Of a DNA stretch of 64,000 nt, positions 1 through 64,000 are shown piece after piece (within the stretch, counting starts at the first letter, position 1; every line of letters starts with the position of its first letter). The notes beneath the pieces were generated by a model. It did not search any database. It was given only the letters and a program-made list of their open reading frames with translations, and was not told the DNA's origin. Source of the DNA: Phaeosaccion multiseriatum (Eukaryota > Protista > Ochrophyta, other classes); contig OZ218950.1 of NCBI GenBank assembly GCA_965112735.1, positions 6,448,001-6,512,000 on the forward strand, given 5' to 3'. The translations under genes were made by a program, and so were the position numbers.

Positions 1-430
1 GTGTGCCCCATTCGAGATGTACGGGCGCTGCAACAAAGGACACAAGGAGAAGGAGAGGTTGAGCTGGGAGATGAGACCACGGACTCGTGCCTGAGGCATC
101 TTTCCCCTCACCTCGGTGGTTGGAGCCCGTGGGACGAGACCGGCGCGGGTGGGGAAGCGTGGATGACGGCTGGCAACGAAAGAAAGGCAAGGCCTCCGAC
201 GCGTAGTCGCCCATGGGAAGGTCGAGAGGGATTAAGGGATTGAGGGGCCTGGGGGGGGCTTAGCGCGAAGAAGCTGAAGTTCGCAGCCTCCTCATCCAGA
301 GTCACAAATGGTTTGCCCTTCCTTTTTTCTTTTTTCTTTCTCTTTCTCTCCTTCTTCTTCCTTACCACGCAGAGCCTTGCTTACACAAGTTGGCACCAAG
401 CAGCTGTAGGCGATCATCGGAAAGGTCACT

Positions 431-2332
431 ATGCAGCAGCCGAAGCTGTGCCTTGGGGCCTTGGCCCTTGGGTGCGTGTTTTCCACGTCAGTAGCCTTTG
501 TGTCTCCCCTCTCTGCCCCTCGCGGCTTTGTGGCTCCTCTCCAGCAGCCGCAGCATCAGCAGCACAAGCAGAGCCGAGGACTCGGCCATGGATCTGTTGG
601 GGTATTGCATTCTGCCTTGGAGACTCGCCGTAGCACGAGGTAAGCTTAAGACTGTCACAAGAAGGTACCTGCGTCATCTGGCACCTTGCATGGTGCCACT
701 TTCAGGAGATACAAACGGTCAAGAGCGAGAGCAGCCCTCCAATCGCTCCTTGTTGGTTTGAATCTACTGCGAACGAAGATGACGACGTGCGACTCCTCCT
801 TTGTCTCCCCTTTCACCTGTTTGTCCTACTCTCTCTCCCTCTCTCCTACTCTCTCTCTCTCTGTCTGTCTTTGTCAGCATGATCTTTAGGTGGGGTCGAC
901 GAGACCATCAGGCAAAATCAAGGCAGAGCTCATCGGCGCTGCGCATGGTATCAGGGACAGACGATGTCCAGGGGAACGACAAGACGGGCGTCAGGAGGCT
1001 TGTTTTGGGAGGAATCTGGGCAGGCCTGGTCGCTTGGGCTTTTCTCTTTGCTCCTGGAAATAACCCGGCTGCCAAGGCTCTCGACGCGCAGCTTGTCACC
1101 GCTATGATTGCGAATCTAGCGGACACCAATGTAGACTTGATCTTCCGCCTGGTGTTCAACGCCTTGGGCCTCATGCCGCTCCTGTACGCCGGCATCCTGC
1201 TGCCTGGCTCCAAGGACCAGAAGCCGGTCCCTGCCTTTCCGTTCATTTTGTCCTCCATGGCCCTCGGATTTTTCGGGTTGGGGCCGTACGTGGCACTTCG
1301 AGAGTAAGTATATCTAAAGTTCCCTCCCTCTCTTTCCTCCTCCTCTTCCTCCTCACCGTTTACTCACACTCCCTCTGCTTTGTTTTCTGTTGCATTCCGC
1401 GCTGTTCCGAACCTTGCCTTCCCCCCCCTACACACAGATACAAGCCTTCGGTAAACCCTGAGAGCCTCGGCTGGGTACGTTCGTTCAGTTCCTTTGTGAT
1501 AGTCTGGCGCCTTTGCAACACTTCTGAATCGGCGGGCCTTTGTGCTCTCAGGAATGAATGTGCGCCTCTGGAAAAGAACCAAAGGGAGAAGGAATCGCCC
1601 TCGTTGCTAACCTTGGTCATCTGAGCTGCTTCCCACCTCACTTGTCTTGCTCTGCCCTCGGTCAGGGGGGAGGGGAGCGGGGGTGGGGTGGGCAGTGGCG
1701 TGTGGGCGTTTCCACAAACACTTGACTTGCTCCCCTCCCCCTCCCTTTCTATTGTTTTCCTCTCCCTCGTCCTGTGTCCCTCTCCCCTCCACCCTGCCCC
1801 TCCTCTTTGCCTCTCTTGCATCATCAGCTAGCCAAAGGGGCCAACTCGAAGGCCTTTGGCGGCGTTTGCCTGCTTTACCTGCTGGGGCTTTGCTACACAG
1901 CCACTACTGGAGACCTCTCCGCAAGCTGGCCAGAGTTCCTCCGGCTCGCCTCCACACAGCAGCTCGTCAACGTCTCGTCGGTGCGTCGTGCGAATCACTC
2001 GCCCTTCGTCTTTGCTCGCGTGCCTGCATCGGTCGACCTTGTCCATCCCATTCCCCCCCCTTGCCGCCATCCGCCATCCTATTTCCCACCCCTCTGCTAC
2101 CATCCCATTCTCTCCACCCGCTCTGGCCTACCAATCCCACTCCTCACAGGTGGACTTTGTGATCCTGAGTGGCATCATGTGGGAGCCACTCAAGGAGGAT
2201 ATGAGGCGGAGGGGATGGTTCTCCGATGGCTCCGGTAACGAGTCTGCCAGACTAGCAGCCTACTCTCTCCCTCTCTTCGGGCCCGTCGCCTACCTCCTCA
2301 CTCGCCCGCCCCTCTCGGCGGCCGAGGAGTGA
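431..2332 (+). CDS. Plastid-targeted DUF2834-like integral membrane protein (5 exons: 431-639, 890-1303, 1438-1474, 1828-1980, 2150-2332)
   Basis: GT..AG introns join in frame. N-terminal signal peptide ending SVA-FV (ASAFAP-like) followed by a transit-like segment. Hydrophobic segments with 'FNALGLMPLLYAGILLP', 'GFFGLGPYVALRE' and 'DFVILS...LKEDMRRRGW', which recall the cyanobacterial/plant DUF2834 family. Confidence 0.75.
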
Positions 2333-2574
2333 CGTAAACGGTCCAACGATTGGGTACTTACGTACCTGCGCAAGCACCAACCACTCACCCACCCCCCCTT
2401 ATAGGCGGCCCTTATAGGGCCCCAGGTTGCGTCTCTTCGAACCATGATCATTGTGAATTGATGAATCACGTGAGCCATCCTCAAGTACCGCCACAACAGA
2501 GCATATAACACGGGTTTGATACATGTATATTCTGACACGATGACACGACACACTACTAAACGCAGAACAATACA

Positions 2575-2812
2575 CCCTCGCCCTTGCCGCGGGCCTGTCT
2601 CGCTCTCGTCCTCGCGCTGCTGTCTGTGAGCGTAGACCTCTGTTGATGGATGGATAGGCGGGCGGCGGCCTATGTAGGGGGTAGGAGCATCCAGAACCAT
2701 CCATCTATCCATCCATCCACCCGACTTTTGTAACCCCGCCCCCCTCCCCGTCCGAAACAAATCTCCCAAAGCATATACATATACGTGTGTGTGTGTGTGC
2801 GTGTGGGCTGGT
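2575..2812 (+). repeat. Dispersed ~230-bp repeat, copy 1 (inverted homolog at ~62056-62270)
   Basis: 'ctcgctctcgtcctc..tgctgtctgtgagcgtagacctc..gatggatggataggcgggcggcggcct..catccatcc..gtaacccc..tccga..cgtgtgtg' aligns to the reverse complement of 62056-62270. Confidence 0.8.
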
Positions 2813-2879
2813 AAAACAGCACACGTAGAACCAACACGCCCAGTTTGTAGCAGCCATGGCCCAGGTCCTGACACCCGCC

Positions 2880-4615
2880 CTAACCAGTAGCAGTGAACGA
2901 GGCAGCGGCGGCAGCAGCGGCAGCAGCCGCGGCAAAAGCAGACGCAGAAGCAGCAATGGAAGGAGGAGGAGGAGGAGGAGGAGGAGGAGGAGGAGGAGGA
3001 GGAGAAGAAGGAGTCATGGGTCCTGCCCTCTTCTTGGCTGGCATGGCTCCCTTCTCAGCACCCGCGCCGCCAGTCCTACTTCCCTCAAGCTCCCCCCCCG
3101 CCTCGTTGTCCCCCTCATCGGGCCGTGCGCGCTTCTTCCCACCCTCTTCCGCTGTTGCAGCAGGTCTGGTACGCTTCTTGGGCAGGCAAGCACCGCTGGC
3201 GATATTGATACTGCTGCTGCTGCTGCTGCTGGTGGTGGTGGTGGTAGTGGTGGTCGTGGTGCCAGCTCCACCGCCGCCCCCACTGCTGCCTGCCTCAGCT
3301 CGCCTCAGCCCCCCTAGCTCTGGCAGCAACTGCAGCTGCTGCAGCGGCGGCTGCTGCGGCCACTGTGGCTGCTTCTGCGATCTGCTTTGGTGGCCGATCG
3401 CTCTCGCGGCCTTCCCCACAGCGGCGGCGGCGGCAGCTGCTGCTGCTGTTGCTGCTGCTGCCGTTGCCGTTGCCACTGCAGCTTCTGTATTTGTCGCAGC
3501 CGCTGCCATGGCCGGGTCTGCCGCCACCAACGGCTCTCGTGGCTCTGCTGCGCTGGTCGCCGCGCCGGGCGCATTGCTGTGCTTCATGCAGAGGCCGCCT
3601 CTGCGAGACTGGTTGGGGCAGTCGGCCGCACTGCAACGCTTCCTCTTTCCGCCGTGCTTGGTGCAAAGCCCCTAAAGGAGCAGCAGCAGTAGCAGTAGCA
3701 GCAGCAGCAGCAGCAACAACAACAACATCAACAAATGCAAACACAATTTCAAGTTACATTTTGACTGCAGTTGGAAGGTAGAGTAGATTCTGCGGGAGAC
3801 ACCCAGCTTTTCATCGGGTCCGCCGAGTAGGGAGTGTTATGGATGTCCAATGGCCAGCGCAACAACCCATACATCCCCGCCTCCCCTCTCCCTCATTCAG
3901 ACATACATACTCACCTGCGAAATCACGTGAAACTCGCAGCCGTCGACCTTGCACCGGTTGCATATGGCCCCGTGCCGCACACACACGCCCCCCCGCACCG
4001 CCCTCCGGGCGCAGCCCACGGTCTCGCACTCCTTTAGCACGGCCCCGTGCTCCTGGCACCGCCCGGCCTGTTTGGCTTGCTTCTCGCAGCCTTCCGCGCT
4101 GCAGCGCTGGACCTTTCCTCCGTGCGCGACACATCGGCCGTTCTGTCGTTGTTTGTGAGTGGGCCGTTGGAAAAGTGGAAAGGTCAGGGTTGGGTTCTAT
4201 TATCCCACCTCCGCCCACTACCCACTACCCACACACGCACACAGAGACACACAACCCCCCAACATTCTTCCCCCGACAAGACGAAAGCGGTCGCCAAGCT
4301 CTTGTCCATTGTCCCCGAAAAACCCACCTGGACCGCCTGCTTCGGGCAGCCCTCCACGACACACCGCTTCATCCTGGCTCCGTGCCGAACGCAGAAGTTC
4401 TGCTTGTGCACCTGCTGCTTTTCACACCCCTCGTGGCTGCACTTCTTGGTGCGCGTGGGTGCGCCGTGCTTGACGCACAGTCCAGCGCTCTGCTCCTGCT
4501 TCAGGCACCCCTCCACCTTGCACCGCTTCTTCCTGCTCACGCCCCCGTGAGGGAGGCAGAGCCCTCCCCCCGACGCCCACTTCTCGCACCCCTCCTTTGC
4601 GCATTTCTTCCCCAT
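2880..4615 (-). CDS. Tandem CxxxGCxK...CxxHG (WRKY19-like) zinc-finger protein, ~435 aa (exons 4615-4328, 4142-3915, 3671-2880)
   Basis: About 8 repeats such as CAKEGCEKWASGGGLCLPHGG and CSAEGCEKQAKQAGRCQEHG. Phase-0 GT/AG introns restore the repeat register. Low-complexity tail with NLS-like KKRTR/KKRAR. Confidence 0.85.
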
Positions 4616-6568
4616 CGCGCGGGATCGGCCCTCCCCAGCAGCCGGCAGACAGACAGAGAGTAAAGTCCGTTTGAATCTCTGCCCGAAGCACAGTCAATGG
4701 ATTGATGCCTGTGTGTTAGGCTCCTTCATTCACCATCCAGTCTCCCGCTCAATATAATCAGCCTCGTCAGCTACAAGGCCAAGGGCAGTGAGGACCCTGC
4801 CCGGAAAAAGTAGTTTTCGAGCAGAGCGAGTTTACGAGTCGATAGTATCGAAAACGTATTTTCGGGAAACGGGGAGGACTGGCAGTCACACAAAAAATGG
4901 ATGGAGGCAAGGGCACGCCGCGCCGACCGACGCGAGGGCCCAATGGCCCGTGCGGCCACGTATGACGCTCAGCCCACCGGGGTAGAGCAAGAATTTAGCA
5001 TTCACTACTGTAAAAGAGGAGGCGACGCGAGTACGGCGTCGAAAGAGTTGTAGCAAGTGCCGAAGAGCTCAGCGCGGTGAGAAGGACAGCGAAGGGGCGG
5101 AGCAGCCCAGCAGTCCACCGCGCGAAGGAGACGGCAGCGACAGCAAAAGTTTCCCCACCCGCCCGGCCCGGGGGGACGAGTGGGATTATCGGGAATCCAA
5201 CGGGGTGGATGGGAGTAGGGGCGAGGCAGACGCGTCTGCCCGCCCTGCTTTGGCACCCCCTGGAAATCGCATTTACCCCCCCTTACACAATCTAAACAAT
5301 TACAAGTATTAGCAGTTAGCCTGACCGAGCGAGAGAGCGTTCGAGGGGAAGGCATGGGTAGTACTAGGTGTCAGGACGTAGTGGACTGAAATAAGAACGG
5401 TCCTGAAGAGAGTTCCCAACGTACCTGAGAGTCCCCGTAACGGAGGGGCCTGTAGTTACTAAGCAAGTATCACGCTCGAAGTAGCGGGCAGTAAAGAGAC
5501 TACAATACGGGCACCGACGTCGCAACAGACGCGGAATATAGTAGCCCAAACCCCGGAGTTGTCTGTACTGTTCGTAGCTTTAGCACAGCCAGCCATAACA
5601 ACCACAGTTGCCTGCCCCTCACTCCAAGTCTCCCTTGTGGTAAGAACTGATGTAGTGGGTGGGTGTGTATATACAGACGTGCTGCTCCTTCCTCCCTTCC
5701 TTCTTCATGTCCTTAGTCCTCACGCTTGCCCCAGCGTCTCTATACGCCCTCTTGCTCTTACCCCCCTTCGCCTCCTACTCGGCCTTGTCACTGAACACTG
5801 AACCTCCCTTCGCCTCCTAGCTAGCTACTACATGGCTTCGTCACTGAACTGAAGATAACCACCCGCCCGTTATCCCGAAGTGGACTCCACACACAATAAG
5901 TAGTTGCATTTGAATCGGCCATACTGAGACGGGCACCGTGACGAGCCCATCCAGTGCCATCAGCTGTCTTCGCGGCTGCTGCGCCCCCACAGCTGCCAGA
6001 AAACATCATGCCTCGCGCCGCTCCTTTGGTACCCCGTGTGGGGAGTCGCCGACACACACACACAGCCAGGATAACAAACCTCATTGTCTCCGTCCACCAC
6101 CTGCGACTGATCATGCATACCAACGGAGCGTCCCCCAAATGTCGACGATAATCCGGACTCCAACATGTGCACCGCCTTTGAGTCCACACTCCTGAGCCAC
6201 CCTATGTGTGGAGTCTCTGCTTGCTGCTGTTTCTCCTGACGCCTCTGTAGCAGATAGAACGGCCAAAGGCGCGAGAGGGGGGATGAGAGAGGAGGGCTGA
6301 TGAGGACCCGTTGCTCGCTGCGTCGGTGGAGGGGGAGAGGATGTAGGAGGAGCCGAAGGGATGGGAGCTTTGAGCTTCGGATTCGAGCGCACTTGTCGAG
6401 AGTTGCTGACTTATTCTTCTGACGGGGGGGGCCCTTCCCAACTTAGTAGAGTCCTTCTGGACATGCAGAACTGTAGGGACTTCTGCCCTAACAAAGTACC
6501 TTACATTAGAACTTTTTGGACTATTGTATGTACAAAAGTACTTTACTAAGGAGCTGCACTCCATCCAT

Positions 6569-6816
6569 CTACGTCTTCAGGACCTCGAAAAGTAAATCCA
6601 AAGCGAGTAAGTCACTCTCGTCTTGCCGAGACACGGTACCAGCATTCTGTCGTTCCTGCAGCTGGTTACGCTGGTTGGCGAGTATGGTGCGCGTCTCCTC
6701 GTCATCGGAAGCCGCCCCGATCAGGCCAAGCACCCGATCGCGGAAGCGCTTCCGCTGCTGCGCCTTGAGTGAAAATGAAAGACGGGCACGGGGGAAAGTT
6801 TCACGGCTGATGCGCA

Positions 6817-6865
<49 letters not shown>

Positions 6866-6917
6866 GCGCCTCGATCCCCTTGCCTTCCTTGCCTTCTCGT
6901 CTGCGTAGTGGAGATGG

Positions 6918-6973
<56 letters not shown>

Positions 6974-7209
6974 GACCTCGAAAAGTAAATCCAAAGCGAG
7001 TAAGTCACTCTCGTCTTGCCGAGACACGGTACCAGCATTCTGTCGTTCCTGCAGCTGGTTACGCTGGTTGGCGAGTATGGTGCGCGTCTCCTCGTCATCG
7101 GAAGCCGCCCCGATCAGGCCAAGCACCCGATCGCGGAAGCGCTTCCGCTGCTGCGCCTTGAGTGAAAATGAAAGACGGGCACGGGGGAAAGTTTCACGGC
7201 TGATGCGCA

Positions 7210-7249
<40 letters not shown>

Positions 7250-7301
7250 GCGCCTCGATCCCCTTGCCTTCCTTGCCTTCTCGTCTGCGTAGTGGAGATG
7301 G

Positions 7302-7363
<62 letters not shown>

Positions 7364-10300
7364 GCGCCTCGATCCCCTTGCCTTCCTTGCCTTCTCGTCT
7401 GCGTAGTGGAGATGGGGCGTGCAGCAGTTGAAGTAAGAAAAAAAGAGCTATGTATATGTGTGTGTGTGTGTGTGTCGACGTGAGAAGAAAGGGCAGCAGC
7501 TGGGCGGTGACTGACGTACTTTGCTGTTGTACATAAATGGAGACAATGCCCTTGCAGTCACATGAACGCCGCCTGTGTGCATCCTCTGCCGCCTCCCTGC
7601 TCCTCGCCTGGAGGAGGTCCTGCTTTGCCGGGCACCCCTCCGGGTTTGTCCCGCATTTGAAGCCGTTGCTGGCCCTTTCCTTCTCGTCTGCGTAGTGGAG
7701 CCGAAGGAGATGGGGCGTGCAGCAGTTGAAGTAAGAAAAAAAAGAGCTATGTGTGTGTGTGTGTGTGTGTGTCGAAGTGAGAAGAAAGAGCAGGGGTGGG
7801 GTGGTTACGTACGTTGCTGCTGTTGATAGATGGAGACAATGCCCTTGCAGTCACATGAACGCCGCCTGTGTGCATCCTCTGCCGCCTCCCTGCTCCTCGC
7901 CTGGAGGAGGTCCTGCTTTGCCGGGCACCCCTCCGGGTTTGTCCCGCATTTGAAGCCGTTGCTGGCCCTTGCCTTCTTGTCTGCGTAGTGGAGCCGAAGG
8001 AGATGGGGCGTGCAGCAGTTGAAGTAAGAAAAAAAGAGCTATGTATGTGTGTGTGTGTGTGTCGAAGTGAGAAGAAAGGGCAGCAGCTGGGCGGTGACTG
8101 ACGTACTTTGCTGTTGTACATAAATGGAGACAATGCCCTTGCAGTCACATGAACGCCGCCTGTGTGCATCCTCTGCCGCCTCCCTGCTCCTCGCCTGGAG
8201 GAGGTCCTGCTTTGCCGGGCACCCCTCCGGGTTTGTCCCGCATTTGAAGCCGTTGCTGGCCCTTGCCTTCTCGTCTGCGTAGTGGAGCCGAAGGAGATGG
8301 GGCGTGCAGCAGTTGAAGTAAGAAAAAAAGAGCTATGTATGTGTGTGTGTGTGTGTGTGTGTCGAAGTGAGAAGAAAGGGCAGCAGCTGGGCGGTGACTG
8401 ACGTACTTCGCTGTTGTACATAAATGGAGACGAGGTCCTCGCAGTCACATGAACGCCGCCTGTGTGCATCCTCTGCCGCCTCCCTGCTCCTCGCCTGGAG
8501 GAGGTCCTGCTTTGCCGGGCACCCCTCCGGGTTTGTCCCGCATTTGAAGCCGTTGCTGGCCTCTGCCTTCTCGTCTGCGTAGTGGAGCCGAAGGAGGTGG
8601 GGGGCGTGCAGCAGTTGAAGTAAGAAAAAAAGAGCTATGTATGTGTGTGTGTGTGTGTGTCGAAGTGAGAAGAAAGAGCAGCAGCTGGGCGGTGACTGAC
8701 GTACTTTTCTGTTGCACATAAATGGAGACAATGCCCTTGCAGTCACATGAACGCCGCCTGTGTGCATCCTCTGCCGCCTCCCTGCTCCTCGCCTGGAGGA
8801 GGTCCTGCTTTGCCGGGCACCCCTCCGGGTTTGTCCCGCATTTGAAGCCGTTGCTGGCCTCTGCCTTCTCGTCTGCGTAGTGGAGCCGAAGGAGGTGGGG
8901 GGCGTGCAGCAGTTGAAGTAAGAAAAAAAGAGCTATGTATGTGTGTGTGTGTGTGTGTCGAAGTGAGAAGAAAGAGCAGGGGTGGGGTGGTTACGTACGT
9001 TGCTGCTGTTGATAGATGGAGACAATGCCCTTGCAGGCACATGGAAACCGCGAGTGTCCTTCCTCTGCCGCCTCCCTGCTCCTCGCCTGGAGGAGGTCCT
9101 GCTTTGCCGGGCACCCCTCCGGGTTTGTCCCGCACTTGAAGCCCTGGCTGGCCACTGCCTTCTCGTCTGCGTGGTGGAGCCGAAGGAGATGGGGCGTGCA
9201 GCAGTTGAAGTAAGAAAAAAGAGCTATGTATGTGTGTGTGTGTGTGTGTCGAAGTGAGAAGAAAGAGCAGGGGTGGGGTGGTTACGTACGTTGCTGCTGT
9301 TGATAGATGGAGACAATGCCCTTGCAGGCACATGAACACCGCGAGTGTCCTTGCTCTGCCGCCTCCCTGCTCCTCGCCGTGAGGAGGTCCTGCTTGGCCG
9401 GGCACCCCTCCGGATCGTCCTTGCACTTGTAGCCCTGGCTGCCGTCTGCCTTCTCGTCTGCGTAGTGGAGCCGAAGGAGATGGGGCGTGCAGCAGTTGAA
9501 GTAAGAAAAAAAAGAGCTATGTGTGTGTGTGTGTGTGTGTGTCGAAGTGAGAAGAAAGAGCAGGGGTGGGGTGGTTACGTACGTTGCTGCTGTTGATAGA
9601 TGGAGACAATGCCCTTGCAGTCACATGAACGCCGCCTGTGTGCATCCTCTGCCGCCTCCCTGCTCCTCGCCTGGAGGAGGTCCTGCTTTGCCGGGCACCC
9701 CTCCGGATCGTCCTTGCACTTGTAGCCCTGGCTGGCCCTTGCCTTCTCGTCTGCGTAGTGGAGCCGAAGGAGATGGGGCGTGCAGCAGTTGAAGTAAGAA
9801 AAAAAGAGCTATGTATATGTGTGTGTGTGTGTGTGTCGAAGTGAGAAGAAAGGGCAGCAGCTGGGCGGTGACTGACGTACTTTGCTGTTGTACATAAATG
9901 GAGACAATGCCCTTGCAGTCACATGAACGCCGCCTGTGTGCATCCTCTGCCGCCTCCCTGCTCCTCGCCTGGAGGAGGTCCTGCTTTGCCGGGCACCCCT
10001 CCGGGTTTGTCCCGCATTTGAAGCCGTTGCTGGCCCTTTCCTTCTCGTCTGCGTAGTGGAGCCGAAGGAGATGGGGCGTGCAGCAGTTGAAGTAAGAAAA
10101 AAAAGAGCTATGTGTGTGTGTGTGTGTGTGTGTGTCGAAGTGAGAAGAAAGAGCAGGGGTGGGGTGGTTACGTACGTTGCTGCTGTTGATAGATGGAGAC
10201 AATGCCCTTGCAGTCACATGAACGCCGCCTGTGTGCATCCTCTGCCGCCTCCCTGCTCCTCGCCTGGAGGAGGTCCTGCTTGGCCGGGCACCCCTCCGGA

Positions 10301-13133
10301 TCGTCCTTGCACTTGTAGCCCTGGCTGGCCCTTGCCTTCTCGTCTGCGTAGTGGAGCCGAAGGAGGTGGGGGGCGTGCAGCAGTTGAAGTAAGAAAAAAA
10401 AGAGGTATGTGTGTGTGTGTGTGTGTCGAAGTGAGAAGAAAGAGCAGGGGTGGGGTGGTTACGTACGTTGCTGCTGTTGATAGATGGAGACAATGCCCTT
10501 GCAGTCACATGAACGCCGCCTGTGTGCATCCTCTGCCGCCTCCCTGCTCCTCGCCTGGAGGAGGTCCTGCTTGGCCGGGCACCCCTCCGGATCGTCCTTG
10601 CACTTGTAGCCCTGGCTGGCCCTTGCCTTCTCGTCTGCGTAGTGGAGCCGAAGGAGATGGGGCGTGCAGCAGTTGAAGTAAGAAAAAAAAGAGCTATGTG
10701 TGTGTGTGTGTGTCGAAGTGAGAAGAAAGAGCAGCAGCTGGGCGGTGACTGACGTACTTTGCTGCTGTTGATAGATGGAGACAATGCCCTTGCAGGCACA
10801 TGAACACCGCGAGTGTCCTTCCTCTGCCGCCTCCCTGCTCCTCGCCTGGAGGAGGTCCTGCTTGGCCGGGCACCCCTCCGGATCGTCCTTGCATTTGAAG
10901 CCGTAGCTGGCCACTGCGTCCAGGCGTATGTTCAGGGGCCGAGGGGGGGTGGGGCGTGCAGCAGGTAGTTGAAGTAAGAAAGAAAGAGTTACAAAGAAAT
11001 GAGGGACTAGAAGTGGGAAGAAAGAGCAGCAGCCGGGCGGTGACATCCCTCTTTCTTGAAGAGCAATGGACACGATGGTCTGAAAGTCACACAACACACC
11101 TACAAAACACCCACCCACACACACACACACCCCCACACACACACACCCACCCACCCACACACCCACCCACACCCACCCACCCACCCACCCACACACCTAC
11201 CCACACAGCCACACACACGGCTACACAGCTACACACACCCACCCACCCACCCACCCACCCACCCACCCACCCACACACACACCTACCTACACAGCTACAT
11301 ACACACCCACACACACTTCACACACCAAAGGTGGACGCATGTTTTACTCACCAGCTTCGCAGGGGGGCTCGTAATGACACTTCTCCTCTGCGGTTGACCA
11401 CACACTCACTGAGGAAGCATTGGGAACGAGGGCCAGCAGCTTGTCCCGCAGGGCAAGCTTATCGCCTTCGTCGTGGCAGACCGCCTTGACGTCCCCGTTG
11501 ACCTGGTGTTGCGGTTCCCCGGTAAGCTCCAGTGGGGCAGTCAAGTTGGTGAGGTTGGGGAAGACGCGAGCAATGGCCTCGGGGCGGGCAAAGCCGAGGG
11601 ACCCAACTCTGCCTGGTCCCTTGCTGACGGCAAGGCTTGTCACGCGGAGGAGGGCTTGCCCCCAGGTAACAAGTCTCCACCAGGCAAGCGGGTCCAAGCC
11701 GGAGAAGGTGAGCGAGTGAACGCGTCCGTTCGAGTGCACCACTCCGAGCACTTTCTCCATGAGATGGGGTGTCAGCTGACAGTCGGAGAAACGCCTCGAA
11801 AAGATGGACGAGATGCTGTGGCACCTGGTCGGCGGAGAGGGCGCACAGAAGGTCGACGGCCTTGTCCACGTGTCCTGCCTCGCATAGGCTGTTGATGCAG
11901 GCGGAGACGGTGAGGCCGCGCATCGACGCAGGGATGGGGTCGAAGCGGCGCAGAAGCATGTCGGGTTGGAACTGGGGAGCCTGCTCCGCGCCCGCGGTGA
12001 CCGCCAGTGCTTGGACGACATGCCCGACGGCCTCTCGATCAGCCTCGTTGAGAAGCTGCGCCAGCCGCATCACCGCCACAGCCTCCAGAGCAGCCAAGAG
12101 CCAGCGCCACCAACCCGAGGGGTTGATGGTTAGGAGGAGGAGCAGGCCATCCGCTGCCACGCGGATGGCCTCGCGAACGAACGCCGTGCGGCCCAGCGCC
12201 ACAACCACCTGAAGGTGGAGAAGGGCCAGCAAGTGCCGCAGCATCCTGCCGCCAAGGGCTACCAGGTCTTCTGGCAGGTGGTTGGTGTTGCGTCGGGCCA
12301 CCCTGTACTCAACCCCTCCCTCTCTGTCATTTCTCTCCTCCACGCGGCAGACGGGCACGGGAATGAGGTTCACCACCACATTCTTGTCAACCTCATTCAC
12401 GCGGCGCCACTCATGGAAGGGAGCGCCGCCCTCGTCCCACGACAGGTGCGATACGTAGTCCGACACGTAGCAGGTGACACGCCCCCAGTCGCCGAGGTGG
12501 CCAACAAAGAGTAGGGGCCCATCCGTGGCCCCATCCGTCGGTCCACACGGCGTGGGGATGCCAGGGGAAGCCATCAGGGTGGGGCCCACGACAAGCTCAA
12601 CGTACTTGTCCGCCTTGGCATCGCCGCTCGCCGCGGGGTTGTTGTGACCCCATTCCTTGAGCTGCTCCGCCCCCTGCACCGTCGTGTGGGCCCAGGGCTT
12701 GCTCCCGGGTTGGTGCACAGTGGATGCCCCTAGGCGCAAGCGGTAGCACCGTGTGCCGTTGGACAACAGCTCGCCATCGCCAATGGAGAGCACCTTGGAG
12801 ACGAGACGGGCGTTCGATGGCTTCCACCCGCCACACTTGCCGGCTGGAGGGGTGCCTCCAACATCGCTGCTGCTGGGGAGGGGCAGAAGGAGAGAAGAGA
12901 CAGGGAGAGAGAGAAAATCACAAAATTGTACGTGGCTTTGGCAGTTGGGGCATATCGATCGAAGAGACAACAGAGGGCAAGGGGAAGATGAGAAGTAGAC
13001 CCCATTTCTTGCCTCACCTGGCAGATGCAGCCCCCGAGCGGCTGCTGCCGCCTTCTCCCGCCCGGAGAGGCGATCGCTGCATGTCGCTATCCTCATCATC
13101 GCTGATGACGATAGTCTCCCTGTCGTCTGCCAT
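6569..13133 (-). CDS. Novel 16-exon, ~1535-aa protein: SIM, degenerate UDG-like domain, PPR/LRR-like segment, 12 x 56-aa Cys/His repeats (one exon each), poly-Asn and a duplicated C-terminal domain
   Basis: Exons 13133-13018, 12872-11825, 11775-11352, 11099-10758, then 168-nt exons 10634-10467, 10343-10176, 10048-9881, 9750-9583, 9457-9290, 9166-8999, 8872-8705, 8574-8407, 8274-8107, 7980-7813, 7687-7520, and a final exon 7398-6569. All introns are GT..AG and all phases are compatible. Total 4608 nt; no internal stop seen. Confidence 0.75.
6582..7412 (-). repeat. Nested duplications punctuated by (AAC)n/(GTT)n tracts within the final exon
   Basis: Two copies of MRISRETFP...LDLLFEV and three copies of the EKARKARGSRR segment, separated by poly-Asn runs. 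Confidence 0.9.
7399..11050 (-). repeat. Tandem array of ~290-300-bp exon+intron cassettes (12 units)
   Basis: Near-identical units. Each is a 168-nt exon followed by a 121-132-nt intron (GTACGT...(CA)n...CGCAG). Confidence 0.95.
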
Positions 13134-14220
13134 TCTCGTCAGTTTCTTGGAGGGCCTGTAACGATGGAAGTGGGGAGGGGACCGTCAGGGCAAGCCCTTC
13201 GACAACACACACGCCGACGTCAATCTGCTCTCTCGCTCGCCCCACTGTCCCTCACCTTGTGGAGGCTGCGTAGTCAGTAGTAGAGGGGGGGGGGGTTACG
13301 GCTGACCCTCCAGTCCAATGTCTGCTGCTCGTGGTGGTTGTTGGGGCGAGGGCCGTGAAACGCAAAACGGTTGCTGCCATTCATTGCAAGAGAGGACACC
13401 CAGGCGGCAGTTGGGGCAAGGAAGGGAGGGGTCGGGCGGGAAGAAGGACATGAGTTTTGGCGTCTTCACGGAGCGAACCCGCTTCTGCAAGAGGAAGCCG
13501 CCCCCGCCGACGCCTCGAAACTGTCCTCTCCTCTGCTCCTCCCTGAGAGAGGAAGAGCCGCAGCTCCGCATGGAAAGGCATCACACCACGAGTGGAGATT
13601 TCAAACCCCCTGATGGTGGTGGTGGTGCTCCGCGCAGCCCCAAAGCTCCAAAGCTCCAAACAAACAAGCCATACAGCCGCCCGGAACCCACAGCGCAAGC
13701 TGGCCCTATTTCTGGCCCAATCCACACCCTCCGCACGCAGTCATGGCCTGGTCAGGCCAAGCAACGGAAGAATCTTCCCCCCTCCCTCCGCCCCGCACCC
13801 CCCCCCCCCCCCCCCCCCACTGCTCCTTCAAGCGCCCCAAACAAACAACACAACACACAACACACAAGCCATAAGCGGCCGGCGCAGAACCGAAGCGCAA
13901 GCTGGCCCTCTTTTCTGCTAGGGGAGGGTGAAATGACCCCACTTCACCCTCCGCACCCCCCCACTTCACTCCGCGGGACTCGTACGCGAATCTAAAGAAG
14001 CAGCTTGCTGCTGCACCAAGAGCTACATACGCACCTGCTGCACTTGTCCTTGTCCTTGCCCCTTCGATTCTCCCACGTGGATCGTTGACCCTTGTCACCT
14101 TCTAAGTCCGCTCGTATTTTTGGTGAATGCTGATAGGAGGAAATTTTGACCCCAAGCCCCCCCCCCCCCCCCTTGGGTCCAGTTTCAGTTCCAAGCGGAT
14201 CAAAACGGTTGGGTCGGAGT

Positions 14221-15485
14221 GTTTTCACGAGCAGGTCCGGCTCGTGGAAGAGTTGATGCAGGGCTCACAGCGGGCTGCGGAGCTATCGATGGAAAATGGA
14301 GGCGGGAATGGACCGGCAGAATGAGAATGCGAGCAAGCAGCTCGGGAAAGGCGTGTAGTAGATGGAATGTGGCAGACAATGGGCATGAGGAGGAAAGCAG
14401 CAAAAGAGTGCGTGAGGACCGAAGAAAGGCGTCGTGTTCGCAGAGAGTGGAGGAGTAGAAGAGGAAACTGGGAAGGAGGAGAAATTTGTGCAAATGTGGA
14501 GGAGCTAAGTGGCATTGTGGCGCGTGGGGTGCATGGGGACAGGACAGGTGGGGGGTATTGCTCATCCCATTCTGTGGGCAGCAGCGGGCGAAGGAACGAG
14601 CGACAGCAGCAGCAGCGGAGACGGTCGGAAACTTGGTGAGCAGCAAGTAACGTGGTCGGGTGGGGCGCGGGCCGAGCAGCACTGGTGAGGTCGATGGAAG
14701 GGCAGATGCAGAGAGTTTGGATGAACGTGAGGCAGACTGGCTGGTGTCGTGGCGGAGCAGGAGCTGATGAAGGACTTGTAGTGCAGCGGTAGTAGCTGTT
14801 TTCACAGCAGGTCCAGCTCGTGGAACAGTTGATGCAGGGCTCACAGCAGGCTGCGGAGTTATCGACGGGAAATGGGTATGGGGGTGGACCGGCAGAATGA
14901 GGATGCGAGCAAGCAGCTTGGAAAGGTCAAAGCTGTTTCGTGTGTAGATGGTGTGTGGCAGACATTGGGCATGAGGGGGGAAAGCGGCAAGGGAGGGGGT
15001 TGTTGCGTGAGGACCGAAGAAAGGCGTTGCGTTTGCAGAGAGTAGCACAGCACGGTGATACGGCAGCATCGCGGTCTCATTAGTGTGATGGATTAAGAAG
15101 GGGAGAAGAAAATTGGTATGCTCTGTCTGGGATGGACGAGGGCGGAGGAGCAGCAGATGAGGAAGAGGAAATTGGGGAAGCAAGGAGGAGAAAGTTTTCA
15201 CGCTAATGTGGAGGAGCTAAGTGGCATTGTGGCGCGTGGGGTGCATGGGGACAGGACAGGTGGGGGGTGTTGCTCAACCCATTCTGTAGGCAGCAGCGGG
15301 CGAAGGGGCGAGCGACAGCAGCAGCAGCGGAGACGGTCGGGAACTTGGTGAGCAGCAACGTGGTCAGGTGGGGCGCGGGCCGAGCAGCACTGGTGAGGTC
15401 GATGGAAGGGCAGATGCAGAGAGTTTGAAGGACGGGAGGCAGTCTCCAGCCGCACCTCCAGCAGGAGTTGATGAAGGACTGTGCG
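14221..15485. repeat. Degenerate tandem duplication A-B-A'-B'
   Basis: 14221-14460 resembles 14799-15050. 14475-14770 resembles 15185-15485 (shared 'aatgtggaggagctaagtggcattgtggcgcgtggggtgcatggggacaggacagg'). Confidence 0.85.
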
Positions 15486-16596
15486 CTGGAGGTGCGGCTG
15501 GCTGGAGAGCTGGAAGGGCGCATTGCAAGGCTGCGGTGGCGGTGATGGAGTTCGAAGCGGCAGTGTCAGTGGTGGTGGAGCTGGTGCTGTCGTAGTTGGT
15601 GAGGAAGGCCTGTGTGGTACGCGCAAGGACATGGAAGGCAAGGGCCGCGGCTGCACGGGCAGTGGGAGTGAGCGTAGTGGTGATCGGGGCGGGTGGTATT
15701 CTTGTCGTTCGTGGTTAGGGCACGGCGACGGGAGTGGAATTAAAACAAGTGGGCAGTTGGGACCGCAAGTTGGTACGTCAGTGGCGGCAGCGTCGGTACG
15801 AAGGCAGTCGTGTGGGCTGTTGGAAGGAACCGGGGAGCCCTTTGATGGTGGTTGACGTCTCGAGGGGTTGCGCGTGAGGGATATTTCTTTCCTGTGGCCA
15901 CAACAGGGGAGTGACGAACAACATGAGGGGTGCAGCACGCAAGGAATGCATTGCTCATTGGGAGATGGCATCGGGAGTGCATGGCGCTTGCATTTCGGGA
16001 GAGACGGTAGCATTTGGTGGTGTTCTACTGTCGAAACTACCGACAGCTAGACTAGAAGCCAAGCTGGAGCCAAGCAGAAGCTAGGCAAGCACCTGGAAGC
16101 CAGCCCACACGCAGGCTGCGCTTCCTCTCTTTGTTACTGCGCTTCTGGCAGAGAGTCGAAAGAGCCAAGGGGGAGTTGTAGACAAGAACGAATCAATTCA
16201 TTGTAAAATTCACCCCTTGTGGCGTTCGTAGTTCGTCTCCAATGGAGGTTGTTTCACAAACGCAACACACGCACACATACTGCACATACCACACACACAC
16301 ACACACACACACGTCCACACACACACAAGAGAAATAGCTACCCCTCATATACACAACTTTCTCTCTCTCTCTGTCTGTCTCTGTCTAGTACACACACACA
16401 CAAACACACAAGAGGACAGGGACCGAGGTCATCTATCCATCCCTTCATCCGCCTCCCGCCCGCAAACATACACACAATGCCAAGCACAAAAAGACACCAA
16501 TAGTAGCTAATCACACCACCCTTGACGGGCCTCCTCTCTAAGCAAGCTGCTGCGTAACCTCCTTCTCCGCGTGGCTGTGCCCCTCTCTGCCTCCGC

Positions 16597-17361
16597 TCAT
16601 GTCAGATCCATGACATCCCCCCCCCCCCTCTCGCCTGCCCCCATACTGCTGGCACTGCATCCGTCCCCCTCCTTGAGTACCACCTCGTCGCCGTCCCTCC
16701 TTCTCTTCTTCCCGGCACCTCTGCCAGCGTTAGACTGGGAACAAGTCCTGCCGAGCACGAAAGGCGCCGGAGCCCCCCCCCCCCCGTTGCTGCTGCCGCT
16801 GCTGCCGCTGCTGCCACTGCCAGTGTTGCGCCGCGGAGGAGGCCCGGGCGCGGAGGACGGAGCCGCCCCCCCCCCGCTGCTGGTGGTGCTGCTGCAGCTC
16901 GTCGTCCCCCCGCTGCTGCTGCTGCTGCCCCCCCGACCCTGCGTTCCGAGCACTTCCTCCGCTTTGAGGAGTTTCTCGAGCAGCTTCTCCCGCTTCTGCT
17001 CAAGATCCGTCGAAGAAGGAACTGATGTGCTGGGGGCGCCGGTACTGGCACTGGTGCACGACAACGAGGAGGAGGAGGACGCGCTGCTGGAGACATTGTT
17101 CACAGCCCTCTCACCGTACTTAAAGTGGAAACTGCAGAAGCCTTCCACGTAGCGTTGGAAGTCTGTACACGAGTCCACTTTACATTTCTTGTGGCTCAGG
17201 CATGTGTTCTCCCCCCGTGCCCTCCGCTCGGTGCATAGCGCCCCACCGTCCAGGACGGTGGTGCATCGTTTGTCCAACGAAAGTTGCCCGGCGTGTACCT
17301 CACAGAGAGTCAACCACGTGATAGCCTTTCCACACCCCGAATGAGCACATTCCTTCTTCAT
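16597..17361 (-). CDS. Intronless CxxxGC...C..H zinc-finger protein (~254 aa)
   Basis: Three Cys3-His units (CAHSGC..LCEVH; C..LC..CLSH; CKVDSC..FCSFH), a short coiled coil, NLS KKRRR and a C-terminal VMDLT SIM-like motif. Confidence 0.7.
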   Translation of the reverse strand: MKKECAHSGCGKAITWLTLCEVHAGQLSLDKRCTTVLDGGALCTERRARGENTCLSHKKCKVDSCTDFQRYVEGFCSFHFKYGERAVNNVSSSASSSSSLSCTSASTGAPSTSVPSSTDLEQKREKLLEKLLKAEEVLGTQGRGGSSSSSGGTTSCSSTTSSGGGAAPSSAPGPPPRRNTGSGSSGSSGSSNGGGGAPAPFVLGRTCSQSNAGRGAGKKRRRDGDEVVLKEGDGCSASSMGAGERGGGDVMDLT

Positions 17362-17398
17362 TGTCACCTTGTTTTTTGTTGTTGTTTGTTTTATTCGA

Positions 17399-17762
17399 CC
17401 CCTGACACACTATCGCCCACATTCTCGATAGCGCGCTATCGGTCCCCCCGGGGACCGATAGCGCGCTATCGGCCGCGGCCGATAGCGGATAGCGTGCCGG
17501 CTGGCGCCGGCCGATAGCGGATAGCGCGCCGGCTGGCGCCGGCCGATAGCGGATAGCGTGCCGGCTGGCGCCGGCCGATAGCGGATAGCGCGCCGGCTGG
17601 CGCCGGCCGATAGCGGATAGCGCGCCGGCTGGCGCCGGCCGATAGCGGATAGCGCGCCGGCTGGCGCCGGCGATAGCGGATAGCGTGCCGGCTGCGCCGG
17701 CGATAGCGGATAGCGCGCCGGCTGGCGCCGGCGATAGCGGATAGCGGATAGTGTGTCAGGGG
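17399..17762. mobile_element. MITE-like non-autonomous element with 16-bp TIRs (CCCCTGACACACTATC) flanked by TCGA on both sides
   Basis: 17395-17414 and 17747-17766 are perfect 20-bp inverted repeats (including TCGA). The interior holds a 22-bp-arm hairpin and about 8 tandem 30-32-bp GATAGC-rich units. Confidence 0.75.
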
Positions 17763-18185
17763 TCGATCTTTTATAGTCTCATCTTTTTGGCGCCAACCTC
17801 TTGACGTCGACATTCTATGTCGAGCCGATCGACATTCATTCATCTAAACAGCCGGTTCAGCAGCGCAGCAACGGAACTTTGTTTCTCGCGGAGCAGAGAC
17901 GAGGGAGTGGGCGGGAAGCAACGAGGGCCCGAGGGGCAGTGCCGCGGGCGGCCCAGCCCCGAGGGGAGCGGCCTCTCCCCCGGGGAACATATTACTTTTG
18001 TACCAAACTTAGGAATTTAGAAGAGGAGGAGCCTTGGAGTGTGTCGCCGCCTACTGAAGCAACGGAGACAGTGCACAGGTAAGGCGGGACACACTGCCAA
18101 GGAGGAGAGGTAGATACTGGTGTAGTGGAAAGCGAGCCTCAGTCCTGGGCCCGGACAGAGAGCTTCGTGTTGGCCAAGGGGACCC

Positions 18186-18380
18186 GCCTGGTGTTGAGTA
18201 CCGGGCTCCTCGTAGACCCCGATAGGGAGACTGTGTCTGGTGTTGAGTGCCGACAGTGTCCACGGTGTTGAGTGCCGGAACTCTTCTTTTCTTTCCCTTT
18301 GCCGGTGTTGTGGGGCTCTACGGCTAAGGAGCGGTGTCTGGTGTTGAGTGCCGACCGTCTCCCCGGTGTTGAGTGCCGGC
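18186..18380 (+). repeat. Cluster of GGTGTTGAGTGCCG motifs upstream of the orphan ORF
   Basis: About 6 copies. Includes a ~44-bp double-motif unit repeated at 100-bp spacing (18236 and 18336). Confidence 0.75.
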
Positions 18381-18542
18381 GCCTCTTGCCCTCTTCGCCC
18401 TTTCCACACCACCAGCCTATCGCAGTAGGACCCCCCTGACGTCCTACTACCCTCTCCGCCTTCTCCTCTCTCTCCCGTGGCCCAATTCTTTGGGGGGTGT
18501 GGCCCACGTGCACGCCACCAGACAACCAAAGTTTTTCCTACC

Positions 18543-19283
18543 ATGTCACCTCTCGGCACTTCCTCGGACGCCAAGAGGCTCCTTCGGGTCCCTGACCACC
18601 GTCCCAACAACGGAGAAGCAGCGTTCGTCATCTACAAGGACAAGTCGTCTAAGGCTTCCTTTCGGCCAGCAATTCTGGTTCGCTCAGGGAACAGCCACTA
18701 CATGGAGGCCATCTACCACGTCCTCTCCCTCCCCACGGACGACATCATCTACGCTCAAGACGTCTGGGAGGAGTGGCTTGCGGTGGCCTCCACCAACCCT
18801 CCGAGTGAACTCTCTTCTCTGCCCACTTCACCGGCAGAGGAATCCGTTCGCTGGCACCTCGTGACCGCTTCAACGTTCACAGACCTCGCCACGGTAGGCG
18901 TTGTAGCCCAATCGGCGACTTCCGCCTCACTCCTCCACACCCTCTTCCCTACCACTTCTACCACGTCTCTTCCTGCGGGCCCCGCTCGCCTTCACCCGGA
19001 GCCCAAGGTTCAGACATCTACAACGGCGGCACTCCGCGCCGCCTCCTCTCCACCCCACCTGCCTCCCCAACCTTCCTCCCGTTCGCCTTCAGCCCCCCTC
19101 TCGGCGGCGGCCCTTCTCGCGATTCAGGAGGAGGAAGCAGCTGAGCGCGAGCATCGTCGTTTCCTTCGAGATCGTGAGCGCCACCGCGCGGAAGCAGAGG
19201 ATAAGCTCGAATACAGATGTAGACGGCAAAAAAAAGAAAAAAAAAGAAGCGGGGAGAGAGGGGAGAGAAAAAAAAATACTGGC
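18543..19283 (+). CDS. Orphan ORF, in frame with the downstream RPC1 fragment
   Basis: Open frame from ATG 18543 with a globular-looking N-terminal part (AFVIYKDK...PAILVR...YHVLSL...VWEEW) and a coiled coil. No family recognised. Confidence 0.4.
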
Positions 19284-20614
19284 ATGGCGGCTCAGGGTAA
19301 AGAGTTAGTGCGGGAAGGAAGCAGGAACAAGAAGATCGGCCATACACTGCCGCGGATGTCCGAGTTCCAGGTACGGGAGACGGACGGGACTGACTGCGAA
19401 TATGATACATATAATACTGCCGCTGGTTCTACTGCTGCTACTGCTTGATTCGATTCGTCTCCCTTTGCGTGGGTCCTTTTAAAGATGCTCCCTTCCCCCT
19501 TGAGGGGACTCTCTCTACCCTTCCCTACAGCCAACGATTCTCTCTCTCTACCTCTCCCATCTCTTCCCTTGCCCTACTGCTGCACGCAGGTGTGCAGTCG
19601 AGAGCTCTTCCGCATGCCCCAACGCACCCCCGCCCCCCACGGATGCCTCGACCCCCGCCTGGGAGTGTCCGACAAGCAGAGCGTGTGCGCCACGTGCAGG
19701 AGGAAGCTCGTGGACTGTGCGGGGCACTACGGATACATTGGACTGGTGAGCCGAGCAAGGAGGGGCGGGTGGGGAGGGTGGGGTAAAACCCCTTGCACTA
19801 TCCCTCCTCCCCCTTCCACACATAAGAAACATGTCAATCAATAGCCGAGCTCGCCCTAAAATCTGTGGTCGTGGAATCCGCATCCGCCTCGCCTCCGCCG
19901 CCCCCCGCTCCCCCCGCAGGAGCTTCCTGTGTTTCACATCGGCTACTTCAAGCACATCCTCGCCATCTGTCAGTGCACCTGCAAGGTCTGCTCCAGCGTG
20001 CTTCTGCCGCAATCTCTCAAGCTCAGCTTCCTTCGGCGGCTCCGGAGCACGCGGGCGGATGCACTAGCAAAGGGCGCAATTTACAAGAAGGTGGTAGAAA
20101 AGTGCAAGAAGGTACGAGAAAGGAAGAAAGAACGAAAGAGAGAGACAGCACTCTCACTCACTGCTGAGGAGAGTCGTTGCTCCGAGGACGTGCCTGCTTC
20201 GTCCCCTACGCGTCCTTGTCCTTGTTCTTGTTCTTGTTGTTGTTGTTGTTGTTGTTGTTGTTTGCTCGTCGAGACGGGGCCCGGTGCAGTTAAACACACT
20301 TCCCCACCCTTGTCGAGTCCTGCCTAGGGTCCACGGCGTCACGTCCACTCTAGGACCATGCGTCACACCATCACGTCCACTCTTTACCTCCTCCTCCTCC
20401 CCCTTCCCTCCAATCTCCCCCCTCTCAGGCCAACCGCTGCTCCAACCTCGCCTGCGGGGCGTTTGTAGGGACGGTGAAGAAGGTGTCAGGCTCCAACACC
20501 TTGAAGCTCATTCACGAGCAGGTCCTCGAGAGCAGCAGCAGCAGCTCCTACAGCAGGGTACCGTCTCGAGCAGTACCCACGTTAACAGCAACAGCTACGT
20601 CAACCTGTACCTGA
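19284..20614 (+). pseudogene. RPC1: Truncated 5' fragment of the RNA polymerase III largest subunit (exons 19284-19370, 19590-19745, 19920-20111, 20429-20614)
   Basis: [67 protein letters not shown], CKVCS and C..C...VGTVKK...LKLIHE match the RPC1 clamp zinc region. Homology ends at ~20518 and a stop follows at 20612. No catalytic NADFDGD exons appear in the window. Confidence 0.85.
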
Positions 20615-20753
20615 GGCAGCAGCAGGGCGCCGCGAAGGCAGGAGGGGGGCTAAGAGCAGGAGTAGAGAGAGACGAGGGGGCTATTGCCTCGCCCACTCAG
20701 TCTCCTGCACCTTGTGCTCCTCAGTCGGGCCTGCCGAGCGACTCTGCTTCGAA

Positions 20754-21272
20754 ATGGCCGAGGGGGGGGGGGGGGGGCAAGGAGGCCTCGCTGCCGCTGC
20801 GCTGGCGAGGAGTCAGTTTTGGTTAGAGGCCGACTATCTTCGACAGAGACAGTACGCCACTCCGACACCCGCTCCTCCTCATCCTCCTCCTCCTCAGCAC
20901 CAACAGCAGCAAGCCCAGAGGCTCTTGGCCTCTGTCAACACCTCGACGGGCAGGCCATCAGCTCCCTTGCCCGTCGAGGTTGACTCGTTCGAGTACCCCG
21001 TGTGGGGAGCGAGGGCTGGGGGTGGCAGGGATTCTCTTCGGCAGCAGCAACCATTGTCGTGGGACGAGAAGACGTGTGATGATGGAGAGGAGGAAGCTTC
21101 CCCCCCTTCCCCTCCGTCTCCTGCTCACGCTCCCTTTTGCCCTCCAAGACGAGCGAACGACGGTAAAGTCATAACCTTGGCAGAATTGGCCAACGCAACA
21201 GTAGAGGCGTCACCGCCAGTCGCAGCACGGGAGGGCTCCCGCACTGCCAGACAAGCCCACCACCACCACCAC

Positions 21273-21310
<38 letters not shown>

Positions 21311-22738
21311 GCCGCCTGAGGGAAGCAGCAGCAGCGGTTCCACTTCAAGGAGGGGCCGGCGATCCTGTGATCAGACTGGGACTCCGGGGATGCGTGGTCA
21401 CACCCACAGTAACAGCCTCCCTCCGCCGCCGAGGAGGAGAAGGGTGAGCTTTGCAGGGGTGGGCGAGGAGGAAGAGGGGGAGGACGACGACGACGACGAC
21501 TTACAGGGCCTCTCCATCCTCCGCAGAAGCACTAGTGGCGGTCTGAGGGGGCTGATTGGCCGTGGGCCGTCCAAGGTTTTATTCGGCAGGAGCAGGGACG
21601 TCCTCTCATGCAACATCACGGCGGCGGTGGCGGCAAGTGGGACGGCGACAGTTACAGGTAATGGTAGGGCAGAGACCGCGCCAGAAGAAGGGGCTTCGGA
21701 GCAGGCTTCGGCGGGCAGCAAGGCATCTGCAGGCAGAGCTCCAGCTCCTTCGTATGCCAGTGAAGAGCGGTTACAGCAGCACCCGCAGACTGCCTCACTG
21801 GCCAAGCGGCCCAGGGGGGGAGCGGCACTCTCTCTCTCTCGGCAAGGCTCTTCGAACTGTGCCCGGTATCATGTCAGGTGAAGTCCACGGAGAGGAGAGA
21901 AGCACCTCATAATGGGGGGCGTGAGGGGGGATTGGGCTTGCAAGAGGGCGCCCCACACCACACACCACACCACCTTCCTCCTCCTCCTCCTCCTCCTCCA
22001 CCTGCTGCTGTTCCTCCTCCACCTGCTGCTGTTCCTCCTCCACCTGCTGCTGTTCCTCCTCCACCTGCTGCTGTTCCTCCGTTTAACATGCCTCCCCGCC
22101 CCTTCACGAACCCTTGAACAGGCTCCAAGATCTCCGCGGTGGGCAAGCGCCTCACCTCCCTCCTCGATGTGCCTCTGAGCGTGTCCGACGCATGCCGCAC
22201 CCTCTTCCTTGGGGGCAACTCGGTGTCTTCCTTGGAGGGCATTCAGGCCTTCTCGAGGGTGAGCAGCCTCAGTCTGGCGGGAAACCTCATTAAGTTCACC
22301 TCGGTAAGTCACGTCCGTGACGCGCGCTCAAAACCTGTATATGCTGTCTCATTTCCCTCTCCACTTTTGTACCTCCACTTGTCCCAGTGGATCTACTTGT
22401 TACTGTATCACCAACTGCTCACTAACTGCTGCTCCTCCTCCTCATCCTCCTCCTCCTCATCCTCCTCCTCCTCCTCCTCCTCCTCCTCCTCCTCCCCTTC
22501 TACCGGCCTTAGGACCTCTGGCCCCTCGGTCACCTGCCTGGGCTGACGAGCGTGACTCTCGAGAGCAACCCCGTGTGCTATATGCCCAACTACCGCAGCC
22601 ACGTGGTGTTTCTGGCGGGGGAAAAGTTGCGCTTTATAGACGGCTTGGAGGTGGGGGAGGGGGAGAGGGAGGAGAGCAGCAGCCTTGTGCGCAAGGACCT
22701 GGCACTGCAGGAAGAGCTCACTCGAGGTGGGTCAGGGG

Positions 22739-22794
<56 letters not shown>

Positions 22795-23628
22795 GAGAGT
22801 GCGTGTGTGGGTGTGGGTGCGCGCGTGTGTGTGCATGAGAGAGAGTGGGTGTGTGTGGTGGCGGGGCAGGGGGTGAGTCGGTGGGTCAGGCGATATCCCA
22901 TTGGTCTCCGGCTCGGCAATCGAGTCCAGACCTTTGGTGCCGACCTTTGGGGGCACACTCCCCCCCCCCAAACCACTCAACAGAACAGGGCACGCGTAGA
23001 GGAGCTTTGACTAAGCACGCGTGCATCTGCCACACAGCACATACACACACACTCACACATACACACACACACACACAGACGCAGATACACACGCACACGC
23101 ACACACGCGTCGACTGACTGACTGACTGACTAACTGATTGCAGGTTTCCAGCGCGTCGTGGTCCTGCAGCACATGGCAAAGCTCTTCGCCTGCCACGTGG
23201 CCATGCGCGAGAGTCTGTGGGCCCCCCGGGGGGGCCTTGGAGCGTCGTCAGTGCCTGCCCCGCTATGCGTGGAGGCAGCGCCCTCTCCTCGACCTCAGCG
23301 TCGGAGGAATCATCGCCCTGGGAAGGCTGGACCAGATGGTGCGTGCGTGCGTATGTGTGTGTGCGTGCGTGTGTATGTGTGTGTGCGTGTGTGTGGGTGG
23401 GTGGGTGTTTGTGTACGTGCGTGTATGTGTGTGCGTGTGCGTGTGTGCGTTTGCGTGTGTCGGTCCCGTTCACACGCACGTCCGTCGCCTCCGTCCGCTC
23501 ACATCCTTGAGTGTTGTATTGCCGCGACATCTCAAAGACACGCTGTTCGCTGCCTTTGTGCGCCTCCTGCTCCTCCCACCCTCCCACCCTCCTCTTCCTC
23601 CTCTTCCCTCCTCCTCCTCCTCCTCCTC

Positions 23629-23663
<35 letters not shown>

Positions 23664-24014
23664 CTCCTGCTCCTCCTCCACAGGACCCAGAGCGGTCGGA
23701 GGCCCTCCGCAGAGAGGTCATGTCCGAAGGCATGCACATGTTCTCAGCAGTGCTCTCCGCAAGAAGGCAGCAGAAGCTCAGCAACGAAGCCTTGGAGGGG
23801 GTGGGAAGGCATACGGGTAAGGCCAGTGGCAGTGGAAGGCATATGGGTAAGGCCAGTGGCAGTGGAAGCGCAGCCTCGCGGCTGTGGGACAGGATCTTTA
23901 CAGAGCTCCAACTACGACTGCAGGTGTGTAATATGAAATGTGTCTGTGTGTTATGTCTGCGAGGCATGCAGATTGAGCGCTTCTTGTTGTTGTTGTTGTT
24001 GTTGGTGGTGTTGG

Positions 24015-24045
<31 letters not shown>

Positions 24046-24846
24046 GACTTGTTAGATGTGTTGAGTGAACGAGAGTGGAGTGGAGGTTGGGTTGTGGGCA
24101 TCCGGCCTCCTATCCTTTTGCTTTTGCTTTGCTTGTGCTTTGCATTTGACGTTTTACGTGTGACTTTTCTCTGCGATGTGAATGTGAAACTGAAACTGTA
24201 GGAGGACGCTTTGGAGCTGCTCTCTGTGGCAGAGGGAATTCGGCAGGACGAGGCCAAAAGGCTCCTCACAGCCACGGGAGAGGCAGCAGACTACCTTAAG
24301 CGGTTGGGAGAGACCCCGGGGGGCTCTGATTGGGAGTGGGTGGCCCAAGTGCAACAAGGGCAGCAAGCGCAGTACGCGCGGCGCCAGCAGAAGCAGCCTA
24401 GGTCTCAGCGAGGCAGACGGGAGCAGAAGGAGGAGGAGGAGGAGGGGGAGGACGGGCGGCCGCGACAAGAGCGCGAGGGAGAGGAGGAGGGAGGGCGGGA
24501 CGAAGAGGGAAGTAGGGTTGGGCTGCAGGGGGCGGAGGGGGAGGACGAGTGGAAGGAGACGCTGGACTCTGTCAAGGGCTATCTCCAGAGGGTACAAGAG
24601 GGAGAGGCTCACTTGCGCTTCTCACCCACCAGCCCAGCGGGGGGAGGGGCATGGAGGGCAGAGCAGCAGCACCAGCAGGAGCAGCAGTTGGTGATACAGC
24701 AGCAGCACAGTCATCTGTGCCATCTGAAGCATAGACAAGGAGGTGGATGGATAGATAGTAATTATTATCTTTTGGCTTTTCACAATCGAATCGACCCCCC
24801 TCCCCAGCGAGATTTAACATTCTCGACACCCCTTGGGAAAAAATAG
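20754..24846 (+). CDS. LRR (SDS22/U2A'-like, with LRRcap) plus coiled-coil protein. Approximate exons 20754-21877, 22122-22303, 22513-22726, 23144-23338, 23684-23923, 24202-24846; two frameshifts
   Basis: [23 protein letters not shown] and [19 protein letters not shown]...LRFIDG. Frame changes are required near 21815-21840 and 23222-23234, both at G/C or CT runs. The start is uncertain. Confidence 0.65.
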
Positions 24847-24912
24847 CGCTACTCGACATGCTGTGTCGAAGACGTTACTCTGATCAAATCACATCTTTTG
24901 GATAGATGAAGA

Positions 24913-26083
24913 ATGAGGCCCCTTCGAGCGGTAGCAGGAGGGAAGAGAGCTCTCGTATTTGCTTCCCTTGCTGTCATATTCCTTAGTGCCAACGTTAATT
25001 CCTTCGCGCTGACGTATCGGGCCGGGTTTTTGGGCACTTCTCTGCTGCGTCATGGGCACTTCTCTGCAAGAGAGGCGCCAGCAGCAGCCAACGAGTGGGC
25101 TGGTGGACGCAGCTCGCTTTCCTCTTCCAGGCTGTCGCTCACAGGTACTGTCGTGCAGCGGGGAGGCTTGCTGCCGGCGTGCGAGGTCTCCCTTCTCCGA
25201 CAAGGCCTGCACAGTCCACGCAACAGCTTCGGCAGAAGGGGAAAGAGAAGAGAGGAGTCGACCTCCCTAGCAGCCAAGGGAGGATGGGGACGAGAAAGAG
25301 GAGGAATGGGAGGGATGGGGGAAGGCGAGGACGAGAGAGAGAACAAAGTGGTAGTGGGTGCGGCGTGGATGGCGAAATGGGCGACAGTGTCCACCACAGC
25401 CGCGCTGCTTATTGCGACGGCGTTTCCCGTGGACATGACGGGAGCCATACCACCAGCTCCCGAACACGCGCCTCCGCCTGCCGCTGTGGTTCCGAGCAAC
25501 TACGCCGGATCGTTGTCGTCCTCGTTGATGGGAAGCAGCAAAGATGACATTGCCAACGCTGTCTTGGCAGACTCGTTAGGCGTTACACCCATCACCTCCC
25601 AAGATAGCGGTGCAGACTCCTTAGGCACCTCACTTTTATCGTCCCTAGATGGCGGCATGACGTACTCGCAGCGATTCGAGTCACAGAGAGCAGCAGCTGC
25701 TGCCAAGGCGCAGACCCAGGAGCTCACCGTGGTGGGGCCCAACTCAGGCTCAGGCTCAGACTCAGGGTCGGAGTCCCTTTGGCTCAAGTCGGAGCTGTCA
25801 TCGCTGCTCCAAGGAAAGCAGGGTGGGAAGACCGTGCTGAGTGAGGAAGTGGATGCGGCGGCGGCATCGAGAGGCACGGTCCAAACGACGGTCGGCGACG
25901 AGACTCTGCAGCGAACAAGAGGAGAAGCACAGCAGCAGCCCAGAGGCAGCAACAGTGACCGTGGTGGTTCCTCGATGAGGAGTAGTAGCACTCTCGCAGG
26001 ACAGGGTGGGGGCAAGGAGGAGAAGAAGAAGCAGGAGGAGAGCGCTGCGGGGGTATGGGAGGTGGAGCAACAAGCCCTCCAGA

Positions 26084-26114
<31 letters not shown>

Positions 26115-28491
26115 GCGGGCGGAGGAGGAGGAGGTGGTGCAAAAGACCTTCTCGCAGCTGTTTAAGAAAGACGTACCCGTGCTAGGGTGGCCATCAGGCA
26201 TCACTTCGAGGCTGCGCGCGGTCATCCCGGACAAGCTGGTGCCGCAGTATGTCATTGTTCTCATGCTCACCTTGCCGGCACTCACTGTCCTTCTCAAGGG
26301 GACGGCTTCGTCATCGGGGGAGGAGGGAGGAGGCGAGGCGCTGCGGTTGGTCGGTGGGGGGGGGCAAAGAGGCAATGACCGATCGTCTGAGCAAGACATC
26401 TCACTGCTCAAGGGCATGTTGGGCAACTTTAATCAACAGCCGGTGGTGGAGGAAGAGGAGCCACACGCCACCACCGCATTGGTTGTAGCAGCAGAGCCAG
26501 TAGAACGTGAGCGTGCGTACAATTCAGGGCGGCGTCAGAGCACGAAGGAGCGGGAGTCAGAGCAGAAGGAGCGCGCGATGATCCTTGAAGCGGCGGTGGG
26601 AAGGAAGCATAGCAGCAGCACCACCACCACCACCACCAGTAGGAGCAGCAGCAGCGACAAAGTTGGGTTCGAGGACACCCAACCCATCTTCGTCCCACCC
26701 AGCGAGGAGCCAGACCAGGACCAGCAAGAGCAGCAGTTGCTACCCCCACCCGAGGGCGGCGAGCGGTCTTACGAGTACCTCAAATCTCTCTTTGTAAAGC
26801 AGCCTGCAAAGGAGGGAGCAGCAGGAGCAGCACAAGGAGGGAATCCGACGACAGAGTCCAGTAGGAGAGTTTCAAGCGGACCAAAAGCAGCAGCAACCGG
26901 AGGAGGAGGAGGAGGAGGAGGAGGGGGAGGAGGAGGAGGAGGAGGAGGAGGAGGAGGAGGGCGAGGGGGAGACAGGACCTCAGCACCGCAGCAGTCGCAG
27001 CCGACTATTGCCGACGTCGATGACTCCTCTTCCGTGGGTCAGGCGTTGCCCGCAGAGGTACCAAAGGCTGGGGAGAGGTCCTACGCCTATATGAAGTCCC
27101 TCTTCGTCAAGCCGTCGCCAACTGGGGCGGCGATGGACAACACATCCACCAGATCAGCTCGTGAGCGTGCTAAGATAGAGGGTAGGCCTGAGTACCTAAG
27201 TGACTACAAGACAGATGGCGACGGCGTCACTAGCAGAGACACAACAGCGTCAGGTGGTAGAGCGGAGAGGGCAAGGAGAGTCATAGCAGGGCATGTAGCG
27301 ACGGGAGACGAAGCGGGGGCCGCCCGTGAAATGCCATCTCGCGACGCCGACTCCTCCTCGAGGAGGGCAGGGGCAGGGGCAGGGTTAGCAGCGGGCGCTC
27401 CGCCGCGACCATCCCCCGCTTCGACTGTGCTCGCGTCCCAAATGAGTGCGAGTGGGTCTCGGGACCCCAACCTTCCCCACAAGTATCCAGAGACACGCTT
27501 CTCGGGCGCCCCTTCCCATGCGAGCACTAGGAGTAGCGGTGTTCTTCAGCAGCATCAGCAGCAGCATCAGCAGCAGCAGGAGGAGGAGGAGGCGGCAGAA
27601 ACAACAACCGAACCGAAACCCAAACGGGGCTTGTTCTCTGTCGTATCCGCTGCCAAAGACCACGTCTCGCAGCACATTCAGAGCCTGACGGGGGCAGGAG
27701 AAGGAGGAAGCAGGAGGACGAGCGGAGATACTGATGGAGCGGGAGCGGCCCCGCAAAGAGCCCAGTCTTCCTCATCGCTTCCTCTCCAGCCAGGTAAGAG
27801 AAGGAGCAGCCATGCCAATGTGTCAGACGACGCAATGGCGGCCATGGCGATGGCGGCCATGACCACGGAACTTGATGTGATGAAGACGGAGCTCGAGAAG
27901 GAGCTCGAGAAGATGAAGGCAGAGCTCCAGCAAGCGGCCATGGTGAGTGACTGAGAGAGGGAGGGAGGGAGGGAGGGAGGGAGGGAGGGAGGGAGGGAGG
28001 GAGGGAGGGAGGGAGGGAGGGAGGGAGGGAGTGGGTAAGGGAGTGTGTGAGGGAGAGAGGGAGGGAGAGAGGGAGGGAGTGGGGGGGTGAGCGTGTGAGC
28101 GAGGTAGACAGGGAGGGAGGAAGGGAGAGAGGGGGAGACGGAGGGGGTTGTTTGAGTGTATCTCAAAGAGGGCTGTTTCGGAACCTCCCAACACTTGCTG
28201 CTGACAGCAACCTCAACACATGCTCTGCACCCCCCTCCTGCTTCGCTTCACGCTCTCCTGGCGTGGCTACGCTTGTCCTCCATCGTGTATCGCCGTCGCT
28301 TCCTCCTTCCCACGTTGGCGCTCCACAGGACTCTCAACAGCTGTCGGCCAAGCTGCAGGCCCTTGACCGCGAGAACAAGGAGCTCGAGAAGACTGTGAGG
28401 AGGCTCGGGGGGAGGAACACCGTCAACATCAAGGTCAGGGACACAGTCGCGCGTGTGTCTGTGCGTCTGTGTGTGAGAGAGCCTAGGCGCA

Positions 28492-28548
<57 letters not shown>

Positions 28549-28762
28549 ATTGTGCGCAGCAAAGAGATTTGCCGAGCGTGCGGACCGAGCGCGTTGCTTC
28601 TTCCTTCGCCACGGGTGTGCCACCTATCTGGCCGAGTGGGTTTGTTGGTTTCCTCACGCCCTCCCCTCCCCCCTTTACCCGCTCCGCCTTTTGCCACAGG
28701 AGCAACTCTTTGCCCTCCTCGCTACAGGACCGGACAACACTGGCGCCAGCGCCTTGTACTGA
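24913..28762 (+). CDS. Signal-peptide-bearing (possibly plastid) low-complexity membrane protein with a C-terminal coiled coil (exons 24913-27942, 28329-28433, 28700-28762)
   Basis: Signal peptide ending VNS-F and hydrophobic segments ('AALLIATAFP', 'YVIVLMLTLPALTVLL'). Phase-0 introns join a continuous coiled coil. Confidence 0.7.
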
Positions 28763-29651
28763 CTGATGGGCTGACACTTCCCCTGTTTACCCCTGTTCTA
28801 TTTACAAGCTTCACCTTGCGCGACGCCACCCCTCGCAAGAGTAGATGGCGGCTGTGTGGTAGAGCACCATAGGAAAGAAGCAGCCCAGGCCTAAGCAGCC
28901 CAGGCCTAAGCAGCCCAGGCCTAGGGGAGGGGGTTTGCAATTCCTCCCAACACGACAACACGCACGAAAAGCGGCAGCAGCAGAGAGCATTTTGGGGTAG
29001 TATAGTAAGAGGCCCCCATCCCCCATGGCATGTGGCCAAAGTCACCCATTACACACTTATCATCATCCACCCCAAGTAGACACACAATGTTTTAATGTAG
29101 TTCCATCCAATAAGACACCCAAGGTAAACACTACGTGTATCGTTCCATCCACACAGACACCCAATGTGAACATAAGTGGAGTTCCCGCTTGTGCTTGCTT
29201 GCATCCCTTGGAGTTTCTCGAATCCCGCCTCTATCCCAGGGGCTGCCCTTTGGTGGCATGACGCACAGGGTCATCCCTTGTCTTTGAAAGACACAACTTC
29301 TTTGAAATATATTTTTTTAAGAGCTTAGCTTTCTCCCAACATGGTTTCTTTGGCTTTTTCTTGGACCATAGCTACTCCACCACCGCCACCACCACCACCA
29401 CCTGTCAAAATTCAAAACTACCACCAGTCCTCCCACGGCCTCTTCCTCCCCTCCTCCCATCCACGGGGTCCGTCAGAGACCACCATTCACGCCTCTGACA
29501 ACCCTTCGAACAGACTCTCTCTGCTCTATCTTCTTTCCTCCCTCTCCTTCTTCCCTCTCCCTTTCTCCATCTCTTTCTCTCTCTCACTCCTCTCTCCCCC
29601 TCCTCCCCATCCCCTCCCCCCCTCCCCGCCTCCCTCCCCTCCTCGCCCCGT

Positions 29652-31428
29652 TCAGCCTTGGAACTCGGCCGCCATATCCTCGATAATCTCTGATCGCACC
29701 CCCCGATGTGCGAGGGTTCGATATCCGGTGTAGCCAAACTCACAATCGCAAGCTCGCATGGGCCCGTACAACTGACTTGGATGCAACGTAAGCGGGCTCC
29801 TCGCGGCTGCAGCGGTGAGATTCTCCACTAGGACTGTGTCACTCCGACTGCCTGCTTTTGCCACTGCGACGTCCACATCGGCCCCAAGAGAGAGAAGCCG
29901 CTGCACCACGGCCTCATGGTTGCCTGCGCATGCCACCAGGAGGGGCTGTCAAGGTGTGGCGAGAGGAGGCGAGAGAGGGAGGGAGGGAGGGAGGGAGGGG
30001 GGTGGGAGGAAAGAAGGGAGGGGAGAGGGAGGCGGCAAGAGAAGAGAACAGGGGGGCAAGGGCACAGGCAAAGGCAACGTGGGACGAGGATCTGAGCAGC
30101 AGCAGTGAAGGGGAGGAAAGGGAGACATTCACACATACACAACAAGGCGCAAGGTGTGCACAAGGTGTGCGCAGGCAGCGTTCACCCCTCACCCCCTCCC
30201 TCCTTGACCTCAGTCTCTACTCTGCCGTCTGGCTATGGGGCCTCCTCCTCCTCCTCCTACTCCTCCTCCTCCTCCTCCTCCTCCTCCTCCTCCTCCTCCT
30301 CCTCTTCTCTCCTCCTCCTCTTCTCTCCTCCTCCTCCTCCTCCTCCTCCTCCTCCTCCTCCTCCTCCTCCTCCTCCTCTCTCCTTGCTCATTCTAGCTCT
30401 CTCCCCCCCCCTCCATCCCACCATCATCCAGCACCCAAGGCCACCACTTCAGTGCCAGCCCTGTACTATCCTGCCGTGGTGGCGTTCCCCGGCTCCCCCC
30501 CCCCCCCCCACACACACACACACATACACACACACGTACCGTGGCTCCGTCAGATCTTGGCGCATCGACCTCTGCCCCCTTGGCCAGCAGCATGTCCACA
30601 ATCAGCAAGTGTCCGTTTTGACTGGCCATAAACAGCGGCGTTGACCCCGTCTTGGTTCGGCTCTTGACCGAGGCCCCGGCTGCCAATAGCACCTGCACCA
30701 CCGACCTTAGGCCCATCGTCGAGGCCGCAAGGAGCGGCGTCTGCTCCTCAGGGCCGGCACTCACATCAACCTCCCCTGTCCCCGTGCTGCCCCCCTTGCC
30801 GCCGTGCGCCACGAGCTTCCTTACCACCCTCGTATGTCCATGCGTACACGCCATTAGGAGAGGAGTGTTACCCTTCTTGTCACGGCGGTCCAAGGACGCG
30901 CCGGCCGCGAGAAGTTGCTCCACCACCCCCAGTCGGCCCAACTGACAGGCGATGAGGAGAGGCGTGTATCCGTCTGTGGGGCTAGACTTGTGCACTGACG
31001 CTCCAGCGCTGAGGAGGCGCCTCACCACCTCGTCGAGGCCATGCCTACTCGCGATTACCAACTACAACACGGAGAGCGAGATCGACACGGAGGAGGATGG
31101 AGGAGTAGGGTGTTGAGAGGAGGGGGGGTGGCTTGACGCATTGTTCGTTCAGCAGATCCTTGGAAACATGTACCCCCTCCCACCGCCTTTCACCTACCGG
31201 AGTACACCCGCGAGCGTTTGCCTTATTGACGGCCACGCCCTGGGCCACGAGGAGGGGGACGGCTTCTCGTCTGTCGTACCCTGCTGCCAGGCTGAGCGCA
31301 GTCTCTCCATCCTTGTCGACGCTGTCATCCAGGGAGCCCTTCCCTTCGAGCGCGACGAGAGCGTCGATGGCGGCTTGGATAGAAGAAGGAGCCTCACCCT
31401 TCCTGATAGCGTCGGCGAGTCGTTTTCG
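29652..31428 (-). CDS. Ankyrin-repeat protein (exons 31428-31198, 31061-30540, 29945-29652; 5' exon(s) unresolved, probably up to ~31935)
   Basis: About 8 ankyrin repeats: GETALSLAA, GYTPLLIAC, GNTPLLMAC, QTPLLAAS, GSTPLFMASQNGH, GATPLLVAC. Confidence 0.9.
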
Positions 31429-32315
31429 CTGTGTAGGGAGGAGGATGGATACGGGGAAGAGAAGGAGGGAGGGAGAGAGGGTGAGGAGGAGAGGAGGAGA
31501 ATACCAACGCAGCGGGAGGCGGTGGTGAAGGGGGCAAACACAATGCACTGCACCTGAGGGGTATCTGAGTAGCAGATGGGGGGAATGGATGGCATATATA
31601 CACTCCGTGTTATAATTGAATTGCGTATTGGTGCTGAGCAAATCCCATGGCCGTAGGCTGCCACCGTTTGATCCCAAATCCCCGTTGGCAATTCACATCG
31701 TTGACACGAGAGTTGCGAGAGAGAGCAGTAGAAGATGGGCGAAGGACAAAAGGGATAAGCACAAGGACACTGTGGTGGTGTGGGTCAGCTTCTGCTCTTC
31801 TGCGGCTCATCGTTGGCCTTCGTAAAAGAGGTACGTACTTGGATGCGTTTTCTTTGATCACTGACTGCTTGGATCCTGATGACGACAGGAAGGAGAGAGC
31901 CGCTGCGATGCCAACAACACATGCAGGGGGGCATGGGGTAGTAATGTATATGCTTACATACAGCTGTATTTGTAGAAGTAGTCAAAGGAAGGGAGCTGAG
32001 AGGGAAGGAAGGGGGGGAGGGGAAGGAAGGGGAGGAAATTCTAAAGGGGGGGGGGGGGTTAAATCACCTCATACAGGCTGCCGCAATCTTGGTGTTTTGT
32101 CTCGCATTGGATAGTGCATGAGCAGATCGTTGTATACGCCCCGCGCCATCCAAACGAGGCTTCTTGTTCGACACAGTGGGCTCGCGGGGCGGGGGGGAAT
32201 ATCACCAACGGCCAACGCTTAATCACCCGTATCCACACCCATTCGCTCTGTGTGCTACTCCCCATCCATAACCACTACGGCAGACACGAAGAGGACAAGA
32301 GGAGGCCTGTAAAAG

Positions 32316-35300
32316 ATGGGTAAGGGAAGGAGAAGGTCCTCCGTGGGCCAGCCGAGCCCCGCCAACAGTAGCGCAGGAAGCGCGGGTGGGAAAGGAGGAG
32401 ACAGAGCCAGCAAGGGCAAGGTCGCGGCCAGCCTAGTCAACAAAGCCGAGCAACGCGCGTTCTTCGACCCGGCTTACTGCGTACCCGCGGGTCAGGCCGG
32501 CGCGGATGACCTCTTCAAAGACGAGGAATATGTTGGAAAGTGAGTACCTATCGATCGTAAAGGAATGCTGACTCAATGGTGTGATTTGACATCGTATATT
32601 CTCCCACATTTGCCCCTATACTGCTGCTCTGTCTTGTTTGAACGTGGCCCTCCAATGGAACACAAGTCACTGTGCACATTTTCTCACCATTCGTAGCCGC
32701 CAGGCTGTGCATACATATGTCCCCCTAAGCAACCTGCTTGTACCCGTTGTTCCTTCTCTGTCCCTCCCCTACCTCCCCTTCAGACTGCTCTACACGCCCT
32801 GCATCATCCTCCGGCAGGTGGCGGACAGCAGTGACGTCATGGTGCGCACCACAGATGGCGAGCGCCACCGCATGAAGGGAGAGCACCTGCGCTACGTCGG
32901 GAAGCAGGCCGAGGAGGGCGTGAGGGACATCCTCGTCCTTAATGACTTCAGCGAGATGAGCATGTTGCACACACTGAGGGTCAGATACCTCAAGGACGAG
33001 GTGCGTGTGTGTGCGTGTGTGTGCGTGTTTGTGTATGTGTGCGCGAGGCAAGAGGAGCGAGTGGCCGAGGCGGTGACGTGGGGATACTGGGAGGACGTCA
33101 CGGCTGGAGACGAACGGACTCGATGGCTAAGCAACGCGACAGATGTACTAACTTCCAACACCCCCCCCCCACTATCTTTTCGCTTCCCCCCCCCTTCTCG
33201 TCAACGAACCTCAACGCGCTTCGTATTTTGCATCATATCACACACCACAAACCATACCACGCACATACACACACATAAACACAATATGTATGTTATGTAT
33301 ACATGTATACATCACACTACACACAGGTGTACACCTTCGTGGGCCCCATCCTCATCTCCATCAACCCCTACAAATGGATCAAGGGCCTCTACGAGGAAAG
33401 CGCCATGCTTACCTACCACGGGGCTTCGGCGCAGGGAGGGGACGCCGCCGCCTCCCTCGCTCCCCACCTCTTCTCCGTTGCCGACGCTGCCTACTGCGCC
33501 CTCGTCAACTCAAGCAAGAAGGCACAGAACCAGTCCATCATCATCAGTGGAGAGAGCGGCGCCGGAAAGACGGAAGCCACCAAGATTATCATGCAGTACC
33601 TGGCCAGGATCACCAGCGGCTCGTCGGGCGGGGGGGGCAGCGGAGGTCATGCCCCGGGGGGAGAGATTATCGCTGCTCACTCCGGCGGTGGGGGGGGGGG
33701 GAGCACCATCCACGTTGGCGAGCTGGAGGAGCGAGTGCTTAGCTGCAATCCGGTGCGTGGGTGCGTGCGTGCACGTGTGCGTGGGCTTGGATGTGTGGAA
33801 GCATAAGACTGCGTGGGCGTGGGCGAGTGTGTGCTGCCGTTGGGCATCAGGACCCCCAAGTCACACCGAAACACTCTCGAAAGACAAGCGGACAGGCCCA
33901 CCCTTTCTACGATTCGCCCCCCCGCCCCCTCTTCCTCCCATCCCTCTTACTAACACGCCCAACACAACGCTCATACTCAAATCAATAACCCGCCGTATGT
34001 GCGCCTGTCCTCCTTCCTTGCCACACCACTTCCATCAGCTCTTGGAGAGCTTTGGCAACGCTCGCACCCTCCGAAACGACAACTCGTCGCGCTTCGGAAA
34101 GTTCATCAAGATTCAGTTCGACGCCTCTGGCAAGATCACGGGAGCGCAGATCGAAAACTACCTGCTGGAGAAGACGAGGATCGTAAGGCAGGCGGTGGGG
34201 GAGCGCAACTACCACATTTTCTATCAGGTAGGTAGGCGGGGAAGGCGGGAGAGGAGTGGGAGGAAAGAAGGCGCTGGCACAGTAAGTATGGAAGTACGTA
34301 GGCGTGCGAGTGGATAGAACGATTGGTCTTGCTTTCTTCACCTTCTCCTTTATCATCAGGAGACCTGATCGTTGTGCTTCCTTCCTTCCCCTTCCCCTTC
34401 CCTTTTCCTCTCATCCTCAGCTCCTGGAGGGCCTCAGTAGCGACGTGCTGAAGGGCCTGGAGCTGGAGGGAGGGCCTCAGGCCTTCGGATTCCTCAACGG
34501 CAGCGAGTGCTACGAAGTGCCTGGCAGGAGCGACACAGAGGTGGGTGGGTGCGTGCGTGCGTGCATGACGGATGGTCCATGGCCCGTTGTGGGCCAGGCA
34601 CTCAGTGGCAATTCTTCACCGGATTGTATACTGGAGTCTATCGTGGTCCCGCCTCTCTTTTTCACTCCCTGCTCTCTGTCTCACTCCCTCGTCCTCTCGT
34701 CTTCACCTTGTCCCCACGCCCCTCCGCCCTCTACTCTCTCGTCTTCACCTTGTCCCCACGCCCCTCCGCCCTCTACTCTCTCTCTTCCTCCCTCTCCCTC
34801 GTCCACAACAACCTCTGCTTGACAACTGCATGACCTCTGCTTGACAACCTCTGTTGGACGACAGGAGTTCGAGGTGACTGTAGCTTGCCTGGCCGCCATC
34901 AACGTGTCTGAGGAGACGCGTGCACGCATCTTTGAGCTGTTGGCCGCTGTGCTGCACCTCGGCAATGTCCAGTTTCAGGACAATGAGGAGGGCCACGCGG
35001 CCATGGCCCCGGAGAGCGACGCCCACCTGCGGGCAGCGGCTCGCATGCTCGGGTTTGAGGGAGATGCCATGGGAAGGGCGCTCTGCACGAAGGTAAGTTG
35101 GGTTGTTAGATGGTTGGGTGTGGGTGGGTGGTTGGTTGGTTGGTTGGTTGGTTTTGTGCTTGATGGTTTGTGGTTGGATCGCTGGCTGGCTGGCTGGCTG
35201 GTTGGTTGGTTGGTTGGTTGGGTCAGCTGGTTGGATGGCGGTGAGGCGAATCAAGCTTGCAGTCTTGGGGGATACCGATTCTCAGTACCCATACTGGTAA

Positions 35301-38300
35301 TAAGCTTGCTGGGACTGAAACTGAAACTCTGCGTCACAACAACAGGTGCTGAAGATGAAGGGATCTGATGTGGTGCAGCACCAGTCAGTGGAGCAGGCCA
35401 TCGACAAAAGGGATGCCTTGGCCAAGGTGAGCAGAGTGAGCAGCGAGGGGGTTTAGAGAGAGGGAGCAGCATGGCAGCTACTTGCAGTCGACAACGACAG
35501 GCCTGAACGGGGCACGCGTGGGGGGAGGTATGCGAAGGGCAAACAACCTCAAGCACATGCCATTGTACTGATCAGTCTCACGTAGTTTTGCTTGCTGGCG
35601 ACGTTTGCGATCACCACCACCAACTCGTCCATCACCTACCCACCCATCCACCTACCTCCCCTCAGGCGGTGTATAGCGAGCTCTTCCTGTGGCTGGTGCA
35701 GGCTCTGAACCGGACCATCAGCGCCGAGCAGGGCAAGTGGTGGGGCTTTATCGGGGTGCTCGACATTTACGGTTTCGAAAAGTTCGACGTCAACAGCTTC
35801 GAGCAGGTACGAGACAATTTTGAAAGAAGCATAGAATGAAGAGTGGCAGAGCCAGTTGTCTCTATGAGTATCTTTACTTCTTCCTTCCTAATTTTCCTCT
35901 ACGCCCTTCACACACATGTGTGTGTGTGTGTCAATGAATGCTCAAATAGCTGCTGATCAACTACGCCAACGAGAAGCTGCAGCGCCACTTCAACAAACAC
36001 ATCTTCGAAGTGGAGCAGGAAGAGTATGCCAACGAGGGCATTGACTGGAGCTACATCAAGTTCAACGACAATCAGGTACATGCAGTGCACCATCACGTAA
36101 CTATTCGCATCGCTACGTCTTGTCGTATATCTATATACCTGCACGTACTACCATCTCACAACCCACCACACACCCCCATTCACGGCCACCCCCAACCCCC
36201 CCCTACACCCACCCACTCATCCACTGCCATCCCACCCTGTCCCAGCTGTGCCTGGACTTGATCGACGGCAAGCCGCACGGCCTGGCAGGCATCCTCAACG
36301 CATTGGACGATGCGCAGCGCTTCAAGGGAGAGGAGGCCAACGCAAACTACCTCAATCAACTTCACGTGTCCTTTGGAGGGGACAAGGTGAGTGCATGAGT
36401 GAGCATCACCTGGGCATCATCTGGGCATCACCCTTCTCTCTCACCCCCCCCCCCCCCACCCTACTTCACTGCTCCACTTCTCCACTGCCAGACAGCAGCA
36501 CACAGCAAACTTTCCATCGTTTTGGCGCTTGGACCGTCCTTTATGTTGCTCTTTTGCCTGTGCCCGTGTCCAACTGTTTGCCTTTTTGCCCACCTTCTCT
36601 CTCTTCTTCTCCCCTCCCTCCCTCCGTCCTTCTGTTAAAGGCCAAGCACGAACACTTCGTGGTGCCGCGTTTCCACAAGGACACGTACTTTGGCATCCTG
36701 CACTACGCAGGGGAGGTGTTCTACACTGTGCAGGGCTTCAACGAGAAGAACAGGGAGAACCTCAGCAGCGACATCAAAGACCTCATCAGAGGCACCTCCT
36801 CCGACTTGCTCACGTGAGTCAGAGTCAGGCATTGCTCTTGTCTCGTCTCTCTCTCTCTTCCTTCTCCCTCCGTACCTCTTTCTCTCTGCCTCTCTCTCTC
36901 TTCCATCTCTTTTGTCTCTCTCTCCCTCTCTACCTCTCTCTCTCCATCTCTCCCTCTCTTTTTCCGTTCTTCCTTCACCTGAGTGCTCTGTGGTCGGTAC
37001 TTGCTACCCCCACTTCAGCCCTCCCCCCGCTTACCTCTCACTCACACCCTCCTCGAACCCTAACCCTATCCCTCTTGCCTCTCCCCCCCCCCCCCACCAC
37101 CACCACCACCACCACCACTATCCCACCCCTATTACAGCGAGGCCTTTGCCATCGGGAGCAGTCTCCTGGACAGCTCCAACCTTGCCGCCCCCGGGGGTGC
37201 GCCTGGGCCAGCGGGCAACGCGCGCCGCGGGGGAGGTAGAATCCGCGAGACATCTGTGAGCGCACAGTTCAAGCAGAGCCTACAGGTAAAGGTGTCTTGT
37301 CTTGTCCCTCTTTCTCGTGGTCGAACATCTCTTCTTTCGCGCTTGCTGGAGCGCCACCCATCTCCCCTTTCTCACCCCTCTCTTCTCGTTGGTTCTGCTC
37401 CCTCCATCACCCTTTGTGTGAACTCGCTCACCCACACCGCAGGGTCTCATGCACACAGTAGCCGCCACGTGTCCTCGTTACATCCGCTGCATCAAGCCCA
37501 ACCATACCAAGGAGGCAGATGCCCTTAATGGGGTTGAGACGCTGCGCCAGCTCAAGTACGCAGGGATGATGGAGACTATTCGCATCAGGCAGCAGGGCTA
37601 CGCGTTGCGTGAAGACCACGACCAGTTCGTGGCTCGCTACATGGCCCTTGCGCCGGATGCAAAGACGGTGGAGGAGCTTGTGGACCGCCTCTCGAAGCAG
37701 CTGAGCATCGGTCACGAGGACTGGCAGATCGGCACCACAAAGGTGGGAGAGAGATGGTTTGGCCTACACATACACGCACGCACACACACACACACACACA
37801 CATGTATATACTCATACGCTCATACGCACATATGGATGCTTTTGGTTTGGCTCCTCTCGTCCCCTCCTTGTCCTATATCCCTCTCCTCGTCGCGCCACTG
37901 CGATCCGCCTGCCTATCCTCCGCTCACTCTTTGCCTCCTCCCCCTCTCCCTTCCCTCCTTCATTACCTACCTACCTGCCTACCAAATGGCTCTGCACATG
38001 CGTACGAACACAAGATCTTCCTCCGCCGGACCCTCGCCGACAGCCTCGAGCGATTGGTGGCGCTGAGGATCTGCTCTGCCACTCGCACTGTCCAGCGGGC
38101 GTGGCGAACCCATGTGGCCCACACCGCGAGTGTGAAGCTGCAGACGTGGGTGAGGTGTAGGATGCAGGTGCGCAGCCTGGCTCGAACGGTCCGCGCCACG
38201 GTTCGACTCCAGTGCTGTCTTCGCAAGTGGAGCGCACAGAGTCGGTACGCGGCAGAGCTGAAGAAGGTGAGGAGGGAGGGGAGGGAGGGAGTTGACTGGG

Positions 38301-41300
38301 CAATCTTGTCTTCTCTTACGTGTGAGTATGTCTTGAAAACTTGGCTTCGAAACAAAAGACATGCATGTCCTACATACACACACAACCATCGCTCGCTGCA
38401 TTCTATGCGTTCCCGACATCCCAATCGTGCATCCACATCTTCCTTGTTTCGCTGACTCCATCTTGCTTGTCACACTCGTTCTTCTTATCCTTATCCCTGT
38501 TTCCCTTCTTCTCGACAAACGCGCCCTCAGGTTGTGGGCTGTCAGACTGCCGCGCGCGGCTACTTGGCTCGGCGCCTGCTGCGAGACTTGAAAGACCCTT
38601 ACAGGCAGATGGCAGTGGATGAACTCGCCACTGCCCTGCTGAAGGCGGAAGAGGAGCTGAATCAGGCGCTGGAGGACAAGGTCTTCTCTCGGTGTGAGGA
38701 GCTGCAAACGCGCATCACCCACATCCAGCGCGTGCTCAAGGACAAGGGCGGAGTCCCGATTGATGCGGAGGGAGGAGGAAGCGCCTCAGGCGGCGATAGT
38801 CCCTCCTCCCACAACGGGATGAATCGCGAAGAGATTGAAATTCGCATTCTCGAGACGCAGCTGCGACTGGACGCTGCCAGTGCTGACAAGGACTTTGGCC
38901 TTTGTGGACAGCTGCAGGAAGCCATGTCGGCACTCGAGGCCATCAAGGCGCAGCACAAGGCTCAGCATCCCACCATGGAGGAGGTGGAGGAGGGCATTGC
39001 CAAGGCCAAGGTGGACATTGAGCACGCCATGACAGGCAAAGACTTCAGCAGGTGTGCTCGGCTGCAGGCAGATATTGAGGTGTTTGAGACGCAGCGAGCG
39101 AAACTCGTTGCCGCGAAAGAGGCAGCAGCAGCGGCGGCTGGAGGAGGGGCTGTAGGAGGCTCGGGCGACGATCTGTCCAAGCTGATGCGAGGAGAGCTTG
39201 CGGGCAGGCTGGAGGAGGCGAAGGCTGCGCTGGCGGAGGCCGAGAAGGAACGGCGCTTCAACGAGTGTGTATCCCTCCAGGCGAGGATTGATGCTGTGCA
39301 GCAGGCCATCGATGCCCTGCCTGCAGTGGATACCTTGGAAGAGGCCGTTCGCGAGACAAAGGAGAGACTCGAAGCTGCGACAAGTGCCAAAGACTATCGA
39401 GTGCAAGCGGAGCTGACGATCGAGTTGGAACGAGTGTCGACACAGCTTGCAGCAATGGTGGAGGACGAGCAGAAGGAGTTTTCGAGAGAGAAGGTGACGC
39501 TCCGCCTGGGTGAGCTTGAGGGGCTGGTGAAGAAGGCAATCGCAGATAAGGACTTTGTGCAGTGTGGGCCTTTGCAGAAGGAGATTGATAAGCTGGAGAA
39601 GATTAAAGCCACCTTCCCCTCGGCGGAGAAGCTCGACGCGGATATTGAGGCAAAGGAGGAAGCCGTTAAGGCCAGCCTCGCCGCGAGAGACTTTTCTGCT
39701 TGTGCAACGCTGGAGGAGGAGCTCAAGGGACTAAAGGGAGAGCGCGCACTTTGCCCTGAGCCTCTGCCCGTGAAGAAGACGATGAAACAGCCGGAAGACG
39801 GCGCTAAGAAGGCCCCCGTTGCCGCGAGAGTTGTAGCGGGGGGAGTTGGAGCAACAGTACCTACCGCACCGCTGACTGCCGCTGCTACTTCACCATTGGC
39901 GGCTCGGTCCAAGAAGAATGGCGTCGCAGTAGTGTCTGCCAAACCTTTGACGGCGAAGAAACAGCCCAAGTCAGGAGCACCAAAAGCAGCGTCAGCAGCA
40001 GCAGAGACACGGCCGGTGTCGAAGCTGCGGCCCAAGCAGCCCGTGACTCTCTCTCAAGAGGCCACCGTGGAGGAAGTCGCGCTGGAGATGAGCAAGCACC
40101 GCACTGACGCGGCACTTCTCGTGTCGTCTTCCGGCGCTCTGGCAGGCATCATTACGGACAACGATCTGACCAGGAGGGTCGTGGCCAAGGGAGTCGATCC
40201 CACGACCACCGCAGTGGCCGATGTCATGACCGCCAATCCCCTCTGTGTGGCGATGGAAGACTCGGCGCTGGAGGCCCTAGGGATCATGATGCAGCGTCAT
40301 TTCCGGCACTTGCCAGTGACTTCCGGCTCAGAGAAGGGCGGTGGTGTATCGGGACTGCTGGACATTGCCAAGGTCATGTACGATGCGATTTCCTGCTTGG
40401 AGAAGAAGGCGCAGAGAGAGAAGGAGAACGGAGGAATGGGAAGTGGGAAGGGAGGAGGGGGGGCGTTGGGAGAGAGCAGCGTGGCCAACTTGGAGAATAT
40501 GACGCGGGCATTGGGCAAGAGCAGTGGAGGAGCCGGGGCGGGCAAGAAGGCGGCGCAGCAGGCCGCAGTGATGCAGATGCTCCTCCAGCAGGTGTTTGCG
40601 GACAATGAGGAGCCGACCTTGGGTGATGTGCTCCAGTCCAAGGGCACACCACAGTTCGTTTCTCCCTCAGACAGCGTGCGAGCCGTGGCGGAGGTGATGG
40701 CGGAGTGCCGAAAGGCGGTGCTGGTGCTTGACGGACGCTCTCTCGTGGGTATCTTCACGCCCAAGGACCTGCTGAACCGCGTGCTGGCGAAGGGTCTATC
40801 TCCAGACGAGACGGCGGTGGAGGAGGTGATGACTCCCAACCCGGACAGCGTATCTCCAGAGCTGAGCGTGCTGGACGCGCTTCATCAGATGCACGAGTAC
40901 AAGTACTTGCACTTGCCTGTGGTGGAGGAGAGCGGGAAGGTGATTGGTCTGGTGGACGTGATGGAGGTGATTGGCGCGGCGGGAGGAGAGGACGGCTCCG
41001 GATGGGAGTCCTTTTTTGGCAGCGCTATGGATGCCCGAGATGACATGTCCGACACTGCTAGCCTTCACAGCGTAGGGAGCTTGCGAGGCCCGAGGAGCGA
41101 GGCCAGCTCCAAGGCTCCGAGCGGAGTGTCGACCAAGGCTGCCGCGGCGGCTGCTGCTGATGCGCGGCCGGTGTCTCGCCTCCGGCCCAAGATGCCCATC
41201 ATTATGGACGACTCGAGTAGCATCGAGGAGGTGGCGGTGGAGATGTCGAGAAAGAGGACAGACGCGGCTCTGTTGGTGAGCGAGGAGGGCGCTCTCCAGG

Positions 41301-44300
41301 GCATCGTAACGGACAATGACCTGACGAGGAGAGTGGTGGCGAAGAGCGTTGACCCCTCTTCCGGTGTGTCTGAGGTGATGACGCCCAACCCGCGGTGTGT
41401 GCAGATGGAGGACTCTGCTCTGGAGGCTTTGGGGGTGATGCTGGAGCGTCACTTCAGGCACTTGCCGGTGACGGATGAGGCGGGGTCTGTATCGGGGTTG
41501 CTCGACATTGCCAAGGTTATGTACGATGCCATTTCGCGACTGGAGAAGGTGGCGGAGAAGAAGAACGAGGAAGGAGGAGGTGACCCGAACGCGGCCGCCA
41601 TGGCAATGATGGCAACAATGCAGGCTGGGAGCAAGAAGGGCATGAGTGCGAAGCAGGCGGCGGCAATGCAGATGATGCTGCAGATGCTGGGGGGTGATGA
41701 CAACAAGCTGGCGTCCTTGGGGGAGGTACTGTCCTCCAAGGCGAAGCCTCTGTTCGTTTCTCCCTCAGACAGCGTGCGAGCCGTGGCGGAGGTGATGGCG
41801 GAGTGCCGAAAGGCGGTGCTGGTACTTGACGGACGCTCTCTCGTGGGTATCTTCACGCCCAAGGACCTGCTGAACCGCGTGCTGGCGAAGGGTCTATCTC
41901 CAGACGAGACGGCGGTGGAGGCGGTGATGACTCCCAACCCGGACAGCGTATCTCCAGAGCTGAGCGTGCTGGACGCGCTTCATCAGATGCACGAGTACAA
42001 GTACTTGCACTTGCCGGTGGTGGAGGAGAGCGGGAAGGTGATTGGTCTGGTGGACGTGATGGAGGTGATTGCTGCTGTTGTCGGGGAGGAGGGCTCTGAC
42101 GGATGGGAAGCCTTCTTTGGAGGTGCGATGGACATGGGAGACGAGTTTTCAGACACCGCGAGCCACCACAGTTTGGGCAGTATGAGGAGCAAGAGGAGCA
42201 CCAAGAGCAAGAAGACGACAATATCAGAGGCGCCATCGAAGGCTGCCGCGGCGGCTGCTGCTGATGCGCGGCCGGTGTCTCGCCTCCGGCCCAAGATGCC
42301 CATCATTATGGACGACTCGAGTAGCATCGAGGAGGTGGCGGTGGAGATGTCGAGGAAGAGGACAGACGCGGCTCTGTTGGTGAGCGAGGAGGGAGCGCTC
42401 CAGGGCATCGTAACGGACAATGACCTGACGAGGAGAGTGGTGGCGAAGAGTGTTGACCCCTCTTCCGGTGTGTCTGAGGTGATGACGCCCAACCCGCGGT
42501 GTGTGCAGATGGAGGACTCTGCTCTGGAGGCGTTGGGGGTGATGCTGGAGCGTCACTTCAGGCACTTGCCGGTGACGGATGAGGCGGGGTCTGTATCGGG
42601 GCTGCTCGACATTGCCAAGGTTATGTACGATGCCATTTCGCGACTGGAGAAGGTGGCGGAGAAGAAGAACGAGGAAGGAGGAGGTGACCCGAACGCGGCC
42701 GCCATGGCAATGATGGCAACGATGCAGACTGGGAGCAAGAAGGGCGTGAGTGCGAAGCAGGCGGCGGCAATGCAGATGATGCTGCAGATGCTGGGGGGTG
42801 ATGACAACAAGCTGGCATCCTTGGGGGAGGTACTGTCCTCCAAGGCGAAGCCTCTGTTCGTTTCTCCCTCAGACAGCGTGCGAGCCGTGGCGGAGGTGAT
42901 GGCGGAGTGCCGAAAGGCGGTGCTGGTACTTGACGGACGCTCTCTCGTGGGTATCTTCACGCCCAAGGACCTGCTGAACCGCGTGCTGGCAAAGGGTCTA
43001 TCTCCAGACGAGACGGCGGTGGAGGCGGTGATGACTCCCAACCCGGACAGCGTATCTCCAGAGCTGAGCGTGCTGGACGCGCTTCATCAGATGCACGAGT
43101 ACAAGTACTTGCACTTGCCGGTGGTGGAGGAGAGCGGGAAGGTGATTGGTCTGGTGGACGTGATGGAGGTGATTGCTGCTGTTGTCGGGGAGGAGGGCTC
43201 TGACGGATGGGAAGCCTTCTTTGGAGGTGCGATGGACATGGGAGACGAGTTTTCAGACACCGCGAGCCACCACAGTTTGGGCAGTATGAGGAGCAAGAGG
43301 AGCACCAAGAGCAAGAAGACGACAATATCAGAGGCGCCATCGAAGGCTGCCGCGGCGGCTGCTGCTGATGCGCGGCCGGTGTCTCGCCTCCGGCCCAAGA
43401 TGCCCATCATTATGGACGACTCGAGTAGCATCGAGGAGGTGGCGGTGGAGATGTCGAGGAAGAGGACAGACGCAGCTCTGTTGGTGAGCGAGGAGGGAGC
43501 GCTCCAGGGCATCGTAACGGACAATGACCTGACGAGGAGAGTGGTGGCGAAGAGTGTTGACCCCTCTTCCGGTGTGTCTGAGGTGATGACGCCCAACCCG
43601 CGGTGTGTGCAGATGGAGGACTCTGCTCTGGAGGCTTTGGGGGTGATGCTGGAGCGCCACTTCAGGCACTTGCCGGTGACGGATGAGGCGGGGTCTGTAT
43701 CGGGGCTGCTCGACATTGCCAAGGTTATGTACGATGCCATTTCGCGACTGGAGAAGGTGGCAAAGAAGAAGAACGAGGGAGGGGATGGAGCCAGCGATAT
43801 GATGTCATCGGCGATGGCAATGATGGCGAAGCAAAGCGGCATGAATAGTGCGCAAGCTTCTGCAATGAAGATGATGATGCAACAGTTGTACGGCGGCGCC
43901 GATAGTGAGCAGCAGCAAACGCTGGAGGATGTCTTGGCCTCCAAGGCGAAGCCTCTGTTCGTTTCTCCCTCAGACAGCGTGCGAGCGGTGGCGGAGGTGA
44001 TGGCGGAGTGCCGAAAGGCGGTGCTGGTACTTGACGGCCGCTCTCTCGTGGGTATCTTCACGCCCAAGGACCTGCTGAACCGCGTGCTGGCGAAGGGTCT
44101 ATCTCCAGACGAGACGGCGGTGGAAGATGTGATGACTCCCAACCCGGACAGCGTATCTCCAGAGCTGAGCGTGCTGGACGCGCTTCATCAGATGCACGAG
44201 TACAAGTACTTGCACTTGCCTGTGGTGGAGGAGAGCGGGAAGGTGATTGGTCTGGTGGACGTGATGGAGATTATCACCGCTACCGTGGGGCGTGAGGGCT

Positions 44301-45193
44301 CTGACGCATGGGAAGCCTTCTTTGGGAATGCTATGGATGCCGGAGGCGACGACTTTTCGGACACCGCATCGGAGCGGTCTGCGAGGTCGGCACGCTCGTC
44401 CCACTCGACCACCAGACATATCAAGAGCGGTGCCAGAGCGGTCAAGGGAGGGGTGGGCGCGGTTGCTGCTCCGGGAGCAATGTCTCCCCCCCGAGGTCTC
44501 GTGAGGCAGCACCACACGCCTGCGAGGGGCGGCGAAGGGCTCCAGGCGAGGGCTGTCATGCCAGTGGATGGAGATGGCGGTGCCCCTGGGGGGGACGGCA
44601 TGCTCCAGCACGACTACGAGGCGATGAGTGATATGATGGGCATGAGTGTGAGGGACAATCTCGAGGGAGAGGACGAGCAGTTCGTGTACAAGGTGCTCGA
44701 TCAAGAGGGACACACCCACCGCATTCGCTCTTCGGCAGAGCGGTTGGAGCCTCTGGTGGAGGCGGTGACTTCTAAGCTCACAAAGCTGGCGGCTGGCATG
44801 GGCAGTAGCAGCGACCTTACCGTCACTCTCAAGTACAAGGATGATGAGGGTGACGACTGCCTCCTTGCAGGGGATGACAGCCTGCACGAGGCCATAGACA
44901 TGGCGAGGGCAGCAGGATGGCCGGCCCTCAAGGTCAGCGCTGTTGTTGCCAGCGCACCGGCGAATGCAATGGCGCCTCCTCCTCCTCCAGCAGCTTCTCC
45001 TGCCGCGCAAGAAGGAGGAGGAGGAAAGAAATCAGGTGCAGACACGCAGACACCTGTAGCCTCGGCTGGGGTTTCTGCAGCCGGGGCTTCTCCCAAGGCC
45101 TCTGGGGGTTCGGGCAAGGCCCTGTTGGGAGTTGGGGTAGTAGTAGCCTTGGCTGCAGCGGCAGGCTTTGCGATTCTTGGGCGGAAGAAGTGA
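32316..45193 (+). CDS. Myosin (stramenopile CBS/PB1-tailed, Myo29-like), ~3142 aa, 15 exons
   Basis: Exons 32316-32539, 32784-33000, 33327-33752, 34039-34227, 34421-34540, 34865-35092, 35346-35426, 35666-35806, 35950-36075, 36246-36386, 36641-36813, 37138-37285, 37443-37742, 38015-38266, 38531-45193. Motifs: P-loop [43 protein letters not shown] motifs, 16 CBS, PB1 (LKYKDDEGD) and a C-terminal TM. Confidence 0.95.
41135..43762 (+). repeat. Near-identical 1104-bp in-frame tandem duplications of the four-CBS module
   Basis: Unit starts at 41135, 42239 and 43343, with only scattered substitutions between copies. Confidence 0.95.
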
Positions 45194-45799
45194 TGAAATA
45201 TTAGGGATTTAGGAAATTAATTCTCATAGTTGACTGCCAACGGCAGTCGCCCTTACCCACAGCGGCATGCTCCCTTGATTGCATGCTGCTGCCTAATACG
45301 ATGGTGACGAACTACGACGCTGTGACTCTGTGAGTCCCCGAGCCGAGGGGCTACGGCGTTTCTCCCTCTCTCCCTCTTAACATGGGCACACGCAGAGTCA
45401 GTGCCCGCCTGAGTCCTCCTGTGCGCCACCCATCCTTATCGTGAATGGGTCTCTGCGGACCCACCTCCGCCAACCGTCGCCGCATTGCACACGCAGCACG
45501 TGCGTACAACTTAACGGATATCTTCCCCTACAAAGTAATTTTTTTCACCAGGGGAGCAACTACAATTACAAAAAGAGTTATCGTACCACGACGAGTCGCA
45601 GGGCAAGAACCCTACTCGCTTTCCTGCCTACATTCCTGCTATCCGTGTGGGGTAGAAAGGATGCACGTGAGAGGACAGGCTCAGCCCACCCACGGCCCAC
45701 CACCCACCACCTCCTTTTCCTCTCCTCCTCCCTCCTCCTCCTCCTCCTCTCCCTCCTAATCGATCCTACACAGCCCTTCCTAAGATACTCCTTCGGTTC

Positions 45800-48373
45800 T
45801 CATGTGTCTTTCTTCTTTTTCTTTTTCTCTTCCTCCTCCTCTTCTCGTGCCTTCTCTTCTCTCATCTCCGCGTGGAATTTGCTCGCCTCTTGCACAAGGG
45901 CGTTGATGTACTCCTGCGGCAAGCAAGCAAGGGGATGCAGGGAGAGAGAGCTGCTAAGGACACATATCTGAGAAGAGAGGAGCAGCTTGCGAGGGGCCTT
46001 TGATACCCTCGCTCTCTCGCTTCGACAGGCGTGATGAAACCGTAACATGCGCCATCTGCCGGCCAGTAGAGGAGACGCGAGCTGTCATCTCGCCTTCATT
46101 CTTCAACCACCTCTCTCATCGGGCATCACACATTGATGCATCCATTCCGCGCCCCACGTCCCCCTCTTCTAAAGCCCGACTCGAGCCCATAACTGTCGTT
46201 CGGTTACCCCACCCTTTTAATGCCTGACCTGATCGTCTCCGGCGAATTGCGCTTCGAACTGCTCCCCTGCCTTGAAACCGTCATTGTTCCGAATGTCGGG
46301 GTTTGCACCGCTCTCCAACAGGTATTCCACGGTCTCGGAATTGCCCCAAAACGCGGCAGTCTGCAGGGGGGTATCGCCCTTTTTGCTGTGGGGGAGGGCA
46401 CGCATAGGTAGGGGAGAGGAAGGGAGGAGAAGGAGGAAGAGGAAGAGGAGGAGGTAGGGAGGGAGGGAGGGAAGGGTGAGGGAGGGAGGGAGGGAGGAAG
46501 GACGTGCAAGTCGAGTTGAGACAGGGAAGGGAAAATGGGACACAGCTCTGCGTGAAAGAAAGGAAGGAAGGGAGGGAGGGAGGGAGGGAGGGAGAGAGGG
46601 AGGCAGGTAGGAAGGGAGGACGGGAGGAAGGAAGCAAAAGAGGAAAGCTTCCACTCGGGCAGCGCTTACTTTTGTACGTCAAGGTCCGCGCCGCACCCCT
46701 CCACAAGCATCTTGACGAGCTCTGGAGAAGACAAAAGGGAGGCAAAGAGGAGGAGGAGGAGGAGGAGGAGGAGGAAAGGCTCGGCGTGAGGAAAGACAAA
46801 CGTATGATGTACACATGCCTACTTAACGCGCCTTGTGGGTCCAGGCCTCGCCTACCCACACCCTACCCAACCCCTCACCCACCCACCCGCCCACCCACCC
46901 GCCCACCCACCCGCCCACAACTCAAGGCTTCCCCTCACGGGTGGTCATTGCGCTTCCAACACCAACACCAACAGGAGGAAGAGGGAGTGCCTCTTGAGCT
47001 TGGAGGAGGGGCCATCTCACCTGTGTAGGCGTAGTAAGCAGCAAGGTGCAAGCTTGTCTCCTCGCCCCCCTGGGTGCTCTTGGAGTTAACGTCCACGCCC
47101 TGCTCGGTGACGAGGTAGACAATCATGTCTGAGAGATGGTTCTCTGAATAGGGGGAGGGGCGGGTCGGAGGGCAAAGAGGAGAAGGGTGAGGCAGAGCAG
47201 GGTGGGGGAAACGGAAGGAAAGGAAGGAGGAAAAAGAGACGAGAGGGAGAGAGAGAGGAGAGGAGAGCTACAGAGAGAGAGAGAAAGAGGGCACGGCTTT
47301 TTACGAATGGTTCGACGAGTGGTTCGGAGCCCCCGTGTCCCCCCTCATGTGCTGGTCAGAACCCGGCCCTGCTCCTTCCCCTTCCCCTTCCTCTTTCAGT
47401 GATGGGCCGCTCCCTCACACATGTAATATGTATTCATATCGATGGTACCTGTGGCAAGGAGGAGAGGCGTGTCACCGATGTCGTCGGTCACGCTGAGGTC
47501 CCCTCCTCGAGCGCAGTACTCCGCCACTGAGCGCGTAAGGAGGAACACACAGCAGTTGGTGATACGGCAGCGGTGGGGCAGTGGGGGTGAGGAGGGCAAC
47601 AACACATACATGCATCAGGGGAATGGGATTGGAAAGCTCAAATCTGATGCTTCCCCGTATGTCTTCGTTTGTTGTGGCCCCTCTCCACCCGTGTGGCTCT
47701 GTTCGTCTGTCTGTCTCACTCACTGACCTGCTTTCATGTCGTTATTGAGGACGGACGCGAAGATGTCAATGCCCACATCGCCCCCCTTGGGCTTATCCTT
47801 TGTGGTTGCCTCGTCGTCGCCGCTGATGTTGTCGCTCTTATCGTCATTGTTGTTCATGTGATACTGAGCGGGGAAGCCGATGGGGAAGTTGTCTTTTGCG
47901 TCTTTTGTCGCCGCCTTTGCCCTTGCCGCCGCTGCTCGAATGGTTGCTGCCTGGGCTGCCGCCTCTGCGGACTCTAACTCTGCGTCTACTAAATTCGCTT
48001 CTCTTGCTGCCTGTTCAGGTGTTGTTTCCTCGTTGTCCTCGTCTTCGTCGCTGGGTGGCACCAGACCAGGAATGTTAAACATCATCAGCGATGTTGTGAT
48101 CCCTCTCCTGCCCACCACATTCACGCTCCTTCGGCCAACGCTGGTGACACGCACCGCGGGGCCGTGGGCCTCTCTTCCGGCCGTGCATGCGGGGCAGGAA
48201 GGCTGGATCCAGTTGGAGCGAGTGCTACTGCTACCAATGAAGGAGAAGGAAAGTGCAGGAGGAAGGGCCAGCAGGAGCGCCGCCGCCACAGCGAGACAGC
48301 AGCTTGCGGCGCCACATAGACTCCTCCCGCTGAGGCTGCTGCTGACGCTGCCGCTGCGACCGATGCCTCGCAT
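45800..48373 (-). CDS. Probably plastid-targeted ankyrin-repeat protein (~5 exons)
   Basis: Signal peptide ending ALS-FSF. Ankyrin motifs DIGDTPLLLAT, GEETSLHLAAYY and GDTPLQTAAFWGNSETVEYLLESGANPDIRN. Lys-rich C-terminus. Confidence 0.85.
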
Positions 48374-48664
48374 AGCCGCTGCCTCAATGGTGATCCTATC
48401 CCCCGTACGTCTGGGGTGAAGGGTGCTCCGCCCCTCAGCCTCCTTCACGCTACGTTTCGTGCCCTTCCCCCGCCTCCTACTAGTGTGTCCGCTGAGCTGC
48501 CTCACTTGATTGATTGTCCAGGCCCTCCTCCGGTGTGTGGGGTGGTCTATTTCCTTAAGTGGAAGCAGGAAGCAGAGTGAGGAAGACCCAGGCAGCCATG
48601 CAGGCATACGGGCAGTATGATACGGCGGAAGGCCCTGCTCGACCCAAATCGGCTTTGGCTCGCC

Positions 48665-51600
48665 ATGGCAGCCCCGGCGGCCATGATGGACCTGACGGAG
48701 TGGACGGTGGGTACATCAAGGCCTTTGGTACCTGGCTGCTGCTTCGCTGGCCTCTCTCCGCCATACTGAACATATCTTTCCATCCATCTCTCTCCTCCCC
48801 ATCTTGATCTCAATCACCCCCCCCTCTGCTGTTCAGAATGTGCTCAACAGCGACGACGAAGACGTGCTCGTGAAGGGACTGCATCGCTTCGCCGCTCAAG
48901 TCAGGTTCGAGCACCGCGCTTTGCTGCACACGGGCGGAGAGCATGAGAGCACCAGTGGCAGTGGGCGCCGACGGCGTGCCGGACAACAGGACAGCGATCA
49001 TGGAGACGATCCCACTAGTGAGGACGGAGAAGAGGACCATGGCGAGGATGATATCAAGGGAGACTTCTCACCCATGCAGCTTGACGAAGACCAGGCCAGC
49101 GAAGAGGGAGAGGACGGGGAGGAGGAGGAGGAGGAGGAGGAGGAGGAGGCAGGGCCGGAAGAGGGCGGCGGCGCGGGAATCGACAGAGAAGTCGGAGGCC
49201 TACTTCGAGAGTACATTGAGGGCTCTCCGCAACTGCAGGAGATGTTCACTCTGTGGGATCTGGACATGAGAAAGGTGATATAGTTCGAGAGAGAGTGAGA
49301 AGAGAGAGAGAGCTCTTCCACCCGAGGGGTGGGGTTGGGTTGGCGTGGTAGTGAGCGCTGCGCGTGCTGAACCCGATACTATTTCGCGTGCAGAGTCACT
49401 CCTATTCTTTGTCTGTACGCTGCTCGTCTGATCTTATCCATCGTTCGCTTTGTCCCTTGGTCCGTCTGTGCATATTCACCCACCCACCCACCCACCCATC
49501 CACCCACCCACTCCCACAGGCTGTCCCAGCACTGCAAGCTGCCCACACTGACGCCTTCACCGCCATCGTCAGCTGTCTTCGGGCCGCGTCGACTGCGGCT
49601 TCTTATAGAAGAGACGCTGACGACACGCTCGAAGGTGGTGCTCAGGTGGAGGAGGAGGAGCAGGAGGAGGAGGAGAAGGAGAGGGAAGCTCTGGTGACCG
49701 CTCTGCTGATGAGCGTGTACCGTCGCATTGTCCGGGAGAAGATGTCGGACCTTCAAGGGCAGCTCTCCAGCGAGCACCAGGGAGTGGTGCTGGCCACGCT
49801 GGGTCTGCTCACGGAGGGGGCGAGGCTGCCCTATAAGTCAATGGGGAGGGAGCTGCTGGTGAGACTCAACTCTCTCACCGGATCGGTGTTTGCCAAGCTC
49901 GCTTCTGGGGGAAGATGGAAAACAAAAGGCAGCAACAGTGGCGGCACCACTAGTAGTGGAGCCAATCTTACACACGTCAACGGCGGAGGAGCAGAAGGAA
50001 GAGGAAAGAAGAGGAAGAGGAGAAGGCAGGATCAAGGGCAGCTCGGCACGCAACCAGAGGTCGCCAGCAACATGCATGGGGAGAGCGACGCCAGTAGTGG
50101 TGCCGTCGGGCAGACTCGACATGTGTTTCTAGTGTTCCTCTTGGCCTTCTTGCAGAGTGGCGATGTGGCTACACAGCTCCAAATGCTCTCTCCACCGCCC
50201 ACGAGAGCCTCCAATACACAGGGGAAGGGCGGCGGTGTGTGTGGGGGGGGAGGGAGGAGGAAGAGGAGGAGGAGGCGGCGGCGGCGGTGGAAGCATTCTC
50301 GCCAACCTCCTCTTCAGAGTGAGTCTCAACGAAGATGAGCCGAGGACCGTGGAGCTCGTACTGTCTTGTCTTCACCGCCACGTGCTGCTGAATCGCCGCT
50401 TGCCGAGGCGTGTGAAGGTGCTTTTGTTCTGCAGGGGGAAGATGCTTACGCAGCTGCGAGGTTTGTACGACATGGTCGCAAGTGACCAACACCAGGATGC
50501 CGCAGAAGGAGTCGCAGAAGGGGAAGAGGAGGCGGAAGACGATGGAGGACAAGGAGACAGCGGGGGCGGAGAGGAAGGAGAGGGAGGAGGAGGAGGAGGA
50601 GGAGCAGGAGGAGGGCAGGCGGTGACGACGAAGGAGCAAGTCATACACCGGTGCTTGCATCCTCTCCTCACCAATGTGGTCCTGCTGCTCACGCAGGTCC
50701 TGTCCTCCCCAAGCCGCAGCTCCTCGCTGCTACTCTCAGATACGGAGGAGGAGAGGCGTGAGCAGCAAGATGCGTCCTCGGCAGTGGGCAGCGATGTGCA
50801 GACTGTGGCTCGCTCCGCCCTGAGCCGCCTGTTGGCGCTGCTCGCCGGGCACCGTGACCTCCGCCAGCGGGAGTTGGCTTTCCTCGTGCTCGATCGGTGC
50901 CCCTTCATGGTGACCACTTTCTTGCGCTCGGCCTTCAATGAGTCATCTCTGGAGCCGAAGCCCACCCTCCGAGGTCTGCGAACGCTCACCTACCTTACTC
51001 TCGTGTTGGACAGAGCTCCTCTCCCTGACGAGACATGCGCTCTCTTCTCCAAGGCTGCTGCCGAGGGAGGAAAGGCCAAAGTGCCGAGTTCGGAGAAGCT
51101 GCTCGGTGCTCTTCTCCCCCCCGCGCTGTCCAAGAGGGACCTCACGAAGGGTGTGCTGCACGGTGATGTGATGGTGAAGCTCGCTAGTCTGAGCATCATT
51201 GCAAGCGCATTGGCCCGCTGTGAGCGGGTCATACAGGGCTCGCTACCGCCACCACCATCGTCCCAAAGCGAGGGGGGGGTCCTTGTTGAAGGGCGAGGAG
51301 GAGGAAGGGGAGGAAGAGGAGGAGGAGGGGGTAAGGGAGGGGCGAGGAATAGACGTCCGGAGCCTGTGATGGAAGCCTTACAGGAGGCCCTCAGGTCGAG
51401 GCTGCCGGAAGTGCAGACTTTGCTTTCTTTACGGACCAAGGCCTCTCCGGCGAAAGGCGAGAGGAAGCAGACTGACACCGAACAACAACAACAAGCAGGA
51501 GAGGGACAAGGTCAGGGACAGATGGCCCAAATGGAGCGGAGGAGGAAGAAGAGTCGTCGGGAAGAAGGGGGGGAGGGCACGGAGGAGAAGGAGAAGGAGA

Positions 51601-52210
51601 CCAAAAGTGTCGAGATGGACACTGAAACGCAGGAGGAGCGGGAGAAGGAGGGGACAGAAGCAGGGGTAGGGGCAGAGGAGGCAGAGACAGACGCGAATGA
51701 CTTGTCGGTGCTGCTGCAGAGCAGGCTCCTGACGGTTCTTCGGCTGTTCCAGACCATCGTACCCTCTGCCGTCACCGCAGCCCACTTCGAGATGTTGAAG
51801 GTGCTGCCTCCGTCCACTGCCCAGCTGCTGGCCTTGCCTCCCGTACTCCAACTGGATCTCATTACTCTGCTCATGGAGGCCGAGCGATGGAGGGGGGAGG
51901 GTAACCAACAGCACTGGACCGCCAGCAGTGGGGGCGGAGGAGGAGGAGGAGGAGGAGGAGGCGGAGGAGGCGGAGGAGGGGACAAGGGGGGAGCGGGCTG
52001 CTCGGCGCTGGAACTGGTCCTGCAGGTGAGGCCGCGGTATGGTGCAGTGCGTTCGGGCGATGCAAGTAGAACCAACCCATGGCTCTACCCACCTGCCTAC
52101 CATACCCCTGTGCCTGTCTTTAGTCTGTCTGTTTAGTCTGCCTGTTTGTCCGTCCATCTGTCTGCATGTCTGTATGTCTGCCTGTCCGTATGTCTGTCTG
52201 CCTGTCTGCC

Positions 52211-52260
<50 letters not shown>

Positions 52261-52316
52261 CATGTCTGTCAGTCTGTCAGTCTGTCTGTCTGCATGTCTA
52301 TCTGTCTGTCTGTCTA

Positions 52317-52371
<55 letters not shown>

Positions 52372-52481
52372 GATGTCTTGCCTGTCTGTCTGTCTGTCCG
52401 TCAGTCTGTCTGTCTGTCTGTCTGTCTGCCTGCCTGTCTGCTGTCCATCTCACTGTCTGATGTCTTGTCTGTATGTATGTG

Positions 52482-52526
<45 letters not shown>

Positions 52527-53089
52527 GCCGACCTGTCTATCTGTCCATCTACCAATCCGTCTATATGTCTGTCTGCCTGCCTTTCTGTCTGCCTCGTATG
52601 CCTGCCTGCTGGAGTGAAGGACACATGCGTTACCTACCGGAGCTTGCTGCGTGTATGCAATCCTTCTCCCCTGCCCATGCATACCCCAGACCTAGTCTTA
52701 CTACCTCTCTTCTCTCCATTCCCCTCCCCACGCTTCCAAGCCTCAGCCCGCTCAACACCGCCTCCCCCCCCCCCCCTCCTCCGGTTCTCCTCTTCCTGTG
52801 CCTCAATACAACGCACACACACGCACACATACACAATTCAGTTGATGGTGCATGCCCCAAGCCCGCGCGTACGCACCGCTTGTCGAGCGCTCGCGGTGAC
52901 TGCCCTGACCAAGATCTGCGTGACGTACGTGGGTCGGCAGGGAGGGGGAGGAGGAGGGGCATCGGAGCAGGAGGCACTTATCTGGGTGGACTGTGTAACG
53001 GCAGACACCGTTCCCTGCATCGTCACGCTGGCGGAAGCAGCGACACACGACCCTTTCGCTTACTGGCAGCAAGCCTTGTCTGCTCCTCC

Positions 53090-53146
<57 letters not shown>

Positions 53147-56100
53147 TTCTTCTCCGGCTGCTGCTAGCGGTGGCGGTGGTGTGTGGGAGGCGAGTCCTGT
53201 GTTGCTCTGTGGAGTGTTTAGCATCGCTCCTCGCGCTGGGGACATGCCCCGCCTTACCGCGCAGAGTCGGAGCAGAGGGCGCGCCGCGGGGGGAGGGGGG
53301 TGGTTTCCGACACGGGGTGGGGGTGGGGGTGGGGAGGAAGGAGAGAAGGGGGACGGAGACAACTTAATGTCCGATCTAGTGATGAGTGTGGCCCTCCGAG
53401 TGATGCAGCAGCATGATAATCCGGCGGCGTTGGGCCGTCTCCTCTTGGACAGGTGTGAGTGTGACAACGTTGTTGGGCTTCACGGCGAGCAACAACAACA
53501 ACAACAACAAGGCGAAACGGGAGGGAAAGGAGGAGGGAGGGGTGGGGAGGATGGGGACAAGACAGGACTTTCCTCGGGGCAGCTTCAGCCCCTGCCACCG
53601 CTGCTGTCGCGGGAGAAGGCTATAGAGGCGGCCCGACTTTTGCGCAATCTCCTCGTTCGACAGACCCCTTGTGTGGCTCTGCGGCAGCAGGTGGAGCTCA
53701 TCGCTGCCGCGGATCGGAAGGGTGAGAAGGGTGCGAAGAAGGACAAGAAGAAGAAGAAGAAGAACAACAACAACAAGCAAATGGGGGAAAGCCAACAGGG
53801 AGTGGAGGAGATGGGTCATGCAGAGACAAGCCTGTGCTTGCTGCGACCAGAGGTGACTCTGGAGGAGCTAAGCAAGAGAGGTGCCGAGGTAGCAAGCGCC
53901 TTGGAGAGACATAGGGGCTCGCTCAATCTCTTCGCTCTCCCGCAGGTGCGGAGTCGAAGACGTGGTCAGACGTTTCACAGCAGCACCAGCAGCAATGGCG
54001 GTAGTGGTGGGTTTCTTGGTGACTTACTGCGGGCTTTGCCCTTTAATCTGGTGCTCGAGCAGTCTCTCTTGCTCCTCCCTCCACTTGATGATGCTCAAAG
54101 CGATGGGGACGAGGATGAGGACGAGAAGGAGGCCGGTGAGAGAGACAGTGAGAGAGGCCGCTCCTTCCGGTGCGCCCTGGCGGACGAGGATGTATCAGAG
54201 GCTCTTGCGGAGTGTCTGCGGAGGGTGGCGGAGTGCGGAGAAGGAGGAGGAGGGGGAGGGGAAGCACTCGGGGAAGAGCGGTTGGGCGAGAGCGAGAGCG
54301 AGGAAGCGGTGATTATAGAGGGTGGGGTAAGGGATGGTGACGGCAGCTGGAGAATTCGGCAAGCTTGTCGGCAGGTGGCAGGACATCTCCACCTCGCTTG
54401 CGATAGACTGGCTCGGCGAGGGAGGAAGCCAGATCAGGGTGTCGGGGACGAGGAGCAGGAGCAGCAGCAGGAGGAGGAGGAGAAGGGGCGGGGGGCGAAC
54501 GGGGAGGAAAGCTTGAGAGGTCTGTTTGCAGCGGGTCTAAGCTTCCTGAGGCGGCTTGTATTAGCCGAAGAGAGCGAAAGGGGTGATCAGGGAGGAGGAG
54601 GAGGAGGAAGAGGAGGAGGAGGAGGAGGAGGAGGAGGAGGAGGAGGAGGAGGAGGAGGAGGAAGAGGAGGAGGAGGGGCGAGCCTGGCTCTAGCGGCGGT
54701 AATGTCTGATGAGTTTTTAGTGAGCGTAGCTTGCCAGAGCTCTGTGGCACAGCGGGGCGCGGGAGGGAGTGAGGCCACCTTAGAAAGAGAGACAAGAGGC
54801 GGAGGAGGCCAAGAGGGCAGCAGCAGTGGAGCTGTGGCCCCTGTCCATGCTTCGCTAGTGCCGAGGCGAGTAGCTTTGGCCGCAATGGCAGCGATGGTGC
54901 ACTCTTGTAGACTCGACGCTGGAGCTGGAGGAGGGCAATCGGCGGTGCTGAGGAGCTTTCTGCATAGGTTTATAGGGGTGGTGCTGGAGGCGGTAACTGC
55001 AGCGGGAGGAGGAGCAGAAGGAGGAAAAAGTAGCAAGGCAGAGGGCCTGAAGGAGCTAGAGGCGTTGGGGGGAGCGCTGCTTCTCTGCTGGCAGCGCTGC
55101 CCCCCAATTCTGCAGCGCCAAGTCGTCCGCGCTTTGCTGCATCTGCTGGCTCGAACCGGCAGCAGGACTAACGATAGGAACAGCACCAGCAGCAGTCGAG
55201 CCGCGTCGCTGCCAATGTCCAGTGACGACGCTCCCACGAAAGCCTTTTCTGTGCGCTCACTACTCGAGCGGCTGCTGGCGTCAGAGTCTGCGGGAGCGGG
55301 AGGAGGAGCAGGAGCAAGGTCAATGTCAAGCAGGTCAAGCAGCGCAACTGTGCAGGGCTCTTCGCTGCTCTTGTCGGTGGTGGTGTTGAGGAGGCTGGTG
55401 CAGCTTCAAGTCCACGCCCCTTCGGAAAGCATGGGGAGCCTCGTGAGTGCCGCGCTGATGCAGGGAACGGAGGAAGGAGGAAGGGGAGGCAAAGGCGGGG
55501 GAGGAGGGAGTGGGGTGGTGGCCCTCACTACGAACGAGGCCTTCTTCGGGCAGGCCTTTGGGTCTCTTTTGAGTCATACAAGGACCACCGATGCGCCCCA
55601 CGACAAGGCAGTCTCCTCCGGAGCTCGAGCAAGAAGGCGTGGCGGTGGCTCAGTCTCTTCTGCTGCAGTTGTCTCCTCAGCAGTCTCTTCTACCGTCACA
55701 GGGGTGGAGCAGGCAGAGGCAAGTCGATTGGTGGCGGTTCTCGTGCGGTGCCATCCCTCGATGCACGGGGCTCTGTTTGCTCGTGCGGCCGCTGATCTGT
55801 ACGTGGAGTTGCCCAGCAGCAGCGACGTGGATGGCAGCAGACGTGTGCCGCAAGCGGCGTTAAAGGCGGTGCTCATGACGGCTCCAGCTCTGGCTGCTCT
55901 GCTGGAAACGGAGCACCAAACGATGGATGGAGACGGACCAGGCGACGGAGGCGAGCAAGGAGAGCGGGTGCCTTCTTCTTGTCTCGCGGCTCTATATCCT
56001 CAGCTACTGGGTCGGGCTGATGGACTCGCCGCACGGTGTATCCTGCCGCTGTTCTGGGCCCTAGTCGGAGGAGGAGAGCACGAGGAGGAGGAGGGTGGCG

Positions 56101-59100
56101 GGCGAGGATCGTTCATGAGGGGTGTAACGTGGACCGGACTGCTTCCGTCCCTGCAGAGGGCCTTGTCGCTCTTGTTGAAACACTTTGGTGGTGCATCAAC
56201 ACGAGGTGATGAGGATTTGTTCCCCGAAAGCGTCGCGGCATCAGCATTCCGGCAGTCTATGACCCTGCTGGCCGGCGAAGTTGCCGGAGGAGGGAGCGGA
56301 GGAGGAGGAGGAGGTGGAGGGAAAGGAAGGGGCGGCAAGGAAGAGAGGGCAAGGTTTTGGACGCTTTTGCCGCTAAGGCTGGAGGTGCAGACCCTTATGC
56401 TGCAGCACAGTGGCGTACGGCGGTTGGCCCACAGAGCTTCGGCAAGCGGTGGCACGAGGGAAGGGATAGCACATGTGCATAGGAAGGAGAGCAAGAAGAG
56501 CAGCAATAGCAACAGAGACGATGCAGCGGCCGAACTCCTTCGCCTCCATTGGACGTCCTGCACGCGCCTGAGCGTCACAGTCATGCGGGCAGCCTCCAAA
56601 GCTCTCGCGGCCACCACGGCGCACCAGTCAACAGCAGAGGAGGAGGAGGAGGAGGACGAGGGAGAGCAGGACGAGGCGGAGGCTCGACATAAGTCCCAGC
56701 GAGCTATAGCCGAGGCTTTGGGTCGTGCCTGTCGGACTTTGCTGTCGGTAGTGGCCGGTGGGGCGGCTCGGCAGCTGCAGCTTGTGTGCAGCAGTAGTGG
56801 TGGTGGGAAAGAGAATTACCATGGCCTCCTCGGTAAGAGTGAGAGCGCGAGTGCGAGTGAGGGAGGGGTCGTCGATGCGTCTGATCTGAATGCGTTCTTC
56901 ATGTCTGCCGTCAAGTACCAGTTGGACAGTGCGGAGGCGTTGAGGGCTGTGGTGGAGGTGGCCAGAGTCGTGTACAACAGAGGAGGAGAGGAGGAGGAGG
57001 AGGAGGAAGGAGAAGAAGAAGAATCGGAGGAGGAGGGAGGAGGAGGAGGCACGGGACGACGGACCAACAGCAGCAGCAGCCTTTTGAGCGGACTCTTGTC
57101 GGCGCGAGAGCTGCACAGTAGAGTGGTCAGTCACTCGAAGTTCGCCACCGTCCTGTATGGCGTAAGAGCCGCAGCTGTGCCTGGCGGTAGGGGCAGCAGC
57201 AGTAGCAGCCATAAGGGTGGCAGCAATCAGCGCTCCGGCGCGTCTCTGCCTCTACCTGTGGACATGGAGGGAACTGCCAACACGAGCAACAGCAACAGCA
57301 CTGTGAGCAGTGCGTCCGATACCGGAACGATGCTCTTACAAGTCCTCTTGGTGCTTACGTCCGCCGACACAAAGAACATCGCCTTGGACGTCCGGAGTGG
57401 AGCAGCTGCTGCTCGGGCGGTGGGGGAGGGGGCAGCTCCCACCAACGGCGAGGAAGAGGGCGGTGGCAGTGGTGGGGGTCTACTCAGAGTACTGCTGGGC
57501 GCGTATGGAGCCTGTCTGACGGTTTCAGACCGCATTATTTGCCGTCTGCTGTTTCTCTACGAGCGGCGTGGAGGTCTGCAAGTACCACCTAGTCTATGTC
57601 AATGGGGAGCCAAAGCCCTGCCGTCCACTGCTGCGGCCAGCGTCGCCGCCGCTGCTGCCTCCGTGAAGGTGGACGCGTCAAGGAGGGCGGCGGAAGAAGG
57701 TCGGGGTCAGGGTGAAGGTGAGGGTGGGAAGAGTGCCCCTTTGTTGGAAGGGCTGGATGGAGGGTGGGAGTCCGTGTTGGAGTGCTTGAAGCCGCAGCTC
57801 GTGAAACGCTCGATTGAAGCGTTTCCGATTCGGCGCGGTGTCACGCCGGAGAGGCTGCCCTGGGAGGTGGGGGTGTCGGTGGAGGCGGGGGACGGGAAAA
57901 CCATTGACGCAGTTCCGTCTGAGGAGGAAGATAGTGACGAGGAGGAGGAGGGAGATGAGGACGAGGAGGAGGATACATCCGAGAGTGAGGACAATAGCGA
58001 GGACGATAGTGATGGCGGAGGAGGGCGAAGCAGGAGGGGTAAGTCCCAGAGTGAGACCGGAGAAGGAGAAGAAGATGAAGACGAAAACGTGCCAGAGAAC
58101 GGCAGGCAATCGCACAGGAAGGCCGACGGCGGAGACAGGCATGTGGAGACAACAACGTGGTGGGGCTCGCGCAGTACCGGCGACTCCATGCAGCAGCAGC
58201 AGCAGCAGTTGGTATTACAGCAGCAGCAGGCGGAGTTGTCTGGTGTGTTCGATAGTGGCAGTGGCAGTGGCAGTAGCAGTTACTGTGGAAGTTTCGGTGA
58301 TGCTGCGGCCGGGGTAGGGGCCTATGACCCCGCTTTCTTGCTGCCCCTACTCGACCACCTGTTGCGCTCCACAGCCATGCCTGTGAGGCGCTTCTGCCAG
58401 GAAGGGCTGCTGGGCTACTCTCTCATGGCCACATCCAGTGTGGACACGGGCACGAGGACGTTGGCTTACTCCATCCTGCAACAGGTATACGGGTATGCGG
58501 GGGTGTACGGGCAAGAAGAAGAGAGGAAGATTTGTGTATTTGTTTGTTCGTTTTGTTTGTTTGTTTGTTTGTTTGTTTGTTCGTTTTGTTTGTTTTTTGT
58601 TTGTTTGCTTGTGTGTTTGTTTCGGGGGTGGTTTGTGTACATGCGCATGTCTTGCACGGGTGGGTGGGCACACAGTGAGTGACACTTTGCTGACGCGTCC
58701 CCACCATCTCGTCCTCGCACCTCTCTTCTTTCCACCCAACCCCAAACGCAACCATACCATAAGGCAATGGGCATGTTGCATCTCCACGAAAAGGCACAGG
58801 AGGGAAGCGACGCACGCAGGCGGCCTTTTGCTCAACAGAGAGGCGGAAAGGCCAACAACAAGGGCAAGTTCTACGAGCTTCCGCAGCTGCTCCTCCTCCT
58901 CCGCTTCGTTCGGGACGGCATCACCGAGCCCCTGCAGCGGTTACCCTGTGCCGTGGCCCTGACCCTCGCCCGAGCATCAGAGATTCTCTGCGCCGACGCT
59001 GCAGCAGACATGTACCCCCTCATCAACCACTTTCTGCTTCAGCGGCCCTTTCTCGACCCGACCAGTCTCCCCCTCTTCACCTCCCTCTTTACGGGAGTGA

Positions 59101-61583
59101 CGGGGAGCAGCAGCCACGCCCACAAGGATGCACACGGAGGGGCCCATGGAGCAGGCAGTCAGAGCGCCCGGAGCATTGGTGGAGGAGGAGCGGGGGCTGG
59201 GGCAGGGGCCGGCGGCTCTACCTCTGTGCTTGTGGGGTCGTCAGGGCATCGCCAGCAGCAGAGCCCTGTGGTGAGGTCAAGAGCATGGGTGCTCAGGCTG
59301 GTGAGGGACGGGCTGCACACCAGCCAGGACATTGGTATGTCAGCCCGGAAACAAGTGCTGCCTCAGCTGCTCGCCCTTAGCGACTGCTGCCTGGCTCGTG
59401 GCAGTGGTCTGGGCGGCATGGAGGGGGGCAGAGAGGTCTTGCTCCATACCGTGGAGCTGCTCGAGCGTATTGTTGCTCTTCGGGTTTCTGGCACGAGGTA
59501 TCTGCTCGGCAACGTGGGATTCGTCGCGTGGTGCCAGGTGGTGTTCCATGCAGCAGCTGCAGCAGTTGGCGATACAGCAGCAGCAGCGCCATCATCGTCG
59601 ACTCTCGTGCGGCCAAGTACTCCTGGGCTGGCCCAATCCTCAGAGAAAGTGGACGTAGCAGCAACAGGAGGGGGGGGAGGGGGCGGAGGAGGAGGAGGAG
59701 GAGGAGGAGGAGGGGACCGCCTGCTTACTCACCCGATTCTGGCCCGGCTGTTGCGGGTGCTGACGCTGCTTCTGTCTGGAGCCCTGCAGCTGCGCACTAC
59801 CCCTATCTACCTGACGCTCGAGTACAGACAACTCGCACACAGCGTGGTGGCCATGGTGGGCATGCGCTATGGTCGCCGACCTTTCTTCTCAGGCGAGCAA
59901 TCCGGAGCCCCCAAGGGCAGCGGAGAGGTTCTGAGCGCGACGATTGCTCTTCTGACGGCTGTGCACAGAGCATCTTGCTCTCCTCCTCGTGCTACTGGTG
60001 TATCACCAACTGCTGGCAAAGCTGATAATGGTAGTACTGCCATTGGTGTTGGCAAGGGGGAATCTGCTTTCGTTGAAGGGAACCGCGGGTTGGGCTTGCT
60101 GGTGAGCGAGGCGGTGCTCCTCATTGGGGCTGTAGAGAAGGGGGCGCCGCGACTCGATGGAGGTGGTGGTGGAGGAAGAGGAGGAAGAGGAGGAGGAGCG
60201 CGTCAGGAGAAGGAGCGGTTACGGAATGACTTGCTATCCTTGCTGAGCGGCAAGAACTGCCTACGTAGACATACCGCTCCTTCGGAGGACGTTGGCACGC
60301 TGGTGAAGTGGTGCATCCATGTTGGGCAGACCCATGCCTCGCCTATGGCGTTGAGGAATGCGTTCACCGTCGTGCAGAGGGTGGTGGGCTGGGGTCGAGG
60401 AGCTTTGCCGACGAGCGCGGAGGAAGCACTAGGCGGCCAAAGACAGGCAGCAGTTGGTCATACAGAGCCAGCAGGAGGAGGAGAGTTTCCGAGTCGAGGA
60501 GGAGGCTCAGGGAGCGGGGCGGTGCACTTGATGGGTCAGGAGGCGTCGGTAGCGTCGATTCGCGCCTTCATGCGCGTGCACCGCGCCCCTTACGGCCCGG
60601 CGGAGTGGCAGTGTGGGGCACTGGTGCTGCATCTGCTGCGAGAGATGGTTGGGGATTGCCCGGGCGTCACGGCCGCTCCTCCTCCTCCTCCTCCTCCTCC
60701 TCCTCCTCCTCCTCCTGTATCGCCAACTGCTGGTAATGCTGCGACTGCTGCTACGGGAAGTGCCGAAGTCGCTGAGGTGTCGTCTGCTCTTCCCTCCCTG
60801 GCCCGCCCTGCGACGCAGATGGTCGTCAGAGGCGTCATCAGCGCGCTCGGCGAGAGAATGTGCTCCTGCGCCCTCCAAGAGAAAGAGGAGGAGGAGGAGG
60901 AGGAGGAGGAGGATGGGGATGGCAGTGGACGTTCGCCCTCTCGTGCTGCGCGGAGGTGGATGCTTGAGACGGCGTATGCCGTTGTGGGTGCCATGGTGCT
61001 GAGTGATGGCGACGGAGATCAGGGACCGTCGGAGGTACCCAGCACGACGGGTGCAACAGCAGGACAGAGGGGCGAACTGGAGAGAGCGGGGCAGCAGCAG
61101 CAGCAGCAACACCACAGCTATCACCACCACTCAGGAGTTGATGCCGAAGCGGAGGCGGAAGCGTTGGCTTTCTGTGGAGATGTCATGGCAGCAGCGCATG
61201 CGGTGCCCGCAGGGCTTGCCACAGACACAGCAGTGACGGCCTTCTCTTGCCGAGTACAGGAAACTCTCGCCGCGGCGGTGTCGGTGTTGCAATTGGAAGG
61301 GGTTTCCGCGGGAGTTAGCGGCAGCGCTGTGTCACCATTTCAAGGCTCTTCGAGCAGGGGCAAGGACAGTACGGAAAAAGGCTCAGCGAGCAAGAGGAAG
61401 AGGGGAGGGGAGGAGGGCCGAGGGGTGGACAGGAGAGTGGGTGCGGGGAAGGCAGCACCCGGGGGGAGGACGAGGGCGAAAGGGAGAAAATCTGGGGAGA
61501 CTGAGTTGACGGCATCGTCCACTTCCACTCCCAAGAGCAAAAAGAAGAAGAAAGAGAGGAAGAGCATGTCGAGCAAGGAGTAG
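48665..61583 (+). CDS. URB1: Nucleolar pre-ribosomal-associated protein 1 (URB1/Npa1). Approximate exons 48665-48706, 48837-49274, 49520-52025, 52842-58484, ~58764-61583; one frameshift at the G-run ~50243
   Basis: Npa1 N-terminal motifs (YIEGSPQLQEMF, FLLAFL, DEPRTVELVLSCLHRHVL...KVLLF). NopRA1-type C-terminal motifs (YDPAFLLPL, GLLGYSLMATSS, MYPLINHFLLQRPFLD, RAWVLRLVRDGL). Confidence 0.85.
52115..52610 (+). repeat. Long imperfect (TCTG)n microsatellite in a URB1 intron
   Basis: About 500 bp of tetranucleotide repeats. Confidence 0.95.
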
Positions 61584-61795
61584 CCATGCTCTCTTTCTCT
61601 CTTTGTCTCTGGTCCTGCTATATGACCTGCTTGCCGTTTAAAATGTAAATAGTATGAATTCTGATCGGAAGATAGAAAGTGGGGAGGAGGGGCTTCGGCG
61701 AGCGAGTCAGGGGGGAGGGGGTAACGTCGTATTGTGCTCTGGAGCGTGTTGCGCAAAGCATCAGTTCATGAAGGAGGAACGGCAGGTGGGGCTGG

Positions 61796-61856
<61 letters not shown>

Positions 61857-62055
61857 GCGAGGGGTGCGTTTCAATAACGTCCAAACACCTGGCTGTGAGG
61901 GGTGTGTTTCCATAGCAATCCCACACCTGGCTGTGCGATCGTGTTCCAACCTCCCTTTATTTTTTTTTAACTTGTTCTTCAATTCCGCCCTTTGCACGAG
62001 AGTCTTAGACTCGGGGCGGACGGAAGGAGACCGATCAGTCCACTATTTTATATAG

Positions 62056-62270
62056 AGCAGACACACACGCACACACGTACAGGAGGCGTGTGTCGGAGGG
62101 GGGGGGGGGGGGGGTTACCAAAGCCAGGATGGATGGATGAAAGGTCCTGGAGGATCCATGCTCATGCAAAGGCCGCCGCCCGCCTACCCATCCATCGGAA
62201 GAGGCCTACGCTCACAGACAGCAAGAGGACGAGAGCGAGGGATAAGGATAAGCCCACTTCAAGGGAGATG
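62056..62270 (-). repeat. Dispersed ~230-bp repeat, copy 2 (homolog of 2575-2812)
   Basis: Its reverse complement matches copy 1. Confidence 0.8.
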
Positions 62271-62805
62271 CTCTGGTAAGTAGGAAACTCTATATTATTG
62301 CTATGATTACCCTACATGTAACTCTAATATGTGCACACAAGCCGGCAAAAGTGGAACAGCACAGTGCTCTCAACACAACACACGTAACGCATTACGTAAC
62401 ATCCCGTCTCAGCCCCACACCGCTCGAATCCTCTCCTGCTCGAGCCCCGCTGCGATGTGCCTGCCTTCATTCCAAGCTCCAGCGTCCCCTTCCCTGTGGT
62501 GTGTCTATCTGTGTTGCGCGTTCCATCCACCACTGCTACAGCAGCCAGAAGCAGATGAAACTGCTCCTGTGCTGCCGAGAAGGCGCACTCACACGCTCTG
62601 CTTGCACGAATCCCCCCCACCCCTTCTCCCCCTTTGCCTTGGCGCGATCTGTGGCAAGCCCCGGTCCAGGCACAGGGGCGACCTGACGCTCCTCCCGTCC
62701 ACGGCAGTATATCAGTATCCTCCATCCCCCGCGTCGAGACAAGGGCTCACCGTGACTTGAGAGGCTGCGCCCACAAGGTTCTTCGCTTTCCTTCGTGATC
62801 ATAGC

Positions 62806-63764
62806 CTAGGCCTTCTTCTTCTTCTTCTCCACGACCTTCTTGGGCTCAATCGCCTGCCACACCTTGGTTGCTAAGACGGCCCCGGCAGTGGGAGCCAACA
62901 GATACACAAAGGCGAAATCCGAAGTAAAGAAGTTGGGTACCGCGAAGTAGGCCCAAGACACGGCGATCATGGGGTTCATCGCAGGGCCAGTCCTTGCTCC
63001 AGCGCAAATGAGGCCTGTGGTACATGGAGAGGAGGGAAGGAGGGAAGGGCGGGGGGGGGGTGGGGTGGCAAAGAGGGAATGGGGGTGTGAGGGAAGGAAG
63101 GAAGGGGAGGGAAGAAGGGAAGGAAGGAAGGAAGGAAGAGGGACGAAAGGAAGTCACAGCGAGTTGCAGAACACCACCGCACGGCAGAGGAAGGTAAGAG
63201 AGACTTCGACCCTTGGGGCTGTTGTACTGAGACAGTGAGTCAGTGAATCCGTGAGTCAAGCAAGTCCGTCAGTCGAAGGCAGTCAGTCAATCAGTGAGGC
63301 ACTCATTTAGTCAGTCAGTCAGTGAGTGAGCCAGTCAGTGAGCTAGCCAATCAGCCAGTCAGTCCAGACAGTCCGTCAGTCAGCAGCTAGACACTTCTTC
63401 CCGTACTCTTCCACCAGTCTTTCAGTCCGCGGTCCGACACACCTCTGATGCCGGCGGCAATGCAAGGTCGCTGCGTCGGTAATCCGATTTGCGTGACCGA
63501 CACGTACACCAACAGAAGCAGAACAAAGGTCAGCCCGAACTCCCACATGGCACCCTCCTTGACCTCGGCGTCGTCAGCGAGAGTGGGGCCGCCCATCTCA
63601 ATGTAGGCAGGGAGGACCTTGGCGATGATGGGGAAGGCCACAATGCCACCGCACATCTGCCCTATGATGCGCACCACCATGGTTTGGAAGTCATTCCAGC
63701 CGTAAAAGAAGGTGGCCACAGATACAGAGGGGTTCACCTGAGAGCCGCCCGTGATGTAGTCGTG
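62806..63764 (-). CDS. Aquaporin/MIP, LIP/SIP-like, 5'-partial (exons 63764-63443, 63014-62806)
   Basis: GGSQVNPSVS (first NPx), 'GQMCGG', 'EFGLTFVLL' and TGPAMNPMIAVSW (second motif is NPM). C-terminal KKKKKA dilysine. Confidence 0.9.
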
Positions 63765-64000
63765 CTGTGAGGGTAAAAGAGTCGGAGCGGCAGCAGTGGC
63801 GGCGATGGTAGTAGGAGCAGTAGTAAGTGGTAGAAGGCACGAGGGGGGGGATGGCGTTCGCGCGTGTGTCAGTGTCGTGAGGACTCTCGAGGGGTGAGTC
63901 TTGACGCGGATCAGCTTGGATGACTTACGAGCATGACACAGAAGAAGTGCTGGATCCATCCGGACCAAGAGTCTCCGAGGAAGCTTCCAAAGGGAAAGAG

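Follow-up and report, generated by a model that had tools for sequence, protein, structure and literature searches.

A satellite-like array of 168-nt exon cassettes that is probably part of a lineage-restricted spliced gene

The minus strand between positions 7399 and 10913 of the window (by which we mean the whole 64,000-nt stretch of Phaeosaccion multiseriatum DNA that was analysed) consists of 12 exon+intron units that follow each other with the 291-bp period of a satellite. The question raised by this locus is whether such an array is only a satellite or also coding sequence. We suggest that it is probably the central part of a lineage-restricted, spliced, protein-coding gene, whose 14 exons lie on the minus strand between about 13099 and 6569, and in which one cassette unit has been tandemly amplified. 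The support for coding comes mainly from the continuity of the array with its flanking exons and not from the distribution of indels, to which an earlier reading made from the sequence only had appealed. The architecture is of a known kind; the proposed gene has no known relatives, and one of its alleles is broken.

Anatomy of the array

Tandem Repeats Finder reports a single array at 7408-10912, with a period of 291, 11.9 copies, 92% matches and 2% indels. To delimit the units, the minus strand was scanned for every [CT]GCAG acceptor and every GTACGT donor. Each cassette exon is preceded by CGCAG and ended by GTACGT, and both sites are intact in 12 out of 12 units. The units of about 295 bp with these donors and acceptors, which the sequence-only reading had described on the minus strand, were all located, and so were its eleven stop-free exons of exactly 168 nt in phase 1-1 and its introns of 121 to 132 nt. 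Only the exon of unit 1 (10913-10758) is shorter, because its acceptor sits 12 nt further in; as 12 is a multiple of three, the phase is kept. The spacers measure, in order, 123, 123, 127, 130, 125, 123, 126, 130, 132, 126, 125 and, for the last, 121 nt. A 30-nt core of the unit occurs 12 times in the window, always inside the array, where none is expected, and the same search of the window revealed no exon copies on the reverse strand. No match was found in Rfam. All features are listed in Table 1.

Table 1. Features of the proposed gene, in window coordinates
Feature	Positions	Strand	Remarks
Exon 1	11352-13099	-	from first ATG of long ORF to donor G/GTGAGT; ends in phase 1; start codon provisional
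Heterozygous frameshift site	11806-11807	-	GG in window; other allele lacks one G, with linked 11765 T>C and 11789 A>G
Intron 1	10914-11351	-	438 nt; GTGAGT, 5' part rich in (GGGT)n/(GT)n, 3' part C/T-rich, ends GACGCAG
Decayed partial unit 0, in intron 1	10914-11100	-	aligns to exon 3' end and intron; GTACGT donor and (CA)n tract lost
Repeat exon 1	10758-10913	-	156 nt; acceptor displaced by 12 nt
Repeat exon 2	10467-10634	-	168 nt; phase 1-1
Repeat exon 3	10176-10343	-	168 nt; sequence identical to exon 2
Repeat exon 4	9881-10048	-	168 nt
Repeat exon 5	9583-9750	-	168 nt
Repeat exon 6	9290-9457	-	168 nt
Repeat exon 7	8999-9166	-	168 nt
Repeat exon 8	8705-8872	-	168 nt
Repeat exon 9	8407-8574	-	168 nt
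Repeat exon 10	8107-8274	-	168 nt
Repeat exon 11	7813-7980	-	168 nt
Repeat exon 12	7520-7687	-	168 nt; sequence identical to exon 4
Last cassette intron	7399-7519	-	121 nt; GTACGT...CGCAG
Terminal exon	6569-7398	-	830 nt including stop (6569-6571); open in cassette frame

The array most likely grew from one unit, a 168-nt phase 1-1 exon with an intron of about 125 nt. Tandem amplification, probably through unequal crossing-over, has yielded 12 intact copies, bordered by a decayed copy on the 5' side and by truncated ones on the 3' side. A few variant blocks would then have been reshuffled among the units by gene conversion or recombination. All four combinations of the KDD or GTN block with the DAHRRRSCD or EGHSRCSCA block are present, and this demonstrates exchange between units. 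In this mechanism each exon would contribute one module of 56 residues. Since every cassette is symmetric, a change in copy number or the skipping of an exon would keep the frame, and the number of modules would be freely tunable. The earlier proposal that the gain, loss or skipping of any cassette would leave the frame intact follows directly from these symmetric 168-nt units.

If the array is spliced as predicted, it is a clean natural case of a satellite-like DNA array that doubles as coding sequence, in which unequal recombination adds or removes whole protein modules and never breaks the frame. Annotation based on ORFs or on homology would then miss a protein of 1500 residues completely. 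The locus also raises the wider question of whether the amplification of exon+intron units is a general route to new repeat proteins in this lineage.

Reading frame, flanking exons and alleles

When the 14 segments are joined at the proposed GT-AG sites and the allele supported by reads is taken at 11806, they give one frame of 4581 nt, i.e., 1526 codons with a single terminal stop. The cassettes are in phase 1-1 throughout and, given the same allele, in frame with both flanking exons. Openness alone cannot choose the frame of the cassettes: no unit has a stop in the proposed frame (offset 2 in the exon, phase 1-1), and the Arg-rich frame 0 is likewise open in every one of them. Three facts at the junctions agree independently, namely the phase-1 donor of exon 1, the 12-nt shift of the acceptor in unit 1 and the cassette frame being open in the terminal exon. 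Frame 0 meets stops in the terminal exon, and only the cassette frame is open through all of its 830 nt. The opening 14 nt of this exon are those of a cassette exon, and beyond them the sequences diverge. The terminal exon carries additional in-phase copies of the CGCAG acceptor at 7284 and 6900, (AAC)n runs that encode poly-Asn, and an in-frame tandem duplication of 393 bp (2.0 copies of period 393 in Tandem Repeats Finder).

A codon model also separates the frames. Its training set comprised 6239 codons from long ORFs in the window; of these four ORFs, two have Pfam hits. The proposed frame scores -5.67 bits per codon, the best of the six, while the other minus-strand frames score -5.85 and -5.95 and the plus strand -6.07 or worse. 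The introns score below the proposed frame.

The introns themselves resemble those of another gene in the window. Nine mapped introns of a myosin gene, 143-456 nt long, are G-rich in their 5' part and C/T-rich in their 3' part; most of them end in CAG or TAG, and their donors include GTGCGT, GTAAGT, GTACGA, GTACAT and GTGAGT; one of the boundaries lies a few bases off its anchor. The array introns and intron 1, which has microsatellite rows at 11088-11325, share the splice grammar and the polarity of these myosin introns. The exons of the array are predicted to be spliced and translated.

Exon 1 joins two reading frames. A 546-codon ORF (11459-13099) overlaps an ORF in another frame (11344-12021), and a deletion of 1 nt at 11806 fuses the two. 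Codon usage prefers the frame of the first ORF upstream of 11806 and that of the second downstream. Exon 1 is in frame with the array only on the allele without the extra G. On the assembled allele the frameshift would end translation at codon 547. The deletion has a read depth of 53.6 out of 128.9 in run X1, 184 out of 184 in X3 and 925 out of 925 in X4, where the depths are sums over multiply placed contigs; window-like contigs are present in X1 and X2. Minor contigs of X1 and X3 contain further 1-nt exon deletions at 7624, 10542 and 10833. These are probably errors, as they fall in 3-nt homopolymers and are seen only in the two runs that have other homopolymer deletions.

The four public runs found look like DNA, because the introns are covered and splice joints are absent. 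A second search for runs, made with a solid gene nearby, yielded only further runs from this sample, of unstated kind. The absence of an RNA signal thus reflects the available data and not necessarily the expression of the gene.

Searches of 1.84 billion protein representatives, Pfam, PDB and metagenome contigs found no homologues of exon 1, and a Pfam scan gave at most a sub-threshold PPR motif. A reading of this exon as uracil-DNA-glycosylase-like was without Pfam support and was discarded. The AlphaFold model of exon 1 is of low confidence, with a pLDDT of 40.2, and the provisional N-terminus showed no signal peptide.

Variation among the cassettes and rival explanations

In the sequence-only reading, the restriction of indels to introns was taken as a signature of coding constraint. 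This is not borne out. Except for a single 4-nt difference that separates two types of 5' intron sequence, intron length varies only where there are (CA)n, T-run or C-run tracts, and as the exon has no microsatellite tracts, indels found only in introns are largely what mutation bias predicts and are not statistically telling. The substitutions do not reveal constraint either. Among the cassettes pN/pS is 0.91 in the proposed frame and 0.88-0.91 over the three frames (Nei-Gojobori), so there is no frame signal; the 21 amino-acid-changing codons against 4 with synonymous changes only match the neutral expectation for 130.5 non-synonymous and 34.5 synonymous sites. Substitutions at codon positions 1, 2 and 3 number 16, 14 and 11, and diversity is higher in the exon (0.089) than in the intron (0.056). 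Moreover, all copies go back to a single unit, and the open frame and length that they have in common therefore amount to about one observation.

The variation within the exon is however strongly uneven. Variable columns make up 3 of 60 in a 60-nt core and 38 of 108 in the rest of the exon (Fisher p = 4e-6), and these 38 of 108 also exceed the 16 of 118 in the introns (p = 1.6e-4), although the columns co-vary in a few linked blocks, so that these tests overcount independent events.

Two other explanations have to be weighed against a functional gene. The structure could be gene-like and yet not, or no longer, functional, i.e., a young orphan or a decaying locus in which an exon-intron unit expanded as a selfish or neutral minisatellite and is now drifting. 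In that case the invariant Cys and His residues, like the conserved core, would be a mark of recent shared ancestry and of homogenisation instead of selection. A pN/pS of about 0.9, the even spread over codon positions and the overcounting of events in the Fisher tests are all in line with such drift, as are the frameshift in exon 1 of one of the two alleles of the sample and the fact that homologues were found for no part of the gene. Still, we consider this explanation unlikely. The other allele stays open for 1526 codons across 13 introns, all donors and acceptors of the 12 units are intact while unit 0 displays what decay looks like here, and the contrast between core and patches would be hard to obtain by homogenisation alone.

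It is also conceivable that the array does not code at all. The upstream gene would then end at the TAA at 11344-11346, an in-frame stop directly past the proposed donor of exon 1, and the array would be a 3'-UTR or an intergenic satellite with accidental splice-like ends and open frames that all copies inherited. Open frames are cheap at 59% GC, as every unit is free of stops in two of its three minus-strand frames; the indels give no evidence of constraint once the microsatellite tracts are set aside, and the public runs contain no splice joints. This non-coding explanation nevertheless needs several coincidences: the phase match at the 5' junction, the in-phase shift of the acceptor in unit 1, a cassette frame that continues for about 90 unique codons past the last acceptor where frame 0 hits stops, the best codon usage in exactly that frame, and an intron polarity that matches real introns. 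By a rough inference, the joint chance of the frame coincidences alone is about 0.01, and we regard a purely non-coding array as very improbable.

The 56-residue module and its parallels

The translated consensus, of 55/56 residues, is the one given in the sequence-only reading. It has the invariant core PEGCPAKQDLLQARSREAAE, which is flanked by two hypervariable patches, and the invariant residues C-x6-C-x18-H-x4-C-x-C. The claim that the four Cys and the His are invariant holds in all 12 units (C11, C18, H37, C42 and C44), although because all copies are recent duplicates this invariance is weak evidence for metal ligands.

The earlier reading did not recognise the repeat, and the searches agree with it. 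Pfam returned 0 families at E-values up to 10, a profile search against 1.84 billion protein representatives gave 0 matches, the best match among PDB sequences had E = 0.46, and no relatives were found in metagenome contigs. The ESM Atlas gave no match either, at a recognition of 1188, which is under the useful range. AlphaFold2, run on the 12-row alignment, predicts three helices with a mean pLDDT of 59.6 and a pTM of 0.40. Of the checks proposed earlier, the HMM search gave no match and the structure prediction a low-confidence model.

The module is charged and predicted to be largely helical. Metal (zinc) binding is conjectured from the invariant Cys/His pattern alone and stays a conjecture because the AlphaFold confidence is low; the variable patches may form a binding surface. 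It can be speculated further that the module is a new metal-stabilised helical fold, with two patches whose diversity selection maintains and which are shuffled through gene conversion, changes in the number of cassettes and the skipping of exons, in a tunable protein that recognises nucleic acids or other ligands. Such a protein would be comparable to the ROCO/NB-ARC-TPR candidate receptors of brown algae, yet made of an unrelated repeat and found in a poorly sampled protist lineage. We consider this whole scenario improbable; if it is true that the array codes, the module would be a new Cys/His domain family.

A neighbouring gene encodes Zf_WRKY19 fingers (PF24906) at 4184-4615, which similarly are tandem Cys/His units with a short motif resembling K-C-x-EGC-P-K-Q. 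The repeat was rejected as such a finger: hhalign aligns 6 residues with a probability of 0.8%, the Pfam search at E = 10 returned 0 families, and the spacing and order of the ligands differ.

The parallel drawn in the earlier reading, to brown-algal genes with a different type of repeat, is apt. In the ROCO genes with LRRs and the NB-ARC-TPR genes with TPRs, a single exon of fixed length codes for each repeat, its length being a multiple of three and the intron phase equal at its two ends; these exons have been amplified in tandem and exchanged, inactivated copies lie in neighbouring introns, and both diversifying selection and alternative splicing have been shown (Zambounis et al. 2012, PMC3341825; Teng et al. 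2024, PMC11378527). The present locus likewise has one repeat per exon, a length divisible by three, equal phases, an inactivated copy in an intron (unit 0), a conserved scaffold with variable patches, and the possibility of skipping in frame. Unlike the 72-nt LRR or the TPR, its repeat has 56 residues (168 nt), bears Cys and His and is predicted to be helical. Also in contrast to the brown-algal genes, neither a ROC-COR or NB-ARC signalling domain in the gene nor exon copies on the reverse strand were found, and entire exon+intron units have been homogenised, with an identity of 92% that resembles a young array. The locus is thus probably a further case of the known one-repeat-per-exon class, in a lineage-specific gene with a new repeat.

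In animals, tandem duplication within genes is well known for symmetric phase 1-1 exons that encode modules, for instance kringle IV-2 of apolipoprotein(a), EGF and Ig, in line with Patthy's rules of exon shuffling, and the kringle IV-2 units vary in copy number. Those modules are disulfide-bonded extracellular folds of secreted proteins, whereas the module described here has no match in Pfam or among PDB sequences. The genetic arrangement is nonetheless alike, with symmetric phase 1-1 exons, amplification of exon and intron together by unequal recombination, and a copy number that is neutral to the frame.

Cassette array and predicted gene model

Locating all GTACGT and [CT]GCAG sites resolves one tandem array into twelve units on the minus strand, each consisting of an exon cassette and an intron, see the table below. 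In 11 of the 12 units, a segment of exactly 168 nt is bounded by CGCAG and GTACGT; in the first cassette (10758-10913) it is 156 nt, its acceptor shifted by 12 nt with the phase preserved. The spacers are 123-132 nt long, the final one 121 nt. Read at offset 2, the proposed frame, the exon encodes a 55-residue peptide plus one junction-split codon (His or Asn). Stops are absent from this frame in all twelve units, and 33 positions per repeat are invariant, including C11, C18, H37, C42 and C44. The sequence-only reading was accurate in describing minus-strand 168-nt cassettes with these donors and acceptors, open frames and fixed Cys and His residues. A 30-nt core occurs 12 times in the window, never outside the array. 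The Arg-rich reading at offset 0 is likewise stop-free in all units, and the cassettes are recent duplicates, i.e., their shared properties amount to roughly one observation.

Features of the window, by position
Feature	Position	Strand	Description
WRKY19-finger ORF	4184-4615	-	three Zf_WRKY19 fingers (PF24906, E = 1.3e-17)
Tandem duplication in terminal exon	6581-7358	-	393 bp, in frame, 2.0 copies, 97% identical
Cassette array	7408-10912	-	period 291, 11.9 copies, matches 92%, indels 2% (Tandem Repeats Finder)
Microsatellite	11088-11325		(GGGT)n/(GT)n, plus strand CACC/CACA; occupies the 5' half of intron 1
PPR-like motif in exon 1	~11845-11895		single, sub-threshold
Cys-rich ORF	16597-17367	-	resembles the WRKY19-finger ORF in look; no Pfam hit
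Myosin gene	32638-38500	+	at least 9 introns, 143-456 nt
CBS-domain ORF	38534-45193	+	2219 codons uninterrupted; 16 CBS domains (E = 3.9e-147), C-terminal PB1 domain
Long ORFs	49364-61583	+	several, with Npa1 and NopRA1 domains distributed over them

The architecture is stronger evidence for coding than either indels or substitutions. Upstream, a 546-codon ORF (13099-11459) and an overlapping ORF in a different frame (12021-11344) are fused into one by a 1-nt deletion at 11806, where the codon usage also changes frame. The fused ORF reaches G|GTGAGT at the end of exon 1 (11352) in phase 1, a phase shared by the acceptor of the first cassette, and every cassette is phase 1-1. Beyond the last acceptor (7399/7398), the cassette frame stays open for 830 nt up to a stop at 6569, and frame 0 hits stops. 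In the read-supported allele, the full model is predicted to read in a single frame through all its 4581 nt (1526 codons); the assembled allele has a stop at codon 547. Codon usage in four long ORFs of the window was used to train a model, by which the proposed frame is the best of six (-5.67 bits per codon), ahead of the other minus-strand frames (-5.85 and -5.95) and all plus-strand frames (-6.07 or worse). Rfam gave no match. We infer splicing, translation, metal binding and function for this gene.

The myosin gene was taken as the splice-signal reference for the genome, and nine of its introns were mapped at 33.7-37.3 kb by tracing the conserved motor sequence. Its donors include GTGCGT, GTAGGT, GTGGGT, GTAAGT, GTGAGC, GTACGA, GTACAT and GTGAGT; the introns are G-rich just 3' of the donor and C/T-rich ahead of the acceptor, mostly CAG or TAG. 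Intron 1 and the cassette introns share this grammar on the minus strand, and the microsatellite of intron 1 fits the G-rich-after-donor habit.

Alleles in the sequencing runs

The sample is heterozygous at 11765-11807. The assembled allele carries an extra G, a frameshift in the exon 1 ORF, and the second allele has one G fewer at 11806-11807, linked to 11765 T>C and 11789 A>G, with the ORF open. A second search of the public runs, made with a well-supported gene nearby, brought up the same sample only. The G-deletion allele accounts for a depth of 53.6/128.9 in X1, 184/184 in X3 and 925/925 in X4; contigs like the assembled allele are found in X1 and X2. The runs containing the locus, of unspecified kind, cover introns and intergenic DNA and lack splice joints, so we read them as DNA. 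Minor contigs show 1-nt exon deletions at 7624, 10542 and 10833, all in 3-nt homopolymers and absent from the deepest run. These occur only in X1 and X3, the two runs in which A7, G7 and G6 tracts show deletions as well, and are probably errors.

Constraint and exchange among cassettes

It had been proposed that indels restricted to introns are a signature of coding constraint. The intron alignment confines length changes to the (CA)n, T-run and C-run tracts, apart from a single 4-nt difference separating two 5' intron types; the exon has no comparable tracts, and the argument therefore carries no weight. Of the 41 variable exon columns, 16, 14 and 11 lie at codon positions 1, 2 and 3, and pN/pS across eleven exons is 0.91 in the proposed frame and 0.88 and 0.89 in the other two. 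An amino-acid change is found in 21 codons versus synonymous changes only in 4, which over 130.5 non-synonymous and 34.5 synonymous sites is a neutral ratio. Nucleotide diversity is higher in exons (0.089) than in ungapped intron columns (0.056). Thus, substitutions among cassettes show no sign of constraint.

A 60-nt core, encoding PEGCPAKQDLLQARSREAAE, has 3 variable columns versus 38 in the other 108 nt (p = 4e-6), and these patches also vary more than the introns (38/108 versus 16/118, p = 1.6e-4); both tests overstate independence, as the variable columns co-vary in few blocks. The blocks are KDD or GTN, DAHRRRSCD or EGHSRCSCA, and the 3' end of the exon together with the 5' type of the intron. 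All four pairings of the first two are present, i.e., segments have been exchanged among units. Intron 1 holds a decayed unit without a donor, and the terminal exon opens with a truncated cassette start and carries poly-Asn runs. Each copy of its tandem duplication contains (AAC)n poly-Asn runs and a cassette acceptor with 14 nt from the start of the cassette exon. Sharing one phase, the acceptors at 7398, 7284 and 6900 could be alternative 3' splice sites.

Most likely, the exon and intron multiplied as one unit via unequal recombination inside a spliced gene, and later exchange among the copies would have homogenised the units and produced the mosaic. As the exons are symmetric, gain, loss or skipping of a cassette is always in frame. 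In brown algae, genes with one LRR or TPR per exon have shuffled exons, inactivated exon copies in introns and repeats mixed by alternative splicing (PMC3341825, PMC11378527). The one-repeat-per-exon architecture is common to these genes and the array locus, in line with the parallel drawn in the sequence-only reading, but the repeat type and the signalling domains are not. Demonstrated selection and demonstrated splicing further distinguish the brown-algal genes from the array locus. The architecture is already known and the module is undescribed; the locus would matter far more with cDNA in which cassette inclusion varies, or with a module that turned out to be a novel metal-binding fold.

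Identity of the module and neighbouring genes

The repeat type had been called unrecognised, and the searches bear this out: no Pfam family at E up to 10, no match of a twelve-repeat profile among 1.84 billion protein representatives, a top PDB match at only E = 0.46 and no match in metagenome contigs. The ESM Atlas did not recognise it either. AlphaFold2 predicts three helices with a mean pLDDT of 59.6, too weak for ligand geometry. Zinc binding is at most a reasonable conjecture, drawn from five invariant Cys/His residues; a disulfide role is also possible. Kinship with the WRKY19-type fingers of the neighbouring gene was rejected, the likeness being limited to six residues.

Exon 1 is an orphan for which homologues were not found, and its structure model is unusable. 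A proposed degenerate uracil-DNA-glycosylase-like domain at 12080-12530 (-) gains no support from Pfam up to E = 1; the one motif nearby is the weak PPR-like one.

Among the long ORFs on the plus strand, one of 938 residues has no database relatives at E <= 1e-10, showing that the lineage is poorly sampled. The Npa1 and NopRA1 domains distributed over these ORFs suggest a URB1-like ribosome-biogenesis gene.

Follow-up and report, generated by a model that had tools for sequence, protein, structure and literature searches.

A tandem array of 12 predicted cassette exons in Phaeosaccion multiseriatum forms a recombinational mosaic of a few sequence blocks

Tandem arrays in which every exon encodes one domain and which undergo concerted evolution include the SRCR exons of DMBT1 and the kringle IV-2 units of LPA. 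The array described here, from the ochrophyte alga Phaeosaccion multiseriatum, resembles them in that its unit is an exon plus an intron with symmetric 1-1 phase, its introns are near-identical, and its units are reshuffled by crossover or conversion. In contrast to DMBT1 and LPA, it encodes a new 56-residue Cys/His module without relatives in an intracellular-looking host protein, and the host is a protist orphan gene that is possibly frameshifted. Small Cys/His modules that form mosaics by unequal exchange are also known from the C2H2 zinc-finger coding minisatellite of the PRDM9 type, where, as in our array, variation is found at few positions of an otherwise invariant scaffold (PMC3890296, PMC6116924). 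However, our module is not C2H2, introns separate the repeats instead of a single exon holding them all, and there is no PR/SET or KRAB domain; moreover, the variable residues lie beside the ligands and off the helix, and dN/dS does not clearly exceed 1. In the accelerated segment switch in exons (ASSET) of snake toxin genes, short exon segments are almost wholly replaced while the flanks and most of the intron stay near-identical, a pattern that our array shares (PMC2474615, PMC2711939). Unlike in ASSET, exchange here occurs among tandem units of one gene, recombination explains the distribution of the segments, and there is no toxin or secreted context. Combinatorial mosaics made from few blocks by gene conversion further recall lamprey VLR genes and antigenic-variation cassettes, but no incomplete expression site with silent donors was seen genome-wide, each unit is an in-frame exon of the same gene, and there is no sign of programmed exchange.

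The window is a stretch of 64,000 nucleotides from contig OZ218950.1 (assembly GCA_965112735.1, positions 6,448,001 to 6,512,000). Tandem Repeats Finder reported 11.9 copies of a 291-bp period at 7408-10912, with 92% matches. When the minus strand was cut at GTACGT donors and ACGCAG acceptors, 12 predicted cassette exons (units U1 to U12) were obtained:

10758-10913, minus strand: cassette exon 1 (U1), 156 nt, with YGF, KDD, EGHSRC and a Q-end, followed by a type A intron
7520-10634, minus strand: cassette exons 2-12 with the intervening introns, phase 1-1 throughout
10467-10634, minus strand: cassette exon 2, 168 nt, phase 1-1
10176-10343, minus strand: cassette exon 3, 168 nt, phase 1-1
9881-10048, minus strand: cassette exon 4, 168 nt, phase 1-1
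9583-9750, minus strand: cassette exon 5, 168 nt, phase 1-1
9290-9457, minus strand: cassette exon 6, 168 nt, phase 1-1
8999-9166, minus strand: cassette exon 7, 168 nt, phase 1-1
8705-8872, minus strand: cassette exon 8, 168 nt, phase 1-1
8407-8574, minus strand: cassette exon 9, 168 nt, phase 1-1
8107-8274, minus strand: cassette exon 10, 168 nt, phase 1-1
7813-7980, minus strand: cassette exon 11, 168 nt, phase 1-1
7520-7687, minus strand: cassette exon 12, 168 nt, phase 1-1
7399-7519, minus strand: last cassette intron, 121 nt, with a 9-nt deletion

Exons 2-12 are each exactly 168 nt long, and exon 1 measures 156 nt if it starts at 10913. A previous sequence-only reading of this DNA had placed the cassettes at 7520-10925. 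The array of 12 exons is indeed present, but its first exon most probably opens at position 10913, directly behind the CAG acceptor at 10916-10914; positions 10925-10914 would be intronic because the paralogue on contig 6 has an identical acceptor. The cassette introns (GTACGT...CAG; 123, 123, 127, 130, 125, 123, 126, 130, 132, 126, 125 and 121 nt) are all in phase 1, with every cassette exon beginning with two bases and finishing with one base of a split codon. In both paralogues, the donor upstream of the cassettes and the tail exon conform to this phase. Since the exons are symmetric, gain, loss or skipping of any unit leaves the frame intact. Type B introns contain an in-frame stop, and in type A introns the frame is lost. 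In 12/12 exons, frame, splice sites and the five Cys/His ligand positions are retained, and GC content by codon position in the proposed frame (0.60/0.49/0.745) agrees with that of the real genes of the window, its order GC3>GC1>GC2 being coding-like. From splice sites, phase, codon-position GC and an exon length constant at 168 nt beside introns of 121-132 nt, we infer both the exon-intron structure and the coding status of the array. The invariance of exon length is weaker evidence than it appears, because nearly all intron indels sit within runs of (CA)n, T or C. In this GC-rich DNA, further reading frames likewise stay open through the units.

Read exon by exon, the cassettes contain all block 1, block 2 and end strings that the earlier reading had quoted. 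Block 1 is NGFKCGTN in U4 and U8-12, QGYKCKDD in U2, U3, U5 and U6, QGFKCGTN in U7 and YGFKCKDD in U1. Block 2 reads EGHSRCSCAC in U1, QGHSRCSCAC in U6 and EGHSRFPCAC in U7, with DAHRRRSCDC also present, and the exons end in IYVQQQ, IYQQQQ, IYVQQK (U8) or EDLVSIYVQQR (U9). The two claimed intron 5' types were both found, and the two units given as examples (9166-8999, QG+GTN+EGHSRFP; 9457-9290, QG+KDD+QGHSRC) were correctly described. At the nucleotide level, block f (KDD/GTN) occupies exon positions 36-44 with 7 differences, and block h (DAHRRR/GHSR) positions 107-130 with 6 differences. The switch between KDD and GTN thus replaces 7/9 nt, the flanking exon and most of the intron being near-identical; explaining it as a compensated frameshift (2 indels plus 3-4 substitutions vs 7 substitutions) is not clearly better. 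Each block has only 2-4 alleles, and the 12 units comprise 9 distinct amino-acid cassettes (U2=U3=U5, U4=U12), with U2=U3 and U4=U12 identical in their exon nucleotides. The proposal that the blocks assort independently was overstated, because adjacent blocks are linked and only 9 distinct cassettes exist; block f is associated with the exon end (Fisher p=0.028), and the exon end with the intron type (p=0.015). Linkage falls with distance, neighbouring blocks being linked and far-apart blocks unlinked.

The same reading had attributed this variety to recombination or gene conversion among units, and here the data agree with it. All four combinations were observed for block f with block h, block f with intron type, and block h with intron type. 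Across the 12 units, 260/561 informative site pairs were incompatible, the minimum number of recombination events was at least 4-5, and the PHI test gave p<0.001 with windows of 3 and 5 sites (5000 permutations); these statistics, like those of diversity below, describe one array in one genome. Because multi-nucleotide blocks violate the four-gamete condition, the units cannot be explained by a duplication tree free of recombination, the outcome that the reading had set against its own proposal. The cassettes are mosaics, and the mosaicism arose by recombination. Such shuffling of blocks is the normal behaviour of tandem repeats.

Genome-wide DNA and profile searches found cassettes only in this 12-unit array, in two units on contig 6, and as relics on contigs 3 and 8 (three relics in the genome). 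The contig-6 copy, the only other cassette-bearing copy besides the relics, is clearly broken, with -1 and -4 indels upstream and a second cassette split by a 79-nt inverted duplication; a frameshifted fragment lies on contig 16. The family does not resemble a mobile element, as copies are few and only a short 3' piece is dispersed.

We consider that the locus is probably a lineage-specific tandem array of 12 exon-plus-intron units, which evolves by unequal crossover and short-tract conversion and in which old blocks survive. The units would derive from two main types, type I (QGY-KDD...Q-end with intron type B) and type II (NGF-GTN...V-end with intron type A), with GHSR as a third allele of the His/Cys block. 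The blocks would have been recombined by short-tract gene conversion and by unequal crossover of misaligned units; U11 would be a hybrid with a single breakpoint, and U6 and U7 would require patch conversions. Homogenisation of the exon core and of the 3' 95 nt of the intron would have come from the same processes. Part of the block variation would predate the split between the array and the contig-6 locus, since some block states are common to both: GTN, ED-V and the Pro before Cys43 are found in the contig-6 cassettes too.

The module encoded by each predicted exon has 56 residues with the pattern C-x6-C-x18-H-x4-C-x-C. C12, C19, H38, C43 and C45 are invariant in 13/13 intact cassettes, and the relic cassettes of contigs 3 and 8 are without C-x-C. 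An AlphaFold2 model of a cassette has a beta-alpha-alpha-beta layout at middling confidence (pLDDT 70), and Foldseek and VIA-align found no known relative of this model (best E 4.3, best Z 2.4). In searches that ran on single exons or uninterrupted ORFs only, three cassette types matched no Pfam family at E up to 1, PDB sequences gave only a chance match to the cassette (E-value 0.2), the ESM atlas gave no match, and an 11-cassette profile had 0 matches among 1.84 billion protein representatives. An exact-pattern DNA scan of metagenome contigs likewise had 0 matches, and the language-model recognition score of one cassette was low (1528). We rejected a C2H2 finger identity on the basis of ligand spacing and the missing Pfam match. 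As no relatives were detectable among ~1.8 billion protein clusters, module and host family mark lineage-specific gene birth and turnover.

The predicted host gene extends to both sides of the array:

13018-13133, minus strand: exon 1, with ATG start and acidic N-terminus, ending in phase 2 before a GTGAGG donor
12873-13017, minus strand: intron 1, 145 nt, from GTGAGG through a pyrimidine tract to CAG, placed by alignment with the contig-6 copy
11352-12872, minus strand: exon 2, family-specific N-terminal domain, ending in phase 1 before a GTGAGT donor
11806-11807, minus strand: +1 frameshift, CC vs C in the aligned contig-6 copy
10914-11351, minus strand: intron 2, 438 nt, whose coding strand carries ~240 nt of (GGGT)n
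6569-7398, minus strand: tail exon of 275 codons, uninterrupted up to its stop when read in the cassette frame

Exon 1 encodes TIVISDDEDSD, which we take to be a SUMO-interaction-like motif, its translation has no signal peptide, and the N-terminus of the host protein looks intracellular. Removal of intron 1 joins AG+C to frame A of exon 2. Exon 2 aligns colinearly with paralogues of 822 aa on contigs 12 and 3, which lack introns (blastp: 35% identity over 335 aa, E 2e-41; 26% over 139 aa). It contains a single PPR-like motif, which scores below threshold, and its end is leucine-rich-like. For exon 2 and its paralogues Pfam gave PPR below cut-off only and no KRAB, SSXRD or PR-SET, and word searches with the 546-aa upstream ORF and an intact 822-aa paralogue yielded 0 matches each. 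The AlphaFold2 model of the N-terminal domain, from a 5-sequence alignment, was too poor for structure search (pLDDT 41.6). Two candidate identities were dropped, namely a UDG-like domain at 12080-12530, which had no Pfam support at E up to 1, and an F-box/LRR domain, for which the atlas gave weak leads at 0.8.

The +1 frameshift breaks the family reading frame between frames A and B of exon 2. The contig-6 ORF (L009 4143-5267) is continuous across this site, and the affected stretch is coding in the 822-aa paralogue. The array may therefore not be translated together with exon 2. The one-base difference could be an assembly error, could be very recent, or could be bypassed through a downstream start (the Met of MEKVLG in frame B) or a 49-nt GT..AG excision (11824-11776) that, speculatively, would restore the frame of exon 2.

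Nucleotide diversity within the array is patchy. It is 0-0.03 in the 3' part of the intron and the exon core and 0.09-0.18 in three patches. The intron 3' parts are more alike within the array (~0.015) than they are to the contig-6 locus, where ~10/98 positions differ from the array consensus. The contrast runs by segment rather than between coding and non-coding DNA: diversity in the first 30 intron bases reaches that of the exon patches, and the exon core matches the intron in its uniformity. The sequence-only reading had described the variation as largely non-synonymous and clustered around the ligands. Its location was confirmed, as variable residues flank Cys12, His38, Cys43 and Cys45. 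Non-synonymous changes do predominate, but this is only because ~79% of sites are non-synonymous; comparisons among cassettes gave a pN/pS of 0.8-0.9 and no significant excess. In the densest patch, U2 and U6 differ by 10 non-synonymous and 0 synonymous changes (p ~0.1), which represent few independent changes in a single array.

These patterns bear on what the blocks might do. That the cassettes are metal-binding recognition modules, in which selection keeps or creates diversity beside the ligands and recombination makes new binding surfaces in the manner of PRDM9/KZFP or immune receptors, is in our view unlikely. In line with such modules, the variable residues adjoin the ligands, whereas residues 16-35, the helical core, do not vary; variation recurs at these ligand-flanking positions in the contig-6 cassettes and the relics of contigs 3 and 8, and segregating sites are denser in the exon (41/168) than in the intron 3' part (4/80; Fisher p=9e-5). 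Synonymous differences are confined to the non-synonymous patches or their edges, as expected around balanced variants, comparison of the two paralogues gives a pN/pS of 2.6-3.2 for the N-terminal domain (pooled binomial p ~0.007), and an intracellular-looking N-terminus would favour metal binding over disulfides. However, the cassettes themselves lack a pN/pS excess, intron sequence is equally diverse in its first 30 nt, alleles per block are few, the module belongs neither to C2H2 nor to another known binding domain, the host gene is frameshifted and its sister copy is broken. The varied binding surfaces envisaged by the earlier reading thus found no support, and for its immune-receptor analogy the genome holds neither diversification machinery nor a silent donor library.

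The frameshift, the indels and inverted duplication of the contig-6 copy, the contig-16 fragment and the relics, together with a pN/pS near 1, would also fit a decaying or dead gene remnant, or a derived non-coding satellite, whose variation is neutral and whose exons look intact through recent amplification; the additional open frames in GC-rich DNA and the concentration of intron indels in simple runs point the same way. We regard this as a little less credible still, as frame, splice sites and ligand positions persist in every exon, in the tail exon the matching frame stays open over 275 codons, codon-position GC is coding-like, and the single 1-nt difference has the other possible explanations given above. 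Tandem arrays are error-prone in assembly, and the mosaic units could in principle be chimeric consensus sequences of collapsed or co-polished units or haplotypes. This is highly improbable, given that the array (3.5 kb) fits well inside single long reads, its blocks are clean and multi-nucleotide without ambiguous or intermediate states, some of its exons are exact copies, and its block states recur at the independent contig-6 locus. Within the favoured reading of a recombining exon-plus-intron array, selection on the surviving block variants is possible; neutral patchy homogenisation and selection against homogenisation are expected to produce similar pictures in a single array.

As the evidence stands, this is a recombining tandem array of an ordinary kind, and the orphan gene that houses it is possibly broken; the cassette variation need not have a function. 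The locus provides a clean, small case of concerted evolution that affects a 291-bp unit piecemeal, some segments being homogenised array-wide and others keeping old, densely different alleles common to the paralogous locus. Should expression of the array and selection on its variable patches be demonstrated, it would represent a new type of fast-evolving recognition array. An improbable extension would be a nuclear protein composed of the SUMO-interaction-like N-terminus, the family-specific domain, an array of new metal-binding modules and the tail, with selection against homogenisation keeping the diversity beside the ligands. If true, symmetric exons and recombination, possibly with exon skipping, would give an alga a fast-evolving, reprogrammable recognition array, and the PRDM9/KZFP principle would have been invented independently outside animals.

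The flanks of the array carry repeats of their own. The (GGGT)n tract of intron 2 is also present in the contig-6 paralogue (L009 5328-5535). The tail exon contains poly-Asn tracts, embedded copies of the cassette acceptor sequence and a C-terminal segment of ~75 aa that is tandemly duplicated with a 393-bp period, and it shares 79% amino-acid identity with the contig-6 tail.

The window, which lies on contig 1 of the assembly, has a base composition of ~59% G+C with abundant microsatellites, and TRF detected in it a 291-bp period of 11.9 copies with 92% matches at 7408-10912. On the minus strand, all units have GTACGT as donor and ACGCAG as acceptor. Cutting at these signals yields 12 predicted exons (E1-E12), of which E2-E12 are exactly 168 nt each, and introns of 121-132 nt whose length varies mostly in (CA)n, T and C runs. 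The exons are of phase 1-1, with the split codon leaving two bases at the start and one at the end. Unspliced read-through of the cassettes fails, because introns with the type B 5' end contain an in-frame TAA two codons in, while those of type A, with lengths that are not multiples of three, lose the frame. In the proposed frame, GC content at codon positions 1/2/3 is 0.60/0.49/0.745, matching a clear gene elsewhere in the window (0.65/0.45/0.72); this pattern was absent from the two other cassette reading frames. All variant strings listed in the sequence-only reading were found in the array, as were its two example units, both as described. The first cassette, which had been placed at 10925, most likely starts at 10913 instead, where the acceptor is common to the contig-6 paralogue.

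The mosaic structure of the cassettes had been attributed to recombination or gene conversion, and our analysis confirmed that both cause it. The variable exon sites (n=45) group into blocks, each of which was scored as one character. Block f (exon positions 36-44) reads AAGGACGAT or GGGACAAAC, with 7 differences, and encodes KDD or GTN; block h (positions 107-130) has 6 differences and encodes DAHRRR..D or GHSRC..A. All four combinations were seen for f with h, f with intron type, and h with intron type. Given that recurrence of identical 6-7-nt changes is not credible, exchange between units is required. Scored site by site, 260 of the 561 informative pairs were incompatible, and by the Hudson-Kaplan method at least 5 recombination events are needed (4 for the exons alone). 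PHI fell well under the mean of 5000 permutations (p<0.001 with windows of either 3 or 5 sites).

The units comprise two main types (type I: U2, U3, U5; type II: U4, U8-10, U12) and a third block-h allele, found in U1, U6 and U7. U11 has a single breakpoint: type II extends to position 130, and type I begins at 152. U6 has a type I background with a type III patch and U7 switches type several times, so that short-tract conversion is needed in addition to unequal crossover. The pairs U3-U4 and U11-U12 match in their junction, in the intron variant and in the exon (U4=U12), suggesting that two units were duplicated or converted together. The original proposal that the blocks assort independently goes too far. 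The distant blocks f and h occur in all four combinations and show no linkage (p=0.52), but linkage is seen between neighbouring blocks (f and the exon end, p=0.028; the exon end and intron type, p=0.015), and the 12 units amount to no more than 9 different cassettes at the amino-acid level.

Diversity is distributed in patches along the unit. Three patches have a nucleotide diversity of 0.09-0.18: codons 2-15, codons 36-48, and a stretch formed by codons 51-56 and the first 30 bases of the intron. The values for the exon core (codons 16-35) and the rest of the intron are 0-0.03. Of the 168 exon positions 41 are segregating, as against 4 of 80 intron positions past base 30 (Fisher p=9e-5). Constraint alone does not explain the low diversity of this intron part, in which ~10 of 98 positions differ between the contig-6 paralogue and the array consensus. 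Together, this divergence and the segment-wise diversity indicate that some segments were homogenised since the loci split and others retain deep variation. Part of this variation also occurs on contig 6, namely GTN, the U9 variant ED-V and the Pro that precedes Cys43 in U7.

In a single array, such patchiness fits selection against homogenisation at ligand-flanking residues, and it also fits neutral segment-by-segment drift of conversion, which is supported by the observation that one intron patch acts like the exon patches and one exon segment like the intron. Among cassettes, pN/pS (Nei-Gojobori) was 0.91 for U2-U12 and 0.82 for all 12; between types I and II, pS was 0.17 and pN 0.087. All 10 changes in the type III patch are non-synonymous; with ~79% of sites being non-synonymous, p is only ~0.1. 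With these ratios, and an intron patch as diverse as the exon patches, the suggested functional diversification of binding surfaces is not supported.

The encoded module follows the pattern C12-x6-C19-x18-H38-x4-C43-x-C45, with all five Cys/His residues and PEGCPAKQDLL-ARSREAA being invariant. An AlphaFold2 model from an 11-cassette alignment (pLDDT 70) predicts a strand at 9-11, helices at 21-26 and 30-39, and a strand at 47-49. Searches run per exon or on uninterrupted ORFs found no relative in Pfam, PDB sequences, 1.84 billion protein representatives or the atlas. Foldseek and VIA-align (best Z in the latter 2.4) returned no similar structure, and a pattern scan of metagenome DNA gave no match. 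A profile search of the 67-Mb assembly (22 contigs) recovered only the 12 units, two units on contig 6, and the following relics:
L010 (contig 3), 2902-3166: diverged cassette relics, inverted pair
L011 (contig 8), 2411-2524: diverged cassette relic, single copy

The relics keep G-F-x-C...P-x-K-x-x-L-L-x-A-x-S-x-E-x-A-x-x-A-H and are without C-x-C; in the contig-8 relic, which has intron-like sequence upstream, GT follows immediately after His-Lys-Gln, a possible sign that the ancestral module stopped short of C-x-C.

Around the cassettes, the predicted host gene consists of:
Exon 1: 13133-13018, minus strand; encodes MADDRETIVISDDEDSD..., acidic, without signal peptide
Intron 1: 145 nt, between exons 1 and 2
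Exon 2: 12872-11352, minus strand; 3' end in phase 1, GTGAGT donor
Intron 2: 438 nt, from exon 2 to the first cassette; carries a long (GGGT)n tract
Tail exon: minus strand, stop at 6569-6571; open for 275 codons

The acidic N-terminus encoded by exon 1 resembles a SUMO-interaction motif. Exon 2 is colinear (35% identity over 335 aa, 26% over 139 aa) with 822-aa, cassette-free, intact and intronless paralogues:
L012 (contig 12), 842-4886
L013 (contig 3), 2682-6761

These two copies of 4.1 kb are 97% identical to each other, and each has three N-terminal repeats with an IEVCDSADDDE motif. No relatives of this family were found outside this genome, and its sole signal in Pfam was a PPR-like motif below threshold. 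The (GGGT)n tract, ~240 nt on the coding strand, is present in both cassette-bearing paralogues (11088-11325, and 5328-5535 of the contig-6 stretch L009) and could form G-quadruplexes. The tail exon encodes poly-Asn tracts and a ~75-residue C-terminal segment that is tandemly duplicated (393-bp period, 97% matches, TRF); the duplication and the (AAC)n poly-Asn tracts lie at 6581-7358. The sequence spanning the final 16 intron bases and the initial 35 exon bases recurs without change inside the tail exon, and its copies at 7284 and 6891 are possible alternative acceptors.

Just upstream of the array, exon 2 has one extra C at 11806-11807 (minus strand) relative to the contig-6 paralogue, which takes it out of the reading frame of the family and into an unrelated one. 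As the region is coding in the 822-aa paralogue, an ordinary intron is no explanation. With a 49-nt GT..AG stretch (11824-11776) excised, the frame would be exactly restored, and the extra C may be bypassed in this way or by a downstream start; it may also be an error in the assembly or a recent mutation that disables the gene. The orphan host gene is possibly broken.

The contig-6 copy (92% identity to the window gene over 2.78 kb) shows clear damage: indels of -1 and -4 lie upstream, and a 79-nt inverted duplication of the cassette's own sequence (L009 6150-6228) interrupts the second cassette, lengthening that exon to 247 nt and destroying the frame. A frameshifted fragment sits on contig 16. 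Between 11347-12838 and L009 3800-5264, long 100%-identical runs alternate with dense, mostly non-synonymous clusters, and pN/pS of the N-terminal domain between contigs 1 and 6 is 2.6-3.2 (pooled binomial p ~0.007). This suggests inter-locus conversion and rapid protein change in this domain, with the family evolving fast or decaying unevenly. An inverted copy of the gene's 5' end (L009 3243-3396, 98.7% identity) lies head-to-head with the contig-6 paralogue, and thus an opposite-strand 779-aa ORF (L009 1123-3462, minus) carries the same MADDRETIVISDDEDSD stretch.

The locus is a recombining exon-cassette array of a known kind, but its module is new. The closest kind are tandem one-domain-per-exon arrays under concerted evolution, which have in common with it the unit structure, phase symmetry, homogeneous introns and mosaic units. 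The likeness drawn earlier to PRDM9 and immune receptors found little support. With the PRDM9 coding minisatellite (PMC3890296) the array shares only a shuffled Cys/His array; it is without the C2H2 motif, the single-exon layout and the upstream domains, and pN/pS among its cassettes is not above 1. No donor library or dedicated diversification machinery was found, leaving the immune-receptor analogy unsupported. The almost complete replacement of short stretches of exon next to conserved introns is reminiscent of ASSET in snake toxin genes (PMC2474615, PMC2711939). Elsewhere in the window, 38534-45193 (plus strand) is one 2219-aa ORF with 16 CBS-domain hits and a C-terminal PB1 domain.
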